Shown: positions 1 through 64,000 of the stretch, piece after piece
Position numbering within the stretch: position 1 is the first letter of the stretch
How the letters are laid out: the number at the start of each line of letters is the position of its first letter
NCBI GenBank assembly: GCA_963760615.1
Contig: CAVXDX010000008.1
Span: 97,459 to 161,458, forward strand
Reading direction: 5' to 3'
Source: an uncultured Candidatus Micrarchaeota archaeon
Lineage (GTDB): Archaea; Micrarchaeota; Micrarchaeia; Burarchaeales; Fermentimicrarchaeaceae
Length of the DNA stretch: 64,000 bases
Program-made: the position numbers and the translations under genes
The notes under the pieces: generated by a model
What the model was told of the DNA's origin: nothing
Database searches by the model: none
The model's input: only the letters and a program-made list of their open reading frames with translations

Positions 1-97
1 TTATTTAAATAGAGCGCGGAAACTGCACAAGCTTTTTCAAGTTGTTACGTCATTAGATTGCATTAACAGAAGACGCGTGAAAAAAGCTGAAAACATA

Positions 98-1885
98 TTA
101 ATCTTGCGTGGATGCAACAAAGGTATCTCCGAGGATGCCCCGTATTTTTCCAAGCAGCTCAATTTCCTTGTCATTAAGGAACTCCCTGTACCTGCTGAGA
201 AGCATCTTGGCATGAGTCCTCGGGACATTCGTGTAAAGAACATCTCCCTCATTCACCTGCCTCCCGAAGGTTGGCTCATCCATTGAAATGGCAACCTGCA
301 TGCCCTCCTTGGCCTCAGCTATGCTCTCATTTTCGCTCTGGATTGCCTTTACCCTTCCCACAGAAACGCCTTTCTCATTTATCAGCTCGTATTCAGATTT
401 TATCCTTCCGGCTTGGATGTCCACCCCGAATATTGCGGGGTGGGATGTATGGAAGCAGCAGCCCGCCATCACCTTGAGCTTTGCAGGCAGGACAAGTGAT
501 GAGAATGCCTGGGTGCGCTCCTGCTCCTTCTCTGCTTCAGCCCATTTCTTGTAGTTGTCAAGCAATGCATAGATTATACCCTCGCGCATTATTGTAATCC
601 CGGCCCTCCTCGACTCCTCCTCAGCATCCTCAAGAACGTCAACATTGAATGAGAGTATCACCCCGTAATACCTGTTCTGGTTTCTTATTCCGGATGCGTC
701 AACCACATCCTTCTTCACAACCGCCCCTATGCCCGCCTTGCTCACGGGCACCTTCTCATCTTTGAGAAGCTTTATTATTGCTTCCAGGGAGCCCAGGGTA
801 TCTGCCTTCAGTATCACTCCCTCGTCACCTTTCTCAATGAGAACCTCCTTGATTTCCTTGTCTATTTCCGCAATGAGCTTCTTCTCATCCGCCTTTCCCG
901 CGACGAATATTGGCGAGCCAGCAATTGCATCCTCCAAGCCCGGTGCTGCTATTTTCACCCCTGCGGCTGCGTGTACCTCATCCACATTGAGGAATTTTTC
1001 TCGTGGATCCCTCATCTCGTCAAGCGGCTTTGGCCTTAGAAGTGCCCTCACCTTAGTAGTCTTCGCACCGTTTACAGTCCCAAAAACTATGGTGTCGCCC
1101 CTCTTTATCACTCCGTTGTAGAATATGGCGTCAACAGTCTTGCCGAGTCCTGTCTCATCCTTCACCTCAAGTATGCTTCCTCTCCCCTCACCTTTCACCT
1201 TAAGATGCAGCCTGTCCTTCAGGAACCTCTGGGACAAGCCCGCTATGAACATGAGCAGCTCATTCACTCCTTCGCCAGTCTTTGCGCTTAGGGGTATTAT
1301 TGCAATCTGCTTTGTGAAGTCGGATATTCTGTCAAACCTCTCCGACTGGAAGCCGAGCTCGCTCAACCTGCCCACGAAGTTGTACAGCCTCTTCTCAAGC
1401 TCCTGCTGCACCTCTTGGGATTGCATGTTGAATGACTCTAGAAATGTCAAATCGGGGTGGGAAGCCCATCCTTCAACAAGGTCTATCTTGTTCATTGCGA
1501 TTACGAAAGGAGTTTTGTAGTCCTTCAGAATCTCAATAGTCTCAAGAGTCTGCGGCTCGAACCCTTTTGTTATATCCAGCACAAGCACAGCCATGTCTGA
1601 GATGCTGCCTCCTCTTTCCCTCAGGTTTGTGAATGCCTCGTGGCCAGGCGTGTCTATGAAGAGCAGGCCGGGTATCTCCAGCTTGGTCTGCATGAGGCTC
1701 ATCATTGTGCTGCATGCTTTGGTTATAACCTCTATTGGAACCTCGCTTGCGCCTATGTGCTGCGTTATGCCTCCTTTCTCTCTCTTTGCAACAGATGTCT
1801 TCCTTATCCTATCTAGAAGGGAGGTCTTCCCGTGGTCTACATGACCCATCACTACGACGATAGGCTGCCTTATCATGTCAAACAC
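98..1885 (-). CDS. infB: translation initiation factor aIF5B (IF-2 homolog)
   Basis: 595 aa; N-terminal G domain GHVDHGKTSLLD, DTPGHEAF, NKID; domain order matches aIF5B. Confidence 0.9.
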   Translation of the reverse strand: MFDMIRQPIVVVMGHVDHGKTSLLDRIRKTSVAKREKGGITQHIGASEVPIEVITKACSTMMSLMQTKLEIPGLLFIDTPGHEAFTNLRERGGSISDMAVLVLDITKGFEPQTLETIEILKDYKTPFVIAMNKIDLVEGWASHPDLTFLESFNMQSQEVQQELEKRLYNFVGRLSELGFQSERFDRISDFTKQIAIIPLSAKTGEGVNELLMFIAGLSQRFLKDRLHLKVKGEGRGSILEVKDETGLGKTVDAIFYNGVIKRGDTIVFGTVNGAKTTKVRALLRPKPLDEMRDPREKFLNVDEVHAAAGVKIAAPGLEDAIAGSPIFVAGKADEKKLIAEIDKEIKEVLIEKGDEGVILKADTLGSLEAIIKLLKDEKVPVSKAGIGAVVKKDVVDASGIRNQNRYYGVILSFNVDVLEDAEEESRRAGITIMREGIIYALLDNYKKWAEAEKEQERTQAFSSLVLPAKLKVMAGCCFHTSHPAIFGVDIQAGRIKSEYELINEKGVSVGRVKAIQSENESIAEAKEGMQVAISMDEPTFGRQVNEGDVLYTNVPRTHAKMLLSRYREFLNDKEIELLGKIRGILGDTFVASTQD

Positions 1886-2018
1886 CAGAACAAGCCTCAG
1901 TCAGGTGAATTCCACATCTTATTATGCTGAGTAAGGTATATAACGCTTTTTCTTGCATTTGCAGTTGTGCGATATTTAAATAGGATAAAGACGTAATTAC
2001 TTGTAAAGGGGTTATGCA

Positions 2019-2618
2019 ATGGAGAGTATTGCTGGCGGGCGTGATGCATGGGGTATGAAGCCATTTGTGATATCTGATGGAAGGGCGCACTGCGAGGATG
2101 AGACGGGGCGTATTGAGCTGGAGCCCATAAAAGGCGATATTGTAGTCAGCAGAATGTCCAAGGTTGATAGGAGAATAGCCGTTGCGACGCACCTTACGTT
2201 AACGGAAGGTGAGAAAGCAGACAATGTAGTAATCAATGTTGAAGTAGATGGCAGGCAATTCGAAGTAAAACGCATAAAAGTTGAAGTTGACCCGAGAGAT
2301 ATTGTAAGATTCACCGGACCTTTTACCTGCAAGGTACCGGAAAATGAGCTTGGAGATGGGTTGAAAAAACTTGATGTTACATTGGAAGGGGCTCTTGATG
2401 ATAGTGGAAAAAGGCTGAAAACGATTTATTTTAAGGAGATTGTTGTGCTCTACGCTGGTAGATCCAATTTGCAAGTAATACTCAAAGAACCTGCGCTGAA
2501 AAAAATGGATATAGATGTAGGGGATTATGAGAAACAGCTTAGTAAATGCCTTGAGTCTCTCACAAATTTGGAGGAGATGAGGCGCAGTTCTGCGTTCAGA
2601 GAAAGGGCAAGAAGCTAG
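2019..2618 (+). CDS. hypothetical protein
   Basis: 199-aa intact ORF between infB and pyrF; no recognisable motif. Confidence 0.4.
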   Translation: MESIAGGRDAWGMKPFVISDGRAHCEDETGRIELEPIKGDIVVSRMSKVDRRIAVATHLTLTEGEKADNVVINVEVDGRQFEVKRIKVEVDPRDIVRFTGPFTCKVPENELGDGLKKLDVTLEGALDDSGKRLKTIYFKEIVVLYAGRSNLQVILKEPALKKMDIDVGDYEKQLSKCLESLTNLEEMRRSSAFRERARS

Positions 2619-2632
2619 TTGTTATAAGAAGC

Positions 2633-3349
2633 CTAACTGCCAGGTATGCTTCCCTTCATTACCTCCCTCAGCTTGTGGGACTCTTCCTTCGGATTTGCCG
2701 CGTCAAGGATGCTCCTTCCAACAATTGCGAAGTTTGCCCCCGCTTTGAATGCCTTCTCAGCATCACCCCCCTGGGCTCCTATACCCGGGGACAGAATCAG
2801 AATTTCGTTTCCTACCAATTTCCTTATAGTGGAGAGCAGCTCATATTGGTTGCCTGGGGCTATAACTCCCGCAACGTCAAGCTTCTTTGCCATTGCGGCA
2901 ATCTCCTCAACAACATCGTTCTTGAACATGTGGCCGGGGCTGCTCATTGCAGCAAGCAGGAAAACGCCTTTCTTCATTTTATTTGCTGTGCTAACAACTG
3001 CCTCCACAGCTTTTTCGCCCTGGAAGCCGTGGCATATTATGGCGTCATATCCCTTTGTGAAGTAGTATTCCGCCTTCATGGCATTGCTCTTGTCTATATC
3101 CGCAATTTTTGCGTCAAGTATCACCGGAACTCCATCTCCGACTCTTTTTAGGGTTAGGATTGCACTCTCGTGGGAGAAACCCCATATGTCAGCGTGCTCT
3201 GGTTGCACCTTCACTGCCGCTAAGTTCTTTGCCGATTCTGAAAGTACTCTCTGGGCCTTCTTCCAGTCAGCCGTGTCCAGCGCCAGTATAAGGGTTGAGT
3301 CCCTCGCCATTGCGTTCTGCAGAAATGCCTTCCGGTATTCATTTTGCAT
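2633..3349 (-). CDS. pyrF: orotidine 5'-phosphate decarboxylase
   Basis: 238 aa; ILALDT, DAKIADI, CHGFQG, FLLAAMSSPG, LSPGIGAQGGD, AIVGRSI align with archaeal OMP decarboxylase blocks; GGAGG Shine-Dalgarno upstream. Confidence 0.8.
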   Translation of the reverse strand: MQNEYRKAFLQNAMARDSTLILALDTADWKKAQRVLSESAKNLAAVKVQPEHADIWGFSHESAILTLKRVGDGVPVILDAKIADIDKSNAMKAEYYFTKGYDAIICHGFQGEKAVEAVVSTANKMKKGVFLLAAMSSPGHMFKNDVVEEIAAMAKKLDVAGVIAPGNQYELLSTIRKLVGNEILILSPGIGAQGGDAEKAFKAGANFAIVGRSILDAANPKEESHKLREVMKGSIPGS

Positions 3350-3418
3350 AAAAAACCTCCTTATAGGGTTTGGGGGGGTGAGTAATAAATAACTTTTGCA
3401 CGTTCGCGTGCCTTGCTC

Positions 3419-4027
3419 CTACACAGTGAAGTATTCACTGAATTTCTTCGTTGTCTTCAGCACCTTCGTCCTACCCTTCTTCTCTGCAGTGATGAACTGT
3501 GTTTCAACAAGCTCCTTTACATAGTCGTAGACGGATGAGCCGATCATCTTCGCAAGCTTTGACTGCGCCATTCCATCATTCTTTGCTATCACCGCAAGCG
3601 TCTTTATTGCACCTCTTGAAAGCTCCGCCTCCTTTGCCAAGCCGGACACTTTCCTCTCATACTCGGGCTTCAGCCTCATTATGTATCCTCCTTCCTCGAA
3701 AGATATCACAATGGCACTGCCTCTCTGCTCATACTCATTCTGCAGCTCCTTGAGCTTATCCTGCACAAGCTTCCAGGAGTTAAGACCGGAGATTTTGGAA
3801 AGTGTCCTCACAGTCATGGGAGAGGTGCTCATGAAAAGCGCAGCCTCGATAATGCTCTTTGCCTCAAGCATTTCCGGGGGAGCCTGCTCAGGGGGCTTCT
3901 GCTCCAGCTCCTCCTCTATAACTTCGTCAAGCTTCTCCCCTTCCTGCTTCTCCTTAGACTCTTCAACCTCCTCAGCTTCCTTCTCTATTTCCGAGATTTC
4001 CGTCTCTTCTGGTTTCTGCTCGTCCAT
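3419..4027 (-). CDS. scpB: segregation and condensation protein B (ScpB)
   Basis: 202 aa; acidic N-terminus then IEAALFMS...PMTVRTLSKI winged-helix ScpB signature. Confidence 0.75.
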   Translation of the reverse strand: MDEQKPEETEISEIEKEAEEVEESKEKQEGEKLDEVIEEELEQKPPEQAPPEMLEAKSIIEAALFMSTSPMTVRTLSKISGLNSWKLVQDKLKELQNEYEQRGSAIVISFEEGGYIMRLKPEYERKVSGLAKEAELSRGAIKTLAVIAKNDGMAQSKLAKMIGSSVYDYVKELVETQFITAEKKGRTKVLKTTKKFSEYFTV

Positions 4028-4085
4028 GCTTGAATTCTTATCCTCTAAGAATATTAACCTTTACTGTATTGGTTCCGATGCTGGT

Positions 4086-4125
4086 TTTAAATATTGAGAA
4101 TGAGCAATTTATGTGGTGATGTTTA
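4086..4125 (+). promoter_or_regulatory. second conserved promoter/5' block (TATA-N3-AAATGAGCAAATTT..GGTG.TG.TTATGG)
   Basis: GGTTTTAAATATTGAGAATGAGCAATTTATGTGGTGATGTTTACG here; GGTTTAAATACAGAAAATGAGCAAATTTAGATGGTGGTGTTTATGG at 5390-5435; weaker copy at 36346-36395. Confidence 0.55.
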
Positions 4126-4550
4126 CGCCAGTAAAGGAGAAAAAGCCAGAACAAGCGGACGAAGTGATGAAAGGAAAGACCGAAAAAGTTGGAGAAGTAA
4201 TGAAGGGAAAGCCCGAAAAGGTCGGAGAAGTGATGAAGAAGGAAAAGCCTCACTTTGCAGAAGCTATGAAGCGAATACGGGAGGAGGAGAAAGGAAAAGA
4301 AGCTGCACCAAAAACATTTTCTGAAGTCATGAAGAGAAGACTGGAAGAAGAGTCGGCCATATCTAAAAGGAGGCAGAAAAGAGAGAGTGAAGAAAGACTA
4401 ATAGCGCAGGAAAGGGAGAGGAAGCGCAGGGAAGTTCCGGAAGATGATAGGCATGACGGGGCTAGGAGAAGACAGGAACGTGAGAAGGAAGCAGACCGTA
4501 TAGAGCGAGAAAGAGCAATCAGGCGCGGGAAACGTGAAACTGAAGTTTGA
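4113..4550 (+). CDS. lysine/glutamate-rich repeat protein (EVMKGK-EKVG repeats)
   Basis: 145 aa, GTG start; about five EVMK(G/K)K-EKVG repeats then an R/E-rich tail; shares a promoter and 5' block with the gene at 5417. Confidence 0.5.
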   Translation: MVMFTPVKEKKPEQADEVMKGKTEKVGEVMKGKPEKVGEVMKKEKPHFAEAMKRIREEEKGKEAAPKTFSEVMKRRLEEESAISKRRQKRESEERLIAQERERKRREVPEDDRHDGARRRQEREKEADRIERERAIRRGKRETEV

Positions 4551-4632
4551 GCAGGAGACTAGAAGGAACCAAAGGGGTTTCTCTTGGGCAATCCTGAGTC
4601 ATCTAGGGCTTCTTTAGGCAAATCGGCATCAG

Positions 4633-5349
4633 CTAGGCTTCTGTTTTCTTCACATCCTCTTTTGTGGGCAGCTGTATGAATATCTCTCCAAAGAACTTCT
4701 CCTGAAAAACAGACAGCTTCCCGTCCTGGGCAAGATGCAGCACGGGCAGGAGGGTGTATATAATCTCCTTCCTGCTCCTCTCCTTCAGCAAGGATGAAAA
4801 TGTCACCAATCCTTTGGAGTCGGAGCATTTCTCCACCCTCTCGTAAATCTCCTTCATCCTCTGCGTTATGTCGTACTGGGGGATGTCTATCACCATCTTT
4901 TCCTTTATCACAGGCTTCTCCTGCTTCCTCCTCTGCTCCTCAAAGACTTCCTCCAAGGCTCCCATTAGCTCGTTCAACGTAACCTTCCTCTTCCTCGGTA
5001 TCCTTGTCCTCAGTGAAAGCATCGGTATCTCAACAGGCGCCTGCGCCTCGTCAATAAACGTCTGCTGCTCCACAACCTGCTCCTCCTCCTCAAATCGCAG
5101 GGCGTCGCTCTTGAAGCGCAGCAGTATCGAAGCGGCAAGGATGAGGTTTGCCGGCACCCGCAAGTCGAGCTTCTGGAGCTTCCTGACCCTCTCGAGGTAT
5201 TTGCTCGTTATATCCACAAGGTCAATATTCCAGGGGTCCAGCTTCTCGCTCACCACAAGGTCGAACAGCATCTCTCTCCAGGTGGGCTGCGCGACAAGCT
5301 TCTCCAAATCCACCTTTGCCTCTTTCTCCTCTGGTTTTTGCTCTTCCAT
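4633..5349 (-). CDS. scpA: segregation and condensation protein A (ScpA, kleisin)
   Basis: 238 aa; ...LDPWNIDLVDIT...LEL... ScpA N-terminal motif; N-terminus MEEQKPEE parallels ScpB. Confidence 0.75.
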   Translation of the reverse strand: MEEQKPEEKEAKVDLEKLVAQPTWREMLFDLVVSEKLDPWNIDLVDITSKYLERVRKLQKLDLRVPANLILAASILLRFKSDALRFEEEEQVVEQQTFIDEAQAPVEIPMLSLRTRIPRKRKVTLNELMGALEEVFEEQRRKQEKPVIKEKMVIDIPQYDITQRMKEIYERVEKCSDSKGLVTFSSLLKERSRKEIIYTLLPVLHLAQDGKLSVFQEKFFGEIFIQLPTKEDVKKTEA

Positions 5350-5416
5350 ACGAGGATTTTTTCACTCTGCACATTTATTAATGTAAGGTTTAAATACAGA
5401 AAATGAGCAAATTTAG

Positions 5417-5989
5417 ATGGTGGTGTTTATGGAAAAAGTTAAAGTTGATGGCAAAAGCACCATGAAGCTTGTAGAATTCGACACTATCAAGGTTGCAAGA
5501 GAAAAGGTGCCCAGCCAAGTGCTTGATGTTACGATGGAAAAGAAGGGTGAGATAGTCAGGAGAGGCAAGCTTTTTTTTGATATCCCTTCTCGAACTGACA
5601 AGCTGCGCCTTGACCTTGATATAGGATCTGGATGGGAATCTAACCTGACTATACTTTTCAATGCAAAACTCGAGAAGGGAGTGGATACGCCACAGAAATC
5701 ACCGCCTACCCTTTTAGAAGTTAAAATTGCAAGCCAGATGCCTACGCTGAGTATGGCTAGAAAACTTTTGGAGGAAGAACCAACGAATGCGCCTAAGGTC
5801 CCTGTTGTGAAGCTGGAATTGGTGAATATAGCCGGCGTTGGAACACACTCCAAATACTTTGACCTTGAAATTGGGAAAATAAAAACAAAGCTCGAGGACG
5901 CCATGAATAATACTCCGGAAGGGCGGGAACTGGTAATGACATTTGAATCTAGGCGTTCCGAGCTAAAACGAGCTGGAATACTGCACTAA
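5417..5989 (+). CDS. hypothetical protein
   Basis: 190-aa ORF; N-terminus MVVFMEKVKV and upstream 45 nt closely match the gene at 4113. Confidence 0.5.
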   Translation: MVVFMEKVKVDGKSTMKLVEFDTIKVAREKVPSQVLDVTMEKKGEIVRRGKLFFDIPSRTDKLRLDLDIGSGWESNLTILFNAKLEKGVDTPQKSPPTLLEVKIASQMPTLSMARKLLEEEPTNAPKVPVVKLELVNIAGVGTHSKYFDLEIGKIKTKLEDAMNNTPEGRELVMTFESRRSELKRAGILH

Positions 5990-6140
5990 ACATTTATTTT
6001 TAATTCTAGTTCTAACGTGCAGGGAGATTAGAAAGAACCGCAAGGTTCCTCTCCTGAGCCAATATTAACCTTTCCAGTTCCGGCACATCTCGCACAAGAA
6101 ACAGCACTTTCATCTCGGGCATAAGCAATACCGGTGAAAA

Positions 6141-6299
6141 CAGTGATTTCACCTCGGCAGTAAATCACTGGTAAATCGCCATAAAACTCGGTAAATCCCT
6201 CTTTCTCGCAAGCGTATAAATTACGTCGGGTAAATGCGGTAAATCCGCTCGCGTTGCGGAAAGGTCTGCCGTCGGAGTGATGGCAGTAGCGGATTTACT
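6141..6299. repeat. GTAAATC iteron-like repeat array in a 340-bp intergenic region
   Basis: GTAAATC(C/G) at about 6162, 6171, 6191, 6230, 6239 plus inverted AGCGGATTTAC at 6288; GGTGAAA-N7-TTTCACC inverted repeat at 6133-6153. Confidence 0.5.
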
Positions 6300-6329
6300 T
6301 TTCAGGAAGCTCCGGGTATTCCAGCAGGA

Positions 6330-7193
6330 CTACCTTCGGGATATTCCCAAGCTTGTCGATTGCTCTTTCTTCAGCATCTTCGAGTTGAAATGGTCGTAAA
6401 TCCTTATCACAGTGTCTGCTGCCGAAGCGACCACCTGTTCATACTCCTCCCTGCTTATCTCGCACTTTTCATCTACTCTGTGCGGAAGGTGGAACACGAA
6501 CCCTTCTAGGGCTACCTCGTAATGCTCATACAGCTCCTTGGCTATTGTCTTGTCGTCAGGATAGTCAAATCTTCGCAGAGATGCCCTAAGCTTGTCAATC
6601 CTTCTCAGAGGCTCGGCTCCAGGTGAACTCTGCCAAAGAGTTACATTAATGCCGGGTATTTTCAAATACTCCTCAAAGACTTCCTTTGAGTCTGCTTCGA
6701 CGTAAACAATTGGGTTGCTTTTCAGCTCGGTAGGCTTCGAGTTGCTGTAAACTAAATAAGGAGCATGTGTTGCTGGGCTGTAGTGTATGTCTACAATGAC
6801 GCTTGCACGCTCATCCCTTGCAGTTCCTAGCATTTCATTGTAAACTAGCAGATTATCGAAATTCTCCTTTTTGAAGAGCCTGTCCTGTTTCCTCATGCCG
6901 TAATCCTTTCCTGTTTTCATCCAGTGCAGGTCTATGACATCAGATGCATGCGTAAACGATTTCAGTTCGCAGACCTTTATGTCCCTCTCACCCTTGATTT
7001 TTTGAATTCGTTTCGCAACATCTTCCGTGAACTGCCTCTCAGGAGTGTGGGCGCCCCATGTCACGAGCATCGTTATGTATCTCCTTGCTTCCCCGACGTC
7101 CTGCGCGGCTTTCTCGAATTCTTTCTTATTCAGAATAGTCTTTATAGGTACGCTCCCCTCACCAGTCTCTGCGGTTTTGTGAATTCCATCCAT
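6330..7193 (-). CDS. hypothetical protein (cassette-promoter family member A)
   Basis: 287-aa ORF; start preceded by the conserved cassette CATGCCTGAATTATGCC...TATTTAAA. Confidence 0.5.
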   Translation of the reverse strand: MDGIHKTAETGEGSVPIKTILNKKEFEKAAQDVGEARRYITMLVTWGAHTPERQFTEDVAKRIQKIKGERDIKVCELKSFTHASDVIDLHWMKTGKDYGMRKQDRLFKKENFDNLLVYNEMLGTARDERASVIVDIHYSPATHAPYLVYSNSKPTELKSNPIVYVEADSKEVFEEYLKIPGINVTLWQSSPGAEPLRRIDKLRASLRRFDYPDDKTIAKELYEHYEVALEGFVFHLPHRVDEKCEISREEYEQVVASAADTVIRIYDHFNSKMLKKEQSTSLGISRR

Positions 7194-7268
7194 GCCTGAA
7201 TTATGCCTTTTCTTCTATTTAAACCCTAGAGAAGTCTATAAAGATTGTTATAAGGTAACTCCGGGAAC

Positions 7269-8279
7269 CTATCGCTCGACCAGCTCAACCCTCAAAAGTT
7301 TATTTTTTATGAACGAGTCCAAACGATCGGAAAGCTCACCTCCCAATCCGCTCGAGCTCATCCCAGACATTTTCAGCTCCTCTTGAAGCTTCCAATCTTC
7401 TAAATGCCCCCGCCCTCCATTTGCCCGGTCCAGCTCCACAATCAGCTTTTCTATCTCTCCCAGCCCTCCCTCCCTCTCGAATACTATTTCGTGCCATTTA
7501 GCTTCAAAAATTCTGGATGCTTCCTCAGGAGTTATAAAGCCCCTCTGGTCTATCCTATGCTCGATTTCAATAAACGCTTCCCCTATGATGGAAGGAAGCT
7601 TGCGTATTTCAGCATCAAATTCCGCCCTCTTCCCGCGTTCATACTTTATTCTTGTCATTTTCAGCGACTCCTTCTTCGGAGGTGATTCCAGCAAATGTAT
7701 GTCGGTCAGCTGCCCCAGGCTTATCCCCTGGTCCTCCAGATTCTTTACATTTGTGGAGATGGTATCCAGTCGGGTCTTGTTGACGAACTTTACTATATCC
7801 GCCATGGGGATCCGCGTCTCTTCCTTCAGCATGTTTATTATATCCCTTTCAACCTCATCAAGAAAACTGCTGAATTCCGCAGGCGCTTTTGTCAGGAGGC
7901 CCTGCCGGGCGTACTCCGCTGGGTTCCTCCCTCGCGTTTCCAGAGCCATTATGTTAGCCTCAAGGTTAATCGGGGTTGCCCCTAGGAGCGACAGCGAGGG
8001 AATGGAGCATATCTTGTGCCTATCAAAAATCTGCATATTCTTCTCAATCTTATCCATTGAAGCGTGCTTTAGAAGGTTGCTTATGCCCTCAACGGAAGCA
8101 CTCTCCACTCTGCTTTTTATTATCCGGATAGTCTCCCTGTCTCCCTTCGGGCGGCTGTCTGCTAAGGCCTTTGCATCACCCCAGCGCATGTAAAGGTCTC
8201 TCATCAGCCATTTTTCAAACTCCCCTCTGCTCATAAGCCTGGTATCCTTCCCTTCAGTTTTGACCTGCTCGGCGCACAT
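7269..8279 (-). CDS. hypothetical protein (cassette-promoter family member B)
   Basis: 336-aa ORF; cassette at 8280-8312; 14-bp palindrome at 8350-8363. Confidence 0.5.
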   Translation of the reverse strand: MCAEQVKTEGKDTRLMSRGEFEKWLMRDLYMRWGDAKALADSRPKGDRETIRIIKSRVESASVEGISNLLKHASMDKIEKNMQIFDRHKICSIPSLSLLGATPINLEANIMALETRGRNPAEYARQGLLTKAPAEFSSFLDEVERDIINMLKEETRIPMADIVKFVNKTRLDTISTNVKNLEDQGISLGQLTDIHLLESPPKKESLKMTRIKYERGKRAEFDAEIRKLPSIIGEAFIEIEHRIDQRGFITPEEASRIFEAKWHEIVFEREGGLGEIEKLIVELDRANGGRGHLEDWKLQEELKMSGMSSSGLGGELSDRLDSFIKNKLLRVELVER

Positions 8280-8349
8280 GGTTAGATTATGGCTTTTTCG
8301 ATATTTAAGCTTGTTCGATTAACACCGGCAAATCGTAACTTTCGGTTAT

Positions 8350-8363
8350 GTAACCATGGTTAC
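8350..8363. promoter_or_regulatory. perfect 14-bp palindrome GTAACCATGGTTAC upstream of ORF 7269..8279
   Basis: Exact palindrome; identical copy at 11628-11641. Confidence 0.6.
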
Positions 8364-8373
8364 ATCTAACCTC

Positions 8374-9426
8374 TCAACCCATCTTATCAGGAAGCTTCGG
8401 TGCCTTCCTTATCAGCTCGTCAATGTCGGTTATGCCTGTCTTAAACTTCTCCAGGCTTACCCCATACATCTTCACTTCCTTCTGGCCCACCACAACAAGA
8501 TTAGCCTCCTCTATTCCTAGAAACAAGCCCCTCGCTTTGCATCTCTTTTCAAAATCATCCAATCTCTCTTTACCAACTATTGCCTGCAATGTGTAATAAT
8601 CCCTGAAACCCTCGCTGTATCTCCTTGCCTTGCCTGCTTCGTCCCTCCATACGTCAAAATTCAAATATTTATCCTGAGGGTGATCATAGTCCCCCATCCC
8701 ATGTTTATGTTTATAAAATGCAGGGAGAGGAGTTGCTATTTTATCCATAAAACTTATAGCATAAAACGCCCTGACAAATGCATCCTTGCTGCTGAGCAAT
8801 TCAGTCTCGGCGAAAGTGGCTTTGCCTTCGCTGTACCTCTGCATAGCCCTCCGCAGCCTTTTTGCATCCTCACCCCCAGTACGGAATTTATGTAAATCCT
8901 CCCAAAAAAGAGCCAGCCTACGGGCACTTTCATCACGTATATGGTCCATCTCGTGCAATATTGCTCCAATCGACGAAATGGCGGATTCCTGCGCGTAATA
9001 CAGCACTCGGGTGCCGTCCTTCTCACGGCTTCCATGCCAATCTCCGTCATAAGATTTGAGTATTCTCAAACCTTGAGTTTCCATCCCATGATTTTTCTTT
9101 ACATACTCAAGTACCTGCATAAAGTGATCCCTTGACTGGATTGAGAGGGGCAAATTGTTCTCTTCAGCAAAGTGGTTATCAAGATACCGAACTAGCGGGC
9201 TGTTGCCTAACCGGAACATTCTGCCTGCCTTTATAGTCTCGCTGTATCTGTACGGATCCTTTATTTCCTTCAGCCTCTCTCTCGCCCAGTCTCCCATCCA
9301 CGCCTTTACTTCCTTTTGTTTCTCCAATGTGCCCAGCGCCTCATCAGCTATCTTCCAGCATTTTTCATAGAGTCCCTTGGCTTCTTCGCTTAAAACCAGC
9401 TCGCTTGACTTTGTAGCTGTTACCAT
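8374..9426 (-). CDS. HExxH zincin-like putative metallopeptidase (family member C)
   Basis: 350 aa; HEMDH followed 12 residues later by W, as in ORFs 10639..11589 and 45159..46139; cassette promoter. Confidence 0.5.
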   Translation of the reverse strand: MVTATKSSELVLSEEAKGLYEKCWKIADEALGTLEKQKEVKAWMGDWARERLKEIKDPYRYSETIKAGRMFRLGNSPLVRYLDNHFAEENNLPLSIQSRDHFMQVLEYVKKNHGMETQGLRILKSYDGDWHGSREKDGTRVLYYAQESAISSIGAILHEMDHIRDESARRLALFWEDLHKFRTGGEDAKRLRRAMQRYSEGKATFAETELLSSKDAFVRAFYAISFMDKIATPLPAFYKHKHGMGDYDHPQDKYLNFDVWRDEAGKARRYSEGFRDYYTLQAIVGKERLDDFEKRCKARGLFLGIEEANLVVVGQKEVKMYGVSLEKFKTGITDIDELIRKAPKLPDKMG

Positions 9427-9566
9427 GCCTAAATTATGCCTCTTTTGATATATTAAGATTACTTTGGAAGTTGGAATCTGAACTCAAAAGTAACTGCCCG
9501 CCCTTGGCATCCTGAACTGAAATGTTAATGCCCAGCTGTAGCTTTGAACTGAAATAGTCAAGAACC

Positions 9567-9701
9567 TTAATATACTCCTGAATAACAGACCACCTTTTTT
9601 ATCTTTCTAGTTCCAACCGTTCCGTCAGGAAGAATAAATGCCTTATATCTAGCCCTTCGCTTCTTTTCCCGCTTATAAATGCAACCTCTTGGAGCTTTCA
9701 T
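9567..9701 (-). CDS. small basic protein (44 aa)
   Basis: Not in the ORF track (under 60 aa); AGGTGGT Shine-Dalgarno 5 nt before ATG; MKAPRGCIYKREKKRRARYKAF...; co-directional downstream of the CxxCxxCC gene. Confidence 0.3.
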   Translation of the reverse strand: MKAPRGCIYKREKKRRARYKAFILPDGTVGTRKIKKVVCYSGVY

Positions 9702-9764
9702 TTATACCACCTCTATTTTTTAACTTCTTTTTTTGTTAATTCATCTTTTTGTTTCGTCATGATT

Positions 9765-10196
9765 TCACTCCCACAATTTTTTAATTACCTCATCAACAGT
9801 TATCGTTTCAAAAATTGGGCAGTCCTTTTTTTCAAAGTCTATTATCTTCTGTATCTTTTCCCTGTTCCATTTTTCTACTCCTCTGAATAAGTTATCTGGG
9901 CCGATAGCACAGAAATCAGGTCTTTCCTTATCCCAAACCGAGCAGTAATATTTTCCGTCTTTCATATATAGTTTAGCACACTCTTTTTTGAATGTTATCT
10001 GCTTCATGTCGAGTCCATCCCCAAATGTAAAAGGCGTGTCCTCTGTGATCTCTGTGATAATTGTATTATCGAGCATCCATCTAAACCTAAGTGCGGAGTC
10101 TAAAGTATCGTATAGAGTATATTCCTTGCAACACTTGGCACATCTTTGGCATATCTCCGAGTTTGCCAATTTGCTTTTGTTCCCGATTATTGTCAT
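9765..10196 (-). CDS. CxxCxxCC putative zinc/iron-chelating domain protein (YkgJ-like)
   Basis: 143 aa; CQRCAKCC motif plus additional Cys; start overlaps the TBP stop by 4 nt (ATGA). Confidence 0.55.
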   Translation of the reverse strand: MTIIGNKSKLANSEICQRCAKCCKEYTLYDTLDSALRFRWMLDNTIITEITEDTPFTFGDGLDMKQITFKKECAKLYMKDGKYYCSVWDKERPDFCAIGPDNLFRGVEKWNREKIQKIIDFEKKDCPIFETITVDEVIKKLWE

Positions 10197-10507
10197 CTGC
10201 TCACCTTCTTGGGGACTGGCAGAGGTTTTGTATGGGGAGCCAGTAGCTTTATCGCTCGCTCTAAGGCATACTTCACTTCTCTCTCATTCTTGCAGCCTGT
10301 GCATATTACCTTGCCGTTCTTGAAGAGCAGAAGAGATGCCTTTGGATCTTTGAACTTGAGTATTGCACCTGGGAACTGCTCTGGCTCATACTCCACATTC
10401 CTGATTTTGCTGGCAATAGTGTAAAGGTCAAGCTCCACTCCCAGATTGGCTGAAGCTACTATGTTCTCTATCTTGAACGATGGATCAATTGTAAGTTTCT
10501 TTGTCAA
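10193..10507 (-). CDS. single-repeat TATA-box-binding protein (one TBP domain only)
   Basis: 104 aa, TTG start; KIENIVASANLGVELDL...VEYEPEQFPGAI...DPKASLLLFKNGKVICTGCK is unmistakable TBP repeat sequence; no second repeat upstream or downstream. Confidence 0.7.
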   Translation of the reverse strand: MTKKLTIDPSFKIENIVASANLGVELDLYTIASKIRNVEYEPEQFPGAILKFKDPKASLLLFKNGKVICTGCKNEREVKYALERAIKLLAPHTKPLPVPKKVSR

Positions 10508-10638
10508 TGAAACACCTTCTCTGCCCCTTCCAGCCCATTTCTACTTAAAACCACCTGTTAGATGCCTCCCACCATACTCTCACTCATCAAATAGTTCTGT
10601 TCTGTAGTATATTAAGATTGCTTTGGCTTGAGAATAAG

Positions 10639-11589
10639 CTAAACCCTCCCTTCCTTCAGATCTCTCAGATACTCATCCGGATGATCTATGTGCCTCATGG
10701 TAAGAGGAGGATGTTTAATCGTGTATTTGATTGGGTTTTCCCCGGTTTTTTTCTCTATATACCCCAAGAACGCCATGCCCTTGGAATTTAGAGGTTGCTC
10801 CTCGTCCTCCTTAAGCAGTGTGGACTGTCTCATAGCCTTGTAGGAGTAACCAAATTTGCTTATAACCCGGTACCCGGCGTAGTATGCAATGCCCTCGTCG
10901 AAAGCTTGCCGGGCGTCAATCCCGTCTCTGACTATCTGCCATCTCGCCTCCATAGCTTCCTCATCCCCTGCTAGTTCAGAGTGGATTTTTACCTGCTCAC
11001 GTATGGAGTCTACAGACCAGTTCGCAACCTCAGGAATATTCTCCTTGATTGTTTGGTGCAGCTGCTCGTGGACAAAAGTGTTAAGGACAAGAAACCTCTC
11101 GATTCTCTTCCCTTCCTCGCTGTTTGGGCTGACTAGTTGCACTGCGCACTGCAGTCTAAACAGCTCTTCAATGTTGTCCCGCACAATATATGCGGTATTT
11201 TGCTCAGAGCTGAAAAAACCGGAAGTAGCTCTAAAAATGCTGGGCATATCGAAATCAACACCTTCCATTATCTCCCGTCTGAGCTCTTCGAGGAGAGTCT
11301 TATCGGACATGAACTTTTTGGATGTCGAGTAGAACTCTTCCTGCGTCATTTTCGTCGCTTCATCCCTGCTAATGAATTTTATGCTTATCTCGCCTTTTTT
11401 AAAACTCGTACTTACTTTCATCCCTGTTATGTCTTCGATACGTTTTGCAACTTGCATTATTTCGTATTTCGAAGGCACGTATAGCTCGGTTGGTGGAGAA
11501 GCAGATTCGCTATTAGTTTTATCTGCACCATGAAGTCTGATTATATGGTCCTTTATGTTCGTATCAGCTGATGGCTTAACAGTCCACAT
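10639..11589 (-). CDS. HExxH zincin-like putative metallopeptidase (family member D)
   Basis: 316 aa; HEQLH-x12-W and FDEGIAYYAGY (EGxAxY-like); cassette promoter at 11590-11622; palindrome at 11628-11641. Confidence 0.5.
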   Translation of the reverse strand: MWTVKPSADTNIKDHIIRLHGADKTNSESASPPTELYVPSKYEIMQVAKRIEDITGMKVSTSFKKGEISIKFISRDEATKMTQEEFYSTSKKFMSDKTLLEELRREIMEGVDFDMPSIFRATSGFFSSEQNTAYIVRDNIEELFRLQCAVQLVSPNSEEGKRIERFLVLNTFVHEQLHQTIKENIPEVANWSVDSIREQVKIHSELAGDEEAMEARWQIVRDGIDARQAFDEGIAYYAGYRVISKFGYSYKAMRQSTLLKEDEEQPLNSKGMAFLGYIEKKTGENPIKYTIKHPPLTMRHIDHPDEYLRDLKEGRV

Positions 11590-11622
11590 GCTGAGATTAT
11601 GCCTCTTTCAATATTTAAGCTT
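11590..11622 (-). promoter_or_regulatory. conserved promoter cassette (TATA + GGCATAATCTnRRC) directly preceding ATG
   Basis: Coding strand CTTAAATATTGAAAGAGGCATAATCTCAGC-ATG; near-identical at 7194-7232, 8280-8312, 9427-9462, 46140-46172; weaker at 13986-14020 and 30207-30243. Confidence 0.6.
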
Positions 11623-11627
11623 GCTTT

Positions 11628-11641
11628 GTAACCATGGTTAC
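11628..11641. promoter_or_regulatory. perfect 14-bp palindrome GTAACCATGGTTAC abutting the TATA box of ORF 10639..11589
   Basis: Exact palindrome 8 nt upstream of TATA (ATATTTAAG at 11611-11619). Confidence 0.6.
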
Positions 11642-11721
11642 ATTCTCCGCCAAATCTCATCTTCGCTTTGGTATTAGCCTGTTTCTCGGCAGATTTAAAT
11701 ATCAGAAATGGCGTAATTTAA

Positions 11722-12186
11722 GTGCTGAGATTTATGGTAACAACTGTGATGGATGAACCAAAAATGCGGGTAGAAATGCAAAGGAAATACTTTAAAGAAA
11801 AAGATTACAAAGTGGTAGAAGTTCCTAGAAGCAGGCTGGGTGAACTGTCCCACATATGGAGCCTGCTGCCAAGGATCGGGTATGACGAAGGCAAACCTCA
11901 GCCCAGTATGATTCCTGTCGGTTTTGTAAAAAAAGAAGACGAAAAATGGCATCTTTTGGGTGTAGTAAAGCATCAGGATGTATTGCATCATGTACCAGGA
12001 TCATCGGATTTGTTTGTAGAACCGCTAACAGGGAAATTAAGCATAACTCCAAAACCCCAAGACGATATAACACGAAATATGGTTGAGGTTCTTGTTGCAA
12101 GGCTTCCAGAGCCATTAAAAACCAAGCTGTATGAAGCAGCCCTAAAGCATGCGGATTTAGGCAGGGATATGTTCGTAAAGGATTAG
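11722..12186 (+). CDS. hypothetical protein
   Basis: 154-aa ORF. Confidence 0.4.
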   Translation: MLRFMVTTVMDEPKMRVEMQRKYFKEKDYKVVEVPRSRLGELSHIWSLLPRIGYDEGKPQPSMIPVGFVKKEDEKWHLLGVVKHQDVLHHVPGSSDLFVEPLTGKLSITPKPQDDITRNMVEVLVARLPEPLKTKLYEAALKHADLGRDMFVKD

Positions 12187-12198
12187 GACACCGCCAGA

Positions 12199-12756
12199 TT
12201 ACAGCTCTCCCTTCATCTTCTCAAGCAGAAAATCAAATCTAGTAAAGCCCGCTTCCTCGTTGATATGCCCCGCATTCTTCAGGATAATCAGTTCTGCTTT
12301 GAGGTTTTTTGCAAGATTTCTGCCCTGCTCAAGTGGTACATAGGGGTCGTTATCTGAGTTCATCACATAGAACTTTCCGCAGTTTCTCCTTATTTTATTC
12401 CAGTCGAACTGCTTTCCCACGAATGTTCCAATAAATTCATCAAACTCCGGGTTATCCAGAGGAGTTGTGAAACCTGCGACAAAAAAAGCCGCCTTAACAG
12501 GTTTATCCAGTCTTTCAATCACGCTAAGAAGGAATGCAACTCCCAGGCTGTGACCGACAACAATGGAGTTTTCCAGCTGAGGCTTATACTTTTCAAATGC
12601 ATCCAGCCAGTTCTGCAGCTTCGGGTCTTCGGGGTTGGGAAGCTGCGGGACAAGCACTCTGCAGCCCAGCTTCTTCAGCTCATTTTTAAGCCAAGGAAGC
12701 CAGTTCTCAGAGGGGCTTCCGCCAATGCCGTGTATAATGAAGACGTTAGTCATCAC
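12199..12756 (-). CDS. alpha/beta serine hydrolase (RBBP9/YdeN-like)
   Basis: 185 aa; IIHGIGGSP, GHSLG nucleophile elbow, late AGH catalytic His. Confidence 0.6.
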   Translation of the reverse strand: MMTNVFIIHGIGGSPSENWLPWLKNELKKLGCRVLVPQLPNPEDPKLQNWLDAFEKYKPQLENSIVVGHSLGVAFLLSVIERLDKPVKAAFFVAGFTTPLDNPEFDEFIGTFVGKQFDWNKIRRNCGKFYVMNSDNDPYVPLEQGRNLAKNLKAELIILKNAGHINEEAGFTRFDFLLEKMKGEL

Positions 12757-13769
12757 AAAACCTTGAAATCCACCACAACCTGCACAATTCCGGGAGCGAA
12801 AGGCCTCACTATCCTCTTCCCGATTATTTCCGCCTTTCTCCCGCTGAGCTTTGCTTCGCTTATGACAAGCCTCTCAGCATCCTCAAACGGGTTTTTCTCA
12901 GGGGCAAACTGGTATATGTGTATTACGCAGTTCTTCCTTGCCGCAAGGAAAGCTTCTGAAAGGAATTTCTCAGCCCCTTTTGGGAGAGGCATTAGAATCC
13001 TGTCCGCGGAATTCACAAATTTTTTCGGAATGATATCCTTAACATCTCCCAGTATGGGAGTTATCATCTCCTGCATCCTGTTCAGCCTTATGTTTTCTTG
13101 CATGTACTTGAATGCAACAGGATTCAGCTCTATTGCTTCAATTTTCACCCTCGGCTGCATTTTGGTAATCACTATGGGAAAGGGCCCCACTCCAGCAAAC
13201 ATTGCAAGGATTTTCTCTCCAGGCTTCACCTGTTCTGCAATTCTTTCCCTCTCGAAAGACAGCCTTGGGGTGAAGTAAACTTTCGCAACATCAAGCCGGA
13301 ACCTGCAGCCATTCTCCTTGTACTCCGCAACCGTCCTTTTCTCGCCTGCGAGGAACTTCAGCTTCCTTATCCTGTACACACCTTCCATGGGCCCGAGCTT
13401 CTTGTAGACTGATTTGACATTCCTGTGCACGCTGAGCAAAGAATCTGCAATGAGCTTCTCCTTTTTCTCAAGCTCCTTGGGAATTTCAACTATTGCAATA
13501 TCTCCGATAACATCGAAAGACTTCACTACCGAGTTGAGCTCTTCCGCTGTTAATTTACCTTTCAAGCTCTCCTCAAGCGAGAGGACTCGTGGGGCTCTTT
13601 TCTCAAGCTTCTTTTCAATGAGCTTGAAGCTCTTGAATCCGCCCTTCAGAGGGAAGTAAATTCCTGTTGGCTCAGCTTTGGGGGAATAACTGTTGTCAAG
13701 CAAGTTTAGCGAGATGAGCTCTTTTCTGACTCTCTCCGCGTCTTTTCTCTTAACGAGTATGCATTTCAT
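12753..13769 (-). CDS. trm5: tRNA (guanine37-N1)-methyltransferase Trm5 (Met-10+ family)
   Basis: 338 aa; DMFAGVGPF SAM-binding motif and overall Trm5/TYW2 architecture. Confidence 0.7.
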   Translation of the reverse strand: MKCILVKRKDAERVRKELISLNLLDNSYSPKAEPTGIYFPLKGGFKSFKLIEKKLEKRAPRVLSLEESLKGKLTAEELNSVVKSFDVIGDIAIVEIPKELEKKEKLIADSLLSVHRNVKSVYKKLGPMEGVYRIRKLKFLAGEKRTVAEYKENGCRFRLDVAKVYFTPRLSFERERIAEQVKPGEKILAMFAGVGPFPIVITKMQPRVKIEAIELNPVAFKYMQENIRLNRMQEMITPILGDVKDIIPKKFVNSADRILMPLPKGAEKFLSEAFLAARKNCVIHIYQFAPEKNPFEDAERLVISEAKLSGRKAEIIGKRIVRPFAPGIVQVVVDFKVL

Positions 13770-13826
13770 AAGGTATATTTAAGGAGTAAACTCTTTAATT
13801 CATTTCTTAGAATGGGGGGAATTGCT

Positions 13827-13985
13827 CTACTCAAGTTTTCCCCTAAGTTTCTTTGCGACTTTCTCAGCTGGTCCTGAGAGTGATATTTCCGACGCCTCTC
13901 TGTTTACACCAGGGGCATGTGTTACGAATTGTGGCTCCTCAACTATCTTCTGATGCCTTTTTAGTGTTCCTGACACGAGTATCAC
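13827..13985 (-). CDS. small hypothetical protein (52 aa, GTG start) carrying the cassette promoter
   Basis: GAATTATGCC...TACTATTTAAAAG cassette at 13986-14020 directly upstream; ORF under 60 aa so absent from the track. Confidence 0.3.
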   Translation of the reverse strand: MILVSGTLKRHQKIVEEPQFVTHAPGVNREASEISLSGPAEKVAKKLRGKLE

Positions 13986-14071
13986 CAGTTTGAATTATGC
14001 CGTTTATACTATTTAAAAGCACTGGATACCACACCGAAGAAAGCTTTAATATTCACAGGTAAAATTATGTT

Positions 14072-14938
14072 ATGGAGAATGAAGCGAAAGGCTCTCTGCT
14101 CATTGTATTGGCATGTCTCATGTACAGTTTCATAGGGGTTTTCTCGAGGTTTGCAGGCATAAACTTATTCGCTCTGGTTTTCTACAAGGAAGTGCTCGCT
14201 GCGCTCTTCTTTTTCTTCATATTTCTTTTTGCCCGCAAGGATGCGGGTAAGTTGAAGATGAATTGGGAGATGGCGAAATTTTTCATCCCCTACGCGCTTG
14301 TCGTTACCATAACTGAAGTGACGTTCATTGGAGCGTATCTGAACACAAGTATGATAAACGCTATATTCTTGGGTGGCCTGACTCCAGTATTTGTTGCTGT
14401 GCTATCCTTCTTCTTTCTGAAAGAGAAGTTGAACCTAACAACACTTCTCTCTTTGATTCTTGGGGTTACGGGAATAGGTTTCATTGCGGGAGCTGACCTG
14501 CTTGGCGTGCTTAATGGGAAAAACCTCCTTGGAGATGCTCTGGCAGTGATTTATGCCATAGCCTACGCCGTCTTTATCATATACGGGAGGGAAAGGGCGA
14601 AGAGGAAGGTGGATATCTACTATTCTGTTTTCTGGTCGTATGCAATTGCAGCTCTTTTCCTACTCCCAGTTGATTTGGTGTATGGCACACTGGCAATCCC
14701 ATTGGAATCAGTGGTATGGATTGTGCTGCTAGCTTTCCTATGTACGAATATAGCCTTCATCCTATTCTGCAAGGGCTTTGAGTATATTGATGCGCCGAAG
14801 GGCAGCATAGTTACGTTGGCAGAGCAGGTGTTTGTGACTATCAATGCATTCCTTTTCTTTGGGGAGAACCTGAGTCTTTTCGCGGTTATAGGCGCAGTTC
14901 TAATCTGCTCTTCAGTTGTTCTGGAAGAGATGAGATAA
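14072..14938 (+). CDS. EamA/DMT-family transporter
   Basis: 288 aa, about 10 TM helices in two halves. Confidence 0.6.
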   Translation: MENEAKGSLLIVLACLMYSFIGVFSRFAGINLFALVFYKEVLAALFFFFIFLFARKDAGKLKMNWEMAKFFIPYALVVTITEVTFIGAYLNTSMINAIFLGGLTPVFVAVLSFFFLKEKLNLTTLLSLILGVTGIGFIAGADLLGVLNGKNLLGDALAVIYAIAYAVFIIYGRERAKRKVDIYYSVFWSYAIAALFLLPVDLVYGTLAIPLESVVWIVLLAFLCTNIAFILFCKGFEYIDAPKGSIVTLAEQVFVTINAFLFFGENLSLFAVIGAVLICSSVVLEEMR

Positions 14939-14940
14939 GT

Positions 14941-17775
14941 TCATTCAAAGAATATTGAAGGTTTCATTGGCGTTGACTGCACTGCTTTCTTCGCATGCGC
15001 TTCCTGAGCCTTCTCCTCAGGCAGCACATATACATCGGCATTCAGCTCGCTTGAGAGGAACTTCTTCGCACTTTCAAGCGCATCCATCTCCTGCCTGAGA
15101 GTTAGAACCAGTGGGGAAAGGTGACCTACGTTCTTGGTTAGCTGCTGGAGAACCCTCTGCGTTTCCTGGGGGTTGGCCCTCATCCTGTCGTCGTTCATGG
15201 CTTGCTTCATCACAACATCGAACTTCTTCTCCTTGTATGCCATGGAGTAAAGCTTCCTCTTCCATTCCGATGCGCAGTATATGTATATGTTCCTCGGGGT
15301 GACCTTGGTTATCTTCAGAATAGTCTCAATGTCATCCCTTGTTCTGGAGATGAGCTCCTCTGAGAGGTCGGCAGTTTTGTCTATTTTTGTCTCATCACAC
15401 TTGGGCCATTCTGCAATGGAGACAAAGCTGGAGTCATCCACAAACTCCTTCTTGCCGAGCTTTTCCCACATCTCCTCAGAGAAGTGCGGCATGAACGGGG
15501 TGAGCAGCAGCAGGAGGTATTCCAGGTATTCGCGAAGAACATTGCGGTTCTTCCCACCTCTCCTCAGGTACAACTTCAGCTCGCTCACGGAGCTGTATAA
15601 TGCCTCCTGCGCAATGTCGCGCAGCTCCAGCTTCCTGTAGAGCTCTTCCGATGCTTTTACCTTCCCGTGCATCGCTGAGAGAAGCCATCGGTCAACTGCA
15701 TTGCCCTCCTGCGTGAATTCATTGCATCTTTCAACCAGAGTGGCAATGAAGCTCATCCTTGAAGCTATGCCCTCCGCCATGGTGGAGTTGAAGTCTGCAT
15801 CCTGCGAGAGGTCCGCACCGGAGACAACAGAGAAGCGCACAACGTCCGTGCCGTATTTCTTTATGGCCTCCCTGAGCGGGAGTATGTTGCCCATGCTCTT
15901 GCTCATCTTCTTGCCTTCCATGAGCACGAAGCCGTTTGTCGCTATCTGCCTGGGCCACAGCTCAGGAGGGAATATGGCAACGTGGTTGAAAAGGAAAAAT
16001 GTGAGGTGGTTGTGAATCAAGTCTCCTGCAGAGTGCCTTGAGTCGAGCGGATACCAGTAAAGGAACTCCTCCCTCATCCTGTTGAGGAGCTGCTCATCGA
16101 TTCCTGATGTAAAGGAGAGCTTCTTGGAATCGCCCTTTCCAAGGAGAACGCAATCGAAGAACTCCGGGGAGAGCTTCTCTGCATCCACATTCTTGAGGTA
16201 GTGCGAGATTGTGTAGAATGCCATGTATATAGTGGAGTCTGAGAGTGATTCGATTATCTGTTTCTTGTCGAACGGGAAGGGTGTGCCAAGCCCGCTAGCC
16301 CTCACGCATGCTTTTTCCTTGAGCCAGTCAATTGTGTACTCGTACTCAACAACTGTCTTTTCCGGTATTATGTTAACCTGTTTCAGGCATTCCTTCACCT
16401 GCTCTTTCCATTGTTCATCTCCGTAGTTGATGAACCACTGTCCCTCAACCCTCTTGACGACGCAGAGAGTGCCGCATCTGCAGTATACAGGGCCGTTTAT
16501 TATGTCGTATATGAGAAGTGCTTTTCCCTCTGCAAGCATATCCTGCTTTATCTTCTCCTTTGCAATGAGCGCCCTTTCTCCCCTGTACTTGCCGAGCATC
16601 ATCCTTCCTCCATGCGCCTCCGCCCTGTAGAGCTCCTCTGTTGCCTGCGCAGCCTTGGGATCCTTCTGGTTCGCAACCTCAAGCCTCTCTGAAATCTCCC
16701 TAGCTGGATATTTCCCATAACCACTAAGCTCTATAACCTGAATCATTCTATCCGAGTAGCTCTCAAAGGAAGTCTCCTTCAAATCCCTCAAAGCGAGGAA
16801 GTCGTAAGGTGCGTGGGCTGGCACGCTCATCACAACCCCGGAGCCGTTCCTGGGGTCAACGAAGTCGGCAGGCAGTATGGGTATCTCTTCCCCGGTCATT
16901 GGGTTTTTGCAGGTCCTGCCTATGAGCTCTACTGCCCTCATCTGCTCCTTCACCTCAAGCTTCATCTGGTGCTTCATTTTCTCAGCCGCGTCAGAAGAAA
17001 CAATATAACTCTCCCCATTGCTCTCAACTCTGACATAATTCACTGCAGGGTTCACCCATAGGTTTGTCACACCGTATATTGTTTCAGGCCTAAAAGTGGC
17101 AGTGAGCAGGTAGTAGTTCCCAAATTTGAATTTTATGAGCACATACTCGTCAATGTTGGGGTCCACATCGCCTTGTGTATCGTGGGAGCCCACTGCATTG
17201 TTATCCTTGGGGCACCAGGGGACAGGATGGCTGCCCTTCGTGAGATAGCCTTTCTCGTTCAGCTTCATGAACTGCCACTCTATGAACTTGTTGAACATCT
17301 TGTCATAGGTATAGAACTTCCTCCTCCAGTCTATGGAGAAGCCCATCTCCCTCATGCCAAGCTCGATTTCCCTGCTGAAGTAATCAACAAGCTTCTCGGG
17401 AGTATTCAACTGTGAGATGATATGCTCGGGAATGTTGTAGATGTTCTTGAAAATCTCGCATATCTCCTTGTCTCCTTCCGCAATTCTCTTAGCCATGGCA
17501 AGCACAGGCGTGCCAGTGACATGGAAGCCCATTGGGAAGAGCACGTTATACCCCTTCATCCTCATGAAGCGCGCGTAGACATCTGTTGTTGTATATGTTC
17601 TTGCATGCCCTATGTGCTGCGGTGAGTTGGGGTAGGGAAAGGCAGCCGTGAGGAAGAACTTCCTCACCTCACTTACATCTGGCTCGAAAATCTTGGCATC
17701 TGCCCATCTCTTCTGCCATTTCTGCTCAATCTCATGGAATTCCATGGGTACCACATAGTTATTTGCAGGGAGCAT
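14941..17775 (-). CDS. leuS: leucyl-tRNA synthetase (archaeal type)
   Basis: 944 aa; HIGH-region variant PYPNSPQHIGHARTY, KMSKS, CP1 editing domain. Confidence 0.85.
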   Translation of the reverse strand: MLPANNYVVPMEFHEIEQKWQKRWADAKIFEPDVSEVRKFFLTAAFPYPNSPQHIGHARTYTTTDVYARFMRMKGYNVLFPMGFHVTGTPVLAMAKRIAEGDKEICEIFKNIYNIPEHIISQLNTPEKLVDYFSREIELGMREMGFSIDWRRKFYTYDKMFNKFIEWQFMKLNEKGYLTKGSHPVPWCPKDNNAVGSHDTQGDVDPNIDEYVLIKFKFGNYYLLTATFRPETIYGVTNLWVNPAVNYVRVESNGESYIVSSDAAEKMKHQMKLEVKEQMRAVELIGRTCKNPMTGEEIPILPADFVDPRNGSGVVMSVPAHAPYDFLALRDLKETSFESYSDRMIQVIELSGYGKYPAREISERLEVANQKDPKAAQATEELYRAEAHGGRMMLGKYRGERALIAKEKIKQDMLAEGKALLIYDIINGPVYCRCGTLCVVKRVEGQWFINYGDEQWKEQVKECLKQVNIIPEKTVVEYEYTIDWLKEKACVRASGLGTPFPFDKKQIIESLSDSTIYMAFYTISHYLKNVDAEKLSPEFFDCVLLGKGDSKKLSFTSGIDEQLLNRMREEFLYWYPLDSRHSAGDLIHNHLTFFLFNHVAIFPPELWPRQIATNGFVLMEGKKMSKSMGNILPLREAIKKYGTDVVRFSVVSGADLSQDADFNSTMAEGIASRMSFIATLVERCNEFTQEGNAVDRWLLSAMHGKVKASEELYRKLELRDIAQEALYSSVSELKLYLRRGGKNRNVLREYLEYLLLLLTPFMPHFSEEMWEKLGKKEFVDDSSFVSIAEWPKCDETKIDKTADLSEELISRTRDDIETILKITKVTPRNIYIYCASEWKRKLYSMAYKEKKFDVVMKQAMNDDRMRANPQETQRVLQQLTKNVGHLSPLVLTLRQEMDALESAKKFLSSELNADVYVLPEEKAQEAHAKKAVQSTPMKPSIFFE

Positions 17776-17783
17776 TTAATAAT

Positions 17784-18686
17784 TTATAGAAAAGCGCTGC
17801 AGAAGCTCCAGAAGTTCTCCCCAAGAGTCTGGGCGTAGTAGCCTCCTTCAAGCACTGCAAATGTTCTTGCTCCGAGCTTCTCTGCCTGCTTTCTTATCAT
17901 GCTTCCTATTTTTTTGTATGTTGCGCTGTCCCGTATGTCTATTGCATTCCCGCAGGAGTAGTCCTTGTAGAAGGTGTCAAAGCCGACGCTCACTCCTATG
18001 AGCTGTGGCTTGAATTCCTCTGAGTATTTTGGGAAATTTCCTTCAAAAATTTTGAGGTATTCTGCATCGGTTGTTTCCGGCTGCAGGACTACATTTTTTA
18101 TGTGCTTGTTATTCTCACGCTCAAAGCCCGAACTCCACGGGAAGCATGTATTTGGGTCTTGGTGGAAGGAGAGGTAGAAAACCCTCTTGTCGTTGTAGAA
18201 TATATCCTGCGTTCCGTTGCCGTGGTGCTGGTCTATGTCAACAATCATTGCGCTCTCTGTTTTTGTTGCAATAACCGACGCAACAGCAAATGCAATATTA
18301 TTCAAATAGCAGAAGCCCCCGAATGCATTCCTGCTTGCGTGGTGCCCCGGAGGCCTGATGAGGGCAAAAGAGAAGCCCTTTTCAGAGTTTTCCGCAGCCT
18401 TGAGAGCCCCGCCCGCAGCAAGCTTGGCGATGTTGAATGTATTGCTTGAGAATGGGTTGTCGCCCCCTCCCTGCTGCATGTCTGAGAGGAATTTCAGCCT
18501 CTCAATATACTCTTCATCATGCACAATATAGAGGTCCCTTATCGGCAATTTCCTTGGGCTTATCAAAGGTTACTGGAAGGTTATTCTCCTTCAGGTATTT
18601 GACTATTGCAATGAGCCTCTGCGGGTTTTCGGGGTGGCCTGCCCCAGTTTCATGCTCCAGGAATCTATCGGAATAGACGATTTTCA
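17784..18686 (-). pseudogene. histone deacetylase-family protein (AcuC/HDAC-like) with one frameshift
   Basis: Main frame (17784..18566) has RPPGHHA and DIDQHHGNG; N-terminus MKIVYSDRFLEHETGAGHPENPQRL is in another frame (18686 down to ~18540), requiring a 1-nt indel near 18545. Confidence 0.6.
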
Positions 18687-18732
18687 TAAAACCACAATGC
18701 CAAAGCTGCGCTTCACATGCTAGGCTGGCCTT

Positions 18733-18876
18733 TTAATCTTCCTCTTCTTCCTCCTCTTCCTCTTCTTCCGCCTCTGCGTCTTCTTCCTCGTGCTCTTTCT
18801 CTTCCTCGTCCTTCCCGGTCTCTTCATCCTCTTTTGCTCTGAAGCCGCATTCCCAGATTATAAGTTGTTCATTCAT
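18733..18876 (-). CDS. small ORF with poly-Glu/Asp tail (47 aa)
   Basis: MNEQLIIWECGFRAKEDEE... then E/D-rich tail; codon repetition could also be non-coding. Confidence 0.2.
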   Translation of the reverse strand: MNEQLIIWECGFRAKEDEETGKDEEEKEHEEEDAEAEEEEEEEEEED

Positions 18877-18899
18877 ATTCACCACCAATCAAATACCAG

Positions 18900-18986
18900 C
18901 GCCAGGGGTGAGATTTGAACTCACACTCCCCGTAAGGGGAACCAGATCTCAAGTCTGGCGCATTGACCAGATTCTGCCACCCTGGC
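18900..18986 (-). tRNA. tRNA-Ser (anticodon TGA)
   Basis: Cloverleaf by eye: acceptor GCCAGGG/CCCTGGC, anticodon loop CTTGAGA, long variable arm, T-arm GTGAG-TTCAAAT-CTCAC. Confidence 0.8.
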
Positions 18987-19042
18987 ACGGAGTATATTCT
19001 CTCCGCTCACCTTTAAAAAGCATTTCAATTTGAAAAGAAGAA

Positions 19043-19348
19043 TCACTCAAGACTTATCTCAATGTGAACAGTGTCAGGCACCCTGACCCTCATAATCTGC
19101 CTCAGAATCCGCTCATCACCAACAACGTCAATCACCCTCTTCCTTATCCTCATCTCCCAGTGCTCATACGTGTCTGAGCCATCCCCGCATGGAGTCCTTC
19201 TCGTAGTGATTTTCAATCTCTTTGTGGGAAGAGGAATTGGGCCTCTCATCTCAACGCCCGCGGTCTTAGTGATGTCCCTTATCTGGTTGCAGACATCGTC
19301 AAGCTCCCTTGGGTCCTTGCCTATGAGTTTTATTCTCGCGCGGGTCAT
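19043..19348 (-). CDS. rps10: 30S ribosomal protein S10 (uS10)
   Basis: 101 aa; RIRL...ELD..IPLPT..K..TVLRSPH-like S10 sequence; canonical position downstream of EF-1alpha. Confidence 0.85.
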   Translation of the reverse strand: MTRARIKLIGKDPRELDDVCNQIRDITKTAGVEMRGPIPLPTKRLKITTRRTPCGDGSDTYEHWEMRIRKRVIDVVGDERILRQIMRVRVPDTVHIEISLE

Positions 19349-19408
19349 GTGTTGGCACCTTTGTTTGTTCTCATCAGGTCATGATGAGAGACAGAAGGAA
19401 AAAAGAAA

Positions 19409-20677
19409 TCAAGCAACTTTCGAAACCTCCAGAACAACTCCAGCGGCAACTGTCTGCCCCATGTCTCTTATGGCAAACCTCCCCAGCTGCGGGAACTCGT
19501 TGAACTTCTCCACAACAAGGGGCCTCAGTGGTTTCACCTTCACTACGGCAACATCTCCGGTCTTGATGAAGTCCGGGTTCTTCTGCATTGTCTGGCCCGT
19601 CTTGGGATCCTTCTTCTCCAGTATATCTGTTATCGTGCATGCCATCTGCGCAGTATGTATGTGGAAGACTGGCGTGTATCCCTTGGCTATTGCCGTTGGG
19701 TGCTCCAGCACCACTATGTTCGCAGTGAACTCCTGCACAACTGTTGGCGGGTTGCTCGCAGGTCCTGCCACCTCTCCTCTCTTCAAATCCTTCTTGTCAA
19801 CTCCCTTAACATTAAAGCCTACATTGTCTCCGGGCTTTGCCTCTGTGAGAGGCTGGTGGTGCATCTCTATGCTCTTCACCTCTCCCTTTGCACCAGACGG
19901 CATGAAGACAATGACGTCGCCCGGCCTCATCACGCCTGTCTCAACTCTTCCCACTGGCACCGTGCCGTGGCCGGTTATTGTGAATACATCCTGGACAGGA
20001 AGCCTCAGCGGCTTGTCAAGCGGCTTTGCGGGAACCGTGAATTTGTCGAATGCCTCAACAAGAGTTGGACCTTTGTACCAGTCCATCTTCCCCGTCTTCT
20101 TCACAACATTCTCCCCCTCGTATGCAGAGTAGGGAATGAACTGCACAGTTTCCATCTTGTAGCCTATATTCTTCAGCAGTGTGGTGATCTGGTTCTTCAA
20201 ATCCTCGAACTTTACCCTGTCGTAGCCCACGCTGTCCATCTTGTTGATTCCAACCACAATCTGCTGTATGCCTAGCACCTTTGCAAGGAACGCATGCTCC
20301 TTTGTCTGGGGCTGGATGCCCTCCTTGCATGAAACGACAAGCGTTGCGGCATCTGCCTGCGAAGCGCCTGTAATCATGTTCTTCACAAAGTCCCTGTGGC
20401 CTGGCGCATCAATTATTGTGAAATAGTACTTGGGAGTCTGGAACTCCTTGTGCGCAACGTCTATGGTGACTCCTCTCTCCCTCTCCTCCTTGAGCTGGTC
20501 CATGGCAAATGCAAATTCAAATGTAGGCTTTCCTACTTTCTCAGCCTCTTCCTTCAGCTTCTTCAAGTCCTGCTCGCTCAATGCGCCAGTGTCATACAGG
20601 ATTCTTCCGACTGACGTGGATTTACCGTGGTCAACATGCCCTATGAAGACCAAGTTTAGGTGTTCTTTTTCGGCCAT
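19409..20677 (-). CDS. tuf: elongation factor 1-alpha
   Basis: 422 aa; [21 protein letters not shown], three-domain EF-Tu fold. Confidence 0.9.
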
Positions 20678-20786
20678 GATATCCCTCCAAATATTTTACC
20701 GTCTGTAAATATGCATCTAATACTGTAGAAGCCATATACTTCTATACCTGATTATTTTTAACCCTTTCGGAGAAAACGGGGGAAAG

Positions 20787-21659
20787 TCACCTTTTTGAGA
20801 GCTCTGATGCAACAACCCCCCCAACAGCTCCAAGAATTGCGAAGAGTATCATTGTTGCGATGAGCTTTATGAGAATGAATACTGCTGAGAGCAGGGGGTC
20901 TGTGAATGCAAGCTGCATCACGAAGTTTGCTATGTCCACACTGAGTCCAAGTGAGAGAAGGAAGTTCGTACTTGGCATTAGGATGATGTCATGCAAAAGC
21001 ACTGAATAGATTATATTGAATGCAGTTGCGATGAGCGCTGCGAATACTCCGCTTATTGCCCCCACCCTAATAGCATCATTTCTGCCAATGTAGCCGGTAC
21101 CATACTCGTCAATCCTCAGCCTAAGCAGGTATGTGGAAAGGGCGCCTCCAATAGCGCTCCAGAACATCAGCAGGTTTATGAAAGGCAACCCCATCATGAA
21201 TCCGCCGAATATACCGCCAACAAGGGTTGAGCTGACCGTCTCTGAAGGCTTCACGGAGAGCTCTACTTTGGCAAGCGGTATGTGTTTCTCCTCCACCTCG
21301 ACAGTGGGGCGCATCTCCTCATACTTTCTCTGCGGAACCTCAACAACTGCAGGTTCCGGGGGCTCGTAAGCTGCTCGAAGCTGCGAGGAGCACAGCCTGC
21401 AGTAAAGCTTTCCCTCCTTTTCAATGGCGCATGATTCGCATATGGGTCTTCCGCATGACGAGCACAGCCCGACCGCCTCAGACCTGGGGTGGTTGCGGCA
21501 CTTTATCTCCGCAAATTTTGATTTTGAAAGGCAATCCTTGCAGTAGACTTTCCCATCCTTCTCAGCGGCGCACTTTGAGCATACCCCCTTGTTGCAGGAT
21601 GAGCATATGCCAACTGCTTCCGACTTCGGGTGTTTGAAACATCTCATGTTATCCCTCAT
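20787..21659 (-). CDS. membrane protein with tandem B-box-type zinc ribbons
   Basis: Two repeats C-x-HP-x-SEAVG-x-CSSC...C-x2-C...GK-x-YC-x2-C at the N-terminus; C-terminal half has four hydrophobic helices. Confidence 0.5.
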   Translation of the reverse strand: MRDNMRCFKHPKSEAVGICSSCNKGVCSKCAAEKDGKVYCKDCLSKSKFAEIKCRNHPRSEAVGLCSSCGRPICESCAIEKEGKLYCRLCSSQLRAAYEPPEPAVVEVPQRKYEEMRPTVEVEEKHIPLAKVELSVKPSETVSSTLVGGIFGGFMMGLPFINLLMFWSAIGGALSTYLLRLRIDEYGTGYIGRNDAIRVGAISGVFAALIATAFNIIYSVLLHDIILMPSTNFLLSLGLSVDIANFVMQLAFTDPLLSAVFILIKLIATMILFAILGAVGGVVASELSKR

Positions 21660-21738
21660 ACTCTTGAATACCCTTATTTAAATTTGTAGCGGTAGGTTAG
21701 TGTTTTAAATTTGCTATATCAGAAGTATTAGAGTGCGT

Positions 21739-21813
21739 GGGCCCGTAGCGCAGCCTGGATAGCGCGGCAGTTTCCTAAACTGTAGGTCGTGGGTCCAAAT
21801 CCCACCGGGCCCG
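21739..21813 (+). tRNA. tRNA-Arg (anticodon CCT)
   Basis: Acceptor GGGCCCG/CGGGCCC, D-stem GCGC, anticodon loop TTCCTAA, T-arm GTGGG-TCCAAAT-CCCAC. Confidence 0.8.
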
Positions 21814-21823
21814 TTGTGGAAGC

Positions 21824-22489
21824 ATGAAAATTGAGGAGAAGTTTGAAGGAGTATTTGTCATAGAAGGAAGGCTTGCTACCAGGAACCTTGTAAAGGACTT
21901 CAAAGTGCACGGGGAGAGGCTCGTTTCGCTGGAGGGCGTGCAATACAGGTACTGGGATCCATACAGGAGCAAGCTTGCGGCCGCAGTAATCAAGGGGATG
22001 AAAAAAATGCCTGTGGAGAGTGGTTCGAAAGTGCTCTACCTTGGTGCTGCTGCTGGGGTGACTCCGAGTTTCATATCTGATATTGTGGGAGAAAAGGGAG
22101 TTGTTTACTGCGTGGAGTTCGCCCCGAGGAGCATGCGGGACCTTTTGTATGTGTGCGAGAAAAGGAGCAATATGCTGCCTTTGCTTGCCGATGCTAGAAA
22201 AACAGAAGAGTATGAGAAGGAGGTTGGCAAAGTTGATATTATATACGAGGATGTGGCGCAGCCTGACCAGGAGGATATAATGATCAGGAATGCCCAGAAG
22301 TTCTTGAGGAAAGGCGGCTATGCGATGCTCGCCATAAAATCGCAGAGCGTTGACGTGACTAAGCAGCCTAAGGAGGTTTATGAGAAGCTGCTGGGCAAGC
22401 TGGAGGAGCACTTTGAGATACTGGAGTGCTACGAGCTTTACCCTTTTGACAAGGATCATCTGTTTGTTTTGATGAGATATACCCAATGA
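21824..22489 (+). CDS. flpA: fibrillarin-like rRNA/tRNA 2'-O-methyltransferase
   Basis: 221 aa; VLYLGAAAGVTPSFISDIVG, VYCVEFAPR, LADAR motifs. Confidence 0.8.
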   Translation: MKIEEKFEGVFVIEGRLATRNLVKDFKVHGERLVSLEGVQYRYWDPYRSKLAAAVIKGMKKMPVESGSKVLYLGAAAGVTPSFISDIVGEKGVVYCVEFAPRSMRDLLYVCEKRSNMLPLLADARKTEEYEKEVGKVDIIYEDVAQPDQEDIMIRNAQKFLRKGGYAMLAIKSQSVDVTKQPKEVYEKLLGKLEEHFEILECYELYPFDKDHLFVLMRYTQ

Positions 22490-22502
22490 TACTGATAACA
22501 TT

Positions 22503-23836
22503 GTGACATGCTCCACCCCTAAAGGGTGTGGGCTTCCTGCTTCACAGACGTTGCTACTGCAACATCTCTCTCCTTTTGCAAGGAATTGCAGGCGTTACTT
22601 CCCCCTTGCCCAGGGGTAGCTCTCATGAGTATATTGCGTGCAGCATTCAAGTCTCTGTCTATTAACAAACCACAATTGGGGCAGGCATATATCCTGTCTC
22701 CGAGACTCAAGTCGTCCCTGATGTTTCCGCACCTGCTGCACATCTTTGAGGTATTTTCAGGGTCTACAAACACCACTCTGCATCCAGCTCCCTCCGCCTT
22801 GTATGCAAGCATGTTTGCAAACATACTCCATCCTGCATCATTGATGAACTTGCCGTAATGCTGCTCTGACATTTCTTTTGAGGCAAGTCTTTCTGATGCT
22901 ATGAAGGAATAATCATTCACCAAATCAGTTGTTGCCTTATGTAAGAAGTCTCTTCTTGTGTTGGCCACCTTCTCATGCAGTTTTGCTACTCTTACCTTTG
23001 CCTTCTTTCTGTTGCCGCTTCCTTTCTTTTTCTTCGAGAACTTTCTTTGTATGAAGGCAAGCCTATCCTCATGCTTCATGAGGTGTCTTGGGTTTTTTAT
23101 CATTTTGCCATTTGAGAGAGTTGCAAATGTCTTCAATCCCAGGTCTATACCTACTGCCTCTCCCCCGTTTTCTCGTGGAATCTTTCCAAGTGTCTCAACA
23201 GTGAAAATAGCAAACCATTTTCCTGAAGACTCTCTTTTCAGAGTCAGGGTTTTGATTCTGCCTTTTATCTCTCTGTGCTTATTTACTGCAATCTCACCAA
23301 AAGGAGTCACTGTGAGTTTCTTATCCAGAGAGAAGCCAGACCCATACTGCGGATAGTACAAGCTCTTCATCCTGTCAATTGATTTGAAGCGAGGGAAACC
23401 ACATTCCACTCCTTTTCTTCTCAGCTTGAAAACTCTCGTTACTGAATTATAAACTCTATGTGCAATCTCCTGCTGGGTTTGGGAATAGAGACCACACTCT
23501 TTTACCATCAGCTGTAGCGTATTCTTAGTTGGGAAGTAGCCAAAGTCTTTGTAGGTTTGTTTGCAGTGCTCCAGAAGCTCATTCCACATGTTCTTTGCTA
23601 TCCAAATATGCTGAAACATCTCCTTCTCCTGCTTCTTTGAGGGATATATCCTGAATTTGTAGGCTCTCATAGACGTTATTTATGTCTATTTTTCCCTTTA
23701 TAAACCTCTGGGAGGGGTAACTTTCCAGTGAAAGTTATATATACTGGAAGAGCTAAATTTTCCCTTATGGTTCGCTTTCATCCCACCCTTAAAAGGTGTG
23801 GGATTTCCCGCTCACGTTGTTAAATAATAGAATGTA
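22503..23836 (-). mobile_element. IS200/IS605-family TnpB-only insertion sequence (IS1341-like, non-autonomous)
   Basis: tnpB ORF flanked by two similar ~40-nt hairpin segments in the same orientation (22511-22553 and 23772-23815); TTAC on the tnpB strand next to the left end (~23833); no tnpA. Confidence 0.6.
22519..23670 (-). CDS. tnpB: TnpB (IS605 OrfB) RNA-guided endonuclease
   Basis: 383 aa; MRAYKFRIYP N-terminus, RuvC-like blocks, C-terminal CSRCG...CPNCG zinc finger. Confidence 0.85.
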   Translation of the reverse strand: MRAYKFRIYPSKKQEKEMFQHIWIAKNMWNELLEHCKQTYKDFGYFPTKNTLQLMVKECGLYSQTQQEIAHRVYNSVTRVFKLRRKGVECGFPRFKSIDRMKSLYYPQYGSGFSLDKKLTVTPFGEIAVNKHREIKGRIKTLTLKRESSGKWFAIFTVETLGKIPRENGGEAVGIDLGLKTFATLSNGKMIKNPRHLMKHEDRLAFIQRKFSKKKKGSGNRKKAKVRVAKLHEKVANTRRDFLHKATTDLVNDYSFIASERLASKEMSEQHYGKFINDAGWSMFANMLAYKAEGAGCRVVFVDPENTSKMCSRCGNIRDDLSLGDRIYACPNCGLLIDRDLNAARNILMRATPGQGGSNACNSLQKERDVAVATSVKQEAHTL

Positions 23837-23855
23837 AAATATTTACGATGAGCTT

Positions 23856-24440
23856 ATGGCTGAGAAGGATACTCCTTTGAAAGAGGATGGAATAAAGCGC
23901 AAGATAAGGGATTTTGTGGCTAGAGTTACGATACTGGGGCTGCACACCTCGATAAGCGATATAGCAAACAGAATAGTTAAGAGCATCGGGGTTATGGATG
24001 AGAAATGGAGCAAGTACACCACAATCGAACTCCATAACGGTTTGAATAAGGACTTCTACAAAGCAGTTCCGAAGAAGGACAGAGTAGTATTCATACCGCA
24101 CTGCCTCAGGAACATAAAGGAGTGCAAGATGCCCATAGACGAGGATGGCTACCACTGCCTGAGATGCGGCAAGTGTGTGATAAATGACATTGTCAAGGAG
24201 TGCGATAAAAATAACATGAAGTATTTTATAGTCGGGGGAGGTTCCCAGGTCATCAACATAGTCAACAAGCACAAGCCAAAAGCATTTCTTGGCATAGCCT
24301 GCTTCAACGAGCTTCAGATGGCTGTGGAGAAGCTGGGGGGAGGCTCCAAATTCCCTGGGCAGGGTGTCATGCTGAAGAAGGACGGGTGCGTGAATACTGA
24401 AGTGGATATTACTGAAGTTAAAGAGAAAATAAACATGTAG
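23856..24440 (+). CDS. DUF116-family protein
   Basis: 194 aa; FIPHCLR...C...CLRCGKC Cys pattern typical of DUF116. Confidence 0.5.
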   Translation: MAEKDTPLKEDGIKRKIRDFVARVTILGLHTSISDIANRIVKSIGVMDEKWSKYTTIELHNGLNKDFYKAVPKKDRVVFIPHCLRNIKECKMPIDEDGYHCLRCGKCVINDIVKECDKNNMKYFIVGGGSQVINIVNKHKPKAFLGIACFNELQMAVEKLGGGSKFPGQGVMLKKDGCVNTEVDITEVKEKINM

Positions 24441-24498
24441 CTTCTTCTTGCTGACTTGCTTTCTCTGTGGGCATTACCCACCCCAAACCCGGGAAAGC

Positions 24499-25491
24499 TC
24501 AACGCTTGCATTCCTTCAGCTCTGGATGCGCGTAGCATATGGCTGCTTCCGCGTACTGGGGCTCTGCCTTGTACTGGCAGTCCACCGTCATGACAGGAGC
24601 GCCTGCAGGGGTTGTCTGGATTGTGCCGACCAGAGAATACGTCTCGGCAAGCACCCAGTCCCGGTTCATATCTATGTTGTAGCTTGACATGCACGTATCA
24701 AGCTCGGTGGTGTTCAGTAAAGTTGAATTCACGCATTTCCTAAGCTCATCCTCTGTGAGCGGAACCTCCTGATGCTTCTTGTACGCATCCTCAGTGCAGT
24801 TCTTCAGCTCCTCAAACCTGTCCTGCGCTCTTGCGCACAGCAGGTATCCCAAAGCCCTTGTCACATTCGAGCCGTACTTTGTTGCCAAGTCGTATGAATG
24901 GGTCGGTATTATCTTGTATTCAAAGCTCACATTGCTGCCATTGAACTTCTGCTTGAGCTCCGCAACCTGCTTCTCGGCAGCAAGGCAGGGGGGGCAGTAA
25001 AGGTCGAAGAACACAAAAACCCGTATGGTGTCCTCTGAACAGCTGAGCTTTCCATTGAGCCTCACGACTCCTTTCGCCACAACCTCATCGTTGCTCAGGG
25101 CAAGAGGCTTCGGTCCCTCAATCATGACGCTCTGCAGTGTGAGGTTTGAGTCGTATACACTGATTCTAACTTTCTGGGGTGCGCCAGTTATGTTCAGCAA
25201 TACAGTTTCTTCCCATACTTTGTCATCAGGTATGAACTTCGGGGTTGTGGGGGCGGCATAGGCGAGGTCAGTGTAGCTGTCCATCACTCTTCCAATGAAA
25301 TGGCTCACTTCAGAAATATTGCGCTTTGGAGATTCGAGAACAGTGCAGTTCTGGGCAGGGCATTCCTGCGTTGGAACGGCAGGCCTGCTGACAATTAAGT
25401 AAGACAGCAGGGCAATTGCGACTATGCAGAAAAGAAGCAACAGGTATGGGGTTTTGCTGACTGGTGCAGTTGTCTTTGCCATATTGACCAC
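24499..25491 (-). CDS. exported membrane-anchored thioredoxin-fold oxidoreductase (DsbA-like, CPPC)
   Basis: 330 aa; N-terminal signal anchor, FFDLYCPPC active site, about 9 NxS/T sequons. Confidence 0.6.
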   Translation of the reverse strand: MVNMAKTTAPVSKTPYLLLLFCIVAIALLSYLIVSRPAVPTQECPAQNCTVLESPKRNISEVSHFIGRVMDSYTDLAYAAPTTPKFIPDDKVWEETVLLNITGAPQKVRISVYDSNLTLQSVMIEGPKPLALSNDEVVAKGVVRLNGKLSCSEDTIRVFVFFDLYCPPCLAAEKQVAELKQKFNGSNVSFEYKIIPTHSYDLATKYGSNVTRALGYLLCARAQDRFEELKNCTEDAYKKHQEVPLTEDELRKCVNSTLLNTTELDTCMSSYNIDMNRDWVLAETYSLVGTIQTTPAGAPVMTVDCQYKAEPQYAEAAICYAHPELKECKR

Positions 25492-25492
25492 C

Positions 25493-26107
25493 TCAGTGAG
25501 TATATCTGCCTACAAAGAATTCATCCGAGCACGGACCCATATCTTGGTTCCCTCTCGGGGTGCATACATATTCCAGAGCTATATCATTGGGAAATTCGTC
25601 CCTGAGTGAATCCAGCACATTTCTCTGTTCCGATGATATGGGGCAGGAAGGGCTGTGGAACGCATAGATGAGAGTTTTAGTCCCTTTTCTGCACTCTGGG
25701 AGATTCAGCGCAACAAGAGCTGCTCTTGGAAATTTGCTGCAGAAAGTGCTGCTGTTGGTAGCAGTGCATAAAGCACTGCCTACGCTTTCCCTCTCTACAT
25801 CATCTCCTTTACTCAGCGCATAGGAGCCTATGCGCATGTACCTGCAGTTTATTACTATAACTGGAACGCTTGTTACGCCATATTGGTTTATGAGGGGGCT
25901 GAGAGTCCAGTTCTCGGGAGGCTGGTTGGGAGGTACACGTGGGTTTGCTTTGCCAGGACTCAGGAGTGACAGAATGTATATTGCAAGGAGAAGTGCTAGG
26001 ATGATTAGTATGAGCACAAGCGCACCTCTCATTGAAGGAACGGGCTTATCCCGCTCCATTGTTGCTGCAGGCTCTCTTGGAATAGCTGGCTTATCTCTTT
26101 TCATCAA
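25493..26107 (-). CDS. membrane-anchored thioredoxin-like protein (CxxS variant)
   Basis: 204 aa; N-terminal TM; AFHSPSCPIS resembles a thioredoxin-fold CxxS site; adjacent to the CPPC protein. Confidence 0.4.
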   Translation of the reverse strand: MMKRDKPAIPREPAATMERDKPVPSMRGALVLILIILALLLAIYILSLLSPGKANPRVPPNQPPENWTLSPLINQYGVTSVPVIVINCRYMRIGSYALSKGDDVERESVGSALCTATNSSTFCSKFPRAALVALNLPECRKGTKTLIYAFHSPSCPISSEQRNVLDSLRDEFPNDIALEYVCTPRGNQDMGPCSDEFFVGRYTH

Positions 26108-26133
26108 TTCTATTTTGATGTCAATTATTAAAA

Positions 26134-26976
26134 TTATTGCCCGATGAGGCCCTTTTTTCTTGCCTTGAGAAGAATCTTGTGTATCCCAGAGCCGTATTGC
26201 ATGGCCTTCTTGAGTCTCTCGGCAATTTCACGCGGGAGACCAAGCTCGATTGAGATAAGCTTGAGGATTATCTTTTTCTCACCGCTTATGCTGAGGTTGA
26301 GCTCGGGTTTAAGAGAGGTTGCAACCTTTATGAAATCAGAATCTAAGAATGGGTACCTGAGCTCGCACTGATTGAGAGCTGCGGTGCGCGAGCTGTTCTC
26401 CAAATCCTTCGAGTAAAGCGCCCTGAGCTCTCCGTGAAGCATTTTCCTCAGCTCTCCATTCTTGAGGAAGCATTGCAGATGCCTGTCGTATCCCGCGAAG
26501 AGTTCCTCGGCACCAGAACCAGTAAGGAGGATACTCACACCATCCTTATGCGCATGGCGGGAGCAGACGAAAACCGGAATTGCAAGCTCAACCTTCATGA
26601 AATCTTTCTCACCAAGCATGCTCTGAAGTTCTTTGTAATAATCTATAATCTCTTCTTCACCAATGATGATTTGCTTGACCTCCAGACCCAGCATTCCGGC
26701 AAACTTACCTACATATTTCATATCTTCCGAATCCTTTGTGCCTACCGAATAAAGGAACAGTTTTGATTTGAACCTCCTTGCGATATGTGCTATAAGGGCG
26801 CTGTCTATCCCTCCTGAGAACATTACTCCTATCTTCTCAACTCCTTGCACACTTCTCTCAACGGAACGTATGAAAGCCTCAGCCAGCTCTTTCTTCAGTG
26901 AGTCGGTAAGCTCGAGGTTGAAGCCTGGGCGGGGCAGTGAACTGCCATTGAACGGTATAAAATCTTCCGAGTTCAT
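26134..26976 (-). CDS. asparagine synthetase-domain protein (PP-loop ATPase, no glutaminase domain)
   Basis: MFSGGIDS PP-loop and LLTGSGAEELFAGY AsnB C-domain motif; start reassigned to an internal ATG (26974-26976) that overlaps the upstream stop. Confidence 0.6.
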   Translation of the reverse strand: MNSEDFIPFNGSSLPRPGFNLELTDSLKKELAEAFIRSVERSVQGVEKIGVMFSGGIDSALIAHIARRFKSKLFLYSVGTKDSEDMKYVGKFAGMLGLEVKQIIIGEEEIIDYYKELQSMLGEKDFMKVELAIPVFVCSRHAHKDGVSILLTGSGAEELFAGYDRHLQCFLKNGELRKMLHGELRALYSKDLENSSRTAALNQCELRYPFLDSDFIKVATSLKPELNLSISGEKKIILKLISIELGLPREIAERLKKAMQYGSGIHKILLKARKKGLIGQ

Positions 26977-27329
26977 TGTATCCTCTCCAGTTCTGCAAGC
27001 GCTGCCTTCCTCACCATGGGGCTGTTGAGCTGCTGGGATATGATCTCCTTCAACATAGTGCACATCCTCTCCCTTCTCTCCTCCCCGGAATGTTTTGAAT
27101 TTATGTAGGCGGTTAGGTACTCCAACCCGCGGAAGCCGACCTGCCGGCTGTTGGTGATTTTCACCAGTTCGAGTATTGAAGAATATTTGTCCTTATCAGA
27201 AACAGATTCGTTATCAAGGAACTTCAGCATGGCAAGATAGTCTCCTTTCCTGGCGAGCTTTATCCTTCTATCTGCATCCCTAAGCTCGGCTGTAAATTTA
27301 TCTTTTTTTAGACCTATTGAAGAGCTCAT
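26973..27329 (-). CDS. hypothetical protein
   Basis: ORF trimmed to the internal Met because the 5' extension overlaps tRNA-Lys. Confidence 0.35.
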   Translation of the reverse strand: MSSSIGLKKDKFTAELRDADRRIKLARKGDYLAMLKFLDNESVSDKDKYSSILELVKITNSRQVGFRGLEYLTAYINSKHSGEERRERMCTMLKEIISQQLNSPMVRKAALAELERIQ

Positions 27330-27345
27330 TGCAACCACGAAAGAG

Positions 27346-27435
27346 CGGGCCCGGCGGGATTTGAACCCGCGACTCCCTGGTTTCCTCATGCGAGTTTAAA
27401 AGCCAGGTACTCTGGCCAAGCTGAGTTACGGGCCC
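27346..27435 (-). tRNA. tRNA-Lys (anticodon TTT) with 15-nt canonical intron
   Basis: Acceptor GGGCCCG/CGGGCCC, anticodon stem CCTGG/CCAGG, loop CTTTTA|A interrupted after position 37 by AACTCGCATGAGGAA, T-arm GCGGG-TTCAAAT-CCCGC. Confidence 0.75.
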
Positions 27436-27472
27436 TCAGAGACTCTTAGAATTGTGAAGTTATTGATATATA

Positions 27473-29128
27473 TTATTTCCTGAGCCTACCCTCCTGCTTT
27501 GCTATGCTCTCATCGCTCACCTTTTCAAAAAGAAGCTTTGCTGCGGCTATCTTTTTTCCAGGTGCAAGAAGCTCCTTGTCGACATGCTCCCATGTGATTT
27601 TCTCCTTTATCTCAAGCTGCGAGAGCAGTTTCTCTGATGAGAAAGGCAGGTAAGGGGAAAGCAGCACAGCAAGAGCAGTAACTGCCCTTGAGCATACATA
27701 GAGACAGTTGCCCAATTTCTTTGTGTCCTTCTCCTTCCAGGGCTCCCTCTCACTCAGATATCTGTTGAATTCCGAAGCCAGAGAGTTTATCTCTTCAAGC
27801 CCTCCCTTGAAGTCGAATGAGTCAATTCTCTTCCCCACGGATATTTTCCTATCGCTTATAAGCTGCAGGAGCTTCTCTTCCTTCTCATCAAGCTTCACCG
27901 GCTCTGGTATGATGCTGCCTGACTTGTTTATGAGGACAAGCGTCCTGTGTATGAAGTTGCCTATGCATGCCACAAGCTCATTGTTCACCTTCTCCTGAAA
28001 GTCCTTCCAGTAGAAGTCAGCATCCTGCACGTTGTGGGGTGTTATCATTGTCACATAGTAGCGCAGGTAATCCGCTGGGAATGCTGAAAGGTAGTCCTCA
28101 AGTGAGACAAACCAGTTCTTGCTCTTTGAGAACTTTCTACCCTGCAAGTTGAGATATCCTCTCGTTGGAATTGCATCCGGAGGCTTGAAGCCCTCCCCGA
28201 CCTCCATGAGCATTGCAGGCCAGAAGAGGTAGTGATGGTATACAATATCTTTGCCTATAAAATGGACTATTCTACAATCCTTCTTCCAGTAGTCCTCCCA
28301 GCTCTTGCCGTTCTTGTTCGCCCATGCAACTGTTGAGCTAACATAGCCTATGGGTGCATCAAACCAGACGTAGAGAACTTTTCCCTTATCCCCCGGTATT
28401 GGAACGCCCCAGTCCATATCCCTGCTGATATCCCAATCCTTCAAACCTTCCTTTATCCAGTTCAGCAGGTAGTTAATAACCTCTGACTGCAGCTCCTTAT
28501 TTTCTTTTAACCACTTCTCAAGTTTCGGGGAAAGCTGGCCGAGCTTGAAGAAGTAGTGCCTGCTCTTCTTAGCTGTTGGAGTTGAGCCGCACGATGAACA
28601 TTTAGGTTTAAGGAGCTCACCCGCAGCGAGAGCCTTGCCGCATGCATCGCAGTAGTCGCTGTACTGACCCCCTGCACCGCAGTACGGGCAGGTGCCTATG
28701 ACAAACCTGTCCGGCAGGAATCGCTTGCATTTCTCGCAGTATGCCTGCTCAACCTCCTTTTCGTAAATGAGGTTCTTTTCCTTCAGCTTGAGGAAGAAAT
28801 GCTGCGCCATTTCTTTATTCTCCTGAGAAGAGGTTCTGTGGAATATATCCATGTTGAAGCCCAGCTTCTCAAACTCTTTCTTGTCCCTGTCGTGGTAGTA
28901 TTTTACGAATTCTTCCGGCTTCTTCTTCTCCTTCTCTGCAGCCGCAACGATGGGCGTACCATGCTCATCACTTGCACAGATGTATACTGCATCCCTTCCC
29001 GCAAGCCTCTGGTAGCGTGCGTATATGTCCGCAGGAAGATATGTGCTCCTTATGTGCCCTAGGTGCAGAGGCCCGTTTGCATAGGGCAGCGCTGCAGTTA
29101 TTGTTATCCTTATCCCAATCACCTTCAT
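27473..29128 (-). CDS. metG: methionyl-tRNA synthetase
   Basis: LPYANGPLHLGH HIGH motif, KFSKS, CPYCG/CDACG zinc knuckles; start moved to MKVIGIR (ATG 29126-29128). Confidence 0.85.
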   Translation of the reverse strand: MKVIGIRITITAALPYANGPLHLGHIRSTYLPADIYARYQRLAGRDAVYICASDEHGTPIVAAAEKEKKKPEEFVKYYHDRDKKEFEKLGFNMDIFHRTSSQENKEMAQHFFLKLKEKNLIYEKEVEQAYCEKCKRFLPDRFVIGTCPYCGAGGQYSDYCDACGKALAAGELLKPKCSSCGSTPTAKKSRHYFFKLGQLSPKLEKWLKENKELQSEVINYLLNWIKEGLKDWDISRDMDWGVPIPGDKGKVLYVWFDAPIGYVSSTVAWANKNGKSWEDYWKKDCRIVHFIGKDIVYHHYLFWPAMLMEVGEGFKPPDAIPTRGYLNLQGRKFSKSKNWFVSLEDYLSAFPADYLRYYVTMITPHNVQDADFYWKDFQEKVNNELVACIGNFIHRTLVLINKSGSIIPEPVKLDEKEEKLLQLISDRKISVGKRIDSFDFKGGLEEINSLASEFNRYLSEREPWKEKDTKKLGNCLYVCSRAVTALAVLLSPYLPFSSEKLLSQLEIKEKITWEHVDKELLAPGKKIAAAKLLFEKVSDESIAKQEGRLRK

Positions 29129-29174
29129 CGATATTACTGCCGAGCATCTTAATAATTGCTTGCTAAGAATCAGA

Positions 29175-30206
29175 CTAAGACTTGCATGAGCATAGCACCG
29201 CGTATGTCTTTCTAAGGTTTTCCAGATGCGTAGTCTGTTCTCTAACTTCCCATTGCTTCTCTGCAAGATCTTCTGATAAATTACTTCCCAACGCTGTGTT
29301 GATGCATGACCGCATCTGAATCCTTAGCTTCTCAGCCTCAGCAACCTTATTTTTAACCTCCGCATCTTTATCGGAAATTGCCTTCTCAATAAATTTCTTA
29401 ACCTTCTCAAGGTCAATTCCAGCTATGGCAAACGCAATGGCATCCGGGTTTGCAGGCGCGTGGTTGGACCAGATGAACAGCAGATTGTCAAAGTGACTTT
29501 CAGTGTGTTCCCTAGTGATTCCTGCTAAAAAGCGAGCCTCTTCCTTTAGGTTGTGATTATTGAGCTGGGAGAGCAGCAGGCTTGGACTTTTTGACTCGCT
29601 GAGAACTTTTTTGACTGCTTCCTGCGGTGTTGAACCCTCCTTTTCAAGAGTTTTGACCCTCAACGCCAGCTCGTATCTTTTTTTGGTGTCGCTGGCATAA
29701 GCTTCATCGCCAAATCTCGCCTTTGTGAAGGAATATTTTATGTTCTGGCTTTCGAGGAAATCAAGCAGCGAAACTAAGTTCTGGTATGCCCCCTGCTTTC
29801 TGAGCCTGTCCAGAGCATCCGGTTTGAGGAAGCTTGCCCTGCTAGAGGTATTTAGTCTGTTGAATGCTCCGTTTACCGAAAGTTTGTAGAAAAGACCGCT
29901 CACCAGATGAATTGCTGCAGACCCTCCGGACTCATCGCCAAAACCAGTTATTTCAGCGTAAACCCCTTCGCTGAGGGTTACGGCCTTCACTGCCCTGAAG
30001 CCAAAAACCCGTACATGAGTATCACCAACGCTGAACTTCGTATCAATCTCCCTCGTATTCATCCTACGGAAGTACTCGGAAAGCTTGCTCTGCAGGTCTT
30101 TTATTGCATGATGGTGGAATGCGTCCCTTGCAGGCACATCTTTCGGAGTAGTTTCTTTAACGTCCACTGGGCTCTTAGCAAATTCTGGAATGTGCTTTTG
30201 TGGCAT
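29175..30206 (-). CDS. hypothetical protein
   Basis: 343-aa ORF; 5' flank TTTTAATCTTAGATGCCATAATTATTAC-ATG resembles the cassette promoter. Confidence 0.4.
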   Translation of the reverse strand: MPQKHIPEFAKSPVDVKETTPKDVPARDAFHHHAIKDLQSKLSEYFRRMNTREIDTKFSVGDTHVRVFGFRAVKAVTLSEGVYAEITGFGDESGGSAAIHLVSGLFYKLSVNGAFNRLNTSSRASFLKPDALDRLRKQGAYQNLVSLLDFLESQNIKYSFTKARFGDEAYASDTKKRYELALRVKTLEKEGSTPQEAVKKVLSESKSPSLLLSQLNNHNLKEEARFLAGITREHTESHFDNLLFIWSNHAPANPDAIAFAIAGIDLEKVKKFIEKAISDKDAEVKNKVAEAEKLRIQMRSCINTALGSNLSEDLAEKQWEVREQTTHLENLRKTYAVLCSCKS

Positions 30207-30379
30207 GTAATAATTATGGCATCTAAGATTAAAATAGGTTTACTTGCGCTAAGCTAGTATGTTTTTCGGAAAGTTACCCCTCCCTCAGGTATTTAAATAG
30301 GGTAAAGCAAGAAGTCAGCAAAAGATATTTATGCACTACTGTATAAAATAGCAATACTCTTTTTAAGAGGATGAGGTGA

Positions 30380-33300
30380 ATGGCCGAGGATATATCCCTC
30401 ATAGTTGACGACTTCGAGAAGTTCTTCGATACTTTCTGTAAGGAGGAGATTGAGACGCTCCTAGAGAGGTATCCCGAGAAGAGAAGCCTGGAAGTCAGCT
30501 ACGGGGAGCTGAGCAGGTACAGCAGCAAGACTGCGGACAACCTGCTGAACAAGCCCGATGCGTACATAAAGGCTGCGGAAAATGCATTGAAGGCGATGGC
30601 AATGCCTTCCCAGTACGAGGTGCCCTTCGAGCCCCACGTGCGCTTCTTTAACTTGCCTGAGCAGAGCAGGCCCCTGATTCAGGACATTGGCGCGGACCAT
30701 GTAGGCAAGCTCATCTGCATTGACGGTCTGATAACCAAAAGGACGGAGATAAGGCCGAAAGTTAAAGTTATGGAATTGAAGTGCCCGTACTGCGAGCATG
30801 TGGAGAAAATTCCTGTTGAGAGGAACACAGTCATACCGGAAACCTGCTCAAACTGCAAGAGAAAAGGCCTGCAGCACGATGAGGAGGAGTCACGATTCGT
30901 AAACTTGCAGAGGGCTGAGGCGCAGGAGCCTCTTGAGAGGACAAGGGGAGGCGCACAGGCCAGCCACATTGAGGTGTGGATGGAGGATGATTTGGTCAAC
31001 ACAATCAGCCCAGGGCAGAGGGTTGAGGTAACTGCTGTTCTGAGGATAAGACCGTTCAACGAGTCAAGGGGGCAGAGCTCAAGAACAGTCTATTCAAAAT
31101 ACCTTGATGCCGTGCACCTCAAGAGGGTTGAGAAGGAGTTTGAGGAGGTGGACATCAGCAAGGAGGATGAGAAAATTATACTTGAACTCTCAAAAGATGC
31201 CAATTTGTACAAGAAGATTGTGGGCTCAATTGCGCCTTCCATATACGGGCATGATGAGGTTAAGGAGGCGCTGGGCCTGCAGCTCTTCGGGGGAACTCCG
31301 AACAAAATGCTCTCTGATGGGGGGCATATAAGAAGCGATATACATGTGCTCCTCATAGGTGACCCGGGAGTGAGTAAAACCCGCTTGCTGCAGTACATAA
31401 CGAACCTTGCTCCCAAGAGTATATATGTGAGCGGTAAGGCAGTGACATCCGCCGGTTTGACTGCAACTGCCGAGAAGGATGAGCTTGGCGATGGCGGATG
31501 GACCCTGAAGGCAGGGGCGCTTGTCCTTGCATCCGGTGGTCTTGCAGGCATAGATGAGTTTGACAAGATTAAGGATGAAGAAGTAGCAGCAATGCACGAG
31601 GTAATGGAAAGCCAAAGTTACCACCCACAAACCAAGTTGATGTTCGCTGATGGCAGGGAGAGACAGATCGGAGAATTTGTTGAAGAGTTAATGCTTTCAG
31701 ATTCTAGGGATGTAATTAAGGGTAAGGACTGCATGATTCTTAGACCTAAATACGAGTATAGAGTGCTCACAACTGATTTTAGTAGAATTTATAGCACTGG
31801 GATAAGTCAAGTAAGCAAGCATAAGGCACCGGATTATTTCATCAGAGTGAAGCTCCAGAGCGGGAGGGAACTTTTGGTAACTCCCGAGCACCCATTCTGG
31901 GTTATTGAGGACTGCGATGTGAAGACTGTTGATGCTGAGAAGCTGAGAGGGGGAGAGTTTATTCCAATGCCTAAATATCTCCCAGTTGAGCATGAAGAGG
32001 ATGGGTACAGCAAGGAGTTTTACAGATTTCTGGGTTATCATATAACCGAAGGAAGCTATGAGCTTAACAGAGGAGTGAAGAATGGGATAAACTTCACGAA
32101 CAAAAACCAAGAGCTTGTGGACGATTATGTTGATTTAACTAGTGGAATATTCGGCTCCAAATGTTACATCCAAGAGGATAAGAGGAGTGGCGTAACAAAT
32201 GCAAGAATAATATCTATGCCAGTTGTAAGGTATCTTTCTTCAATCGATTCAAATTTGCTTAGCAAGGGGGTTTCCAAGAACCTGCCAGACCGGTTCCTTG
32301 GCGCTAGTGATGAGAAAATAAGAGAGTTTCTGAAGGCAACATACGAGGGTGATGGATCATTTAGCAAGAATACGGTAAGCCTGGTTTGTGAGAACCATAA
32401 GTTTGTTGAACAGATTCAGACACTACTGCTTAGGTTTGGCATCAGGTCGCATACGTTCAAGGATGGAATTGTCTATAGGATAACAATCAATGGGGAGGAA
32501 AATCTCAGAACCTTCTATGAGAAAGTGGGCTTCATTTCTAATGAGAAAAATTCTAAGCTCTTGGGGTATTTGAGAAAGGAAAAATCGTATAGAACAGTCA
32601 CGGATGTTATACCGAATTCCGGGAAGAAGGTATACAAGTTGCTCAGGGAACTCAAAATACACAGCAGTTATATACTCTCTTCATCGTTGACGACTAATTT
32701 CTCGAATAAACACAATTTCACCAGAAGAAGTTTTGAGAAGATTGTTTGCAGGATGAACGAGAAAATTGCTGCCATAAGAGAGGCTATTCCAAGCGTGGAA
32801 AGGGCAACATCAATTAATGAGCTGGTAAGGATTAGAAAATCCCTTAACTTATCCCAAAGTGACATTTCTGGAAGGGATGAGAGATTACGGCATCTCGTCT
32901 CCTACTACGAAATCAAAAATACGCAAATTGAGAGGTGCAGGAAGCTTCTGATGGAATGCTGCATGAAGAAACTGGAGGCTGAAAGAGAAGTCGATAGGCT
33001 GGGAAGGCTTGCGCAAAGCGATATCAGATGGTGCAAGGTTGTCTCTGTTGATAAAGTTGAGAATGAGAATATTGAATGGGTTTACGATGTTGCAGTTGAG
33101 CCAACTAAAGCATTCGTATCAGAGTGCGCCGTGCTGCACAACAGCGTCTCAGTTGCGAAGGCGGGTATAGTCGCAAAGTTTAAGGCCAAGACATCCATAC
33201 TCGCAGCAGCAAACCCCAAGTTCGGAAGGTTCGACCCAATGGGGTATCCTGCGGACCAGTTTGATATTCCTCCTACAATACTCTCAAGGTTTGACTTGAT

Positions 33301-33982
33301 TTTCCCAATAAAGGATATTCTTGATGAGGAGAAGGACAGGAAACTTGCGAGCTTCATACTTGACCAGCACACAGCTGCGGGAAAGAGGGTTGAGAAGACC
33401 ATAACCGAGGAGGAGGAGATAAGGCCGCCCATAGAGGCGGATATGCTCAGAAAGTACATTGCCTACGCGAGGAGGAGAATTTCGCCTGTTCTGACTCCGG
33501 AAGCCAGCGACAAGATAAGGGAGTATTACGTTGAGCTGAGGAGGATTGGCGCTACGCAGGGCGCAGTCCCCATAACCCCGAGGTATATTGAAGGAATGGT
33601 GAGGCTTGCAGAGGCAAGTGCTAAGGTAAGGCTAAGCAAGAGGGTGGAGCTGGCAGATGCTGAGAGGGCGATAAAGCTCATGGACTTCATGCTCAAATCA
33701 ATAACAATGGACAAGGGGCTGGGCAGAATAGACATAGATATAATAACGACAGGCCAGCCAAAGTCAAAAGCAGACAGAATAAGGAATATAATTGACATAG
33801 TGAAGGAGCTTGAGAAAGAATATGACTTGGTTGAGATTGAGAAGGTAGTTGAGGAGGCAAAGAAGTACGGGCTCGATGAGACAACAACAAGAAGGATGAT
33901 TGACGAGATGCTTAGGAAAACAGGGGAGCTGTACGAGCCAAAGCACGGGCATGTGAAGGTTGTTAGGCCGAAGGTGGAGTGA
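30380..33982 (+). CDS. mcm: MCM replicative helicase containing a LAGLIDADG intein
   Basis: 1200 aa; N-terminal Zn finger CPYCEH...CSNCK, Walker A LLIGDPGVSKT, Walker B IDEFDKI, arginine finger SRFDL; ~509-aa insertion with intein blocks. Confidence 0.9.
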   Translation: MAEDISLIVDDFEKFFDTFCKEEIETLLERYPEKRSLEVSYGELSRYSSKTADNLLNKPDAYIKAAENALKAMAMPSQYEVPFEPHVRFFNLPEQSRPLIQDIGADHVGKLICIDGLITKRTEIRPKVKVMELKCPYCEHVEKIPVERNTVIPETCSNCKRKGLQHDEEESRFVNLQRAEAQEPLERTRGGAQASHIEVWMEDDLVNTISPGQRVEVTAVLRIRPFNESRGQSSRTVYSKYLDAVHLKRVEKEFEEVDISKEDEKIILELSKDANLYKKIVGSIAPSIYGHDEVKEALGLQLFGGTPNKMLSDGGHIRSDIHVLLIGDPGVSKTRLLQYITNLAPKSIYVSGKAVTSAGLTATAEKDELGDGGWTLKAGALVLASGGLAGIDEFDKIKDEEVAAMHEVMESQSYHPQTKLMFADGRERQIGEFVEELMLSDSRDVIKGKDCMILRPKYEYRVLTTDFSRIYSTGISQVSKHKAPDYFIRVKLQSGRELLVTPEHPFWVIEDCDVKTVDAEKLRGGEFIPMPKYLPVEHEEDGYSKEFYRFLGYHITEGSYELNRGVKNGINFTNKNQELVDDYVDLTSGIFGSKCYIQEDKRSGVTNARIISMPVVRYLSSIDSNLLSKGVSKNLPDRFLGASDEKIREFLKATYEGDGSFSKNTVSLVCENHKFVEQIQTLLLRFGIRSHTFKDGIVYRITINGEENLRTFYEKVGFISNEKNSKLLGYLRKEKSYRTVTDVIPNSGKKVYKLLRELKIHSSYILSSSLTTNFSNKHNFTRRSFEKIVCRMNEKIAAIREAIPSVERATSINELVRIRKSLNLSQSDISGRDERLRHLVSYYEIKNTQIERCRKLLMECCMKKLEAEREVDRLGRLAQSDIRWCKVVSVDKVENENIEWVYDVAVEPTKAFVSECAVLHNSVSVAKAGIVAKFKAKTSILAAANPKFGRFDPMGYPADQFDIPPTILSRFDLIFPIKDILDEEKDRKLASFILDQHTAAGKRVEKTITEEEEIRPPIEADMLRKYIAYARRRISPVLTPEASDKIREYYVELRRIGATQGAVPITPRYIEGMVRLAEASAKVRLSKRVELADAERAIKLMDFMLKSITMDKGLGRIDIDIITTGQPKSKADRIRNIIDIVKELEKEYDLVEIEKVVEEAKKYGLDETTTRRMIDEMLRKTGELYEPKHGHVKVVRPKVE
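31616..33142 (+). other. intein (509 aa) with LAGLIDADG homing-endonuclease domain, within MCM
   Basis: Block A SYHPQTKLMFADG...IGEFV; block B LVTPEHPFWV; LAGLIDADG-like FLGYHITEGS and FLKATYEGDGSF; C-terminal HN followed by Ser; exteins rejoin as HEVMESQ|SVSVAKAGI. Confidence 0.75.
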
Positions 33983-34830
33983 TGAATCACATAGCAAGGA
34001 TAGTTGCAATGTTCCTCCTTGCGCAATTCATCGGCCTGTTTGTCGGCATTCAGATGGTGGGGAACAAGGAGGTGTACGGTCCCTATAACGTCACGCCGAA
34101 CCAGCAGCCCGAGGATGCTGGGAACTCCATAATCTTTCTTCTCTATGTCATCGCCGTTGCTGTTGTGGTGGTGCTCGTAATAAGATACTTAAGGTGGGCC
34201 GCATTTCTCTTCAGGGCGCTTGAGCTTTTCACAATATTCATAACTTCAGCACTTGTCTTTGTTGTGTTCCTGTCCTATTTCAGCATGCCTCACGCTTTTG
34301 AGATAAGCATCGTGCTCTCAGCGCTGCTGGTTGTCCTCAAGTTCCTCTACCCGAAAATAAAGAATGTCACAGCAATAATCTCCAGCTCGGCTGTGGGAGC
34401 CCTATTCGGCTTCTCATTCACTATCGTCCCAACTCTGCTCTTCATAATTCTGATTTCTCTCTATGACTTCATATCCGTCTTCGTAACAAGGCACATGGTG
34501 TACATGGCGAAGGAGATGAGCAAGATGGATCTGTCCTTCTCCGTCTCCAGCAGGGAGAAGAGGTACGTGAAGGAAAGAGGCAAGAGGAAGGAGGAGGAGT
34601 TCGCTCTTGAGCTCGGAAGTGGGGATATAGCAATACCGCTCATGCTTGCAGTTTCGGCCTACAACAGCTTCACCCTTGTGGATTCATTGGCAGTTGTGCT
34701 CGGCTCAACCATAGGTTTGATTGTCGTGCTCTACTATGTAACTACGAGAAGGGTTTTCCTTCCTGCTCTGCCGCCCCTATGCTTCTCCGGTGTGCTGTTC
34801 CTCGCCATTTCGAGGCTGCTGCTACACTGA
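33979..34830 (+). CDS. presenilin / signal-peptide-peptidase homolog (GxGD intramembrane aspartyl protease)
   Basis: 283 aa polytopic; YD (LYDFISV), LGSGDIAIP (GxGD) and FLPALPP (PAL) motifs in canonical order. Confidence 0.65.
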   Translation: MMNHIARIVAMFLLAQFIGLFVGIQMVGNKEVYGPYNVTPNQQPEDAGNSIIFLLYVIAVAVVVVLVIRYLRWAAFLFRALELFTIFITSALVFVVFLSYFSMPHAFEISIVLSALLVVLKFLYPKIKNVTAIISSSAVGALFGFSFTIVPTLLFIILISLYDFISVFVTRHMVYMAKEMSKMDLSFSVSSREKRYVKERGKRKEEEFALELGSGDIAIPLMLAVSAYNSFTLVDSLAVVLGSTIGLIVVLYYVTTRRVFLPALPPLCFSGVLFLAISRLLLH

Positions 34831-34862
34831 GTTTAAATTATTATCTGCATATAGATGATACT

Positions 34863-35267
34863 ATGGAGTATGATGCGCTCCTTGAGAGAGCATATTCATC
34901 CCTGCCTGAAAAGGCGGGCAGCGCCGGCAGATTTGAGATGCCGGTAGCAGAGAGCTTCATCCAGGGGAACAAGACAATAATAAAGAACTTTGATGATATT
35001 TGCACCAAGTTGAGGAGAACTCCTGAGGAGGTAATGAAATACCTCTCAAGGGAGCTGGCAGTGCCCATGGGAAGAGAGGGGGCGGGACTTGTGCTGCAGG
35101 GAAAATTCTACGACAGGGCGCTTAACGAGAAGCTGAAAAAGTATGTAGGAACATATGTGATATGCAAGGAGTGCAAGCAAGCAGACACGAAAATAGTTGG
35201 GCTTGAGAGGGGGGCGAAGGTTATAATCTGCGAGGCGTGCGGAGCCAGGTCTCCGCTGAGGGTTTGA
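34863..35267 (+). CDS. translation initiation factor aIF2 beta
   Basis: 135 aa from MEYDALLERAY; C-terminal zinc ribbon CKECKQADT...CEACG. Confidence 0.8.
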   Translation: MEYDALLERAYSSLPEKAGSAGRFEMPVAESFIQGNKTIIKNFDDICTKLRRTPEEVMKYLSRELAVPMGREGAGLVLQGKFYDRALNEKLKKYVGTYVICKECKQADTKIVGLERGAKVIICEACGARSPLRV

Positions 35268-35268
35268 T

Positions 35269-35559
35269 ATGCCTGAAGAAGCTGAACCGTTTGCAAGGGT
35301 GAGACTGCCTAGGAAGGGAGAGGTGCTGGGAGTTGTCATAGGCATGATGGGTGCGAGCAGGATGCTTGTTGAATGCATAGACGGGAAGGAAAGGATGGTC
35401 AGGATACCTGGCAAGATAAAGAGAACAATTTGGGTGAAGTCTGGGGATGTGGTGCTTGTGAAGCCCTGGGAGGTTGAGGCTGACAAGAAGGCTGATTTGG
35501 TCTGGAGATACACCCGACTGCAGGCTGACTGGCTAAGAAGGGAAGGACATCTGAAGTGA
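35269..35559 (+). CDS. translation initiation factor aIF1A
   Basis: 96 aa; S1-like OB fold; RLPRKGEVLGVV...MLVEC..G...IPGK; 1-nt gap from the aIF2beta stop. Confidence 0.8.
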   Translation: MPEEAEPFARVRLPRKGEVLGVVIGMMGASRMLVECIDGKERMVRIPGKIKRTIWVKSGDVVLVKPWEVEADKKADLVWRYTRLQADWLRREGHLK

Positions 35560-35563
35560 GGGC

Positions 35564-36332
35564 ATGGCGAGGAGGCTCTCAACAAGGAAGAAACCTGACA
35601 GGGAGGACAAGCAGCTAAAGGAAAGGAAGAAGATTGAGTCTGACGTTTTTGACAGATACTCCATGCTCATTCTGGGGGGATTTTTGAATAGAAAAGTGCT
35701 TAAGAGTGTGGATTACCCAATAGCGAGCGGGAAGGAGGCTTTTGTCTTCCGCGCAACAGCAGGGGAGAAGTTCGACAGGGGTGAAGGTTACATTGCGGTG
35801 AAGATATACAAGGTTGAGACGAGTGATTTTACGAGGATGCAAGCATATATAACCGGAGACCCGCGCTTCCTTGGGGTGAAGAGGAACAAGAGCGACCTTG
35901 TCTATGCCTGGACGAGGAAGGAGTTCAGAAACTTGGAAATATGCGCGGATGCAGGGGTGCCTGCCCCTGAGCCTTACCTATTCAAGAACAATGTGCTGCT
36001 CATGCAGTTCCTTGGGGAGGAAGGGATTCCTGATTCTCCGCTTGTGGATGTGGGGAGCGACAACCCCGAGAAGGACTGCGGAGACTTTGCTGGGTGACAT
36101 AAAGAAGCTGTATGAGAAGGAGTTCGTTCATGCCGATGTGAGCGAGTTCAACGTGCTCATGCATGGGGAAGTGCCTTACCTAATAGACTGCGGGCAGGGA
36201 GTGCTGCTGGAGCACCCGAAGGCGGAGCAATTCTTGAGAAGGGATGTGGAGAACGTGCTGAGGTATTTCAGAAAGTACGGAGTGGAGAGGAATTTTGATG
36301 AAGTTATGAAGTGGGTGAAGGGCTCTGTATAA
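35564..36332 (+). pseudogene. RIO1-type serine kinase with a single +1 frameshift
   Basis: N-terminal half (35564..36097) carries the RIO N-lobe ISGKEAFVF, AVKIYK; catalytic VHADVSEFNVL and metal-binding IDCGQ are in the next frame (to 36332); shift at the CCCC run near 36064. Confidence 0.65.
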
Positions 36333-36389
36333 CTCGTTATACCTAATTATTTATAAACTCAAAATGAGTAAATATATCGGTGATAGCTT

Positions 36390-37097
36390 ATGGTCATAGT
36401 AAAAGTTCATGACGAGATCGCAAAACATCATGGGGGGGATACTGCTACATGGATCGACGAGATTAGGAGGCAGAAAGATAACGAGGGTATTAGGAAGAAA
36501 ATGCAGGAATTCGCAGAGAAGCACGGTTCAGATGTTAAAATGGTTGGTGGCCTAAGCGGTGCTTTGCTTGAGGGGTTCAAAAGGGTCAAGGACAACAATA
36601 CAAAAGCTACTTACGGCAGTGCAATGATTTATCTTGCTAAGAGCCTGAATGAGAGGGATGAGGAGCTTATGGGTAAGTTGGATGTTTTTAATAAGGCAGT
36701 TGAGGAAAAAGGCGGCACGGTTTGGGTTGTGAAGAGAGACACGAAGATTGGGGATATGATGAGCTTTTCCAGCGACTTGATGGGAATGGAGATTAAAAAG
36801 AATACCGATAATATGCTCTCAGTCAGGAATGGGGCGATTCCTGTGAAGGAAAACAGTGGAAAGGTCATTGCCGAGGAGACTGAGAAGTTTATGAAGTTGC
36901 TAATGAGCACGTATTACAGAAGCGGTTATGCGGTTGGGATTGAAAATATTATAACGGGCGTGACAAGCAACTTGGCTGTTTGGGGAGACGAAGTAAGAGA
37001 CGGAATTAATCGTGCAACTGCAGAAGCAGAGTCATTGGGGATAGATGTCAAAAAACTCGAACGCACGGCAACATTCAGCTCAGTAAAAGCAGAATGA
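36390..37097 (+). CDS. hypothetical protein
   Basis: 235-aa ORF; 5' flank AAAATGAGTAAAT...GGTGAT..TTATGG resembles those at 4113 and 5417. Confidence 0.45.
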   Translation: MVIVKVHDEIAKHHGGDTATWIDEIRRQKDNEGIRKKMQEFAEKHGSDVKMVGGLSGALLEGFKRVKDNNTKATYGSAMIYLAKSLNERDEELMGKLDVFNKAVEEKGGTVWVVKRDTKIGDMMSFSSDLMGMEIKKNTDNMLSVRNGAIPVKENSGKVIAEETEKFMKLLMSTYYRSGYAVGIENIITGVTSNLAVWGDEVRDGINRATAEAESLGIDVKKLERTATFSSVKAE

Positions 37098-37110
37098 GGA
37101 AAGTTGGAGA

Positions 37111-37746
37111 TTATTTATAGCCGAACTCTCCAATGAGAGGGACAAAGACAACAGGCATAAGGTTGGATGTCTCTTCTCCAAATCTTGTTTTAACAATAAG
37201 CTCCAAATCCTGAAATATTCTTGAGCCAACTGGTATGAGCAGTTTTCCCTCATCTTTAAGCTGGTCCACCAAGGGCTGCGGAATGGAGGGTGATGCAGCC
37301 GTGACAATTATCCTGTCGTATGGAGCTTCTTGGGGATAGCCTTTCGTGCCATCTCCCTCAACAAACTTAACATTTGCATAACCAGCCTTCTCAACATTTG
37401 CTTTTGCAAGCTCTATGAGTTCCGGAATCCTCTCAACGGTGTAGACTGCCCCCGAGCTGCCTGTAAGCTCCGCGAGGATTGCCGCTTGGTAACCGCTTCC
37501 CGAGCCTATCTCCAGTATCTTCATGCCCTCATGCACATCGAGGGATTTGCTCATGAACGCAACGATGCTCGGGGCAGAGATGGTCTGTCCGAATCCTATT
37601 GGCAGAGGAGTATCGGAGTAGGCGCTTCTCGCATGTTCGGAAGGGACGAACAACTCCCGCGGGACCTTCTCCATGGCTTTAACAACCCTCTCATCTGCAT
37701 AGCCCTGCCCGTAGAGAAGCTGAATCATATCCTCATTGCGGCCCAT
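37111..37746 (-). CDS. pcm: protein-L-isoaspartate O-methyltransferase
   Basis: 211 aa; VLEIGSGSGY SAM motif and overall PIMT sequence. Confidence 0.8.
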   Translation of the reverse strand: MGRNEDMIQLLYGQGYADERVVKAMEKVPRELFVPSEHARSAYSDTPLPIGFGQTISAPSIVAFMSKSLDVHEGMKILEIGSGSGYQAAILAELTGSSGAVYTVERIPELIELAKANVEKAGYANVKFVEGDGTKGYPQEAPYDRIIVTAASPSIPQPLVDQLKDEGKLLIPVGSRIFQDLELIVKTRFGEETSNLMPVVFVPLIGEFGYK

Positions 37747-37881
37747 ACTATGCTTGTGGAAAAGGGGGGATTAATAGCTTTCCCCAGAAGGCTGAAAAAC
37801 GCTCTTTGCAGCAAATTTACCGACGTAAAACAGAAGAGAAGTTTTTTATATTCTCTCATTCAAATACTATTAGTGAGAGCA

Positions 37882-38406
37882 ATGCAGGTAGTGAAAATTC
37901 CCGGCGAGCGAGTGCCAGTTATAATAGGCAAAAACGGTGAAGTGAAGAGGGAAATTCAGAGAAAAGGCAATGTGGAACTCAACGTGGATGAGGAGGGAGA
38001 GGTGGAGATAAGCAGTGAGAGCAGCATTGATGAGTGGAGGACTACGGAAGTTGTCAAGGCAATCGGGAGGGGCTTCAGCCCTGAAAAGGCTTTCAAGCTA
38101 TTCAGCGATGAGATATACCTGAAAATAATTGACTTGAAGCAGATATTCAGCAGCGACAAGGATATAACCAGACAAAAGGGAAGGGTGATAGGCCACGCTG
38201 GGAAGGCGAAGAGGGTGATTGAGGCGACCAGCGGCGCTGATTTGTGCATATACGGCAACACAATAAGCATGATTGGCGGGCTGGATGAGCTGGGTCTTGC
38301 CGAGATCGCGGTGAGCAAGCTGCTTGAGGGAGCAAGCCACGCAAAGGTTTACTCCATGCTCGAGAGGGGAAGGAGAAGAGTGAAGGAAGAGAGAATGTTG
38401 GGGTAG
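37882..38406 (+). CDS. KH-domain RNA-binding protein (Dim2/Pno1-like)
   Basis: 175 aa from MQVVKIPGERV; two KH GxxG loops (IGKNG, IGHAG); the longer track ORF (from 37330) is antisense to pcm in its 5' part. Confidence 0.6.
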   Translation: MQVVKIPGERVPVIIGKNGEVKREIQRKGNVELNVDEEGEVEISSESSIDEWRTTEVVKAIGRGFSPEKAFKLFSDEIYLKIIDLKQIFSSDKDITRQKGRVIGHAGKAKRVIEATSGADLCIYGNTISMIGGLDELGLAEIAVSKLLEGASHAKVYSMLERGRRRVKEERMLG

Positions 38407-38411
38407 AGATA

Positions 38412-39868
38412 ATGGAAGAGGAAAAAGAATTGGAAAACGAAGTGAACGGAAGCGAGATTTTCAAGGAGTTCAGGGAGTATTCTGTTGTTGAGTTCTTCAA
38501 GAAGAACAGGCAGATGCTGGGCTTCGCAGGAAAAGTTAGGTCGCTTACAACTATTGTCCATGAATATTGTACCAACTCGCTTGATGCGGCGGAAGAGGCC
38601 CACATACTCCCGGAGATAATGATTAAGGTTGAAGAGTTGCCTGACGGGCACGTGAAGGTTATAATCCAGGATAACGGGCCAGGCATACCGGAGAGCCACC
38701 TGGGAAAGGCAATGGGCATGATGCTGGCCGGGACGAAGTTTCACAGGTATATGCAGCAGAGGGGGCAGCAGGGCATAGGAGGTGCGGGCTGCACCTTGTT
38801 CTCGCAGATAACAACGGGAAAAGCAACAAAAATGAGGTCTGGGCTGGGCGACGGCAAGGTGTACGAATGCGAGATGAAGATTGACGTGAAGAACAACCAG
38901 CCAGTAATAACAAACCAAAGCGAATTCATGGGAAACTTCAGAGGGTTGAGAATTGAGGCGGAGTTCGCGGAAGTGAAGTATGACAAGAGCGAGCACGGCG
39001 TGTATGAATACCTAAAGAGGACTGCCATGGCAAACCCTCATGCACAAATCACATTAATAGAGCCAACAGGGGAGAAGCACGTGTTCCAGAGGGCTTCTGA
39101 AAAAATCCCCGAGAAGCCTGCGGAGATACAGCCGCATCCGCTTGGAGTCACAACCGGGGATTTAGTTGACATAGCGCACAGGACTGATTCGAGAAAGCTC
39201 TCATCTTTCTTCGAGCAACGCCTTCTCAAGAGTGAGCTCTGCGAAGGTTGAGGAACTGGCGAAGCTTGTTCCCGCTGTTAATTTTGATAAGGCGCCAAAA
39301 GATTTGAAGTGGCCCGAAGCAGAGGCAATAGTGAACTCAATAAAGACTTTGAAGTGGATAGCCCCGCCGACAGACGCGCTGAGGCAACTGGGGGGCCCAG
39401 ATTTGAGAAGGCTCTGAAAAATATACTTGCTCCCTGAGTTCATACCATGAGCGAGAGAAAGCCAAAGGTGTTCAGGGGTGGAATTCCATTCATGGTGGAG
39501 GCTGCAATAGCCTACGGTGGAAATTCGGGAAGAGCCAAACCTGATGGAACAGAGGGGAGGGGATATCATAAGGTACGCAAACAGGGTTCCGCTCATGTTC
39601 GATGGAGGCTCGTGCGCAATAACCGAGGCCGTGAAGAATATTGACTGGAAGAGGTATGACATAAAGGATTTTGACAACGCGCCAGTCAGTGTTTTCACAA
39701 ACTTCCTCAGTTCATGTTCCTTACACCGGAACTGGGAAGCAGGCAATAACCATGGAGGATGAGATAGTAGAGGAGATAAGGTATGCAATAATGGAGGTTG
39801 CAAGGGATTTGCAGGTTTACCTGAGAGGGAAGATAAGGGAGATGGACAGGAACGCAAGAAGAAGATAA
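38412..39868 (+). pseudogene. top6B: topoisomerase VI subunit B, disrupted by five or more frameshifts
   Basis: GHKL/Bergerat ATPase N-terminus intact (38412..39251); the H2TH and transducer regions continue in frames +1, 0, +1, +2 (ORFs 39232.., 39447.., 39517.., 39671..), plus compensating indels near 39425-39445. Confidence 0.7.
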
Positions 39869-39870
39869 TC

Positions 39871-41171
39871 ATGAGGTATGTAAAGGAGCTCTCGAAGGAT
39901 TTGGCTGACCTTGCTGGAGAGAGCGCTCCAGCGGATATCGAGAAGAAGCTTGTGAATCTTGTTGAAAATGAGATCTGAGAAGATTGAAGGAGATGCCGAG
40001 GAGGCAGGAAAGGTTGAGAGGGTAAAGGAGGATGAGGAAGATGAAAAAGAAGAGTGACGAATCGGAGGTTCTGAAGAAGCTCGAGGGGCTTGGGAAGGAC
40101 ATGCTTAAGGAGATAGACACGGGTGAGGCTCCAACTTTCGAGTGCCTGCTAAGGAGCAGAGGGAATATACTGTTTGATGAAAACTTGGGTTACATAAAGC
40201 TTGGCGACAAGAGGGAAACCAGAACCTTCCTCAATGTTTGGGCAGGCAAAGAAGTTCATGCAGACCGTTGCGGTTGCTTCGAAATGCAAGAATAGCCTAA
40301 GGAGAATTCCCACACAGCATAAGAGGTTTATTCTACCAGCTCAAATTCACGCTTGGTGATAGTGTTGATGAGGATTTGTTCTCAGAGCAGAGCGAGAGCA
40401 ACCCTCTTGTAGAGGATTTGGAAGTTGCTTTGGATGTGAAGAGAGAGGATTTGAACCTCAATACAGACAGGAAGGGGGTTGTCGCTGGAAATTTGGTGCT
40501 CAGGGACAAGTTCGGAGGCGCAACAGATGAGATAGACTGCTCCAAGCAGGGGAGAAGCTAGGTAGTAGTTCCCAGCGATGTAGATAATGGAATGGATTTC
40601 GTGAGCGTGGATGCGGATTCGTTCTTGTTGTCGAGAAGGATGCTCTCTGGCAGAGGTTGAATGAGGATAAGTTCTGGAAGAAGGAGAACTGCGTGCTCAT
40701 AACTCCGAAGGGGCAGTCCTCAAGGGGATGCAGGAGGCTCATAAGGAGGCTGGCGGACAAGAACTGCCTGTATACTGCTTCACGGACTGTGATGCCTGGG
40801 GGTGGTACATCTACTGGGCAATAAAGACAGGAAGCATGAATCTTGCTTATTTGGGAAGCGACATTGCAACTCCCGAGGCGAGGTTCATTGGAGTCACAAT
40901 GAAAGACATAATGGATTATGATTTTCTGGGCAAGCTCACTATAAAGACAAAAGATGTTGATTTGAAGAGGGCTGAGGAGATGCTCACCTACCCCTGGATA
41001 ACTGCTCACAAGGAATGGGTGGAGGAGTTGAAGACTGTGCTTGCCACAAAGAAGAAGATTGAGCAGGATGCGCTGCAGGGGCCAAGGCTGTCTTTCGTTG
41101 GTGAGTATGTGAGGGAAAGATTAACAATAAGAAGTTCCTGCCCTAGAGGTTTAAATATTCAGCATTCCTAA
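39871..41171 (+). pseudogene. top6A: topoisomerase VI subunit A (Spo11-like), disrupted by four or more frameshifts
   Basis: Segments in different frames: 39871.. (N-terminus), 40032..40295 (FDENLGYIKLGDK), 40301..40561 (RGLFYQ...EDLEV..REDL...KGVVAG), ~40565-40725 (FVLVVEKDALWQRL), 40728..41171 (Toprim, CFTDCDAWG). Confidence 0.7.
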
Positions 41172-41182
41172 TCTTAGCTCAA

Positions 41183-41268
41183 GCCCCGATAGCTCAGTCG
41201 GTAGAGCGACTGGCTGTTAGGCAATTGCGGATACCAGTAGGTCGTCGGTTCAAGTCCGACTCGGGGCG
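41183..41268 (+). tRNA. tRNA-Asn (anticodon GTT) with 13-nt intron
   Basis: Acceptor GCCCCGA/TCGGGGC, D-arm GCTC-AGTCGGTA-GAGC, anticodon stem ACTGG/CCAGT with loop CTGTTA|A interrupted by GGCAATTGCGGAT, T-arm GTCGG-TTCAAGT-CCGAC. Confidence 0.75.
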
Positions 41269-42292
41269 CTACGGATTTTACGACGGAGAATGGGGGGATC
41301 CGAATACAGAAAAACGACTTGAACCTCCGTCGTAGCGCGGGTGCGACTCCCACCGAGTCCATAAGTTTTTATGCCCTCCTTGCAAAAGATAATCTGCGGG
41401 TGGTAGAATGAGTTGGAGCAAACTAATATTTTTTATGATTATCTTGTCCGTAATTCTTATTCCGACAACTTCTGCTACTCCTGCTTTCTACTATGTTATC
41501 TGTAACGTAACCATTTCAAAAGGAGTCAATGTTAATCAGAGCAACATAACTGTCAACCAATGTTTTGGATATTCTCCTTACAGTTCAACTTGTGACATAT
41601 CAACATTGAAAGATAGAATTCATACTAATATGACTTATACCATTAACAATGAATTTACTAAAGGTTTTTCAGTCGATAACACATCATCCATCCAAGAAGG
41701 AAATTACATTATTAAGGGGGGGTTTTGGGGAGGATTTTCAAGCATACAAAAAATAACGGACAATAGAAGCTTGGATGCAATCGCCCAGGAAGACTGCAGT
41801 AACTATGCGATTAACTCTTTCATAAATTCTGGAGAGATCTACCTCTTCTCGCCATTAATTCTATGCGTAGCATTTGCATTCATAAAAAAACCATCAAAGA
41901 AAATTAAATTTTTGAGCATAGATTGGAGAAAGTTGAGTCTTTGCTTTTTGCTGATGTTCACGCTTTTTATGGGATTTGAGTTTTTTTCTCTTGTTCCGAC
42001 AATTATTCCTTTTCCTATCAATTATCTCATTATACCGTTTGGAATAATTGGTTTGATTTTAGCAATCCCCGCGTTCATTGTTATATCGTTGTTTAGCGGT
42101 CGATCGGTACCCTTGATCAGTGAACAGTACCCTTGCAGTATATGATATATTTTATAGCGTTTTTCGTATACCCGCTATTTCTCTCCTTGGGAATTTTTTA
42201 TCTTTATGACAATGTGAAAGCTGGGGGTTCGAATGCACGGAAACCATAAGAACCACCGACGTGGTTCTTATACAAGTCCGACTCGGGGCGCT
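41251..42292 (+). mobile_element. remnant integrated element at the tRNA-Asn 3' end, bounded by 20-bp direct repeats
   Basis: CAAGTCCGACTCGGGGCGCT at 41251-41270 (tRNA 3' end) repeated exactly at 42273-42292; the intervening ~1 kb is markedly AT-rich and has one ORF; no integrase present. Confidence 0.55.
41408..42145 (+). CDS. AT-rich secreted/membrane protein (cargo of the tRNA-Asn insertion)
   Basis: 245 aa; N-terminal signal peptide, many NxS/T sequons, C-terminal hydrophobic helices; codon usage far more AT-rich than flanking genes. Confidence 0.5.
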   Translation: MSWSKLIFFMIILSVILIPTTSATPAFYYVICNVTISKGVNVNQSNITVNQCFGYSPYSSTCDISTLKDRIHTNMTYTINNEFTKGFSVDNTSSIQEGNYIIKGGFWGGFSSIQKITDNRSLDAIAQEDCSNYAINSFINSGEIYLFSPLILCVAFAFIKKPSKKIKFLSIDWRKLSLCFLLMFTLFMGFEFFSLVPTIIPFPINYLIIPFGIIGLILAIPAFIVISLFSGRSVPLISEQYPCSI

Positions 42293-42336
42293 TTTCTTTT
42301 GTGAGATTTTTAAAGGTTTATATGCAAAACTAACTC

Positions 42337-42636
42337 ATGGAATGCGGATACTGCCATACGGTTTCAAACGACCTCCCTTACAAATGCAAGTTCTGCGGGG
42401 GAACCTTCTGCTCCGAGCACAGGCTTCCAGAGAACCACGAGTGCCTGGGGCTGGAGAAGTTCAAGGATGTGAAGCACGATGAGTTCAGGGGAGGCGTTGT
42501 AAAGGCAGCAAAGGAGTATGATGAAAAGGTGAAGGCATACGAAAGCAGGGGGTTGGACACGCGGAAGCTTGCCCTGTACATTGTCATGCTGATAATAATT
42601 GCATTTATTGTCTATTACCTCTTGAAGCACATTTGA
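42337..42636 (+). CDS. AN1-type zinc-finger protein with C-terminal TM helix
   Basis: 99 aa; C-x-C...C-x2-C...C-x2-H...H-x-C pattern (CGYCH, CKFCGGTFCSEHRLPENHEC); hydrophobic C-terminus. Confidence 0.55.
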   Translation: MECGYCHTVSNDLPYKCKFCGGTFCSEHRLPENHECLGLEKFKDVKHDEFRGGVVKAAKEYDEKVKAYESRGLDTRKLALYIVMLIIIAFIVYYLLKHI

Positions 42637-42681
42637 GCGGATACAAATATATAGTCAAAACGCCAAAAATAAGCTGATAGG

Positions 42682-43521
42682 ATGGCCAGGCAGAAAAAAG
42701 AGAAGGTTGACGGGAGTTTTAGCTACCAGGACATACTGGATAGGCTGGGTGAGAATGAAGATGTGAGCTTTGAGAGGATTGGCGATACCATAATAATGAG
42801 GAGAGAGGAGCCTGAGGAAAAGAGGGTTCAGGAGGAGTTCACCAATGTGACGGAATACGAGCCAGGCCCTATGGCGGAGGAGGTTAAGGCAGACCTGGAG
42901 GATGCCGAGAAGAAGCTGTTTCTCGTTAAGAGGGAGATAGAAAAGAAGAAGTTCAGGCGAATCTCGGGGAAGGATACCCAGGAGCTTGAGATTGCCTTCT
43001 CGAGGCTGGAGAGGAGGCTTGACTCCCTTGAGAGAGAGTTCAGGAGCCTGCGTGTGGAGCTCAGCTACCTGAGGGGAGTGACCATGGAGAAGCTGCAGCT
43101 TGCTACAAGCGAGGAGCCGGCTGAAAAAGCAGTGTATCCAAAGGTTGAGGAGGTTGCCGTCAGCGAGGGCGGCCAGGTGCAGATAGTCCAGGAGGAGATT
43201 CCTGGGGTGAAGTTTGAGGAGAAGAAAGATGAGGGAAAACTTAGCTTTCTGACAAGCACCCTCGCGAATATATACAACTCATTCTTCCTCGGCGCAAGCG
43301 AGGAGAGGGATGTGTACAAGGAGTTTCAGAAAAAGCTTTTCCTGCTCGTGAGGACCCAGCCAAGAAGCCTTGACGAAATTTCCTACGGAAGTGGAGAGAG
43401 CAAGGCGGACTGCCTCATATGGCTGACAAGGATGGTCGACGAGGGTCTGCTTCAGGAGATGAAGGAGCAAGGTCCTGCGGGAAAGCGCGTTTACAGGATA
43501 GTGTGGGAAAAAATCACCTAG
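42682..43521 (+). CDS. hypothetical coiled-coil protein
   Basis: 279-aa charged ORF. Confidence 0.4.
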   Translation: MARQKKEKVDGSFSYQDILDRLGENEDVSFERIGDTIIMRREEPEEKRVQEEFTNVTEYEPGPMAEEVKADLEDAEKKLFLVKREIEKKKFRRISGKDTQELEIAFSRLERRLDSLEREFRSLRVELSYLRGVTMEKLQLATSEEPAEKAVYPKVEEVAVSEGGQVQIVQEEIPGVKFEEKKDEGKLSFLTSTLANIYNSFFLGASEERDVYKEFQKKLFLLVRTQPRSLDEISYGSGESKADCLIWLTRMVDEGLLQEMKEQGPAGKRVYRIVWEKIT

Positions 43522-44723
43522 AGCCACTTCCCTATTCTCTCCCCGATTCTTATCAATTCATTGAACTTGGCGTTTCTCTCCCCTCCCACAACGTTTGTCT
43601 TCAGCATCCTGCAGTCGAATGCAACTGCCACGTGGGAGATGAAGCTGTCGCAGGTTTCACCTGAGCGGTGGGAGGCTATGCATACATATTCATGCTCTTT
43701 GGCGTAATTTACTGTCTCAGCAACCTGGGTCAATGTCCCTATCTGGTTTGGCTTTATTATGAGCGAGTTGCAGGCGCGCGTCTTCACTCCAGTCTCAAGC
43801 CTGCTCCTGTTCGTGACAAACAAATCATCACCGCAGATGAGACAGTTGCCTGCCTTGCTTGTGAGTTCTGCAAACCCTTCAAAATCTTCCTCATGCAGCG
43901 GGTCCTCAACATAGCCGAGCTTGAACTTTTTTATTAGCTCCAAAACTAATTCAATCTGCTCTCCCCTCTCGAGCTTCCTCCCATCTACTTCATAGGTGTA
44001 TTTCCCACCATCAAAAAGCGAGCTTGAAGCCATGTCCACTCCGATAACCACTTTCAAGCCAGTCTCAGAGCTTGCCTGCTGGCATGCTTCAGAGAGCATC
44101 TCCAGCGCCTCCTCAGTCTTCATCCTTGCGACCCAGCCGGATTCGTCATCCCTGCCGAGCGTGACGCCTCTCTTCTTCAGCTTCTCCTTTATCTTCCTGT
44201 GAACGGAAACATTCGCCTGCAAAGCAGGGTAAAGGTCCTTGGCATTGCTCGGGAATACCAGGAATTCCTGTATGTCGCAGGAATTCACCGCGTGTTTCCC
44301 CCCGCCTATTATCTTGCTAAGGGGAAGAGGGAACCACCTGCCTTCTCCAAGAATTTCAAAGAGCTGTTTTCCCTGGAAGTTTGCTGATGCCTTGGCGCAT
44401 GCCATGGAGATTGCAATTGCTGCATTGCCTCCAAGGTTTGAGAAATTGCCAGTCCCGTCCGCTTCCCTCAGGATTGCATCTATCTTCTTCTGCTCCTTCA
44501 CATCCACTCCAACAAGCTTTGGCATGATGTTTGATTTGGCGAATTTTATTGAGGCATCAACGCTGCCTGGGTATGCAACAGCCTCAAACTTGCCAACGGA
44601 TGCACCGCTTGGAGCAGAAGCCCTTCCGAAGAAGGAGTCGCCTCTTACCTCGCACTCAAATGAAAAATCTCCCCTGGAATCCAGAATTTTCCTGAAGACT
44701 ATTTGCTTTATTTCAGGTTTCAT
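43518..44723 (-). CDS. eno: enolase
   Basis: 401 aa; SHRSGETCDSFI signature, GGGKHA, metal-binding Asp/Glu blocks. Confidence 0.85.
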   Translation of the reverse strand: MKPEIKQIVFRKILDSRGDFSFECEVRGDSFFGRASAPSGASVGKFEAVAYPGSVDASIKFAKSNIMPKLVGVDVKEQKKIDAILREADGTGNFSNLGGNAAIAISMACAKASANFQGKQLFEILGEGRWFPLPLSKIIGGGKHAVNSCDIQEFLVFPSNAKDLYPALQANVSVHRKIKEKLKKRGVTLGRDDESGWVARMKTEEALEMLSEACQQASSETGLKVVIGVDMASSSLFDGGKYTYEVDGRKLERGEQIELVLELIKKFKLGYVEDPLHEEDFEGFAELTSKAGNCLICGDDLFVTNRSRLETGVKTRACNSLIIKPNQIGTLTQVAETVNYAKEHEYVCIASHRSGETCDSFISHVAVAFDCRMLKTNVVGGERNAKFNELIRIGERIGKWL

Positions 44724-44727
44724 CCTC

Positions 44728-45051
44728 TCACCCCTGCAACTTCATTATTGCTTCTGCAATATCACCATTGCACTCATTAAGAGCCTGCTCCGCCTTCTCC
44801 TTTGATGCGCCTGTCTTCTCCATCACGAGCTTCACATCCTCCTCTTTTGTGATAGGTTTCTCCTCAACCCTCCCAGCGATGGTGAATGTCCTCTGCCCCT
44901 GCATGGATATCTCGGTTATCTGCGGCTCTGTTATGATTATCTGGCTGCCCTCCTTCTCTATGATGACTTTGGAAGCCTTCACCTCCTGGCTCTTCATGCC
45001 CATCTGCTCCATCATCCTCTGCATCTGCTTTGGGTTTATTCCCTGTAGCAT
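44728..45051 (-). CDS. nac: nascent polypeptide-associated complex protein (archaeal NAC alpha)
   Basis: 107 aa; NAC domain plus C-terminal UBA-like (AEQALNECNGDIAEAI). Confidence 0.75.
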   Translation of the reverse strand: MLQGINPKQMQRMMEQMGMKSQEVKASKVIIEKEGSQIIITEPQITEISMQGQRTFTIAGRVEEKPITKEEDVKLVMEKTGASKEKAEQALNECNGDIAEAIMKLQG

Positions 45052-45158
45052 AACATCCCTCCCGAGGATATTTCAGAATTCGTCTTTATAAATCTCCCCA
45101 TGATGGTTCTTTATCCCCTCCCAGTTCTTTGTCAAGTAGATGACAACATGCTTTATGG

Positions 45159-46139
45159 CTAAAATTTGAGATCTAACTGCATCGTTATACCCGCTAGTCT
45201 CTGCATTATATCCTTATCAGGAAGCATGAGGTATTTTTTTAGGATTTCATCCCTCTGTTCTGGTGAGACCTTGTCATACAAAGAAGGCAGTTGCTTAATC
45301 AATTTTACCTGCTCCTCCTCTAGTGCTGGAACCTTAAAATCAGGGTTCAGTCTTCCATATTCCCAGAGCAGCAGCTTAAAGGCGTCAGCTCTGTACAGTG
45401 TATACTCCTGCTTCTCGTACTTAGTTTTTTTACTTATATGTTCTATATTCCGTATAGATTCCTCCCTGCCTGAGGCATTCGGATCGTATAAAAAGTCTCC
45501 GAATAATGGTAGGAGTTCCCAGTCCATAGCTTCGCCAATTCTATCCCTGAATCTATGAATCAGTTCATGGCGCAAGGAAGCACGGAAGGCACGCGAAACT
45601 TCCTGATAGTTCCCAGACTCAAAACTTAGGGCAAGGCTGACAAAGTCGCCGCCGCCTCCATAGTCAAGCGGAATGGATATTATCGGTAAGGCTTCTCTTT
45701 CACTCTCATATTCAAGCCCAAAGGCTGGAGGTTGACGCCGATCGCCAATGCTACGTATTCTTATTAGGAAAACCTCCTCGTTATAACCGGCAATTTTTGA
45801 CAGCTCATCTACTGCTACATTTAGCTGATAAACTACTGCTTTTAAAAGTTTAATATCAAGAGGCTTCGAATATTCCACCCTAAAATATCTTCCGTTTATT
45901 TCAAAATCAAGATTGCGGTTCAAAATCTCGTAGGTCAGTTCATCTTTTGTGGATTCAACTCTAGAAGTCGGAGGCACATCTTTGAACTTTTCCTTTGCTT
46001 CGTTTAGGGAAAGCTGCTTGACCTTGCCTGCGATTTCTTCCAAAAGGAGCCTGGCTATTGCCTGCTGAGGCGATTCCTTGGCTAACGGAAATTTAATATC
46101 TTGTTGCTCTTTCCTCTCCGCTACCTTCTCTCCATTCAT
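45159..46139 (-). CDS. HExxH zincin-like putative metallopeptidase (family member E)
   Basis: 326 aa; HELIH-x11-W; cassette promoter CATGCTTAGATTATGCC...TTATTTAAATA at 46140-46172. Confidence 0.5.
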   Translation of the reverse strand: MNGEKVAERKEQQDIKFPLAKESPQQAIARLLLEEIAGKVKQLSLNEAKEKFKDVPPTSRVESTKDELTYEILNRNLDFEINGRYFRVEYSKPLDIKLLKAVVYQLNVAVDELSKIAGYNEEVFLIRIRSIGDRRQPPAFGLEYESEREALPIISIPLDYGGGGDFVSLALSFESGNYQEVSRAFRASLRHELIHRFRDRIGEAMDWELLPLFGDFLYDPNASGREESIRNIEHISKKTKYEKQEYTLYRADAFKLLLWEYGRLNPDFKVPALEEEQVKLIKQLPSLYDKVSPEQRDEILKKYLMLPDKDIMQRLAGITMQLDLKF

Positions 46140-46187
46140 GCTTAGATTATGCCTTTTGCTTTATTTAAATAGTGAAGTTTACCGGTA

Positions 46188-46766
46188 TTAAGCAAACTTT
46201 TCAAAAATCTCTGACTTTCTTACCTCAATCCTCTTTACTGGGCACAGCTTCTTCAGCCTGTTGAAGAGAGTCGCAGAGAGTTTGCCGAATATTATCTCCT
46301 GGGCGAGCTGCTGGAAGTCCATCTCCTTTACACGGAGCAACACCTCATCCCTTGTGGAGTTCCTTAGAGCTGTCTTAACAGGAGAGCTAACCCTTCTTGC
46401 AGTGAATATGGATATCTTCAGCCTTAGCTTCACCCCATCCTTGCTCTCCACATCAACAACCTCATTCACCACATTCCTCCTCCTTCTTACAAGAGTTCTC
46501 AAATAACCTGCGGATATCTCGTGACCTATGAGCTTCGTGTAAGCAGTCTTCCCCTTCACCTCATTGATTCTGAAATGCAGGTTGACATACGACTGGCTGA
46601 TGTCCCCGGTCAATTCCGCCAGGCTCACCTTCACAATTCGGTTCATCAGATGGGCATCCTCTGTTGCAGGTATCTGCCCTACCTCCTTGCTCTCGAACAT
46701 CTGCGGGGCAAGCACGGTGTACCATGTCTTGCTCTTCCAAGTATCAACAATTTTCTCCTTTGCCAT
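46188..46766 (-). CDS. rps3ae: 30S ribosomal protein S3Ae (eS1)
   Basis: 192 aa; sequence and length match archaeal S3Ae. Confidence 0.8.
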   Translation of the reverse strand: MAKEKIVDTWKSKTWYTVLAPQMFESKEVGQIPATEDAHLMNRIVKVSLAELTGDISQSYVNLHFRINEVKGKTAYTKLIGHEISAGYLRTLVRRRRNVVNEVVDVESKDGVKLRLKISIFTARRVSSPVKTALRNSTRDEVLLRVKEMDFQQLAQEIIFGKLSATLFNRLKKLCPVKRIEVRKSEIFEKFA

Positions 46767-46770
46767 CCAC

Positions 46771-47226
46771 TTACCTCACAAGCAGAGCCGCCTGCTCTGG
46801 CTCGTATTTCCAGTTCTTTGGGAGCGTCCCAACCTTCCTGTAGTATTTCACAAGCCTCTTTATCTTCGATTCAACATGAATGAGCTTTGTCGTGTTCAAG
46901 CCATCTCCTTTGTGTGTCTTCAGGTGCTTCCTCATATTCACTGCCTTCTTTATGAGATTGAGTAAGTCGTCCGGGTAGGCTGGGGCAAGCCCCTGCTCTG
47001 CAAGGATTTTCATGATGGATTTGCCAGTGAGGGACTCTATGCTCGGCACTCCGTACTGGTCCCTCAGCCTCTGCCCGATGAGGGCAGCCTGCATGCCTTC
47101 CTTGTGCATCTTAAGGACAAGAGCCTCCGTATCTTGGGCGCTGAGCTCAACCCACTCCGGAACCGTCTTAACAGCGGGTTTCTTCGAGCCGGATTTCCCC
47201 TTTTTCCTTGAATGCATTCTCGCCAT
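46771..47226 (-). CDS. rps15: 30S ribosomal protein S15 (uS15 / S13e)
   Basis: Start set at MARMHSRKKGKSGS; C-terminal S15 fold. Confidence 0.75.
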   Translation of the reverse strand: MARMHSRKKGKSGSKKPAVKTVPEWVELSAQDTEALVLKMHKEGMQAALIGQRLRDQYGVPSIESLTGKSIMKILAEQGLAPAYPDDLLNLIKKAVNMRKHLKTHKGDGLNTTKLIHVESKIKRLVKYYRKVGTLPKNWKYEPEQAALLVR

Positions 47227-47231
47227 AAACC

Positions 47232-47774
47232 TCATCTCCCAATCCATTCCGCAAGTCTCTTCAGCGAATTCCTCCTGTGAGAGCACAGCGACTTTGTTTT
47301 CTTATCCTCTCCAAATGTTTTCTCAGAGCCTGCCGGGATGAATATCGGGTCATACCCGAATCCTCTTCCCCTCAACTCACGGGAGATATAACCGTCAACC
47401 CTCCCAGTTATTACCTTTTCCTCCCTTCCATTCCACACGGCAATTGCCGATAGGAAGTATGCACCCCTGTTTTGCTCCTCTCTGAGCAGCTTCAGTACGC
47501 CCTCATTTCCAATCTTCTTGAAAACCCAGGAGGAGAGCGTCCCTGGAAATCCATTGAGAGCGTCGATGAACAGGCCAGAATCCTCAATGAAGAAAGGCTT
47601 GTTCACCTTCCTGCGCAGGAGCCTCAGGCATGTGAGGGCAATCTCCTCGCAGCTCTCAGATCTAATCTCTTCGCATTCAACATCTTTGCGCCCTATAATT
47701 ACGTTATATTCTTTTAAAATCCTTTCGGCTTCCCTGAACTTGTGCTTGTTGCCTGTGATGAATGTAAGTTTCAT
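47232..47774 (-). CDS. non-canonical purine NTP pyrophosphatase (Ham1/ITPase)
   Basis: 180 aa; TGNKHK, FGYDPIF, SHR motifs. Confidence 0.8.
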   Translation of the reverse strand: MKLTFITGNKHKFREAERILKEYNVIIGRKDVECEEIRSESCEEIALTCLRLLRRKVNKPFFIEDSGLFIDALNGFPGTLSSWVFKKIGNEGVLKLLREEQNRGAYFLSAIAVWNGREEKVITGRVDGYISRELRGRGFGYDPIFIPAGSEKTFGEDKKTKSLCSHRRNSLKRLAEWIGR

Positions 47775-47779
47775 CGAGT

Positions 47780-50164
47780 CTACCTTTTTACCGATATAGA
47801 GAACTCTCCTTTTGATACTTCTATTTTTTTAACCCTTCCCGCAGCCTCAATTTCCTCCTTCACAGAATCAAGTTGTTCAGGCTTTTCCACTTTTATCTTT
47901 ACTGATGAAAGTTCAGCGTTCAGCGGCATTTTCTGGCTCATCTTGAACTTCCTTATTTCGCTGAGAATACTGTTGAGCAGCGCAGCACTCTGCTCGCTCT
48001 CCTCGTCAATTGCCTTCTTATTCACCTTGGGCCAGCCTTCAGAGTGTATGCTCTCCTCTTTGGAGAAGAGCTGCTGGTAGAGCTCATCCGCTGTGTATGG
48101 GGCAAAAGGCGCCAGAAGCTTTAGGGAAGTGAGCAGAACTGTCCTGAGGGTGTACTGGGCTGCCCTCCTGCCCTCAGCACCGTACTTGTCGCTCTGGTAG
48201 AGCCTGTGCTTCACCTCTTCCAGGTAGTAGTCACAGAACTCATGCCAGAAGAATTCTGTGAGCGCGGTTACTACGGAGTAGAAATCGTAATTTTCAAATG
48301 AGCTTGTGCAGCTTTCAACCAGCTTGTTGAGCCTGCTCAGTATCCACCTGTCGGTTGCCTTCAGCCTCATCTTTTCCTTCTCATCAAATTCCTTAAGTTG
48401 GGTTTCAATGAATTTCGAAGCGTTCCACAGCTTGTTGAGGAAGGAGTGCGCGTAGTTCACATCCTTCCAGTAGAATACATTGTCCTTCCCTGTGCTTCCT
48501 GAGAGGGCTGCCCACATCCTGAGGGAGTCCACAGAAGACTTGGCAATGACATCCTTTGCCTCGACATAGTTGCCGAGCGACTTGCTCATCTTCTTCCCAT
48601 CGGAGCCGCACACCATCCCATTGATGAGGACATCCTTGAAGCAGGGTTTCTCCGTTAGCATGAGGCAGCGGTATATTGTGTAGAAAGCCCATGTCCTTAT
48701 GATGTCAGTTCCCTGCGGCCTCAGGGAGGATGGGTAGAGCGCGGCAAACTTTTTCTCATCATCAGGCCAGCCTGCTATTACGAGCGGAGTTATACTGGAG
48801 TCGACCCAGCCGTCGCATATGCTGCTCTCCCCGATGAGCTTGCCCTCGCATTTCGGGCACATCTCTGTGGGTGGCTTGTCCTTTGTTGGGTCTACCGGAA
48901 GGTTGGAGTAGTCTGGAGCTATTACGCAGTCGCATTTCTCGCAGTACCAGAATGGGATGGGAATGCCGAAAACCCTCTGCCTTGAGAAGCACCAGTCCCA
49001 CTCCAAACCCCTGCTCCAGTCTATGAGAAGCTGGATTGCGTGGGAGGGCACCCACCTCATCTCAGAAGCAGCCTTTATGACCTCTTCCTCATGCCCTTTG
49101 AGCTTCATGAACCACTGCGCTGACTGCAGGAATTCCACAGGCCTCTTGCACCTGTCGTGTATCTTCACCATCTGCTTGAGCTTCTCCTTCTTGCTGATGA
49201 GCTTTAGTGAGCTGAGCTCTTCGAGCATCTTTTCTCTTGCCTGCTCTGCTTTCAAGCCAGTGAATTTTCCTGCATTGAGCAGCCTCCCCCTTGCATCCAT
49301 CGCCTCAATGACGGGAAGGTTGTGCCTGTAGGTCCACACCACATCCTGTTTGTCCCCGAAGGTGCATACCATGACTATTCCAGTGCCGAAGTTTGGGTCT
49401 ACCTCTGCATCAGGAAGTATTTTCACCTCCCTGTTGAATACGGGAACAATGGCAGTCTTGCCGTGCAGCTTCTTGTAGCGTTCGTCTTCCGGGTTGACGA
49501 GCACACCAACGCAGGCATTAAGCAATTCAGGCCTCGTTGTTGCAATGATGAGGAGCTTGCCCTCGCATGAAAATGATATGTAGTTCAGGGTTGTCTCCCT
49601 CTCAACCTCATCAGTTTCTGCCTTTGCTATTGCGCTCTCGCAGCAGGTGCACCAGAGCACAGGATGCTTGGAGCGGTAGACAAGTCCTTTCTCAAACATC
49701 TTCAGTATGGAGTACTGCACCTTCCTGTGGTACTCCCTGTCGATTGTATAATATTCCTTCCCCCAGTCTATGGAGAAGCCCATCTCATTCATCTGGGGCT
49801 TCATTGTCCCGATGACTTCCCTTGTCCATTCCAGGCATTTTTTCTTGAACTCCTCTCTGGGAAGCCTCCCGTATTTCTTCTCAACCTTCACCTCTGTGGG
49901 GAAGCCGTGGCAGTCCCAACCCTGGGGGAAGAGGACGTTGTAGCCGCACATCCTCTTGTACCTTGCGGCGAAATCCATGTAGCACCAATTCAATGTATTG
50001 CCTATGTGGAATTCGCCTGTGGGGAAAGGCGGCGGCGAGTCTATGACAAAGACTTTCCTCTTGCTCTTCTCGTCAAACTCGTGGAGCTTGAGTTCCTCCC
50101 ATCTCTTCCTGAGCCTTTCCTCGAACTTATTCGGTGAGTATTCGTCAAGCATGAAACCACTCAA
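47780..50164 (-). CDS. valS: class I aminoacyl-tRNA synthetase, most likely valyl-tRNA synthetase
   Basis: 794 aa; PPFPTGEFHIGN HIGH-region, KMSKS, CP1 editing insertion, Zn knuckle; size fits archaeal ValRS (LeuRS and MetRS are elsewhere in the window). Confidence 0.65.
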   Translation of the reverse strand: MSGFMLDEYSPNKFEERLRKRWEELKLHEFDEKSKRKVFVIDSPPPFPTGEFHIGNTLNWCYMDFAARYKRMCGYNVLFPQGWDCHGFPTEVKVEKKYGRLPREEFKKKCLEWTREVIGTMKPQMNEMGFSIDWGKEYYTIDREYHRKVQYSILKMFEKGLVYRSKHPVLWCTCCESAIAKAETDEVERETTLNYISFSCEGKLLIIATTRPELLNACVGVLVNPEDERYKKLHGKTAIVPVFNREVKILPDAEVDPNFGTGIVMVCTFGDKQDVVWTYRHNLPVIEAMDARGRLLNAGKFTGLKAEQAREKMLEELSSLKLISKKEKLKQMVKIHDRCKRPVEFLQSAQWFMKLKGHEEEVIKAASEMRWVPSHAIQLLIDWSRGLEWDWCFSRQRVFGIPIPFWYCEKCDCVIAPDYSNLPVDPTKDKPPTEMCPKCEGKLIGESSICDGWVDSSITPLVIAGWPDDEKKFAALYPSSLRPQGTDIIRTWAFYTIYRCLMLTEKPCFKDVLINGMVCGSDGKKMSKSLGNYVEAKDVIAKSSVDSLRMWAALSGSTGKDNVFYWKDVNYAHSFLNKLWNASKFIETQLKEFDEKEKMRLKATDRWILSRLNKLVESCTSSFENYDFYSVVTALTEFFWHEFCDYYLEEVKHRLYQSDKYGAEGRRAAQYTLRTVLLTSLKLLAPFAPYTADELYQQLFSKEESIHSEGWPKVNKKAIDEESEQSAALLNSILSEIRKFKMSQKMPLNAELSSVKIKVEKPEQLDSVKEEIEAAGRVKKIEVSKGEFSISVKR

Positions 50165-50946
50165 AAATCAACAAGGCTTTTGCCTTCCTCAATTTTCACA
50201 ATCATCCCGTCCTTTGCGGCAATTGTTTCCACTCCGCTCTCCTTCTCTATGAATTTTGCCTCGGCCTCTGGGCCTGCGCGCAGCATTCCCATGCCGAAAT
50301 GCTGTATTATCGCTTTCTTTGGCTTTGCTTCTTTTAAAACTCTTATGCTCAGCTCAGAATCCAGATGCCCCGGGTAGGGGGAGCCTGCTGGCTTAAGGTT
50401 GTTAAGTATGAGGCAGTCGCATCCTGAGAAAACCTTGCCAAGTTCGGGGAGGTAATCTGTGTCACTGGTATAGCCTATTGTCTTCCCAAGGGAAGAGAGC
50501 TTGAAGCCAATGCCTGAGTTGTCATCATGTTTCGTCGGGGTCGCCTCAAGTTCAACTCCCTTCACTGAGAATTTATCCCCGGCTCTTGCTATGAATTTCT
50601 TCTCAACAAGGTTTTGGTGGTATGCAGAAACAACCCTGTCAAACCTTTCGTTTCCCTGAAGGGCAGAGCTGCTGCCTATGAGCACCCCCCTCTTCCTCTT
50701 CCCCCCGTCGGTCATTGCCTCTATGATGAGGTTTGCGTCGTTTGAGTGGTCTATGTGGGCGTGGGATATGACAACTGCATCAAGCTTCTGCAAATCCTGC
50801 TTAAGCTCAATGCTCCTTATGAGCGCTCCGGGCCCTGGGTCGAAGTATATGTTGGCCTTTCCTTTAATTATAAAGCCTCCGGTTGCACGGAGCTGCTTCA
50901 TTATTACGAATCTCGCACCGCCAGTTCCGCAGAATATTATCTCCAA
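50161..50946 (-). CDS. metallo-beta-lactamase-fold hydrolase
   Basis: 261 aa; HAHIDH motif and downstream D/H ligands. Confidence 0.6.
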   Translation of the reverse strand: MEIIFCGTGGARFVIMKQLRATGGFIIKGKANIYFDPGPGALIRSIELKQDLQKLDAVVISHAHIDHSNDANLIIEAMTDGGKRKRGVLIGSSSALQGNERFDRVVSAYHQNLVEKKFIARAGDKFSVKGVELEATPTKHDDNSGIGFKLSSLGKTIGYTSDTDYLPELGKVFSGCDCLILNNLKPAGSPYPGHLDSELSIRVLKEAKPKKAIIQHFGMGMLRAGPEAEAKFIEKESGVETIAAKDGMIVKIEEGKSLVDF

Positions 50947-51038
50947 ATCATCGCCTTGATATGCTGAAAAAATCAGCTTATTTTTTGAGGGAGGAAGGTT
51001 TAATAAAGGTTATTTTACGAAATATAATTTGATGGGTT

Positions 51039-52532
51039 ATGGCAGATATAAGAACCGTTGAGGATATAAACAAGAGGATAAAAAGTGGCGATGTGGTGGT
51101 GGTCACGGCTCTGGAGATGAAGGACCTGATAGCTGAGAAAGGCCCTGAGAAGGCTGCCAAGGAGGTTGATGTTGTGACAACTGGCACATTTGGCATGACC
51201 ACAAGCTCAGGTGTATTCATCAACTTCGGCCACTCCGACCCACAGATAAAAATGGCGGGTGGAGAAGTTCTGCTCAATGATGTCCCTGCATACGCAGGGC
51301 TGGGCTCTGTCGATGTTTACATGGGCACCTCGCAGTCATCCAAGGTTCACAAGCAGGAGTACGGAGGAGGGCATGTCATAGAGGACCTTGTGAATGACAG
51401 ACCCGTGAACCTCAAGGCATACGGGAGCGCAACCTACTGCCATCCGATGAAGGAGATAGTCACAACGGTCACTCTGCATGATTTGAACCAAGCCATAATG
51501 GTGAACCCGAGGGCATTCTACCAGAGATACAGCGCCGCAACAAACTCCTCTGACAAGTTGATTTACACCTACCTGGGAGCGCTGCTACCAAGCTTCGGGA
51601 ATGTCACATATTCATCTGCAGGCTCAATAAGCCCGCTCTACAACGACCCTGCCTACGAAACCATAGGAGTTGGAACAAGGATATTCCTAGGGGGAGGCAA
51701 GGGGTATGTTATTGGGGAGGGGACTCAGCACAACCCTAGGATGATGTCTGGCTCGCTCATGGTCAAGGGTGACTTGAAGAAGATGAAGCCCAAGTACCTC
51801 CGGGGTGCTACAGTAACCAACTACGGTCCAACTCTCTTCATAGGAGGGGGGGTGCCAATTCCAATTCTGAATGTAGGAGTTGCAAAGAACTGCGGGATAA
51901 CTGACAGGGAGATAAAGGCGACGATATACGACTATCACATAGCAACAAGGGTGAAGCCAGTTGTCAAGAGGACAACATACGAGGAGCTCAAATCGGGCAG
52001 AGTTGCAATAGGAGACAGGGAGGTGAAGTGCTCTGGCCTGTCCAGCATAAACATGGCAATGGAGATTTGCGAGAAGCTCAAGGAGATGATTGAGAGGGGG
52101 GAGTTCTTCCTCACGGCACCTGTTGAGAAGATATCAATTGAAACGGTGATGAAGCCAATGAAGCAGCTTTACACAAGAGCACTGGATGTTATGTCGCCCG
52201 CCGTGACGTGCACCCCAGATGACAGCTTAAAGGATGCTGAGAAGCTCATGCTGGATAGGAAAACAGATTATTTGGTTGCCGTTGACAAGCAGAAGCACCT
52301 CCAGGGGGTTCTCACCTCGTGGGATGTGGCGAAATCCCTGGTGACTGGGGGGAGCAAGGTGAAGGATGTCATGAAGTCGAAGGGAATTATAACAAGCAGG
52401 AAGGACGAGCCAGTTGAGGTGAGCGCCAAAAAACTGGAGCAGTATAGAGCTAGGGGGCTGCCAGTTGTGGATGAGGATGGAAGGGTGCTGGGAGTTGTGA
52501 AGATAGAGGATATAAAATACAAGGTGAAATGA
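51039..52532 (+). CDS. COG1900 (DUF39) + tandem CBS protein (MA1821-like homocysteine biosynthesis enzyme)
   Basis: 497 aa; ~380-aa DUF39-like domain then two CBS domains; the next gene is a NIL-ferredoxin. Confidence 0.6.
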   Translation: MADIRTVEDINKRIKSGDVVVVTALEMKDLIAEKGPEKAAKEVDVVTTGTFGMTTSSGVFINFGHSDPQIKMAGGEVLLNDVPAYAGLGSVDVYMGTSQSSKVHKQEYGGGHVIEDLVNDRPVNLKAYGSATYCHPMKEIVTTVTLHDLNQAIMVNPRAFYQRYSAATNSSDKLIYTYLGALLPSFGNVTYSSAGSISPLYNDPAYETIGVGTRIFLGGGKGYVIGEGTQHNPRMMSGSLMVKGDLKKMKPKYLRGATVTNYGPTLFIGGGVPIPILNVGVAKNCGITDREIKATIYDYHIATRVKPVVKRTTYEELKSGRVAIGDREVKCSGLSSINMAMEICEKLKEMIERGEFFLTAPVEKISIETVMKPMKQLYTRALDVMSPAVTCTPDDSLKDAEKLMLDRKTDYLVAVDKQKHLQGVLTSWDVAKSLVTGGSKVKDVMKSKGIITSRKDEPVEVSAKKLEQYRARGLPVVDEDGRVLGVVKIEDIKYKVK

Positions 52533-52933
52533 TGGGCAAGAGGATTATTGCGCTGTTCCCAAACAGGGAATACAGGGAGTCAATACTGCAGGAGGCTGTC
52601 CTCAAGAGCGGAACCATTTTCAATACTATCAAGGTGGAGACGACCCCCACCCATGTAAAAGTTATGGGAGAGATAAAGGCGAATGAGGAGAAGGCGCAGG
52701 AGTTCATCAGGATACTAAAGAGGATGAGCGGAATTGTGAAGGAGCTTGGAGTGATTATGAGGTTCGACCCGGAAAAATGCGTTGCCTGCGGCCTGTGCGT
52801 CTCTCTCTGCCCCACCAAGGCGATAATAGCCAACAGGGATTTCTCCGTAAGATACGACTTTGATGAGTGCATACTGTGCATGAACTGCGTGAACAACTGC
52901 CCAGTGAATGCTGTGAGCTACCTGGGTGACTAG
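52529..52933 (+). CDS. NIL-domain / 2x[4Fe-4S] ferredoxin protein (MA1822-like)
   Basis: 134 aa; CVACGLCVSLCP and CILCMNCVNNCP clusters; start overlaps the upstream stop. Confidence 0.6.
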   Translation: MMGKRIIALFPNREYRESILQEAVLKSGTIFNTIKVETTPTHVKVMGEIKANEEKAQEFIRILKRMSGIVKELGVIMRFDPEKCVACGLCVSLCPTKAIIANRDFSVRYDFDECILCMNCVNNCPVNAVSYLGD

Positions 52934-53656
52934 TTGATTGAGAGGAAGCTGGTTTTCAAGGAGTCGAAAATATTTTTGAAAATAGAGAGGGAGAGATTCT
53001 TTGATGTCGCCCATGCATCTCTTCTTAGAAACAGGGTGGAGCTGGAGGAGTATATCGCGCTGCATCCATTCTTCAGAAGCACCCTGGAGCCGCTGGAAGT
53101 GGAGAGGGATGCACCAAGAGTTGTAAAGTTGATGGCAGACGCTGCTGAGAAAACACGGGTTGGACCCATGGCTGCCGTTGCCGGTGCGCTTGCAGATTTG
53201 ATGCTTGAGGATGTTGTGAGGGAGGGATGCAAATATGCAATCATCGAGAACGGCGGGGATATAGCAATGAAGGTTGACAGGGCTGCGAATGTGGCGGTGT
53301 ATGCAGGCGATTCCCCCTTCTCAGGCAAAATCGGTTTTGAGGTTATGCCAAAGGATACACCCCTGGGGGTGTGCACAAGCTCAGGGACAGTGGGGCATGC
53401 AATATCATTCGGCAATGCGGATGCGGCAGTTGCATTTGCCGATTCTGCAGCGCTTGCCGATGCAGCTGCAACTGCTCTTGGGAATGCTGTGAAGAGCGAG
53501 GCCTATGTGAAAAAGGCTGCAGAGCTTGCAAAGAGCCTCTCTATAAGAGGGGCTGTTGTGATAAAGGGGAAGAGCATTGCAGCTTGGGGGAGGATCCCTA
53601 GAATTATAAATGGCAAGGGTTTACCAGAATACTTTTATAAGGAGTTTTTTGAATAA
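52934..53656 (+). CDS. UPF0280 / ApbE-like protein (COG2122)
   Basis: 240 aa; Gly/Ala-rich ApbE-like core; abuts the NIL-ferredoxin gene. Confidence 0.45.
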   Translation: MIERKLVFKESKIFLKIERERFFDVAHASLLRNRVELEEYIALHPFFRSTLEPLEVERDAPRVVKLMADAAEKTRVGPMAAVAGALADLMLEDVVREGCKYAIIENGGDIAMKVDRAANVAVYAGDSPFSGKIGFEVMPKDTPLGVCTSSGTVGHAISFGNADAAVAFADSAALADAAATALGNAVKSEAYVKKAAELAKSLSIRGAVVIKGKSIAAWGRIPRIINGKGLPEYFYKEFFE

Positions 53657-53670
53657 TATACTGCACGCAT

Positions 53671-53742
53671 GGCCGCGGTAGTCTAATGGCATGACGGCGG
53701 GCTGTGGACCCGCAGGAGGGGGTCCGATTCTCCCCCGCGGCC
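53671..53742 (+). tRNA. tRNA-His (anticodon GTG, with G-1)
   Basis: Extra 5' G pairing with discriminator C; acceptor GCCGCGG/CCGCGGC; anticodon loop CTGTGGA. Confidence 0.7.
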
Positions 53743-53827
53743 CTTATCCTACTTATAAATAGGTAATCAGATATACGAAAGAAAACTTTATCTATTATAT
53801 ACGTAGTTAGTATACCAATATGGAGAG

Positions 53828-54193
53828 GTGTTGTTTGTGGAAAGAGGCATTACCAAGGAGGAAATGGCATACATAAAGAGTCTTGCATCGGTTTTTTCTC
53901 AGAAATGGACATTTAATATTGTTTTTGCTCTTGCCAATGGTAATGAGGATACGGGGTTCAATGAGCTTATGAAGAATCTCGGGGGGATAAGCGCCGCAGT
54001 TCTGTCTCATAGGCTAAAAATCCTTCAGAAGTGGGGGTATGTGGAGCGTGAGGTAAGGATTGGCCCTCCTACAAGAACAAGGTATAAACTTAGCGAGAAG
54101 GGAAGAGGCTTGATAAAGGTTGCTGATTTTGTCCTCCAACACAGAGGCAAAACAACATATTCAACAGAGACGTTGAGCGGCGCACGTTTGTAG
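53828..54193 (+). CDS. HxlR-family winged-helix transcriptional regulator
   Basis: 121 aa; W..I...L..G...FNEL......IS...LS.RLK.L...G.V.R pattern. Confidence 0.6.
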   Translation: MLFVERGITKEEMAYIKSLASVFSQKWTFNIVFALANGNEDTGFNELMKNLGGISAAVLSHRLKILQKWGYVEREVRIGPPTRTRYKLSEKGRGLIKVADFVLQHRGKTTYSTETLSGARL

Positions 54194-56089
54194 CTACTTC
54201 AGCCTTATTGCATCAAGATTCATGGGGGCGCGAGTTTCGAAATGCATCATCTTGTTTAATGATTTTGCCAAATCATCGCACTTGCTCTCATCGCCATGAA
54301 GAGTGAAAACCCTTTCAGGGCTTGGCCTGAGATTCCTCACGAAGTTCAGCAGCTGGTGCCTATCGCTGTGCCCAGAGAACCCGTCGACTGTTTCAACTCT
54401 CATGTTAACCTTGACAGTTTCCAGCATACCTTTCTCCCCAAGCACTGGTATCTCCTTCATTCCATTCTGTATCTTCCTCCCCAGGGAGAGGGCGCTCTGG
54501 TAGCCCACAAATATGAGAAGGTTGTTTGGGTTATCCGCCATCATCTTGAAGTACTCAACAGCAGGCCCTCCGCTCATCATGCCTGAAGGTGCAAGTATGA
54601 CGCAGGGGTCTCCCTCAACTATGTCTTTCCTGTTGTTTTTTACAGATTCGAATATTTTTGACTCGAAGGGACTCTTGTTTGAGAGCACCCTCCTCTGCAC
54701 ATTCTGCCTGAGGTATTCTGGGTAGGCGGTGTGAATTGCTGATGCCTCCAGAATCATGCCGTCTATGTATATGGGGCATTCGAAGGCTGAACTCATGTTC
54801 TGTGCGTACTCCTCCATGACTAGCATTATCTCCTGTGACCTTCCCACAGCAAAGACAGGTATGAGCACCTTGCCCTTGTTCTGCACTGTCTGGTGAATGA
54901 GCTCGTTCAACCTTCTCTCCGCATCCTGCCTCTGGGGCATGATGTCATCCCTCCCTCCGTATGTGCTTTCCATGAAGAGAGTTTCGACTCTGGGGAAGGT
55001 TGTTGTTGCCTGGTCAAAAAGCCTTGTGAAGCCATATTTTATGTCACCTGTGAAAATGAGGTTGTGCAGCCCATCCCCTATGTGCAAGTGTATCATTGAA
55101 CTGCCAAGTATATGCCCTGCATTGTGGAACGTGAGCTTAATCTCTGGAGTTATATCCGTAACCTCGTCATATTCTCTGGCTACGCACATGTTGAGCATCT
55201 TCCTTACGTCCTTCTCAGCATAGGGCGGGGTCAGGCCGTTCTTCTGCAGTACGTTGATGTAGTCGAACTGCAGCATCACCATGAGGTCTCTTGTTGGCGG
55301 GGTACAGTAGATTGGTCCGTCATAGCCATAGGCAACCAGGTATGGAAGGAAGCCGGAGTGGTCCAGATGAGCATGAGTAACTATGACCGCATCCAGCTCA
55401 TCCAAAGCCAGATTCATGGCATTGAGGTATGGGTAAGCCCTGCTCCCCTCACTTGTTTCCGGGTTGACGCCGCAGTCCAGCAGTATTTTGTCGTTTGAAG
55501 TCTGCAGCAGCAGGCATGTCCTGCCAACCTCCCTGAAGCCTCCCAGAGCAGTGACCTTGACCCAGTCGCTTTTCTGCGGCTGTGCGGAAATCTTCTTGCC
55601 AAGCCCTGCCAGGAATTTTTTCCTGAAGTCTGATTCCTTGAAAAATGATGACCTTATCCCCTTTATGGTGTCCGAAGGCATAGTAGGGGTTCTGAGTATC
55701 TTTGGCGCCCATCCTGTCTGGAGTATTATCGCCTTGAGTGTCGAGCCGCCCTTCCCTATAACCAAGCCTGGCTTCAGCGAGTCTATTATGACCTCGCAGA
55801 ACTCCGGGGAGAACTTGATGTCCGTCACGCCCGCTTCTTGAGGGATTATCTCCTGAATTTTCTTAAGGGCAACATCCGGAGGGGACAGGTGGGACGGGTC
55901 GCTCCTCACCAGAACCCTTTTCCTCAAGGCCCCAGCTATTTTCTTTATGAGGTTGGGGTCTGAGTAGAAAGCCTCTATGTTGTCTAGGTATATTGCTATG
56001 TCAGGGCCCTCATACTCGGTTTTTGTAATCGCGCAACCGCTAGGTAATATGGGCTCTAACTTCTTCTGTATATCGTTGTTATTGTTCAG
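54194..56089 (-). CDS. aCPSF1 (beta-CASP/metallo-beta-lactamase ribonuclease with N-terminal KH domains)
   Basis: KH GKGG loop, HAHLDH, beta-CASP motifs; the track ORF starts at TTG 55927 but KH-domain homology continues in-frame to ~56089 with no ATG/GTG/TTG. Confidence 0.75.
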   Translation of the reverse strand: MNNNNDIQKKLEPILPSGCAITKTEYEGPDIAIYLDNIEAFYSDPNLIKKIAGALRKRVLVRSDPSHLSPPDVALKKIQEIIPQEAGVTDIKFSPEFCEVIIDSLKPGLVIGKGGSTLKAIILQTGWAPKILRTPTMPSDTIKGIRSSFFKESDFRKKFLAGLGKKISAQPQKSDWVKVTALGGFREVGRTCLLLQTSNDKILLDCGVNPETSEGSRAYPYLNAMNLALDELDAVIVTHAHLDHSGFLPYLVAYGYDGPIYCTPPTRDLMVMLQFDYINVLQKNGLTPPYAEKDVRKMLNMCVAREYDEVTDITPEIKLTFHNAGHILGSSMIHLHIGDGLHNLIFTGDIKYGFTRLFDQATTTFPRVETLFMESTYGGRDDIMPQRQDAERRLNELIHQTVQNKGKVLIPVFAVGRSQEIMLVMEEYAQNMSSAFECPIYIDGMILEASAIHTAYPEYLRQNVQRRVLSNKSPFESKIFESVKNNRKDIVEGDPCVILAPSGMMSGGPAVEYFKMMADNPNNLLIFVGYQSALSLGRKIQNGMKEIPVLGEKGMLETVKVNMRVETVDGFSGHSDRHQLLNFVRNLRPSPERVFTLHGDESKCDDLAKSLNKMMHFETRAPMNLDAIRLK

Positions 56090-56148
56090 AAAACCGCCTT
56101 AATTCTGCCTATTCAAGACAGGATTATAAAATAATCAAAGTTAATCAC

Positions 56149-56784
56149 TCATGCCTTTGTTTCTAGAATCTTCTTTACTGCATCCTTATCAAATCTCTTA
56201 AAACCTTCGGGGGTTATGGTGACCAGATCTATTCCATCACCGGTTCCCACATCCCTCTTCATGGCAACTGAGAGTGCCTTGAGAGCAACCTTGAGGTTGT
56301 CCTTTATGCTCCCGCCCTCCTTGAAAGCATCCTCCAGCAGACCGTATGCAACCGGTGAGCCGCTGCCTGTGGAGACAGCCTTCTCCTCAGTAACACCGCC
56401 CACAGGGTCAAGGTTGAAAATGCGGGGCGTATCATCAACGCCTCCAACAAGAATCTGGACGAGGAACGGAGCGAACTTGTACTGGGAGAGTATGTTTGAC
56501 AGCAGAGTCGTTGCAGCGCCGACGCTCATTGGCTTTGCGTAGTTCATCCTGTAGAGCTGCGACTCAAATTTCATGTATCTAACAAGCGTCTGGGCATCGC
56601 CAACGCTCCCTGCGACCGTGACTCCCAGCATGTCATCTATCTGGAATATCTTATCCACATCTCTGTTTGCAATAAAGTAGCCCATCGTGGCTCTCTTGTC
56701 CGCAGCAAAGATTACTCCATCACTGCAGACTAACCCTATTGTTGTTGTACCTTTCAATGTTTTAGCTTCTTCCATACTATGCAC
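56149..56784 (-). CDS. psmB: proteasome beta subunit
   Basis: 211 aa; propeptide then GTTTIGLV active-site Thr. Confidence 0.85.
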   Translation of the reverse strand: MHSMEEAKTLKGTTTIGLVCSDGVIFAADKRATMGYFIANRDVDKIFQIDDMLGVTVAGSVGDAQTLVRYMKFESQLYRMNYAKPMSVGAATTLLSNILSQYKFAPFLVQILVGGVDDTPRIFNLDPVGGVTEEKAVSTGSGSPVAYGLLEDAFKEGGSIKDNLKVALKALSVAMKRDVGTGDGIDLVTITPEGFKRFDKDAVKKILETKA

Positions 56785-56828
56785 CTAGTGGTCGCAGAAA
56801 AAGCAATAGTATTACTGCATACATGTTT

Positions 56829-57515
56829 TTAAGCCTTCTGCTCCAGAGCATATTCCTCCACCACGCTGACCTTCTTCACATCTCCCATGAGGTTTAGCAG
56901 AGAGTTCACGAAGTTGGATTTGCTAATTACGAAATCCACATCCTTCTTTACTGAAGTTGAGAATACAACCTGCAGGACGTCCCCTTCCAGCTTGAAGCTG
57001 TCAGCCTTGAGGTTGAAGCTATCAAGAATTGCCTGTATTTTGGGGTTTGTTTCCGTGAGCTTCTCCTCAATTTTCACATCATATATGACTCTCTCGCCTG
57101 CAAGAGGGTGGTTCAGGTCCACCATCACCCTTCCGCCGCTCACGCTCTTGACAATTCCCTTCATCCCGTCCAAATCGAGCAGCATGCCAGGGAATGGGTT
57201 CAGCTCCCTCTTCTTGAACTCCGCGAGGGGGAGTATTCTTACAAGATTCGGGTCCCTGGTGCCGAATGCATCCTCGGGGGGGAGCTCAATCGACTTCTGC
57301 TCCCCAACGCCCATGCTCTTGAGAGATTCATCAAGGCCCTTAACAACATGGCCCTTGCCGAGCACGACCAGCACTGGGGCGTACCTCCTGCCCTCTTCAG
57401 GTATTCCAGCCTCCTTTGCTTTCTCTGCGCTTGTGGTGTCAAAAATCTTCCCTGTCGCTGCAGTTCTGCCTGTGTAGCTTATCTTTATGAAGTCGCCATC
57501 CTTGAGCTTGTCCAT
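56829..57515 (-). CDS. FKBP-type peptidyl-prolyl cis-trans isomerase (long archaeal type)
   Basis: 228 aa; FKBP core with IF insert, C-terminal extension. Confidence 0.7.
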   Translation of the reverse strand: MDKLKDGDFIKISYTGRTAATGKIFDTTSAEKAKEAGIPEEGRRYAPVLVVLGKGHVVKGLDESLKSMGVGEQKSIELPPEDAFGTRDPNLVRILPLAEFKKRELNPFPGMLLDLDGMKGIVKSVSGGRVMVDLNHPLAGERVIYDVKIEEKLTETNPKIQAILDSFNLKADSFKLEGDVLQVVFSTSVKKDVDFVISKSNFVNSLLNLMGDVKKVSVVEEYALEQKA

Positions 57516-57560
57516 ACAAAAACCTCCTGGATTTAATATTTTGCGTTTAAATCATTATTT

Positions 57561-58751
57561 ATGGAGAGAGACACTTTAATAAAAGTATTTGCGCTGGGCA
57601 TGGTGATTTTTTTTGTTGTGGAGCTGTTCTCAACGCGCTCTGCCGTAACCAGCACGCCCCAGCAGACAAACCAGACCAGCAATGAGACGCCGGTGTACGG
57701 AGCTGGAGCGGCAACTGCAACACTCATGGCGTATACAAACTACCTCAACCTTTTCAAGAGCGGTACGGATTTATCAAGAAACGCCTCAATCGGGGAGCTC
57801 AGCAGCATAGCGGGCGTTGGATTCGTTAATAACCAGAGCGGGGGAGTGACCCTGGTGCTGGATAACGGCGCGAATGTAAGCCTGGTTGCCCAGAAGGTGA
57901 AAGAGAGGTTTCCGGATGTTAATGTCACGGCACTTGCCCTGTTCTCAATTCCATCAGATGTCGTATTCACCACTCAGAATGGCAGCAAGAACGTCAGCAT
58001 ACCATTCCTGCTTCAGATTGAGACTGAGCCCAATCTGGATATTGGGGATAATGTCACTGTATCACTCTCCGGCATTCTGCAGGGGGACCAGCTTGCGAGC
58101 AACCCAATTGCAAAAATAATCCCAACCCAAATGGATGTATCCACTACTGCAGTTGTAAGCGGAATCAGCGACCAGTATGTCGCTTTAATCGTGCTTAGCT
58201 GGGAGATGAGAAACGTAAATGTCAGCATGATTGCTGGGGAGTTTCCAGCCACAATGAGGAATGTGAGTGTTAACTACACCCCCAACTCCTATGTTGCTGT
58301 CACTGGGCTGAATTCAGCGGGCAATGACACAATAGGAAAAATCAGCAAGCTGAGCTATGTCACGGAAGTCAACGGTGATATTGTGTATGTGAGAAATGAA
58401 ATGAACAGCTCGGAGAAGCTGGCTGCAGATTTGAAAGGCATACTTGGGGGCAATGCGACTCTGGACTACCCTGTCTCCATAATGTCTGTACAGTTCTCAT
58501 CGGAAAACTTCAGCATGGGGGACATACTTAAACCCACTGGTGGAGAGCTTTTGCTTTACAGGAAAATGTCCTTGGCACTTGGGGACAGTATAAAAGTTGG
58601 AGGGGTTGGTTATGAGGTACCTGCCAACACAACTTTTGATAGTTTCCTCAACAGTTCCTATTCTGTTGGCAAGAATATCAGCGTTGAGCTTGGAATCGGT
58701 ACAATGGGGAAAAGGATTGTCAGCATATCTCTGAAAAATCTCTTGAGTTAG
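57561..58751 (+). CDS. secreted/surface protein, heavily N-glycosylation-sequon-rich
   Basis: 396 aa; N-terminal signal anchor; more than 20 NxS/T sequons. Confidence 0.5.
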   Translation: MERDTLIKVFALGMVIFFVVELFSTRSAVTSTPQQTNQTSNETPVYGAGAATATLMAYTNYLNLFKSGTDLSRNASIGELSSIAGVGFVNNQSGGVTLVLDNGANVSLVAQKVKERFPDVNVTALALFSIPSDVVFTTQNGSKNVSIPFLLQIETEPNLDIGDNVTVSLSGILQGDQLASNPIAKIIPTQMDVSTTAVVSGISDQYVALIVLSWEMRNVNVSMIAGEFPATMRNVSVNYTPNSYVAVTGLNSAGNDTIGKISKLSYVTEVNGDIVYVRNEMNSSEKLAADLKGILGGNATLDYPVSIMSVQFSSENFSMGDILKPTGGELLLYRKMSLALGDSIKVGGVGYEVPANTTFDSFLNSSYSVGKNISVELGIGTMGKRIVSISLKNLLS

Positions 58752-58781
58752 ACTTAAATTGAGGAAAGGCGAAGTTAATCT

Positions 58782-59297
58782 GTGCGAACCGGTTTTGGCG
58801 AGCATCTAGCCGCTGGAGTGGCGATATTCCTCATACTTCTTTTTCTTCTGGGGATTCCGGCAGCAGCTGAGCTGCTTCTCGGCGGCACATTCTTCATACT
58901 TGGGGCGCTCATGCCTGATGTGGACAGCCCTCTCTCAAAGCCAAGGAAGTTTATGAGAAAGGTCGTCTTTACTCTTGCTATTTTTTTCCTCCTTCTCTTT
59001 TACCCGCAGCTTTCTGCAGCCTGCGGCAGGTTTGCAGGTGAATCACTCTGTGTATATTTCCCCCTCATCTCCATTCTCCTTGTTTTTGCAATAGTCTACC
59101 TGCTGGATTTCTTTATTCCAAGGCACAGGGGTTTTTTTCACAGTTTCTCAGCTGCAGTGCTCTACAGTACGGCAGTGTGCCTGCTGATGCTCTCCCTTGG
59201 AGCGGGAGGCTCTTTCAGAATTGGCGCATGGGCTTTTGGCGGGTACGTCTCCCATCTGGCTGTGGATTTCATTGGAGATGCCATTCCTTTTAAATAG
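58782..59297 (+). CDS. membrane-bound metal-dependent hydrolase (YdjM/DUF457-like)
   Basis: 171 aa, 4-5 TM helices, conserved His/Asp (HLAVD). Confidence 0.45.
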   Translation: MRTGFGEHLAAGVAIFLILLFLLGIPAAAELLLGGTFFILGALMPDVDSPLSKPRKFMRKVVFTLAIFFLLLFYPQLSAACGRFAGESLCVYFPLISILLVFAIVYLLDFFIPRHRGFFHSFSAAVLYSTAVCLLMLSLGAGGSFRIGAWAFGGYVSHLAVDFIGDAIPFK

Positions 59298-59377
59298 GGG
59301 ATGAGTAATAGTATTGGCAATGACGATACCGTCCCAGAGGGATACAATATGACCGACGGAGTAGCTTCGGAGCCACT

Positions 59378-59653
59378 CTAATCTAGTTTGAAGTAATACG
59401 CCTTATCCTTGAGGTTGTACCTGCACTTCAATTTTCCGGATTTGACAAGCGAATCAAAAAGCTTGAAGCACAGTACTGAGAACTTTGACTTTCCGCTTCC
59501 AATGATTGCAAGGAACTGCTCCCCAGTGTCTGTGAGCAGGTACCTCTTCCCGCTTACCTCCCTTATGATTCCAAGCGCCTCAAAAAAGCCCAGTCCATCC
59601 CTGAGCTCATCCTCAGTCAGCTTGTAAGCCTTGAGTGGGGCGTCATCCTCCAT
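59378..59653 (-). CDS. hypothetical protein
   Basis: 91-aa ORF. Confidence 0.35.
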   Translation of the reverse strand: MEDDAPLKAYKLTEDELRDGLGFFEALGIIREVSGKRYLLTDTGEQFLAIIGSGKSKFSVLCFKLFDSLVKSGKLKCRYNLKDKAYYFKLD

Positions 59654-59679
59654 AGTTTATTCATTAATTGTTTAAATTA

Positions 59680-59952
59680 TTACTTGTTTGCCCCGTAATC
59701 GAACTCTATGAAGAACCCGTAGAGCACTACGAAGATGCTCACGATCATAATCACTTGAAAGATGAGTATATCATTCTGGTATTTTGGTGAATTCATGCAT
59801 TGGTAGCATGGGTTGTTTTCGCTTAATGGTGGAGTTGAAGTTGTGCAACCGCAGACGAAGTCGTACGCCCTGCTTGCCAGTATGAAGCCGAAAAGGAAGA
59901 AGAGGAAGCCGGCAATTGCAATTTTGTACTTCATACGAAGTATATTCGTCAA
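59680..59952 (-). CDS. small membrane protein
   Basis: 90 aa, two hydrophobic helices flanking a Cys-rich loop. Confidence 0.3.
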   Translation of the reverse strand: MTNILRMKYKIAIAGFLFFLFGFILASRAYDFVCGCTTSTPPLSENNPCYQCMNSPKYQNDILIFQVIMIVSIFVVLYGFFIEFDYGANK

Positions 59953-59959
59953 GCCCGCT

Positions 59960-60871
59960 TTAATACTTTTCTGAATTGGCTTCCCTTGTGGAGTAATAAA
60001 CCCCTGCGAATATGAGCAAAGCGCCTAGGGCGGAGTATGGGGCAAGATTCTCACCGCGGAATATGTAGGAGAGAATGATTGAGGAAAGGGGCACAAGATA
60101 TATGAAGACGGCAGCCTGGGAGGCATCAATCCTCTCAAGCGAGTAGGACCATGCGAAATAGGCGAAAACCGTGCACGTAACTGCCAGGTAGAGGAACCCT
60201 GCCCAGCTGTAAAGCGAGAGCGAGAGGAACTTGGAGGGTGGGGAGGTTAGTAATGCGATGGGAAGCAGTAGGAGTGTGCCGAATATTGAAGCATACACCA
60301 CTAGGAAGGCCGCCGAGTGCTTACTAACCGCCTTCTTGCTCAACACTGTGTAGGCCGCCCAGCAGCATGTGCTTGCAAGGGAGAGCAAAGAGCCTGCAAT
60401 GTCATTCATTTTTGTCCCGAAATTCATATCGCCATTCGTTACAACCAGGAATGCGCCCAGAAAGGCAATGAATATTGCTGCTATTTTCCTGTTATCCACC
60501 CTTTCCTTCAGGAAGAAAGAGGAGAGCAACAGAGTAACCGCTGGGTTGAATGTTGTCATGAGGGATGCATTGATTGCTGTTGTGAGGTTAACTCCAGAAT
60601 ATTGGAGGATGTAAAGCAGCGCAACGCCAAAGATTCCAAGGGGAATCAGTGTTCCCAGGTCATCTCTTTCAAGCCGCTCCCCCTTCATATGCAGCCAGAA
60701 TGCCACTGGCAGGAAGATGAGAGAGACAAGCATGAACCTTCCTGTTGCTATGAGGATTGGGTCGACATCGGCTGTGAGAAATTTCACAACTACCCAGGAG
60801 CTCCCCCAGAAGAAGGCTGCCAAAACAAGCAAGAGGTAGAGGAATAACTTTCGCACAATGTGATTTTGCAT
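59960..60871 (-). CDS. EamA/DMT-family transporter
   Basis: 303 aa, 10 TM helices. Confidence 0.6.
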   Translation of the reverse strand: MQNHIVRKLFLYLLLVLAAFFWGSSWVVVKFLTADVDPILIATGRFMLVSLIFLPVAFWLHMKGERLERDDLGTLIPLGIFGVALLYILQYSGVNLTTAINASLMTTFNPAVTLLLSSFFLKERVDNRKIAAIFIAFLGAFLVVTNGDMNFGTKMNDIAGSLLSLASTCCWAAYTVLSKKAVSKHSAAFLVVYASIFGTLLLLPIALLTSPPSKFLSLSLYSWAGFLYLAVTCTVFAYFAWSYSLERIDASQAAVFIYLVPLSSIILSYIFRGENLAPYSALGALLIFAGVYYSTREANSEKY

Positions 60872-60887
60872 GCAGGTTTTAAAAGGC

Positions 60888-61169
60888 TCAGCCGTAGGTT
60901 ATGTAGAACGAGCTGAATTCGCCCTTGAATTCATCCCAGGAGTGCTCAACCCTGTCAACTTTGGAACCTTCAGAGCCTTTCTCGCACCAGGTGAGCAGGG
61001 CTTCAAGCGCCTCTTTCTCTCCTTCAGCAAGAATCTCAACAGAGCCGTCCCTCCTGTTCTTCACCCAGCCGGTCAAACCCAGGTTGGAAGCCTTCTCCTC
61101 CGTGCTTGACCTGAAGAATACTCCCTGGACAATTCCGTAAACCTGAATATGCAGGCGGGCTTTGGCCAT
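60888..61169 (-). CDS. acyP: acylphosphatase
   Basis: 93 aa; VQGVFFR and GWVKN motifs. Confidence 0.8.
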   Translation of the reverse strand: MAKARLHIQVYGIVQGVFFRSSTEEKASNLGLTGWVKNRRDGSVEILAEGEKEALEALLTWCEKGSEGSKVDRVEHSWDEFKGEFSSFYITYG

Positions 61170-61262
61170 GTTGTTATATTACACAAACTTATTTTTAATT
61201 CTGCCACCTCTTCTGTGATATGCTTTATATTTCTTTCTGGAGAATTCTATTCGGGGGATGTT

Positions 61263-62306
61263 ATGAAGGGTGAGATGAAAGCAGTTATGAAGAAGAAGCC
61301 AGGTCCTGGAGCGGAACTTGTAACTGTCCCGATACCTCAGATAGGGCCGAGGGATATACTTGCGAAGGTCAAGGCAACTTCAATCTGCGGAACGGATTCT
61401 CACATATACGAGTGGAATGCTTGGGCGCAGAGGAGGATAAAACCACCAAGGATAATGGGGCATGAGTTCGGAGGGGAGGTTGTTGAAATTGGCAAGGATG
61501 TCACCTTTGTTTCAGTTGGCGACCATGTGTCTGCGGAAACGCACATTGTGGACAACAAGTGCTTCCAGTGCAGGACTGGCAATGCGCACGTTTGCCAGAA
61601 CATGAAGATACTGGGGGTGGACACAAACGGCTGTTTCGCCGAGTATGTTGCAATTCCTGAGGAGAATGCCTGGGTGAATGACAAGAGCCTTCCCCCTGAG
61701 ATAGCCGCAATACAGGAGCCGTTTGGCAATGCAGTTCACACAGTCTTCTCTGAGGGTGTTGAAGGGAAGACAGTTGCAATTTTCGGTCTTGGTCCAATAG
61801 GGATTTGCGCGGTTGCCATATGCAGGGCAGCCGGGGCGGCCCATATATTTGCAGTTGGTAGAAAAAATGAGTACAGGCTGAACCTTGCAAAGAAGATGGG
61901 TGCTGACACAGTTATCAAATCAAACGAGCAGGATGCGGTGAAAATAATAAAGGAGGCGACAGGTGGTTATGGAGTTGATGTTTCGCTTGAGATGGCAGGC
62001 AGCCAAGAAGCAATAACACAGTCCCTGAAGGTGCTGAAATTCGCCGGCAGGCTCTCCGCACTGGGGTTGCCTGACGGGGACATAACACTGAATTGGGCCG
62101 ATGATGTCGTTTTCAAGGCTGTGAGAATATACGGTATAACTGGGAGGAGGATGTACGGAACATGGTACACCACTGCCGGTTTGCTGAAGTCCGGCAGGGT
62201 GAATGTGGAGCCGATAATAACCCACAAGTTCAAGCTTGAGGAGTATGACAAGGGGATGCAGCTGATGCGCGAAGGAAAGTGCGGAAAGGTTGTTCTATAT
62301 CCATAG
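61263..62306 (+). CDS. tdh: L-threonine 3-dehydrogenase (Zn-dependent MDR family)
   Basis: Start at MKGEMKAVMKK; GHEFGGEV catalytic zinc, C-x2-C-x2-C-x7-C structural zinc, GLGPIG Rossmann. Confidence 0.75.
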   Translation: MKGEMKAVMKKKPGPGAELVTVPIPQIGPRDILAKVKATSICGTDSHIYEWNAWAQRRIKPPRIMGHEFGGEVVEIGKDVTFVSVGDHVSAETHIVDNKCFQCRTGNAHVCQNMKILGVDTNGCFAEYVAIPEENAWVNDKSLPPEIAAIQEPFGNAVHTVFSEGVEGKTVAIFGLGPIGICAVAICRAAGAAHIFAVGRKNEYRLNLAKKMGADTVIKSNEQDAVKIIKEATGGYGVDVSLEMAGSQEAITQSLKVLKFAGRLSALGLPDGDITLNWADDVVFKAVRIYGITGRRMYGTWYTTAGLLKSGRVNVEPIITHKFKLEEYDKGMQLMREGKCGKVVLYP

Positions 62307-62317
62307 GAGGTGTATGT

Positions 62318-63493
62318 ATGGGCAGCAGGCTTGGTTTCATATCTGCAGAAATTGAGGACATGAAGGCGAAGGGGCTTTTCAAAGTTCCGCCAATTCTTGG
62401 CGGGCCTCAGGGAGCCAGGGCGATTGTGAATGGCAAGGAGGTCATCAACCTTTCTTCCAACAGCTACCTCCAGCTCACAACAAATAAGAAGATGAAGAAG
62501 GCTGCAATTGAGGCGCTGAGGAAATACGGAGTTGGCACTGGAGCTGTGAGGCAGATTATAGGCACAATGAGCATTCACGAGGAGCTTGAGAAGAAAGTTG
62601 CGCAGTTCAAAGGCGCTGAGGCAGTGCTGATGTTCTCTTCTGGAGTTGCTGCAAACAGCGGGACAATCCCCACGCTTGTTGGAGAGGGTGACCTGATAAT
62701 AAGCGATGAGCTTAACCACGGGAGCATAATTGACGGTTGCAGGCTGACAAAGGCCGAGAGGAAGATATATCCTCATTTGAACATGGAGGAGCTTGAGAAA
62801 ATCCTCAAGGAGAGCAAGCACAGGAGGAAGCTCATCATCACTGATGGAGTATTCAGCATGGACGGGGATATTGCTCCCATGGACAAAATAGTGGAGCTGG
62901 CTGAGAAATACGATGCGATAACATATGTTGACGATGCGCACGGGGAGGGAGTGCTTGGAAAGAACGGCAGAGGCATAGTTGACCACTTCAATCTGCATGG
63001 CAGGGTGGACATAGAGATGGGCACATTTTCAAAAGCATTCGGGTGCATGGGAGGTTATATCGCAGGAACCGATGACCTGAGGAGCTACCTCATACAGAGG
63101 GCAAGGTCATTCCTCTTCAGCACATCACATCCTCCTGCGACTGTGGCGGCAATAAGCGCTGCAATAGATGTGGCTCTTGAGAATCCCAAGCTTTTTGACA
63201 GGCTGTGGGGCAACGCCAAGTACTTCAGGAAGAAGCTGCAGAAGCTGGGCTTCAACACAGGGAACAGCCAAACGCCAATAATACCTGTGATGACAGGAGA
63301 CAGCGCGCTGGCGCAGCAGCTCTCCAACAAGCTCTTTGAAAAGGGAGTGTATGTGAACCCGATTGTATACCCAATGGTTGCAATGGACAAAGCAAGAGTC
63401 AGAAACATCATAACCGCAGGGCACAAGAGGAAGGATTTGAATGCTGCGCTTGCAGCATTTGAGGAAGTTGGGAAGGAACTCAAGCTGATATAA
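62318..63493 (+). CDS. kbl: 2-amino-3-ketobutyrate CoA ligase (glycine C-acetyltransferase)
   Basis: Start at MGSRLGF with GGAGG Shine-Dalgarno; PLP-dependent alpha-oxoamine synthase blocks, PLP lysine in GTFSKAFG. Confidence 0.75.
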   Translation: MGSRLGFISAEIEDMKAKGLFKVPPILGGPQGARAIVNGKEVINLSSNSYLQLTTNKKMKKAAIEALRKYGVGTGAVRQIIGTMSIHEELEKKVAQFKGAEAVLMFSSGVAANSGTIPTLVGEGDLIISDELNHGSIIDGCRLTKAERKIYPHLNMEELEKILKESKHRRKLIITDGVFSMDGDIAPMDKIVELAEKYDAITYVDDAHGEGVLGKNGRGIVDHFNLHGRVDIEMGTFSKAFGCMGGYIAGTDDLRSYLIQRARSFLFSTSHPPATVAAISAAIDVALENPKLFDRLWGNAKYFRKKLQKLGFNTGNSQTPIIPVMTGDSALAQQLSNKLFEKGVYVNPIVYPMVAMDKARVRNIITAGHKRKDLNAALAAFEEVGKELKLI

Positions 63494-63555
63494 GAGGCTC
63501 AAAAGGTATTTATAAGAAGCCCTAGCATATACTATCTCTGTTTGAAGGGTTAGCT

Positions 63556-64000
63556 ATGGGTGAAGATGAGGGGGAATACAGCGAGGAGAATGCCGAGAGC
63601 TACTATAAGACAGGCAACGAGTATTATGAGAAGGGCAACTTCGACCTCGCTGTTGAGTACTACAACAAGGCAATTGAAGCAGACCCTATGTTTGACAAGG
63701 CGTATTACAACAGAGGACTGGCCTACGCCTGCAAGGAGGAGTACGACAAGGCAATTGAGGATATAAACAAGATGATTGAGCTCAAGCCGAATTTTGCAGA
63801 GGCCTACTATATACTCGGCTTGGCATACGAGTACAAGAACATGCCTGACAAGGCTATTGAGAACTACAACAAAGCTTTAGAGCTCAACCCGGATTTCAAG
63901 GATGCCCAAAATAGATTGGAGCTTGCAAAGAGCAAGAAGGAAAAAGCAAAGGAGGTCACAACAACCGAGCCGGGCACCCTTGCAAAGGTGGAGTTCCTTG
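63556..64000 (+). CDS. TPR-repeat protein (5' partial, runs off window)
   Basis: Repeats A..YYN.G.AY......AIE.Y.KA.EL.P; no stop before the window end. Confidence 0.6.
   Translation, partial: MGEDEGEYSEENAESYYKTGNEYYEKGNFDLAVEYYNKAIEADPMFDKAYYNRGLAYACKEEYDKAIEDINKMIELKPNFAEAYYILGLAYEYKNMPDKAIENYNKALELNPDFKDAQNRLELAKSKKEKAKEVTTTEPGTLAKVEFL

What the first reader, a model, noticed from the sequence alone, without database searches (positions are those of the whole stretch)
3990..5440. Duplicated divergent-promoter block: scpB/K-E-repeat gene versus scpA/hypothetical gene
Region ~4000-4130 and region ~5320-5435 are clearly homologous. On one side are the first codons of ScpB and ScpA (CTGGTTTCTGCTCGTCCAT versus CTGGTTTTTGCTCTTCCAT, giving M[D/E]EQKPEE). 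On the other is the promoter plus first codons of the plus-strand genes (…GGTTTTAAATATTGAGAATGAGCAATTTATGTGGTGATGTTTACG versus …GGTTTAAATACAGAAAATGAGCAAATTTAGATGGTGGTGTTTATGG, giving MV[M/V]F). The two kleisin-complex subunits therefore each sit in a duplicated head-to-head module with a small gene. This implies module duplication or gene conversion and likely co-regulation.
Basis: seen in the sequence. Interest (0 to 1): 0.55.

Follow-up and report, generated by a model that had tools for sequence, protein, structure and literature searches.

The report
Two copies of a lineage-wide promoter
The two look-alike stretches next to the chromosome-condensation genes scpA and scpB are not a local duplication: they are two copies of a standard promoter-plus-leader signal that this group of tiny archaea (Micrarchaeota) places in front of many unrelated small genes of unknown function.

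Summary
The similarity is real but comes as two separate patches, not one block. Patch 1 is the first 8 codons of scpB and scpA (M[D/E]EQKPEE). It also occurs in a relative (Sv368) where the two genes are adjacent and have no small neighbours. Each scp gene has its own different leaderless promoter, conserved with its orthologues in relatives. Patch 2 (4086-4127, 5389-5431) belongs to the plus-strand small genes. It is a promoter-plus-leader module: TTTAAATA-N5-AAATGAGCAATTT(T)A-N2-GGTGAT-N4-ATGG. An exact-pattern scan found it in 34 metagenome loci, up to 4-5 copies per contig, heading about 20 unrelated proteins without Pfam domains. The two window copies are not each other's closest relatives (ranks 17 and 20 of 24). 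Homologues of the K/E-rich gene sit in two other genomic contexts, each with the module. In 17 of 21 relatives scpA and scpB are adjacent, so the K/E-rich gene is a roughly 565-nt insertion. "MV[M/V]F" is probably Shine-Dalgarno sequence plus spacer, not peptide. Both small genes also end in a shared, lineage-wide hairpin. Local duplication and kleisin co-regulation are not supported. The extended promoter motif appears undescribed. Whether it is core promoter or operator remains open.

The parts
3419..4027 (-). scpB (202 aa). The first about 58 aa form an acidic low-complexity tail. The first 8 codons (4003-4027) make up patch 1a, MDEQKPEE.
   Evidence: Pfam PF04079 at 5.9e-31, residues 59-201. 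Orthologues in L001-L006 are 74-92% identical.
4050..4064 (-). scpB's own leaderless promoter. On the minus strand it reads GTAAAGG-TTAATATT, followed by 22 nt and then the ATG at 4027.
   Evidence: Conserved as cagtaaagRttaatatt, followed by about 22 nt and ATG, in L001-L006, including genomes where scpA and scpB are adjacent. It is not similar to the scpA promoter.
4071..4076 (+). GGTTCC, apparently the right half of the lineage-wide hairpin, 9 nt upstream of the K/E-rich gene's TATA box.
   Evidence: Compare window tgtattGGTTCCgatGCTGGTTTTAAATA with L033 GGAACCGCGAGGTTCCTCTTGGGGCTGGTTTTAAATA and with L025 and L043. This is an inference from sequence.
4086..4127 (+). Promoter/leader module copy 1, belonging to the K/E-rich gene. 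TATA TTTAAATA at 4086-4093; AATGAGCAATTTA at 4099-4111; GGTGAT at 4115-4120; ATG at 4119; ACG at 4125-4127, where the family normally has ATG. Predicted transcription start is G4116.
   Evidence: nhmmer E = 9e-13 against the family profile. The same module precedes the K/E homologues in L025 and L026. The transcription start is inferred from the 22-nt TATA-to-ATG spacing of leaderless genes.
4119..4550 (+). K/E-rich small gene (143 aa from ATG 4119; 145 aa from GTG 4113). It holds three 33-nt (11-aa) tandem repeats at 4130-4237 and an R/E-rich C-terminus.
   Evidence: No Pfam or PHROG hit. Two homologues, P0002 (52% identical) and P0003 (45%), lie in other contexts.
4552..4596 (+). 3' hairpin after the K/E-rich gene: CAGGAGACTAGAAGGAACC-AAAG-GGGTTTCTCTTGGGCAATCCTG.
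   Evidence: Aligns with 6017-6059. Folds at -18.1 kcal/mol, z = -2.2. Many copies occur in the metagenome loci.
4068..4632 (.). Extent of the roughly 565-nt insertion (half hairpin, module, K/E-rich ORF, hairpin and trailer) that splits an ancestrally adjacent scpA-scpB pair.
   Evidence: scpA and scpB are adjacent in L001, L004, L005 and L009-L021. Homology with L001 resumes at CAGTAAAGGTTAATATT.
4633..5349 (-). scpA (238 aa). The first 8 codons (5325-5349) make up patch 1b, MEEQKPEE.
   Evidence: Pfam PF02616 at 1.3e-15. 24 related loci were found, the closest 81-92% identical.
5374..5381 (-). scpA's own TATA box (TTAATAAA on the minus strand), 24 nt before ATG 5349 and only 7 nt from the TATA box of the opposite gene.
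   Evidence: Conserved in L022 and L003 as TTAATAAA, about 24 nt and then cctcgtATG. Also listed.
5389..5431 (+). Promoter/leader module copy 2, belonging to the 186-aa orphan gene. TATA at 5389-5396; AATGAGCAAATTTA at 5402-5415; GGTGGT at 5419-5424; ATG at 5429. Predicted transcription start is G5419, giving a 10-nt leader.
   Evidence: nhmmer E = 4.5e-11. A variant module sits at the same position, divergent from scpA, in L004 and L006, but in front of an unrelated 164/162-aa gene.
5429..5989 (+). Orphan gene, 186 aa from ATG 5429 (190 aa if read from 5417).
   Evidence: The only database hit is itself, P0001, among 5.8 billion clusters. No Pfam, NCBIfam or PHROG hit.
6017..6059 (+). 3' hairpin after the orphan gene: GCAGGGAGATTAGAAAGAACC-GCAA-GGTTCCTCTCCTGAGC.
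   Evidence: Folds at -14.9 kcal/mol, z = -2.3.
11694..11736 (+). Weaker third copy of the module (TTTAAATAtcagAAATGGCGTAATTTAagtgctgagattTATGG), in front of the 154-aa gene 11722-12186.
   Evidence: nhmmer E = 2.5e-5. No Pfam hit.
36350..36392 (+). Marginal fourth copy (TTTATAAActcAAAATGAGTAAATATAtcGGTGATagcttATGG), in front of gene 36390-37097.
   Evidence: nhmmer E = 0.9 only.
7194..7223 (-). Leaderless variant of the same promoter family (TTTAAATAgaagAAAAGGCATAATtcaggc-ATG). Other copies have their TATA box at 8302-8309, 9449-9456, 11612-11619 and 46162-46169 (all minus strand).
   Evidence: The orthologous promoter in L029 reads TTAAATATCGAAAATGAGCTAATTTAGGC-ATG. This links the leaderless form to the AATGAGC form.

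Best explanation
The plus-strand patch is two ordinary members of a lineage-wide promoter-plus-leader module of a Micrarchaeota clade related to Ca. Fermentimicrarchaeum. It is not a local duplication.

How the module is read:
- TBP and TFB bind the TTTAAATA box.
- The next about 22 nt carry a conserved element, AAATGAGCAATTT(T)A, at about -18 to -4. Its AT-rich 3' half lies where archaeal promoters melt.
- Transcription is inferred to start at the G of GGTGAT, 23 nt after the TATA box.
- The roughly 10-nt leader begins with a Shine-Dalgarno sequence (GGUGAU) and ends at ATGG.

A leaderless version of the same promoter (...AATTTAGGC-ATG) heads other genes. Many module-headed genes also end in a shared hairpin (...AGAGGGAACC-GNRA-GGTTCCTCTTGGG), which probably acts as a 3'-end, stability or termination element.

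These standard signals bracket small, strain-variable genes of unknown function. Such genes occupy intergenic slots of an otherwise conserved backbone: leuS-trm5-(hydrolase)-scpA-scpB-pyrF-aIF5B. In this genome one such gene (K/E-rich) was inserted between the ancestrally adjacent scpA and scpB. Another (the orphan) lies at the edge of a 6.8-kb non-syntenic block upstream of scpA.

scpA and scpB keep their own, different, leaderless promoters. Their shared first 8 codons are a separate, older and minor similarity between two acidic N-termini.

Shown here: the copy number, distribution and conservation of the module; its association with unrelated genes; the synteny.
Inferred: the transcription start, the Shine-Dalgarno role, and the roles of the -18..-4 element and of the hairpin.
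For: 1. Copy number. The exact pattern TTTAAATANNNRRAATGAGCAAN{0,1}TTTA occurs in 34 metagenome loci. In the loci with GC 0.42-0.49, the positions not fixed by the pattern are also conserved: GGTGAT, then N3-4, then ATGG, in fixed register.
2. Density. A profile search of 532 kb found further copies: 5 in 13 kb of L029 and 4-5 in L033. It also found graded variants down to leaderless forms. Each copy sits directly in front of an ORF.
3. Unrelated genes. The downstream proteins fall into about 20 unrelated BLAST clusters. None of the 25 module-headed proteins scanned has a Pfam hit at E <= 1e-3 other than one weak wHTH and one weak S19e match.
4. No local kinship. The two window copies rank 17th and 20th of 24 in similarity to each other. 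Their identity is 0.60 against a family mean of 0.636; at unconstrained columns it is 0.45 against 0.47.
5. The module travels with its gene. K/E homologues P0002 and P0003 lie next to nadC (L025) and next to a tRNA and a CMD-family gene (L026). Both have the same module.
6. Synteny. scpA and scpB are adjacent in 17 of 21 relatives. Different opposite-strand genes fill the gap in L002, L003 and L006.
7. The scpB promoter cagtaaagRttaatatt-N22-ATG is conserved in all close relatives. The scpA promoter is conserved in L003 and L022.
8. The 22-nt TATA-to-ATG spacing in at least 6 leaderless genes of the window places the module's transcription start at the G of GGTGAT.
9. Housekeeping and tRNA promoters in the window have a TATA box and an AT-rich proximal stretch but lack AATGAGC.
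10. Archaeal promoters melt in an AT-rich region about 12 bp upstream of the start site (PMC7289017).
Against: - There is no transcript data, so the transcription start, leader length and hairpin function are inferred.
- A 15-nt element this well conserved is unusual for a purely basal archaeal promoter. It heads only a minority of genes, all without known domains. That pattern fits a dedicated regulator equally well.
- The metagenome set was selected by the pattern itself, so conservation inside the pattern is circular. Only the flanks and the profile-found extra copies are independent evidence.
- About 12 of the 34 loci (GC 0.14-0.38) are unrelated organisms that lack the Shine-Dalgarno and ATG part. 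They are probably chance or unrelated matches.
- Lineage assignment of most metagenome loci rests on GC content and a few shared genes: the one-repeat TBP at 93% identity in L029, and homologues of window genes in L025, L035 and L038.
- Under a naive composition model the 7-of-8 match of the ScpA and ScpB N-termini is improbable (my rough estimate, about 1e-5). A short ancient conversion tract therefore cannot be excluded.
Confidence: 0.72

Rival explanations
1. Local segmental duplication or gene conversion. A head-to-head block of about 130 nt was copied from one scp gene to the other. The block would carry a bidirectional promoter plus the first codons on both sides, so that ScpA and ScpB are co-regulated.
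For: Both patches lie in the same order and orientation at both sites. Both patterns are unique pairs within the 64 kb. The 7-of-8 N-terminal identity is hard to explain by composition alone.
Against: - The middle of the block, which holds the scp promoters, is not homologous and differs in length by 19 nt.
- Each scp promoter matches its orthologue in relatives, not the other scp promoter.
- The N-terminal match exists in Sv368, which has no divergent small genes.
- At the 6 synonymous sites of the shared codons, 4 are identical, about what chance gives (read).
- ScpB's MDE start is ancestral: it reads MDE[TK]EAERIIEAALF in distant relatives. ScpA's MEEQK start is shared with L002.
- The plus-side copies are not each other's nearest relatives. 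That sequence occurs in dozens of other places.
Confidence: 0.06
2. Regulon operator. The conserved AAATGAGCAATTT(T)A between the TATA box and the start site is the binding site of a dedicated regulator, or is recognised by an alternative initiation factor. One candidate is the one-repeat TBP paralogue encoded in the window. A large set of lineage-specific small genes would then be switched together. The two window genes would be co-regulated with that set, not with scpA and scpB.
For: - The element is far better conserved than the equivalent region of housekeeping and tRNA promoters in the same window.
- It heads only genes without known domains.
- It sits where archaeal repressors commonly bind, downstream of the TATA box (my own knowledge of MDR1, Phr and the TrmB/Tgr-TGM systems).
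- It contains a short inverted repeat, AAAAT-N5-ATTTT.
- A conserved clade of 100-120-aa single-repeat TBPs exists in these organisms.
Against: - No cognate factor has been identified.
- The inverted repeat consists only of A and T and is only 5 nt long.
- Variants grade continuously into the ordinary proximal element (...TAATYTWAGC), which is also seen at a tRNA-Asn promoter. That is what a basal consensus would show.
- There is no expression data.
Confidence: 0.25
3. Mobile expression-ready cassettes. The unit [hairpin]-[module]-ORF-[hairpin] moves between intergenic slots by recombination at the conserved hairpin or module sequences. This would explain the variable occupancy of the same slots in close relatives.
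For: - The same slots (trm5-scpA, scpA-scpB, pyrF-aIF5B, leuS-trm5) hold different or no opposite-strand genes in close relatives.
- The K/E family is found in three contexts, always with the module.
- In L025, L029, L033 and L043 the hairpin directly precedes the module. In the window only the right half of the hairpin (GGTTCC) remains at the insertion boundary.
- L033 and L045 carry arrays of 4-5 module-headed genes.
Against: - No integrase or transposase is nearby.
- No target-site duplication is seen at the K/E insertion (read).
- The hairpin is absent from the 21 genome loci of relatives, including those with slot insertions.
- The hairpin also lies between ordinary co-directional genes and directly before a tRNA gene, as a generic extragenic palindrome would.
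- One viral-contig match only, from an unrelated low-GC sequence.
Confidence: 0.1

Closest known systems
Archaeal core promoter (BRE / TATA box / AT-rich initially melted or promoter-proximal region / initiator), with leaderless or short Shine-Dalgarno-led mRNAs
   Same: An 8-bp TATA box. Fixed 22-24-nt spacing to the start codon of leaderless genes. An AT-rich stretch in the last 12 bp or so before the inferred start. A T|G or C|A pyrimidine-purine initiator. GGTGAT complementary to the conserved 3' end of archaeal 16S rRNA (the last point is my own knowledge).
   Different: The stretch between TATA box and start carries a nearly invariant 15-nt sequence, AAATGAGCAATTT(T)A. The whole 45-nt unit, Shine-Dalgarno register and ATGG included, is conserved in front of about 20 unrelated genes. 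Housekeeping promoters of the same genome lack it. There is no clear purine-rich BRE upstream.
Promoter-embedded regulon motifs in archaea, such as the Thermococcales glycolytic motif bound by the TrmB-family regulator Tgr (my own knowledge)
   Same: A conserved motif next to the TATA box, shared by a set of non-homologous genes in one lineage.
   Different: The glycolytic motif is a clear palindrome with a known regulator and heads metabolic genes. Here the motif is not a convincing palindrome, no regulator is known, and the genes have no known function.
Repetitive extragenic palindromes and terminator-like 3' hairpins of bacteria
   Same: A short GC-rich stem with a GNRA-type loop, highly repeated and intergenic, often at the 3' ends of genes.
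   Different: Found in an archaeon, where termination normally needs only an oligo-T tract. There is no T-run after the stem. It often abuts the next promoter module, or a Shine-Dalgarno sequence or tRNA gene.
scpA-scpB operon of the SMC-ScpAB condensin complex
   Same: ScpA (kleisin) and ScpB are both present, on the same strand and in the usual order. They are adjacent in most relatives.
   Different: In the Fermentimicrarchaeum-like clade scpB has its own leaderless promoter and an acidic N-terminal tail of about 55 aa. Here the pair is split by an opposite-strand gene.
Integron gene cassettes (attC-bounded ORFs)
   Same: Small, unrelated, often orphan ORFs in variable arrays, each followed by a conserved imperfect palindrome.
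   Different: No integrase. The palindrome is about 25-45 nt and lacks the RYYYAAC/GTTRRRY cores. Every ORF carries its own promoter. Copies are scattered among housekeeping genes.

Membership tests
Segmental duplication / gene-conversion tract | Contiguous homology across the whole block | tested here: not met
   There is a 19-nt gap and a non-homologous middle section that holds the two different scp promoters.
Segmental duplication / gene-conversion tract | The two copies are each other's closest relatives among all copies | tested here: not met
   They rank 17th and 20th of 24. Pair identity is 0.60, against a family mean of 0.636.
Segmental duplication / gene-conversion tract | Excess identity at synonymous sites in the shared codons | tested here: not met
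   4 of 6 synonymous sites are identical, near the chance expectation (sequence).
Archaeal core promoter | TATA box about 22-24 nt upstream of the transcription start | tested here: inconclusive
   TTTAAATA is present. The spacing agrees with that of leaderless genes in the window. No transcript 5' ends are available.
Archaeal core promoter | AT-rich initially melted region just upstream of the start | tested here: met
   CAATTT(T)A plus 2-3 nt occupies about -12 to -1 of the inferred start in all family members. The feature is described in PMC7289017.
Archaeal core promoter | Purine-rich BRE directly upstream of the TATA box | tested here: not met
   The 12 columns upstream of the TATA box are only 30-60% conserved and have no purine-rich consensus.
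Shine-Dalgarno-led translation start | Complementarity to the 16S rRNA 3' end, 4-9 nt before the start codon | tested here: inconclusive
   GGTGAT/GGTGGT/GGAGGT lies 3-5 nt before ATG in most copies. The 16S rRNA of this organism is not in the window, so the complementarity rests on the general archaeal anti-Shine-Dalgarno sequence (my own knowledge).
Regulon operator (TGM-like) | A motif restricted to a subset of promoters at a fixed position | tested here: met
   Present at 2 strong and 2 weak promoters out of about 68 genes in the window. Absent from scpA, scpB, tRNA and other housekeeping promoters.
Regulon operator (TGM-like) | A cognate DNA-binding regulator and dyad symmetry | tested here: inconclusive
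   Only a 5-nt A/T-only inverted repeat (AAAAT-N5-ATTTT) is present. No regulator has been identified.
Integron cassette | An integron integrase and attC sites with R/L core boxes | tested here: not met
   No recombinase was found among the genes scanned in the window or in the called genes of L025-L027. The hairpin is short and lacks the GTTRRRY cores.
Known RNA family (Rfam) | A match reaching the family's gathering score | tested here: not met
   The only hit in 3900-6200 is a sub-threshold C/D-box match (16.6 bits against a gathering score of 36, E = 0.88) inside the K/E-rich ORF.
ScpA / ScpB | Pfam domain above the gathering score | tested here: met
   PF02616 scores 58.5 bits (cut-off 24.6). 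PF04079 scores 107.6 bits (cut-off 27.4).

The most novel reading that the evidence does not exclude
The promoter/leader module and the 3' hairpin together delimit standardised, expression-ready gene cassettes. These would shuffle orphan genes among intergenic slots of Micrarchaeota genomes. Their unusually conserved promoter would be read by a dedicated initiation factor, for example the conserved single-repeat TBP paralogue encoded 5 kb away. If so, these symbionts would run a separate transcription programme for a fast-evolving accessory gene pool.
Probability: 0.1. Interest if true: 0.75.

Novelty: new variant of a known kind. Interest (0 to 1): 0.35.

Why it matters
For the finding as stated, it matters little. 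There is no evidence of a special duplicated control region for the condensin subunits, so that idea should be dropped.

What remains is useful in three ways.

1. It gives a precise 45-nt promoter-plus-leader consensus and a 3' hairpin consensus for an uncultivated DPANN lineage. No transcription start data appear to exist for this lineage. The consensus could improve start-codon calling; for example, "MVVF" is not part of the protein. It could also help detect small genes.
2. It shows that the most strictly conserved promoters in these reduced genomes belong to unrelated orphan genes rather than to housekeeping genes. That raises a testable question: are these genes one regulon, possibly linked to the symbiotic lifestyle?
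3. It documents that scpA and scpB, usually an operon, are separately transcribed here, and that this arrangement tolerates insertions between them.

Tried and rejected
- **A conserved peptide.** I tested whether the plus-strand small proteins are homologous, which would make the shared 5' end coding. All-against-all BLASTP and tblastn of 22 accessory proteins found no relationships beyond orthologue pairs. The 190-aa ORF is an orphan.
- **A virus or plasmid origin.** There were no PHROG hits for 10 proteins. The one viral-contig match is an unrelated sequence with GC 0.30. The 5.4-12.2 kb block looked like an island, but it is partly syntenic with a 287-kb chromosomal contig of a relative: TBP 93% identical plus a homologue of the 336-aa gene. 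I therefore treat it as a rearranged chromosomal segment.
- **A known RNA.** Rfam found nothing. The leaders do not fold consistently: z = 0.09 for the K/E-rich gene and -2.4 for the orphan gene.
- **A generic TATA-only explanation.** Rejected, because AATGAGC and the Shine-Dalgarno register are also shared.
- **The sigma-70 promoter/terminator scanner.** Not used, because the organism is an archaeon.
- **Exact look-ups.** Look-ups of ScpA and P0001 in the contig index returned nothing.
- **Literature.** Searches for Micrarchaeota or DPANN promoter motifs and transcription start mapping found nothing relevant.
- **Target-site duplication.** None is visible at the junctions of the K/E insertion.
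- **Structure prediction.** Not attempted for the small proteins. One is an orphan with no alignment and the other is low-complexity, and neither bears on the promoter question.

Full report
**What is in the window**

The region holds four genes:
- scpB, 3419-4027, minus strand. Pfam PF04079, 5.9e-31.
- A K/E-rich ORF, 4113-4550, plus strand. No family hit.
- scpA, 4633-5349, minus strand. Pfam PF02616, 1.3e-15.
- A 190-aa ORF, 5417-5989, plus strand. No family hit.

The organism is a Micrarchaeota (DPANN) archaeon. ScpA finds 24 related loci. The closest are MAGs Sv174 (92% identity), Sv368 (86%) and the complete genome of Ca. Fermentimicrarchaeum limneticum Sv326 (85%).

**Check of the observation**

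The quoted strings are correct and the similarity is far above chance within the 64 kb. It is not one homologous block, though. The alignment needs a 19-nt gap and the central parts differ. Two patches remain:
- The first 8 codons of scpB and scpA (4003-4027 versus 5325-5349).
- About 45 nt at the 5' end of the two plus-strand genes (4086-4127 versus 5389-5431).

**The scp side**

In the orientation of the scp genes, each has its own leaderless promoter:
- scpB: GTAAAGGTTAATATT, then 22 nt, then ATG.
- scpA: TTAATAAA, then 24 nt, then ATG.

Apart from the TATA box these do not resemble each other. Each is conserved with its orthologue in relatives. scpB's promoter is found in L001-L006, even where scpB directly follows scpA. 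scpA's is found in L003 and L022.

The shared M[D/E]EQKPEE is also present in Sv368. There scpA and scpB are 42 nt apart, and the gene upstream of scpA is a co-directional hydrolase. The N-terminal similarity is therefore not tied to a head-to-head arrangement.

Three further points argue against a recent copy:
- ScpB's MDE start is ancestral. Distant relatives begin MDE[TK]EAERIIEAALF.
- ScpA's MEEQK start is shared with Sv174.
- At the six synonymous sites of the shared codons, four are identical, about what chance gives.

The residual match (QKPEE) may be a short old conversion or convergence of two acidic tails. I cannot tell which, and it is minor either way.

**Synteny**

Relatives share the backbone leuS-(288-aa gene)-trm5-(hydrolase)-scpA-scpB-pyrF-aIF5B. 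scpA and scpB are adjacent in 17 of 21 relatives. In L002, L003 and L006 different opposite-strand genes fill the gap.

In the window three blocks interrupt this backbone:
- The K/E-rich gene, between scpA and scpB (about 4068-4632).
- A 199-aa gene, between pyrF and aIF5B.
- A 6.8-kb non-syntenic block (about 5390-12190), between scpA and the hydrolase.

The orphan ORF is the first gene of that 6.8-kb block.

**The plus-strand patch is a family**

A first profile built from the two window copies found a variant in L004 and L006. It is again divergent from scpA, but in front of an unrelated 164/162-aa gene. It also found weak copies in the window at 11694 and 36350.

The K/E protein has two homologues (P0002, 52% identical; P0003, 45%) in quite different contexts. 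One lies next to nadC, the other next to a tRNA and a CMD-family gene. Both are preceded by the same sequence.

An exact-pattern scan of metagenome contigs, TTTAAATANNNRRAATGAGCAAN{0,1}TTTA, returned 34 loci. About 22 of them have GC content like the window (0.42-0.49). In those, the positions not fixed by the pattern are also conserved. The consensus is TTTAAATAT-CnAAAATGAGCAATTTTAG-n-GGTGAT-GTTT-ATGGC.

A profile search of all 532 kb in hand found many more copies:
- Five within 13 kb of L029 and four to five in L033 and L045.
- Graded variants down to leaderless forms, such as L029 TTAAATATCGAAAATGAGCTAATTTAGGC-ATG.

The leaderless forms connect the family to the leaderless promoters of five window genes, TTTAAATA-N5-AAAGGCATAAT-N6-ATG. 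One of these window promoters is orthologous to an AATGAGC-type promoter in L029.

The proteins downstream fall into about 20 unrelated clusters. None of the 25 scanned has a convincing Pfam domain.

**Test of local duplication**

Among 25 distinct module copies, the two window copies rank 17th and 20th of 24 in similarity to each other. Their identity (0.60) is below the family mean (0.636). At unconstrained columns it is 0.45 against 0.47. They are two typical members, not sister copies.

**How the module most likely works**

This section is inference. In at least six leaderless genes of the window the ATG lies 22 nt after the TATA box. The same spacing puts the module's start at the G of GGTGAT (G4116 and G5419). 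That gives a leader of about 10 nt that begins with a Shine-Dalgarno sequence and ends in ATGG.

This explains why gene callers start the orphan at ATG 5429, giving P0001 of 186 aa. It also explains why 'MV[M/V]F' recurs in front of unrelated proteins: it is Shine-Dalgarno sequence plus spacer.

In the K/E-rich gene the family's ATG has become ACG (4125-4127). Its homologues have ATG or GTG there, and all three share an ATG two codons earlier (4119 in the window). The K/E-rich gene therefore probably starts at 4119 with almost no leader.

The AT-rich 3' half of the conserved element lies in the roughly 12 bp that melt before initiation (PMC7289017). The 5' half, AATGAGC, has no known counterpart. 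Housekeeping and tRNA promoters in the window share only the TATA box and an AT-rich proximal stretch. It could be a lineage-specific extension of the core promoter or an operator. I favour the former only slightly.

The two opposed TATA boxes are 7 nt apart at scpA and the orphan gene (5374-5381 and 5389-5396). They are 28 nt apart at scpB and the K/E-rich gene. The divergent initiation complexes may therefore interfere sterically. That is speculation, and it is the only route by which the small genes could affect scp expression.

Both small genes end in a similar hairpin (4552-4596 and 6017-6059). Its consensus, GGGAGGKTAGAGGGAACC-GNRA-GGTTCCTCTTGGG, is highly repeated in the metagenome loci. 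There it often directly precedes the next module, and sometimes a Shine-Dalgarno sequence or a tRNA gene. Only its right half (GGTTCC, 4071-4076) precedes the K/E module in the window, at the insertion boundary. It looks like a repetitive extragenic palindrome or 3'-end element. A role in recombination is possible but unsupported.

**Comparison with known systems and novelty**

The thing is an archaeal promoter with a short Shine-Dalgarno leader, which is a known kind. What is unusual is the length and strictness of the conserved unit and its restriction to unrelated orphan genes. I found no description of it. No Rfam family matches.

**Verdict**

The interpretation as a duplicated head-to-head module, and as kleisin co-regulation, is not supported. 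The underlying phenomenon is a lineage-wide standard expression signal. Interest is modest, at 0.35.

Noticed in passing
window 10193-10507 (-): A 104-aa protein with only one TBP repeat (PF00352, 4.2e-30); normal archaeal TBPs have two repeats. It belongs to a conserved clade of 100-120-aa one-repeat TBPs in Micrarchaeota metagenomes (77-94% identical, some on contigs of 228-287 kb). That clade is distinct from the two-repeat 173-182-aa TBPs of the same class (60-74% identical). It overlaps the next gene (CxxCxxCC domain, 9765-10196) by 4 nt.
   Followed up: partly
window 4552-4596 and 6017-6059 (+); L025, L026, L029, L033, L037, L043, L051: A highly repeated intergenic hairpin, GGGAGGKTAGAGGGAACC-GNRA-GGTTCCTCTTGGG. 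It lies at the 3' ends of genes, often 8-10 nt before the promoter module, and sometimes directly before a Shine-Dalgarno sequence or a tRNA gene.
   Followed up: partly
window, TATA boxes at 7216-7223, 8302-8309, 9449-9456, 11612-11619 and 46162-46169 (all -); L006 about 6382 (-): Near-identical leaderless promoters, TTTAAATA-N5-AAAGGCATAAT-N6-ATG, in front of five genes without Pfam domains. The 26-nt string GGTTTAAATAGAAGAAAAGGCATAAT is identical between the window and L006, a different species.
   Followed up: partly
window 2019-2618 (+), 14072-14938 (+) and 5390-12190: The conserved minus-strand backbone leuS-trm5-scpA-scpB-pyrF-aIF5B is interrupted by strain-variable genes, mostly on the opposite strand. 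The 199-aa gene between pyrF and aIF5B is absent from all relatives. The 288-aa gene is present in L002, L003 and L022 but absent from L004-L006. The 6.8-kb block is partly syntenic with L029.
   Followed up: partly
window 3854-4027 (-) and L001-L006 compared with L009-L021: The acidic N-terminal tail of about 55 aa on ScpB, and scpB's own leaderless promoter, are specific to the Fermentimicrarchaeum-like clade. More distant Micrarchaeota start ScpB directly at MDE[TK]EAERIIEAALF, immediately after scpA.
   Followed up: partly
window 4130-4237 (+): Three tandem 33-nt (11-aa) repeats, (E)EVMKGKxEKVG, inside the K/E-rich gene. They are conserved in homologue P0002.
   Followed up: no
L001 (start) and L022 (end), both MAG Sv368: The Sv368 assembly breaks inside the first 120 nt of scpA. 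Two contigs overlap there, which suggests strain variation or a repeat at this variable junction.
   Followed up: no
L038 244-2316 (+): Homologues of two separate window genes (8374-9426 and 10639-11589) lie back to back inside one 690-aa ORF in this metagenome locus. This suggests a gene fusion or split.
   Followed up: no
window 27345-27435 (-): ARAGORN reports a 91-nt tRNA with an undetermined anticodon ('tt'). It may be an intron-containing or atypical tRNA.
   Followed up: no

What the first reader, a model, noticed from the sequence alone, without database searches (positions are those of the whole stretch)
6141..6299. Iteron-like GTAAATC array and inverted repeats in a 340-bp gene-free region
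Five direct GTAAATC(C/G) copies spaced 9-40 nt apart and one inverted copy (AGCGGATTTAC) lie in this region. A GGTGAAA-N7-TTTCACC inverted repeat and TCCAGT/GTGAAAAC elements, faintly reminiscent of archaeal ORB cores, are also present. It is the longest ORF-free stretch in the window apart from 9427-9764. It could be a regulator binding array, a small RNA gene, or a replication/partition-related site, and it lies next to scpA/scpB.
Basis: seen in the sequence. Interest (0 to 1): 0.5.

Follow-up and report, generated by a model that had tools for sequence, protein, structure and literature searches.

The report
Short-repeat cluster in strain-specific archaeal spacer
A real but strain-specific cluster of short (G)GTAAATC(C) repeats and hairpins sits in a non-coding spacer inside a recently acquired gene island of a Micrarchaeota (DPANN) archaeon; it looks like an orphaned regulatory and 3'-end region, not a replication origin or a chromosome-partition site.

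Summary
The repeats exist and are far beyond chance. There are four exact direct GTAAATC copies, one GTAAATG and one inverted copy within 140 bp, which is the strongest 7-mer cluster in the 64-kb window. The 340-bp stretch has no credible ORF and no Rfam match.

Synteny with six related Micrarchaeota genomes changes the context. Window ~5367-12198 is a ~6.8-kb island missing from the scpA-Trm5 interval of relatives, so the closeness to scpA/scpB is a strain-specific accident. Part of the spacer (6036-6106, minus strand) is an orphaned copy of the scpA-type promoter and leader, with GTT where the ATG should be. The inverted copy pairs with one direct copy in a strong hairpin (-30 kcal/mol, z -3.9) followed by T4.

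The origin and partition readings do not hold up:
- no mini-ORB core (TTCC-N4-GAA);
- no AT-rich unwinding element;
- no Orc1/Cdc6 or Rep gene, and the neighbouring 287-aa protein has a zinc-amidase fold;
- no GC-skew turn near 6 kb;
- no copy of the array in any relative or public collection searched.

My best reading is a multi-site operator-type protein-binding array plus a 3'-end hairpin beside orphan promoters (confidence about 0.35). A neutral recombination scar is a close rival. Interest is low.

The parts
5990..6329 (.). Non-coding spacer between the stop codons of two convergent genes: the 190-aa ORFan (5417-5989, +) and the 287-aa zinc-amidase-like gene (6330-7193, -).
   Evidence: ORF lists. 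No gene was called here in the public assembly. The 88-codon open frame (6294-6031, -) has 0 homologues among 1.84 billion representatives and a negative codon-usage score. No Rfam match.
5994..6006 (+). T-rich tract (TTTATTTTTAATT, with T5 at 5997-6001) just after the 190-aa stop codon. It is the likely archaeal oligo-T terminator of that gene.
   Evidence: Sequence and T-run list. The terminator role is inferred from general knowledge of archaeal termination.
6036..6106 (-). Orphaned copy of the scpA-type promoter and leader. The BRE/TATA element GGAAAGGTTAATATT lies at 6074-6060. Twenty-two nt downstream, where relatives have the scpA ATG, the window has GTT followed by 8 codons and a stop.
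   Evidence: blastn to the region directly upstream of scpA in L012, L014 and L010 gives 85-95% identity. Alignment A1. The 13-mer AAAGGTTAATATT is identical to the scpB promoter at 4062-4050. Promoter PWM score is 9.1, the 99th percentile of the coding background.
6133..6153 (.). Palindrome GGTGAAA-ACAGTGA-TTTCACC. It overlaps a second 9-nt inverted repeat (6141-6149 with 6162-6170) that includes the first GTAAATC copy.
   Evidence: the repeat finder pairs I6 and I7. It is the only such palindrome in the window. Folding z-scores are only about -2.
6159..6178 (+). Repeat copies 1 and 2: AGTAAATCA (6159-6167) and GGTAAATCG (6170-6178). Together they form a near-tandem pair with an 11-nt period.
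6190..6198 (+). Repeat copy 3, GGTAAATCC. It shares a 15-nt block, AAAnnCGGTAAATCC, with copy 5.
   Evidence: families D2, D3.
6209..6222 (+). Weak TATA-like box, CAAGCGTATAAATT. On the minus strand it reads AATTTATA. It lies between repeat copies 3 and 4.
   Evidence: Promoter PWM score 5.4, about the 90th percentile of the coding background. Its function is inferred only.
6229..6246 (+). Repeat copies 4 and 5: GGTAAATGC (6229-6237) and GGTAAATCC (6238-6246). They form a tandem 9-mer pair with one mismatch.
6238..6302 (.). Branched hairpin. The outer stem pairs 6238-6249 with 6288-6299 and contains the inverted repeat copy AGTAAATCC (6299-6291, - strand). The inner stem pairs 6266-6273 with 6279-6286. 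On the + strand it is followed by T4 (6299-6302). It starts 30 nt downstream of the stop codon of the 287-aa gene.
   Evidence: pair I1. Folding gives -30.1 kcal/mol with z -3.9 on the + strand, and -24.5 kcal/mol with z -4.2 on the - strand. T-run.

Best explanation
The 340-bp stretch is a lineage-specific non-coding spacer at the inner edge of a ~6.8-kb island. The island was inserted between scpA and the hydrolase/Trm5 genes of a Micrarchaeota (DPANN) genome. The spacer is a mosaic of four elements:
1. the oligo-T terminator of the 190-aa gene;
2. an orphaned copy of the scpA-type BRE/TATA promoter and leader that no longer precedes a start codon;
3. a strong hairpin followed by T4, 30 nt past the 287-aa gene, which most likely defines or insulates the 3' ends of the convergent transcripts;
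4. a cluster of five direct and one inverted (G)GTAAATC(C) sites plus a GGTGAAA-N7-TTTCACC palindrome.

I read element 4 as a multi-site operator for a sequence-specific DNA-binding protein. The sites flank a weak TATA-like box and lie 85-230 bp upstream of the orphan promoter, so binding would repress or activate transcription starting within the spacer. That transcription would give non-coding or antisense RNA.

Shown: the repeats, their statistics, the hairpin, the relic promoter, the island, and the lack of coding potential. Inferred: protein binding, the regulatory role, and the terminator role. The binding protein is unknown. The island encodes a 336-aa protein with a weak Lrp/AsnC-like winged-helix match and a one-repeat TBP.
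For: The motif cluster is far beyond chance and is the strongest in the window.

Conservation is confined to a ~9-nt core with unrelated flanks, as expected for recognition sites rather than for decayed longer duplications. TRF finds no tandem array.

The direct copies fall in phase at a 10.0-bp period, with phases 0.0, 0.1, 0.1, 0.0 and 0.9.

The region is non-coding and matches no RNA family.

A bona fide promoter-type element lies next to the array, and a weak TATA-like box lies inside it.

The hairpin is very stable and is followed by T4.

The island carries other clear operator-type sites. The palindrome GTAACCATGGTTAC occurs at 8350 and 11628. It recurs right after the 287-aa homologues in other genomes, and there it lies in the position that the spacer occupies in the window.

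A wHTH protein with weak Lrp/AsnC similarity is encoded 1 kb away.
Against: There is no homologous copy of the array in any relative or collection, so there is no evidence of conservation or purifying selection.

The spacer lies between convergent gene ends, not upstream of a gene.

Two of the repeat pairs are near-tandem duplications with periods of 9 and 11 nt, and some copies share flank blocks (families D3 and D5). That pattern is what slippage and neutral duplication would also give.

At a 10.5-bp period the phasing breaks down.

The only strong promoter in the spacer has no ORF behind it.

No binding protein has been identified, and there are no transcription data.
Confidence: 0.35

Rival explanations
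1. Neutral recombination scar. The spacer is leftover DNA at the junction of two insertions, and the repeats arose by local slippage or duplication. On this view it has no function beyond incidental terminators.
For: The spacer is strain-specific, being absent from all relatives. It contains a displaced promoter with no gene behind it. In other genomes the same position after the 287-aa homologue holds an operator, a promoter and a further gene, all missing here. Near-tandem 9-nt and 11-nt duplications and shared flank blocks are present. Both flanking small genes, the 190-aa and the 336-aa, are ORFans.
Against: The core is kept exact in four copies while the flanks are unrelated. TRF detects no tandem structure. 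A 340-bp idle spacer would be unusual in what should be a compact genome; the only complete relative found is 1.18 Mb, and genome compactness as such was not measured here. The hairpin is much more stable than shuffled controls.
Confidence: 0.3
2. An RNA-level element. One option is the structured 3' UTR of the 287-aa mRNA (minus strand: one GUAAAUCC followed by five GAUUUAC partners that can pair with it in alternative ways). The other is a ~55-60-nt hairpin sRNA on the + strand, starting about 22 nt after the TATA-like box at 6209-6222 and ending at T4 6299-6302.
For: Folding z-scores are -3.3 to -4.2 on both strands. The hairpin is followed by T4 on the + strand. The first T4 on the minus strand comes only ~145 nt after the 287-aa stop, so that mRNA would probably run through the repeats. 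A weak + strand promoter match is present.
Against: There is no Rfam match even at E up to 10. There is no C/D-box layout. By eye, the hairpin's internal loop has only one nucleotide on its 3' side and no ACA follows the lower stem, so it is not H/ACA-like. The promoter score of 5.4 is within the coding background. Any inverted repeat gives low folding energy on both strands. No homologues exist to test covariation.
Confidence: 0.2
3. A replication origin, plasmid-type iteron array or centromere-like partition site, possibly linked to ScpA/ScpB.
For: Direct repeats of one short motif with an inverted copy and palindromes resemble iterons in form. The spacer lies ~650 bp from scpA.
Against: The mini-ORB core TTCC-N4-GAA (PMC1904270) is absent, and its window-wide count equals chance. 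No stretch is strongly AT-rich; the maximum is 0.72 AT, at the 190-aa gene's 3' end and terminator tract. My scan of ORFs over 150 aa for the P-loop motif G-x4-G-K-[ST] found only two translation GTPases and no Orc1/Cdc6-like ORF. No Rep, PHROG or PADLOC hits were found in the island. The adjacent 287-aa protein has a zinc-amidase fold. Cumulative GC skew does not turn at 6 kb. scpA adjacency is created by a strain-specific insertion, and relatives' scpA loci have no such repeats. There is no similarity to plasmids or phages.
Confidence: 0.04
4. A missed small protein gene or pseudogene on the minus strand. The candidates are the 88-codon open frame with a CxxCxGxG-like motif, and a 48-aa ORF disrupted by the 11-bp GATTTACCAGT duplication.
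For: An open frame of 88 codons runs from 6294 to 6031. There is a weak NCBIfam hit to anti-TRAP, E 0.019. Removing one 11-nt repeat would join the ATG at 6183 to that frame (sequence inspection).
Against: The exhaustive HMMER search found 0 homologues. Codon usage is -0.20 bits per codon, against +0.25 to +0.57 for real genes. The 'zinc-finger' part coincides with the non-coding scpA promoter of relatives. There is no canonical start codon for the long frame. Gene callers call nothing here.
Confidence: 0.03

Closest known systems
Multi-site operator or upstream arrays of archaeal transcription factors, such as Lrp/AsnC-family regulators (for example FL11, consensus TGAAA-N3-TTTCA, or Ss-LrpB). 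The comparison rests on my own knowledge of these families.
   Same: Several short recognition-size motifs, both direct and inverted, lie within ~150 bp. They are roughly helically phased and sit around a TATA-like box and upstream of a BRE/TATA promoter. A TGAAA...TTTCA palindrome is present. A protein with weak Lrp/AsnC-type HTH similarity is encoded in the same island.
   Different: No regulated gene follows the promoter. The palindrome spacer is 7 nt rather than 3. The main motif GGTAAATCC is a direct repeat, not a dyad. No binding has been shown, and the array is not conserved anywhere.
Plasmid iterons (Rep-binding direct repeats)
   Same: Multiple direct copies of one motif, plus an inverted copy, in a non-coding stretch.
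   Different: Iterons are typically longer (about 17-22 bp, from my own knowledge), regularly spaced, and adjacent to a rep gene and an AT-rich region. Here the core is 7-9 bp, the spacing is irregular (9-39 nt), no rep gene is present and no AT-rich region is found.
Archaeal ORB / mini-ORB origin repeats bound by Orc1/Cdc6 (PMC1904270)
   Same: Short repeats and inverted repeats in an intergenic region, with isolated hexamers (TCCAGT, GTGAAAAC) that recall parts of the 13-nt mini-ORB.
   Different: The conserved TTCC...GAA core is absent. No orc1/cdc6 gene is adjacent. There is no unwinding element and no skew signal.
Hairpin 3'-end elements between convergent genes
   Same: A very stable hairpin lies 30 nt after a stop codon, is followed by T4 on one strand, and sits between two convergent genes.
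   Different: Archaeal termination mainly uses oligo-T without a hairpin (my own knowledge). The hairpin has a 38-nt branched interior, and it explains only two of the six repeat copies.

Membership tests
Archaeal oriC (ORB / mini-ORB) | Repeats carrying the conserved mini-ORB core motifs TTCC and GAA, as in TTCCAGTGGAACT (PMC1904270) | tested here: not met
   TTCCNNNNGAA has 12 matches in the window against 14.4 expected, and none in 5990-6329. The 13-mer gives only one 3-mismatch hit at 6129, which is chance level.
Archaeal oriC (ORB / mini-ORB) | An adjacent orc1/cdc6 initiator gene | tested here: not met
   Neighbouring genes have no such Pfam or NCBIfam hits. My scan of ORFs over 150 aa for the P-loop motif G-x4-G-K-[ST] found only two translation GTPases.
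Archaeal oriC (ORB / mini-ORB) | An AT-rich unwinding element and a GC-skew inflection | tested here: not met
   AT content in 40-nt windows is 0.38-0.60 across the array, and 0.72 only at the 190-aa gene's 3' end and terminator tract. Cumulative skew is monotonic through 6 kb.
Plasmid/viral iteron origin | An adjacent Rep initiator gene within a mobile replicon | tested here: not met
   [not shown]
Plasmid/viral iteron origin | Regularly spaced direct repeats of about 17-22 bp | tested here: not met
   The conserved core is only ~9 nt and spacings are 11, 20, 39 and 9 nt. TRF finds no array.
Centromere / SMC-ScpAB loading site | Conserved association with the scpA/scpB locus | tested here: not met
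   In L010, L030 and L013 the scpA upstream neighbour is the hydrolase/Trm5 gene with no island between them, and L011, L012 and L014 carry only a single unrelated gene there. None of the 24 scpA loci has a GTAAATC cluster.
Transcription-factor operator array | A cluster of recognition-size motifs beyond chance, with conservation limited to the core | tested here: met
Transcription-factor operator array | Position relative to a promoter of a regulated gene | tested here: inconclusive
   The array lies upstream of a strong promoter-type element at 6061-6072 (-) that has no ORF behind it, and it flanks a weak TATA-like box at 6209-6222.
Transcription-factor operator array | Demonstrated binding by a cognate regulator | not testable with these tools
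   This needs EMSA, DAP-seq or ChIP. The candidate proteins are only weakly characterised.
Known non-coding RNA families (Rfam 15), including C/D-box sRNA | A match to a covariance model, or a C box (RUGAUGA) followed by a D box (CUGA) at sRNA spacing | tested here: not met
   There is no Rfam hit at gathering score or at E up to 10. There is no C-to-D arrangement on either strand.
Protein-coding gene | Homologues, genome-typical codon usage and a start codon | tested here: not met
   0 hits among 1.84 billion representatives. Codon score is -0.20 bits per codon. The 88-codon frame has no ATG, GTG or TTG at its head.

The most novel reading that the evidence does not exclude
The array is a functional binding platform for an island-encoded, lineage-specific DNA-binding protein. 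One form of this reading notes that the minus-strand motif GGATTTACC looks like the first half of this genome's BRE/TATA element (RGATTTAAATA) and that the island encodes a one-repeat 'half' TBP. The repeats could then be half-TATA decoy or recruitment sites that control an orphan promoter or an antisense RNA. An alternative form is that the array is the origin of a cryptic integrated replicon in a DPANN archaeon.
Probability: 0.07. Interest if true: 0.55.

Novelty: new member of a known kind. Interest (0 to 1): 0.2.

Why it matters
It matters little on present evidence. The feature occurs in one uncultured Micrarchaeota genome and has no relatives, so it cannot yet inform any general question. 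It would matter modestly if the repeats proved to be the operator of an island-encoded regulator, because cis-regulatory logic in DPANN archaea is almost unstudied. The surrounding island is the more interesting object. Its genes share one promoter block, it carries a conserved GTAACCNNGGTTAC operator found in several genomes, and it encodes a one-repeat TBP.

Tried and rejected
1. Known RNA families. The Rfam gathering scan of the whole window and an E<=10 scan of 5850-6500 gave nothing relevant. ARAGORN found no tRNA here.

2. Small protein. The 88-codon frame had no Pfam hit and only a weak anti-TRAP hit. It had 0 homologues in the exhaustive search and a negative codon score.

3. GNAT pseudogene remnant. 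This was suggested by C-terminal GNAT-like fusions in homologue P0002 and by the GNAT-like gene upstream of scpA in L011. tblastn and blastn gave only chance-level hits.

4. Comparative analysis through flanking genes.
   - The 287-aa protein has only 5 homologues, all with different downstream DNA.
   - The 190-aa and 336-aa proteins are ORFans.
   - L001 is identical to the window over 10,010 bp and probably comes from the same source, so it is not independent evidence.

5. Public-collection DNA scans.
   - The triple-GGTAAATC pattern in viral contigs gave over 120 unrelated hits and is non-specific.
   - The hairpin-arm pattern gave 3 unrelated high-GC hits in metagenomes and none in viral contigs.
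   - blastn against plasmids and phages gave only a 43-nt chance hit in Agrobacterium genes.

6. Flanking att-type direct repeats for the island were not found.

7. The AF2 model of the 190-aa ORFan is unusable, with pLDDT 36.

8. TRF found no tandem array. The sigma-70 and terminator consensus scan is not informative for an archaeon.

9. A literature search for the closest named relative turned up nothing on this locus.

Full report
**Observation.** The stretch 5990-6329 lies between the stop codons of two convergent ORFs: 5417-5989 (+, 190 aa) and 6330-7193 (-, 287 aa).

- Exact GTAAATC occurs at 6160, 6171, 6191 and 6239 on the + strand and at 6292-6298 on the - strand.
- The extended core is (G)GTAAATC(C). 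When the six sites are aligned, information is confined to about nine positions and the flanks carry essentially none.
- Seventeen sites in the 64-kb window lie within one mismatch of GGTAAATCC, and six of them fall within 250 bp here. In 200 first-order Markov simulations no cluster exceeded three.
- In an unbiased scan this is the only 7-mer with five copies in 200 bp anywhere in the window.
- A seventh copy at 6396-6402 is inside the 287-aa gene. It encodes the conserved R-I-Y-D-H-F and is found at the same place in homologues, so it is a coding coincidence.
- The inverted copy forms a perfect 11-nt inverted repeat with 6239-6249. GGTGAAA-N7-TTTCACC lies at 6133-6153.

**Not coding, and not a known RNA.**

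- The longest open frame (6294-6031, minus strand, 88 codons) has no canonical start at its head. Its CxxCxGxG-like motif gives only a weak anti-TRAP hit.
- That frame has no homologue among 1.84 billion cluster representatives. Its codon-usage score is -0.20 bits per codon, against +0.25 to +0.57 for real genes in the window.
- Public gene calls leave the stretch empty.
- Rfam finds nothing at gathering thresholds or at E up to 10, and ARAGORN finds no tRNA. There is no C/D-box layout.

**Genomic context.**

- The window comes from a Micrarchaeota (DPANN) archaeon related to Candidatus Fermentimicrarchaeum limneticum. ScpA is 81-92% identical in six relatives.
- In relatives L010, L030 and L013 the hydrolase and/or Trm5-like genes (window 12199-13769) lie directly next to scpA (window 5349). 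Window ~5367-12198 is therefore a ~6.8-kb island specific to this genome.
- None of the 24 scpA loci fetched contains a GTAAATC cluster. The closeness to scpA/scpB is a by-product of the insertion and gives no support for a segregation-related role.

**A relic promoter inside the spacer.**

- Window 6036-6106 (minus strand) is 85-95% identical to the sequence immediately upstream of the scpA start codon in L012, L014 and L010.
- Its 13-mer AAAGGTTAATATT is identical to the scpB promoter in the window, at 4062-4050.
- I derived a promoter weight matrix from upstream regions in the window. Its consensus is AAGGTTTAAATA, ending about 22 nt before the ATG. It scores the relic at 9.1, the 99th percentile of the coding background and equal to the scpB promoter. 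This is the only strong promoter-type match in the spacer.
- Where relatives have the scpA ATG, the window has GTT followed by eight codons and a stop.
- The functional scpA promoter of the window, at 5350-5400, is of the type seen in L030 and L011.

The spacer therefore carries an orphaned promoter copy, which points to a history of insertion or recombination.

**Hairpins.**

- The segment 6236-6304 folds to -30.1 kcal/mol (z -3.9) on the + strand and -24.5 kcal/mol (z -4.2) on the - strand.
- The outer stem is made of repeat copy 5 and the inverted copy. T4 follows on the + strand at 6299-6302.
- The hairpin begins 30 nt after the 287-aa stop codon. On the minus strand the first T4 appears only ~145 nt after that stop, so this mRNA would probably run through the repeats.
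- The 190-aa gene has its own T5 tract at 5997-6001.
- A 3'-end or insulating role for the hairpin between convergent genes is plausible but inferred.

**Test of the origin, iteron and partition reading.**

- Mini-ORBs share conserved TTCC and GAA core motifs, as in TTCCAGTGGAACT (PMC1904270). TTCC-N4-GAA occurs 12 times in the window against 14.4 expected, and never in the spacer. The 13-mer matches only at three mismatches, which is chance level.
- There is no AT-rich unwinding element.
- There is no Orc1/Cdc6-like ORF; my scan for the P-loop motif G-x4-G-K-[ST] found only two translation GTPases.
- There is no GC-skew inflection near 6 kb.
- There are no Rep, integrase, PHROG or PADLOC hits in the island.
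- There is no similarity to plasmid or phage records.

These readings are not supported.

**What remains.** The homologous gene clusters in other Micrarchaeota have a conserved palindrome, GTAACCNNGGTTAC, directly after the 287-aa homologue. In L007/L008, L156/L158 and L159 a promoter and another gene follow on the same strand. The window has two copies of this palindrome elsewhere in the island, at 8350 and 11628, but not at this position. The spacer occupies the position where relatives have an operator and a promoter. It contains only a weak TATA-like box at 6209-6222, with a PWM score of 5.4.

Several points favour recognition sites for a DNA-binding protein:
- the core is conserved while the flanks are unrelated;
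- the direct copies are in phase at a 10-bp period;
- a dyad is present;
- promoter-type elements are close by.

The island encodes a 336-aa protein with a weak Lrp/AsnC-like winged helix and a one-repeat TBP, but neither can be linked to the motif with the tools at hand.

Other points are what a neutral scar would also show:
- the near-tandem pairs with 9-nt and 11-nt periods;
- blocks shared between some copies;
- the complete lack of homologues;
- the position between convergent gene ends.

**Verdict.** The repeat cluster is real and unusual for this window, but it is confined to one genome. It sits in a mosaic spacer made of a terminator, an orphan promoter, a hairpin and short repeats, within a recently acquired island.

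- My best reading is an operator-type binding array plus a 3'-end hairpin, at confidence 0.35.
- The rivals are a neutral scar (0.30), an RNA-level element (0.20), an origin or partition site (0.04) and a small protein gene (0.03).

Interest is low. The island's shared promoter block, conserved palindromic operator and half-size TBP deserve more follow-up than the spacer itself.

Noticed in passing
window 5367-12198: This ~6.8-kb segment is absent from the syntenic scpA to hydrolase/Trm5 interval of related Micrarchaeota genomes (L010, L030, L013). It is a strain-specific island with no integrase, no Rep, no flanking direct repeats and no PHROG or PADLOC hits.
   Followed up: partly
window 8349-8364 and 11627-11643; L002 6855; L003 2826; L007 4611; L008 1588; L156 2772; L157 5715; L158 2748; L159 235: The perfect palindrome TGTAACCATGGTTACA lies about 15-35 nt upstream of the TATA boxes of the 336-aa and 316-aa island genes. 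GTAACCNNGGTTAC recurs immediately after the stop codon of 287-aa homologues in several other Micrarchaeota genomes and is absent from 24 scpA loci. It is probably a conserved operator of this gene cluster.
   Followed up: partly
window 7189-7227, 8275-8313, 9422-9460, 11585-11623: Four island genes (287, 336, 350 and 316 aa) share a ~39-nt block made of a promoter and a 5' leader (TTAAATAT, about 21 nt, then ATG). This suggests co-regulation or promoter duplication.
   Followed up: partly
window 10193-10507 (-): A 104-aa protein consists of a single TBP repeat (PF00352, E 4e-30), that is, a half-size TATA-binding protein. It is encoded within the island next to a CxxCxxCC protein (9765-10196).
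   Followed up: no
[not shown]
   Followed up: partly
window 8374-9426 (-) and 10639-11589 (-): Both hypothetical island proteins contain HExxH motifs (HEMDH and HEQLH) and have distant homologues in the related clusters (L002, L007). They may be zinc metalloproteases. This was seen in the sequence only.
   Followed up: no
It also carries the promoter of the 350-aa gene.
   Followed up: no
window 4050-4062 and 6061-6073; L010, L012 and L014 just upstream of scpA: The scpB promoter in the window and the scpA promoters in relatives share the element AAAGGTTAATATT. This suggests that the two kleisin-complex genes are co-regulated even though they are separate transcription units.
   Followed up: partly
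window 4113-4550 (+): A 145-aa, highly charged ORF between scpB and scpA has internal GEVMKGK(T/P)EKV repeats. It has no family hit, and relatives have different DNA between scpA and scpB.
   Followed up: no
window 27345-27435 (-) and 41183-41269 (+): These tRNA genes appear to have introns. The Rfam alignment shows a 14-nt insertion in the anticodon loop of tRNA-Asn, and ARAGORN leaves the anticodon of the tRNA at 27345 undetermined.
   Followed up: no

What the first reader, a model, noticed from the sequence alone, without database searches (positions are those of the whole stretch)
6330..11641. Conserved ~35-bp promoter cassette in front of at least five unrelated, leaderless genes
ORFs starting at 7193, 8279, 9426, 11589 and 46139 (all on the minus strand) share nearly the same sequence ending exactly at the ATG. 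The coding-strand consensus is CTTAAATAT-N7-RRGGCATAATCT-N-RRC-ATG, seen on the plus strand as CATGCNNARATTATGCC...ATATTTAAG. Weaker copies precede ORF 29175..30206 and a 52-aa ORF at 13985. A decayed copy with no ORF lies at 45128-45158. The downstream proteins are not obviously alike, and conservation covers the TATA-to-start spacer, so this exceeds generic promoter similarity. It implies a co-regulated set or repeated mobilisation of a promoter module.
Basis: seen in the sequence. Interest (0 to 1): 0.7.

Follow-up and report, generated by a model that had tools for sequence, protein, structure and literature searches.

The report
Stereotyped leaderless promoter in Micrarchaeota
A nearly identical 36-base promoter that ends exactly at the ATG sits in front of five unrelated genes here. 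In close relatives (uncultivated Micrarchaeota archaea) the same promoter precedes dozens more unrelated genes, marking shuffled arrays of clade-specific genes rather than housekeeping genes.

Summary
Five minus-strand genes (ATG at 7193, 8279, 9426, 11589, 46139) carry the same block from -33 to +3: gcAggc-TTAAATAT-nAAAARA-GGCATAATYTARGC-ATG. It matches the consensus at 27-31 of 35 positions; no other site in the window exceeds 23. A related 23-nt pattern gave 8 hits against 0.17 expected.

The geometry is that of an archaeal core promoter for a leaderless mRNA: TATA centred at -25.5, an A/T-rich proximal element at -12..-4, and C(-1)/A(+1) at the ATG.

It is not the generic promoter. Housekeeping genes and tRNAs in the window lack it.

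In 596 Gb of reference genomes a strict pattern hit only two Candidatus Micrarchaeota MAGs. JGI metagenome contigs and loci fetched by protein homology gave about 30 more copies, in front of roughly 17 unrelated protein families. These often sit in tandem arrays whose gene order differs between genomes.

Orthologues with only 26-55% amino-acid identity keep -14..+3 at 17/17, so the block is under selection.

Best reading: a clade-specific, stereotyped core promoter plus initiator for accessory genes. A dedicated regulator is not excluded. Transcription starts and co-expression are inferred, not measured. The claimed 'decayed copy' at 45128-45158 is a different element.

The parts
7191..7226 (-). 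Class I promoter cassette (-33..+3) of ORF 6330-7193
   Evidence: 28/35 to consensus, core 13/14. TTTAAATA-N8-GGCATAATTCAGGC-ATG.
8277..8312 (-). Class I promoter cassette of ORF 7269-8279. Most deviant core: GCCATAATCTAACC.
   Evidence: 31/35 to consensus, core 10/14. The upstream region back to the palindrome is about 85% conserved with L012, where the part after the TATA box is the class II form.
9424..9459 (-). Class I promoter cassette of ORF 8374-9426. The TATA box is the variant CTTAATATAT.
   Evidence: 28/35 to consensus, core 14/14. The orthologue in L012 keeps -14..+3 at 17/17 at about 26% amino-acid identity.
11587..11622 (-). Class I promoter cassette of ORF 10639-11589
   Evidence: 31/35 to consensus, core 11/14. 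Exact GGCATAATCT.
46137..46172 (-). Class I promoter cassette of ORF 45159-46139
   Evidence: 27/35 to consensus, core 12/14. Exact GGCATAATCT.
11690..11724 (+). Diverged cassette (ATTTAAATAtcagaaatGGCGTAATTTAA-GTG) before ORF 11722-12186, divergent from the 11589 promoter
   Evidence: 23/35, PWM 21 bits. In the identical Logan contig L001 the gene caller starts this gene 4 codons further in (150 aa).
13983..14020 (-). Diverged cassette (TTTTAAATAgtataaacGGCATAATTCAAAC-TG-GTG) before the 52-aa ORF 13827-13985
   Evidence: 22/35, PWM 14.5 bits. No Pfam hit for the 52-aa product. No Rfam family here.
30204..30239 (-). Weak relative of the cassette (ttttaatcttagatGCCATAATTATTAC-ATG) before ORF 29175-30206
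   Evidence: Below the class I threshold.
6330..7193 (-). Cassette-driven gene g6330 (287 aa), clade-restricted, tentatively an amidase_3 / zinc-carboxypeptidase-like hydrolase
7269..8279 (-). Cassette-driven gene g7269 (336 aa) with a central winged helix-turn-helix
   Evidence: HTH_24, E 3.5e-4, below the gathering score. Weak Lrp/ChrS-type HTH hits. Homologues in L011, L013, L014.
8374..9426 (-). Cassette-driven gene g8374 (350 aa) with an HExxH motif
   Evidence: No family hit. Homologous to the N-terminal half of the 690-aa ORF of L012.
10639..11589 (-). Cassette-driven gene g10639 (316 aa), predicted gluzincin-type zinc metallopeptidase
45159..46139 (-). Cassette-driven gene g45159 (326 aa) with an invariant HELIH motif
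   Evidence: Only 6 proteins (one the window's own) in 5.8 billion. Invariant H191-E192-L-I-H195 and E208. No PDB sequence hit.
8348..8365 (.). 18-bp perfect palindrome ATGTAACCATGGTTACAT, 8 nt after the stop of g8374 and about 45 nt upstream of the g7269 TATA box
11626..11643 (.). Second copy of the palindrome (1 mismatch), abutting the BRE side of the 11589 cassette

Best explanation
The block is a clade-specific, highly stereotyped archaeal core promoter fused to its initiator and start codon. I call it 'class I'.

Inferred mechanism:
- TBP and TFB bind the A-rich BRE and the TATA box at -34..-22.
- The GC step at -14..-12 and the A/T-rich CATAATYTA at -12..-4 form an unusually sequence-constrained promoter-proximal, initially melted region.
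- RNA polymerase starts at the A that follows the invariant C(-1). That A is the A of the ATG.
- The mRNA therefore begins with 5'-AUG and is translated without a Shine-Dalgarno sequence.

Each gene of a set of clade-restricted accessory genes has its own copy. These genes are mostly Pfam-dark: predicted zinc hydrolases, GNATs, methyltransferases, a nucleotidyltransferase, AbrB-like and wHTH proteins. They often lie in tandem arrays whose order differs between genomes. The set would thus be driven by the same, probably strong, promoter and expressed alike.

I think the block is read mainly by the basal machinery rather than by a dedicated repressor. Three observations point that way: a second stereotyped form exists, intermediates exist, and a ribosomal-protein promoter uses the same GGCATAAT element.

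Shown: the sequence, its geometry, its restriction to a subset of genes and to one clade, and purifying selection on -14..+3.
Inferred: the transcription start, the strength, and the co-expression.
For: Geometry:
- TTAAATA sits at -29..-23, CATAAT at -12..-7, C at -1, then ATG. This holds in 22 copies and in 18 copies that were not selected by my search pattern.
- This matches the published archaeal layout: TATA about -27, BRE about -33, A/T-rich PPE about -10, pyrimidine at -1, ATG in leaderless mRNAs (PMC5316973).
- Conservation stops sharply at +3 and fades upstream of -34.

A distinct class:
- The core GGCATAATTTAGGC matches at 10/14 or better in cassette copies and at 8/14 or worse in every other TATA-at-minus-29 promoter. 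The background frequency of 10/14 or better is 0.0003.

Not generic:
- Housekeeping genes and tRNAs lack it.
- The 23 genes of locus L028 have one diverged copy only.

Clade-specific:
- A strict pattern hit only 5 sites in 596 Gb, all in two Micrarchaeota MAGs.
- There were 11 metagenome contigs and 0 viral contigs.
- It is absent from more distant relatives, including before a g45159 homologue.

Selection:
- Orthologues at 55% and about 26% amino-acid identity keep -14..+3 at 17/17, while -60..-31 is about 47% identical.

Unbiased confirmation:
- Orthologues of g6330 fetched by protein lie in arrays where 3-5 of 6-9 genes each have a class I copy.

Acts at promoter level:
- 22 of 24 exact GGCATAAT sites are TATA-linked, and 20 are followed by ATG at +14.
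- In L005 the L1 ribosomal-protein operon has TATA-N8-GGCATAATC followed by a Shine-Dalgarno leader.

Common scaffold:
- A second stereotyped form, TATA-AAAA-TGAGCAAWTTTA-N3-GGTGRTG (about 15 copies), and a hybrid at L029 8948 were found.
Against: - No transcription start or expression data exist, so 'leaderless', 'strong' and 'co-expressed' are inferences.
- Invariance of every position from -14 to +3 is more than basal promoter elements usually show. In other archaea the PPE is only A/T-rich. That degree of invariance is what a sequence-specific DNA-binding factor would produce.
- The genes that carry the block are orphans rather than the expected highly expressed housekeeping genes.
- About half of the copies used for the logo were retrieved with a pattern that fixed part of the motif. 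This bias is removed, but with only 18 copies.
Confidence: 0.62

Rival explanations
1. The -14..+3 block is the operator of a dedicated, clade-specific transcription factor. This could be a repressor sitting over the start site, or an alternative initiation factor such as the single-repeat TBP paralogue or a TFB variant. The genes would then form a true regulon switched on or off together.
For: - The distribution is presence/absence (bimodal scores).
- There is 17/17 identity across diverged orthologues.
- The footprint size is about 17 bp.
- The block contains a direct repeat, GGCAT-N6-GGCAT, one helical turn apart.
- One cassette gene encodes a wHTH protein.
- A conserved single-repeat TBP gene lies inside the window cluster.
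- Conserved palindromes lie just upstream of several cassettes.
Against: - The block has no dyad symmetry, unlike most archaeal HTH operators.
- Graded intermediates exist (11722, 13985, 30206, L002 2027, L003 1082).
- GGCATAAT occurs in a ribosomal-protein promoter.
- A hybrid with the class II form exists.
- The single-repeat TBP family is wider than the cassette: L018 and L019 have it but show no cassette in 11 and 20 kb.
Confidence: 0.22
2. The similarity is mainly historical. A promoter module has been copied repeatedly in front of new genes ('promoter propagation'), by recombination within the arrays, without special constraint on the spacer.
For: - The downstream genes are unrelated.
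- Arrays share gene families but in different orders.
- Upstream-flank subtypes are shared by unrelated genes: CAAAGCAAGC-TTAAATAT and CTCTTGAAG-TTTAAATA.
- The orthologous g7269 locus carries class I in the window and class II in L012.
Against: - The block is kept at 17/17 in orthologues whose coding DNA is only 49-68% identical, which needs selection and not just recent copying.
- Local alignments between window copies are at most 37 nt, so there is no longer shared flank that would betray copy-paste.
- No terminal repeats were seen.
- The shared spacer and flank strings are low-complexity and could match by chance.
Confidence: 0.1
3. It is simply the generic promoter/initiator consensus of this genome, seen in its best-matching examples.
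For: - Many other genes in the window are also leaderless-type, with a TATA box 28-31 nt before the start and A/T-rich sequence at -10.
- The tRNA-Asn promoter has CCTAATCTTAGC at the right place.
- The L1 operon has GGCATAATC.
Against: - Only 5 of 65 window ORFs of at least 90 aa from a simple longest-ORF filter carry it.
- There is a clear score gap (27-31 against 23 or less).
- Housekeeping genes and four of five tRNAs do not resemble it.
- The strict pattern occurs only 4 times in the reference MAG Sv174.
Confidence: 0.04
4. It is part of a mobile element (MITE/IS end), a site-specific recombination site of a gene-cassette system, or an RNA-level element (5' UTR or conserved N-terminal coding sequence).
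For: - It is a repeated short sequence at gene boundaries in shuffled arrays.
- An IS605-type TnpB is present in the window.
Against: - It always has a fixed orientation and fixed distance to an ATG.
- Conservation ends at +3, so nothing coding is conserved.
- No inverted-repeat partner or integrase is nearby.
- There were no Rfam hits and no viral contig hits.
- With the TATA box 22-29 nt upstream, most of the block cannot be transcribed.
Confidence: 0.02

Closest known systems
Archaeal core promoter of leaderless mRNAs (BRE - TATA - promoter-proximal element - initiator), as mapped in Thermococcus, Sulfolobus and Haloferax
   Same: Same order and spacing of elements: an 8-bp A/T TATA box about 26 nt before the start, purines upstream of it, an A/T-rich stretch around -10, pyrimidine(-1)/purine(+1), and ATG at the 5' end with no Shine-Dalgarno sequence (PMC5316973).
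   Different: In the known cases the PPE and initiator are weak, degenerate preferences. Here 17 consecutive positions (-14..+3) are essentially fixed, and only in a subset of genes. That subset is made of clade-specific accessory genes, and the sequence is confined to a narrow Micrarchaeota clade.
Putative mobile promoters / 'promoter propagation in prokaryotes' (Matus-Garcia et al. 2012, PMC3488235)
   Same: Highly similar upstream sequence in front of non-homologous coding sequences within a genome and between related genomes.
   Different: That class is defined by alignments of at least 50 nt at 80% identity or more. Here the shared part is 36 nt and the longest local alignment is 37 nt. 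No link to IS elements or riboswitches was found. Orthologue comparison indicates maintenance by selection rather than recent movement.
Archaeal regulon operators overlapping the core promoter, for example the Thermococcales glycolytic motif bound by TrmB-family regulators (recalled from general knowledge, not checked here)
   Same: A fixed sequence at a fixed place relative to the TATA box, in front of functionally diverse genes, defining a co-regulated set.
   Different: Those operators are dyad-symmetric and their regulator is known. This block has no dyad symmetry, includes the start codon, and has no identified binding protein.
Stereotyped promoters of compact genomes, for example the AAAATTGA early-promoter motif of mimivirus (recalled from general knowledge, not checked here)
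   Same: One nearly invariant promoter string reused in front of many unrelated genes of one genome.
   Different: That is a different domain of life and a different transcription machinery. Here the motif is longer and is tied to leaderless translation.

Membership tests
Archaeal BRE/TATA/PPE/INR core promoter | 8-bp A/T-rich TATA box centred about 26-27 nt upstream of the transcription start | tested here: met
   TTAAATAT occupies -29..-22 relative to the A of ATG (centre -25.5) in all copies. This is relative to the inferred start, not a measured one.
Archaeal BRE/TATA/PPE/INR core promoter | Purine-rich BRE directly upstream of the TATA box | tested here: inconclusive
   A/G is preferred at -34/-33 (information 1.0-1.2 bits). 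The rest of -40..-30 is weakly conserved and splits into subtypes (AAGCAAGC, CTTGAAG).
Archaeal BRE/TATA/PPE/INR core promoter | [quoted passage not shown] | tested here: met
   CATAATYTA at -12..-4, with 1.7-2.0 bits at -12..-7.
Archaeal BRE/TATA/PPE/INR core promoter | Initiator: pyrimidine at -1, purine at +1 | tested here: met
   C at -1 in 17 of 18 unbiased copies (one has T) and A at +1 in all 18.
Archaeal BRE/TATA/PPE/INR core promoter | Experimentally mapped transcription start at the predicted position | not testable with these tools
   No RNA data for this uncultivated organism are available here.
Leaderless mRNA | Start codon (usually ATG) at or within a few nt of the 5' end; no Shine-Dalgarno sequence | tested here: met
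   ATG lies exactly 14 nt after the G of GGCATAAT in 20 of 22 TATA-linked copies. The 14 nt before the ATG contain no GGTG/GGAGG. The actual 5' end is inferred.
Putative mobile promoters (PMC3488235) | Upstream regions align over at least 50 nt at 80% identity or more | tested here: not met
   The longest local alignment between window copies is 37 nt (86%). The criterion was read.
Putative mobile promoters (PMC3488235) | Downstream coding sequences are not homologous | tested here: met
   No BLASTP hit with E below 0.1 among the five window proteins. The copies precede roughly 17 unrelated protein families (clustering extended to the arrays). hhalign between the HExxH families was not significant.
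Transcription-factor operator / regulon | Dyad-symmetric or otherwise factor-specific site with a cognate DNA-binding protein | tested here: not met
   GGCATAATTTAGGC is not a palindrome; it contains only a direct repeat GGCAT-N6-GGCAT. A cognate factor cannot be tested here.
Transcription-factor operator / regulon | Present at a defined subset of promoters and absent from the rest | tested here: met
   The score distribution is bimodal, although a few intermediates exist.
MITE / IS end / recombination site | Terminal inverted repeats or target duplications, with occurrence independent of gene starts | tested here: not met
   Conservation ends at about -34 and at +3 with no inverted partner. 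All copies lie in one orientation at a fixed distance from an ATG.

The most novel reading that the evidence does not exclude
The invariant -14..+3 block is the recognition site of a clade-specific initiation or regulatory factor. Candidates are the conserved single-repeat TBP paralogue encoded inside the window cluster, a TFB variant, or the wHTH protein g7269. Under this reading, this Micrarchaeota clade runs a separate transcription programme, comparable to an alternative sigma-factor regulon, for a shuffling island of orphan hydrolases and modifying enzymes. These enzymes may be used in its dependence on a host archaeon.
Probability: 0.15. Interest if true: 0.8.

Novelty: new variant of a known kind. 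Interest (0 to 1): 0.5.

Why it matters
Nothing is known about promoters in Micrarchaeota, an uncultivated, small-genome DPANN lineage; a full-text search found no paper on the subject.

Practical value:
- A 36-bp string that pins the start codon improves gene-start annotation in these MAGs. For example, the L030 gene called at 5835 should probably start 5 codons earlier.
- It flags the clade's accessory-gene arrays.
- It offers a candidate strong promoter for future genetic tools.

Conceptual value:
- It shows an archaeal promoter whose melted region and initiator are as constrained as a protein-binding site.
- It also shows orphan genes each equipped with the same promoter. Both bear on how new genes acquire expression and on whether archaea have promoter classes beyond BRE/TATA.

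Tried and rejected
- Rfam at gathering threshold found only five tRNAs and nothing at the cassettes or at the 13985 locus.
- A viral-contig scan gave 0 hits, so there is no evidence of a virus or provirus origin.
- PADLOC and NCBIfam gave nothing usable for the cassette-driven proteins. PDB sequence searches gave nothing.
- I tested whether the HExxH proteins g8374, g10639, g45159 and L012_4592 are one diverged family. hhalign probabilities were below 3%, so I treat them as unrelated families that share only the zinc motif.
- I tested whether L008 is a syntenic 'slot' in which a different gene replaced g45159. tblastx found no flanking synteny; the shared flanks are just the cassette and a repeated 3' hairpin element. 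Rejected.
- The apparent co-variation of the two GGCAT half-sites (GCCAT...ACCAT at 8279) rests on a single case and was not pursued.
- Identical spacers in unrelated genes (window 7193 and L006 3602) are low-complexity and compatible with chance.
- The 690-aa ORF in L012 is a fusion of g8374-like and g10639-like halves. I first read it as evidence that the window genes are a split gene. However, 18 of the 19 other representatives of the g10639 family are single-domain length or shorter (179-337 aa) and only this one is a fusion, so the fusion is the derived state.
- The sigma-70 promoter scan tool was not used because it is not applicable to archaea.

Full report

Reading 6300-11700 and the upstream regions of all long ORFs confirms the report. 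The minus-strand ORFs whose ATG lies at 7193, 8279, 9426, 11589 and 46139 are each preceded by almost the same sequence, and it ends exactly at the ATG.
- A 23-nt degenerate pattern covering the TATA box and spacer gives 8 hits in the window against 0.17 expected from shuffles.
- Against a 35-position consensus the five copies score 27-31. No other position on either strand exceeds 23, and the random tail ends at 20-22.
- A PWM separates them at 45-51 bits from two diverged copies (21 and 14.5 bits) and from a shuffled maximum of 7 bits. The five copies helped train that PWM.
- The 10-mer GGCATAATCT alone is not significant.
- The five proteins show no pairwise similarity. None has a Pfam family except a sub-threshold winged helix-turn-helix in the 7269-8279 product.

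**2. What organism, and how widespread is the motif?**

A strict version of the motif (TTAAATA-N6-RRGGCATAATYY-N-RRC-ATG) occurs only five times in 596 Gb of species-representative genomes. All five are in two MAGs labelled Candidatus Micrarchaeota, Sv174 and Sv368. The window's own genome is not in that collection.
- The same kind of pattern finds 11 JGI metagenome contigs and no IMG/VR viral contig.
- The best protein relatives of window genes are also from Micrarchaeota.
- More distant relatives show no copy. These were reached through homologues of the single-repeat TBP (L018, L019) and of g45159 (L022, L024). The g45159 homologue at 34% identity has none in front of it either.

The motif is therefore specific to a narrow clade.

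**3. Anatomy.**

I aligned 22 copies on the ATG. Because part of that set was retrieved with a pattern that fixes some letters, I also aligned 18 copies that were not selected by the pattern. Both give the same picture: gcAggc-TTAAATAT-nAAAARA-GG-CATAAT-YTARG-C-ATG.
- Information is high at -29..-23 (TATA box), at -18..-15 (A-rich), at -12..-7 (CATAAT), at -1 (C) and at the ATG.
- It drops to nothing at +4 and is weak upstream of -34.
- This is the published archaeal layout: TATA box about 27 nt and BRE about 33 nt before the start, an A/T-rich proximal element at -10, a pyrimidine at -1, and ATG at the 5' end of leaderless mRNAs (PMC5316973, read).
- With the TATA box centred at -25.5 from the A of the ATG, the predicted start is that A. 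The transcripts would therefore have no leader, and there is no Shine-Dalgarno sequence.

This step is inference from geometry. No RNA data exist.

**4. Is it just the generic promoter?**

No, although it shares features with other promoters of the clade.
- Many window genes have a TATA box 28-31 nt before their start codon, so leaderless architecture is common here.
- The 14-nt core GGCATAATTTAGGC matches at 10-14 positions in cassette copies and at 8 or fewer in every other promoter of that geometry. The background frequency of 10 or more matches is 0.0003.
- OMP decarboxylase, ScpA, ScpB, MCM, LeuRS, the homocysteine-biosynthesis enzyme, FKBP and the five tRNA genes do not carry it. Only tRNA-Asn has a partial resemblance.
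- On a 20.8-kb locus (L028) cut from a related 98.7-kb contig, with TFB, superoxide dismutase, AlaRS and ABC transporters, only the orthologue of g6330 has a copy, and it is diverged at 9/14.
- The reference MAG Sv174 has only four strict matches.

On the other side:
- Exact GGCATAAT occurs 24 times in 144 kb of clade DNA. Of these, 22 are TATA-linked, and one lies in the promoter of the L1-L10-L12 ribosomal-protein operon, followed by a Shine-Dalgarno leader.
- A second stereotyped promoter is also present: TATA-AAAA-TGAGCAAWTTTA-N3-GGTGRTG-N3-ATG, about 15 copies, including window 4086-4116 and 5389-5420.
- Intermediates and a hybrid link the two forms (L002 2027, L003 1082, L029 8948).

The clade thus seems to have an unusually sequence-specific proximal element, and the cassette is its most complete, leaderless form.

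**5. Selection or recent copying?**
- Two orthologous pairs were compared. The AbrB/MazE-like gene of L007 and L013 is 55% identical in protein and 68% in coding DNA. g8374 and its L012 counterpart are about 26% identical in protein.
- In both pairs -14..+3 is identical at 17 of 17 positions, -30..-15 is 63-81% identical, and -60..-31 is about 47% identical. That requires purifying selection on the block.
- Local alignments between the window copies never exceed 37 nt. No longer shared flank betrays copy-and-paste, and the formal criterion for 'putative mobile promoters' (at least 50 nt at 80%; PMC3488235) is not met.
- Copying is not excluded. Upstream-flank subtypes (CAAAGCAAGC- and CTCTTGAAG-) are shared by unrelated genes. 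The orthologous g7269 locus has the class I form in the window and the class II form in L012, downstream of an otherwise 85%-conserved upstream region.

**6. Which genes carry it?**
- Across the window and related loci I found about 26 copies in pattern-retrieved DNA, in front of roughly 17 unrelated protein families (clustering extended to the arrays).
- Those with a recognisable domain are an AbrB/MazE-like repeat protein, a carbon-nitrogen-hydrolase-like protein, SAM methyltransferases, a Pol-beta nucleotidyltransferase and GNAT acetyltransferases. The rest are Pfam-dark.
- The window genes are extremely restricted. g45159 and g6330 each return only 6 proteins, the window's own included, among 5.8 billion. 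g10639 returns 20 cluster representatives, the query included, among 1.84 billion.
- g8374 and g45159 also have HExxH but are not detectably related to g10639.

**7. An unbiased test.**

Loci fetched through g6330 orthologues were chosen without reference to the motif. They turned out to be tandem, same-strand arrays of 280-500-aa genes.
- Most of these genes have their own class I copy: L029 at 4813, 8963 and 10001; L030 at 920, 2117, 3261 and 6378, plus 5835 with a one-base insertion; L031 at 1489, 5051 and 6185, plus 3875 with a one-base insertion.
- The arrays draw on a shared pool of families, but the order differs between genomes.
- The window cluster 6330-11589 is one such array: four cassette genes in a row. 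It is interrupted by an operon for a single-repeat TBP and a CxxCxxCC protein, which has a different, long-leader promoter.

**8. Mechanism and alternatives.**

The best-supported reading is a specialised core promoter plus initiator.
- It starts transcription at the ATG of each gene of an accessory, clade-specific set and gives them a common, probably high, expression.
- Because the same proximal element appears in a ribosomal-protein promoter, and because a graded series and a second stereotyped form exist, I favour recognition by the basal machinery (TFB/RNA polymerase in the melted region).
- The main rival is a dedicated factor binding -14..+3. The invariance, the roughly 17-bp size and the GGCAT-N6-GGCAT direct repeat fit that. 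The lack of dyad symmetry, the intermediates and the ribosomal-protein case argue against it.
- A purely historical 'mobile promoter' explanation is weakened by the orthologue comparison.
- The generic-promoter explanation is contradicted by the counts.
- A transposon, recombination-site or RNA-level explanation is contradicted by the fixed orientation, the sharp end of conservation at +3 and the position of the TATA box.

**9. Verdict.**

The thing is a new variant of a known kind: an archaeal leaderless core promoter with an exceptionally constrained proximal and initiator region, restricted to a subset of genes and to one Micrarchaeota clade. It is of moderate interest now. It would be of high interest if a dedicated initiation factor were shown to read it.

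Noticed in passing
window 10193-10507 (-), with 9765-10196 (-) downstream: A 104-aa protein consisting of a single TBP repeat (Pfam TBP, E 4e-30) instead of the usual two. It is co-oriented with, and overlaps by 4 nt, a CxxCxxCC zinc/iron-chelating protein gene. Single-repeat TBPs of about 100-120 aa form a conserved family in Micrarchaeota metagenomes (e.g. P0024, P0029, P0067, P0069), alongside canonical 175-182-aa TBPs that are 64-73% identical to it. The roughly 55-nt leader of the gene is nearly identical in L018. In a more distant relative (L019-L021) the gene lies next to the L21e/Rpo4 operon.
   Followed up: partly
window 8348-8365 and 11626-11643; L003 3348 and 4156; L005 7743; L012 2324, 3178, 5433: An 18-bp perfect palindrome, ATGTAACCATGGTTACAT: 8 non-redundant copies with at most 2 mismatches in about 190 kb (a ninth hit, in L001, duplicates window 11626). 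All are intergenic or at gene 3' ends. Several lie about 8 nt after the stop of HExxH genes and/or 10-75 nt upstream of a class I TATA box. It could be a binding site for a dimeric factor or a 3'-end hairpin.
   Followed up: partly
L004 3327 and 3912; L006 5948; L017 2019: A second inverted repeat, GGAACC-N4-GGTTCC, followed in three of the four copies by TCTTGA(A/G)G-type sequence. In L006 and L017 it lies directly upstream of a class I TATA box; in L004 3327 it lies upstream of another TATA box. Its half-site (AACC...GGTT) resembles that of the 18-bp palindrome.
   Followed up: no
window 4086-4116 (+) and 5389-5420 (+); also L004 2552, L006 7769, L012 3250/4099/10118, L018 6766, L030 4663, L031 2837: A second stereotyped promoter ('class II'): TTTAAATA-N3-4-AAAA-TGAGCAAWTTTA-N2-3-GGTGRTG-TTT-ATG. 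This is a short leader with a Shine-Dalgarno-like GGTGAT. About 15 copies precede unrelated genes. A hybrid with the class I initiator occurs at L029 8948.
   Followed up: partly
window 45128-45180 (-) and L008 3207-3257: A conserved intergenic element, CTCAAATTTTAGCC...TTGTCA-N6-TGACAA (a 6-bp stem hairpin), downstream of two unrelated cassette genes.
   Followed up: partly
L012 244-2316: A 690-aa ORF that fuses a g8374-like N-terminal half to a g10639-like C-terminal half, each with its own HExxH. In the window these are separate genes in the opposite order, each with its own cassette. Only 1 of the 20 g10639-family representatives is such a fusion.
   Followed up: partly
L011 3986 (-) and L014 2449 (-): The cassette ATG opens only a 15-codon ORF. 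The g7269-like reading frame starts 23 nt downstream, in another frame. This may be a frameshift or assembly error, or a real upstream mini-ORF.
   Followed up: no
window 30380-33982 (+): An MCM helicase gene interrupted by an intein with a LAGLIDADG homing-endonuclease domain (1200 aa in total).
   Followed up: no
window 22519-23670 (-); L005 6439-6575: An IS605-family OrfB/TnpB (Cas12f-like TNB domain). About 120 nt at its 3' end is 85-90% identical at the translated level to a segment in Sv174 locus L005, suggesting a shared mobile element.
   Followed up: no
window 27345-27435 (-): A tRNA that ARAGORN reports with an undefined two-base anticodon; Rfam scores it at 56.9 bits. It is 91 nt long and may contain an intron.
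   Followed up: no
window 13827-13985 (-): A 52-aa ORF with no family match, behind a diverged cassette in which the ATG position reads TGG/GTG. The Trm5 gene that follows (12753-13769) has its only TATA-like sequence just 15 nt before its ATG, so the two may be co-transcribed from the cassette.
   Followed up: no
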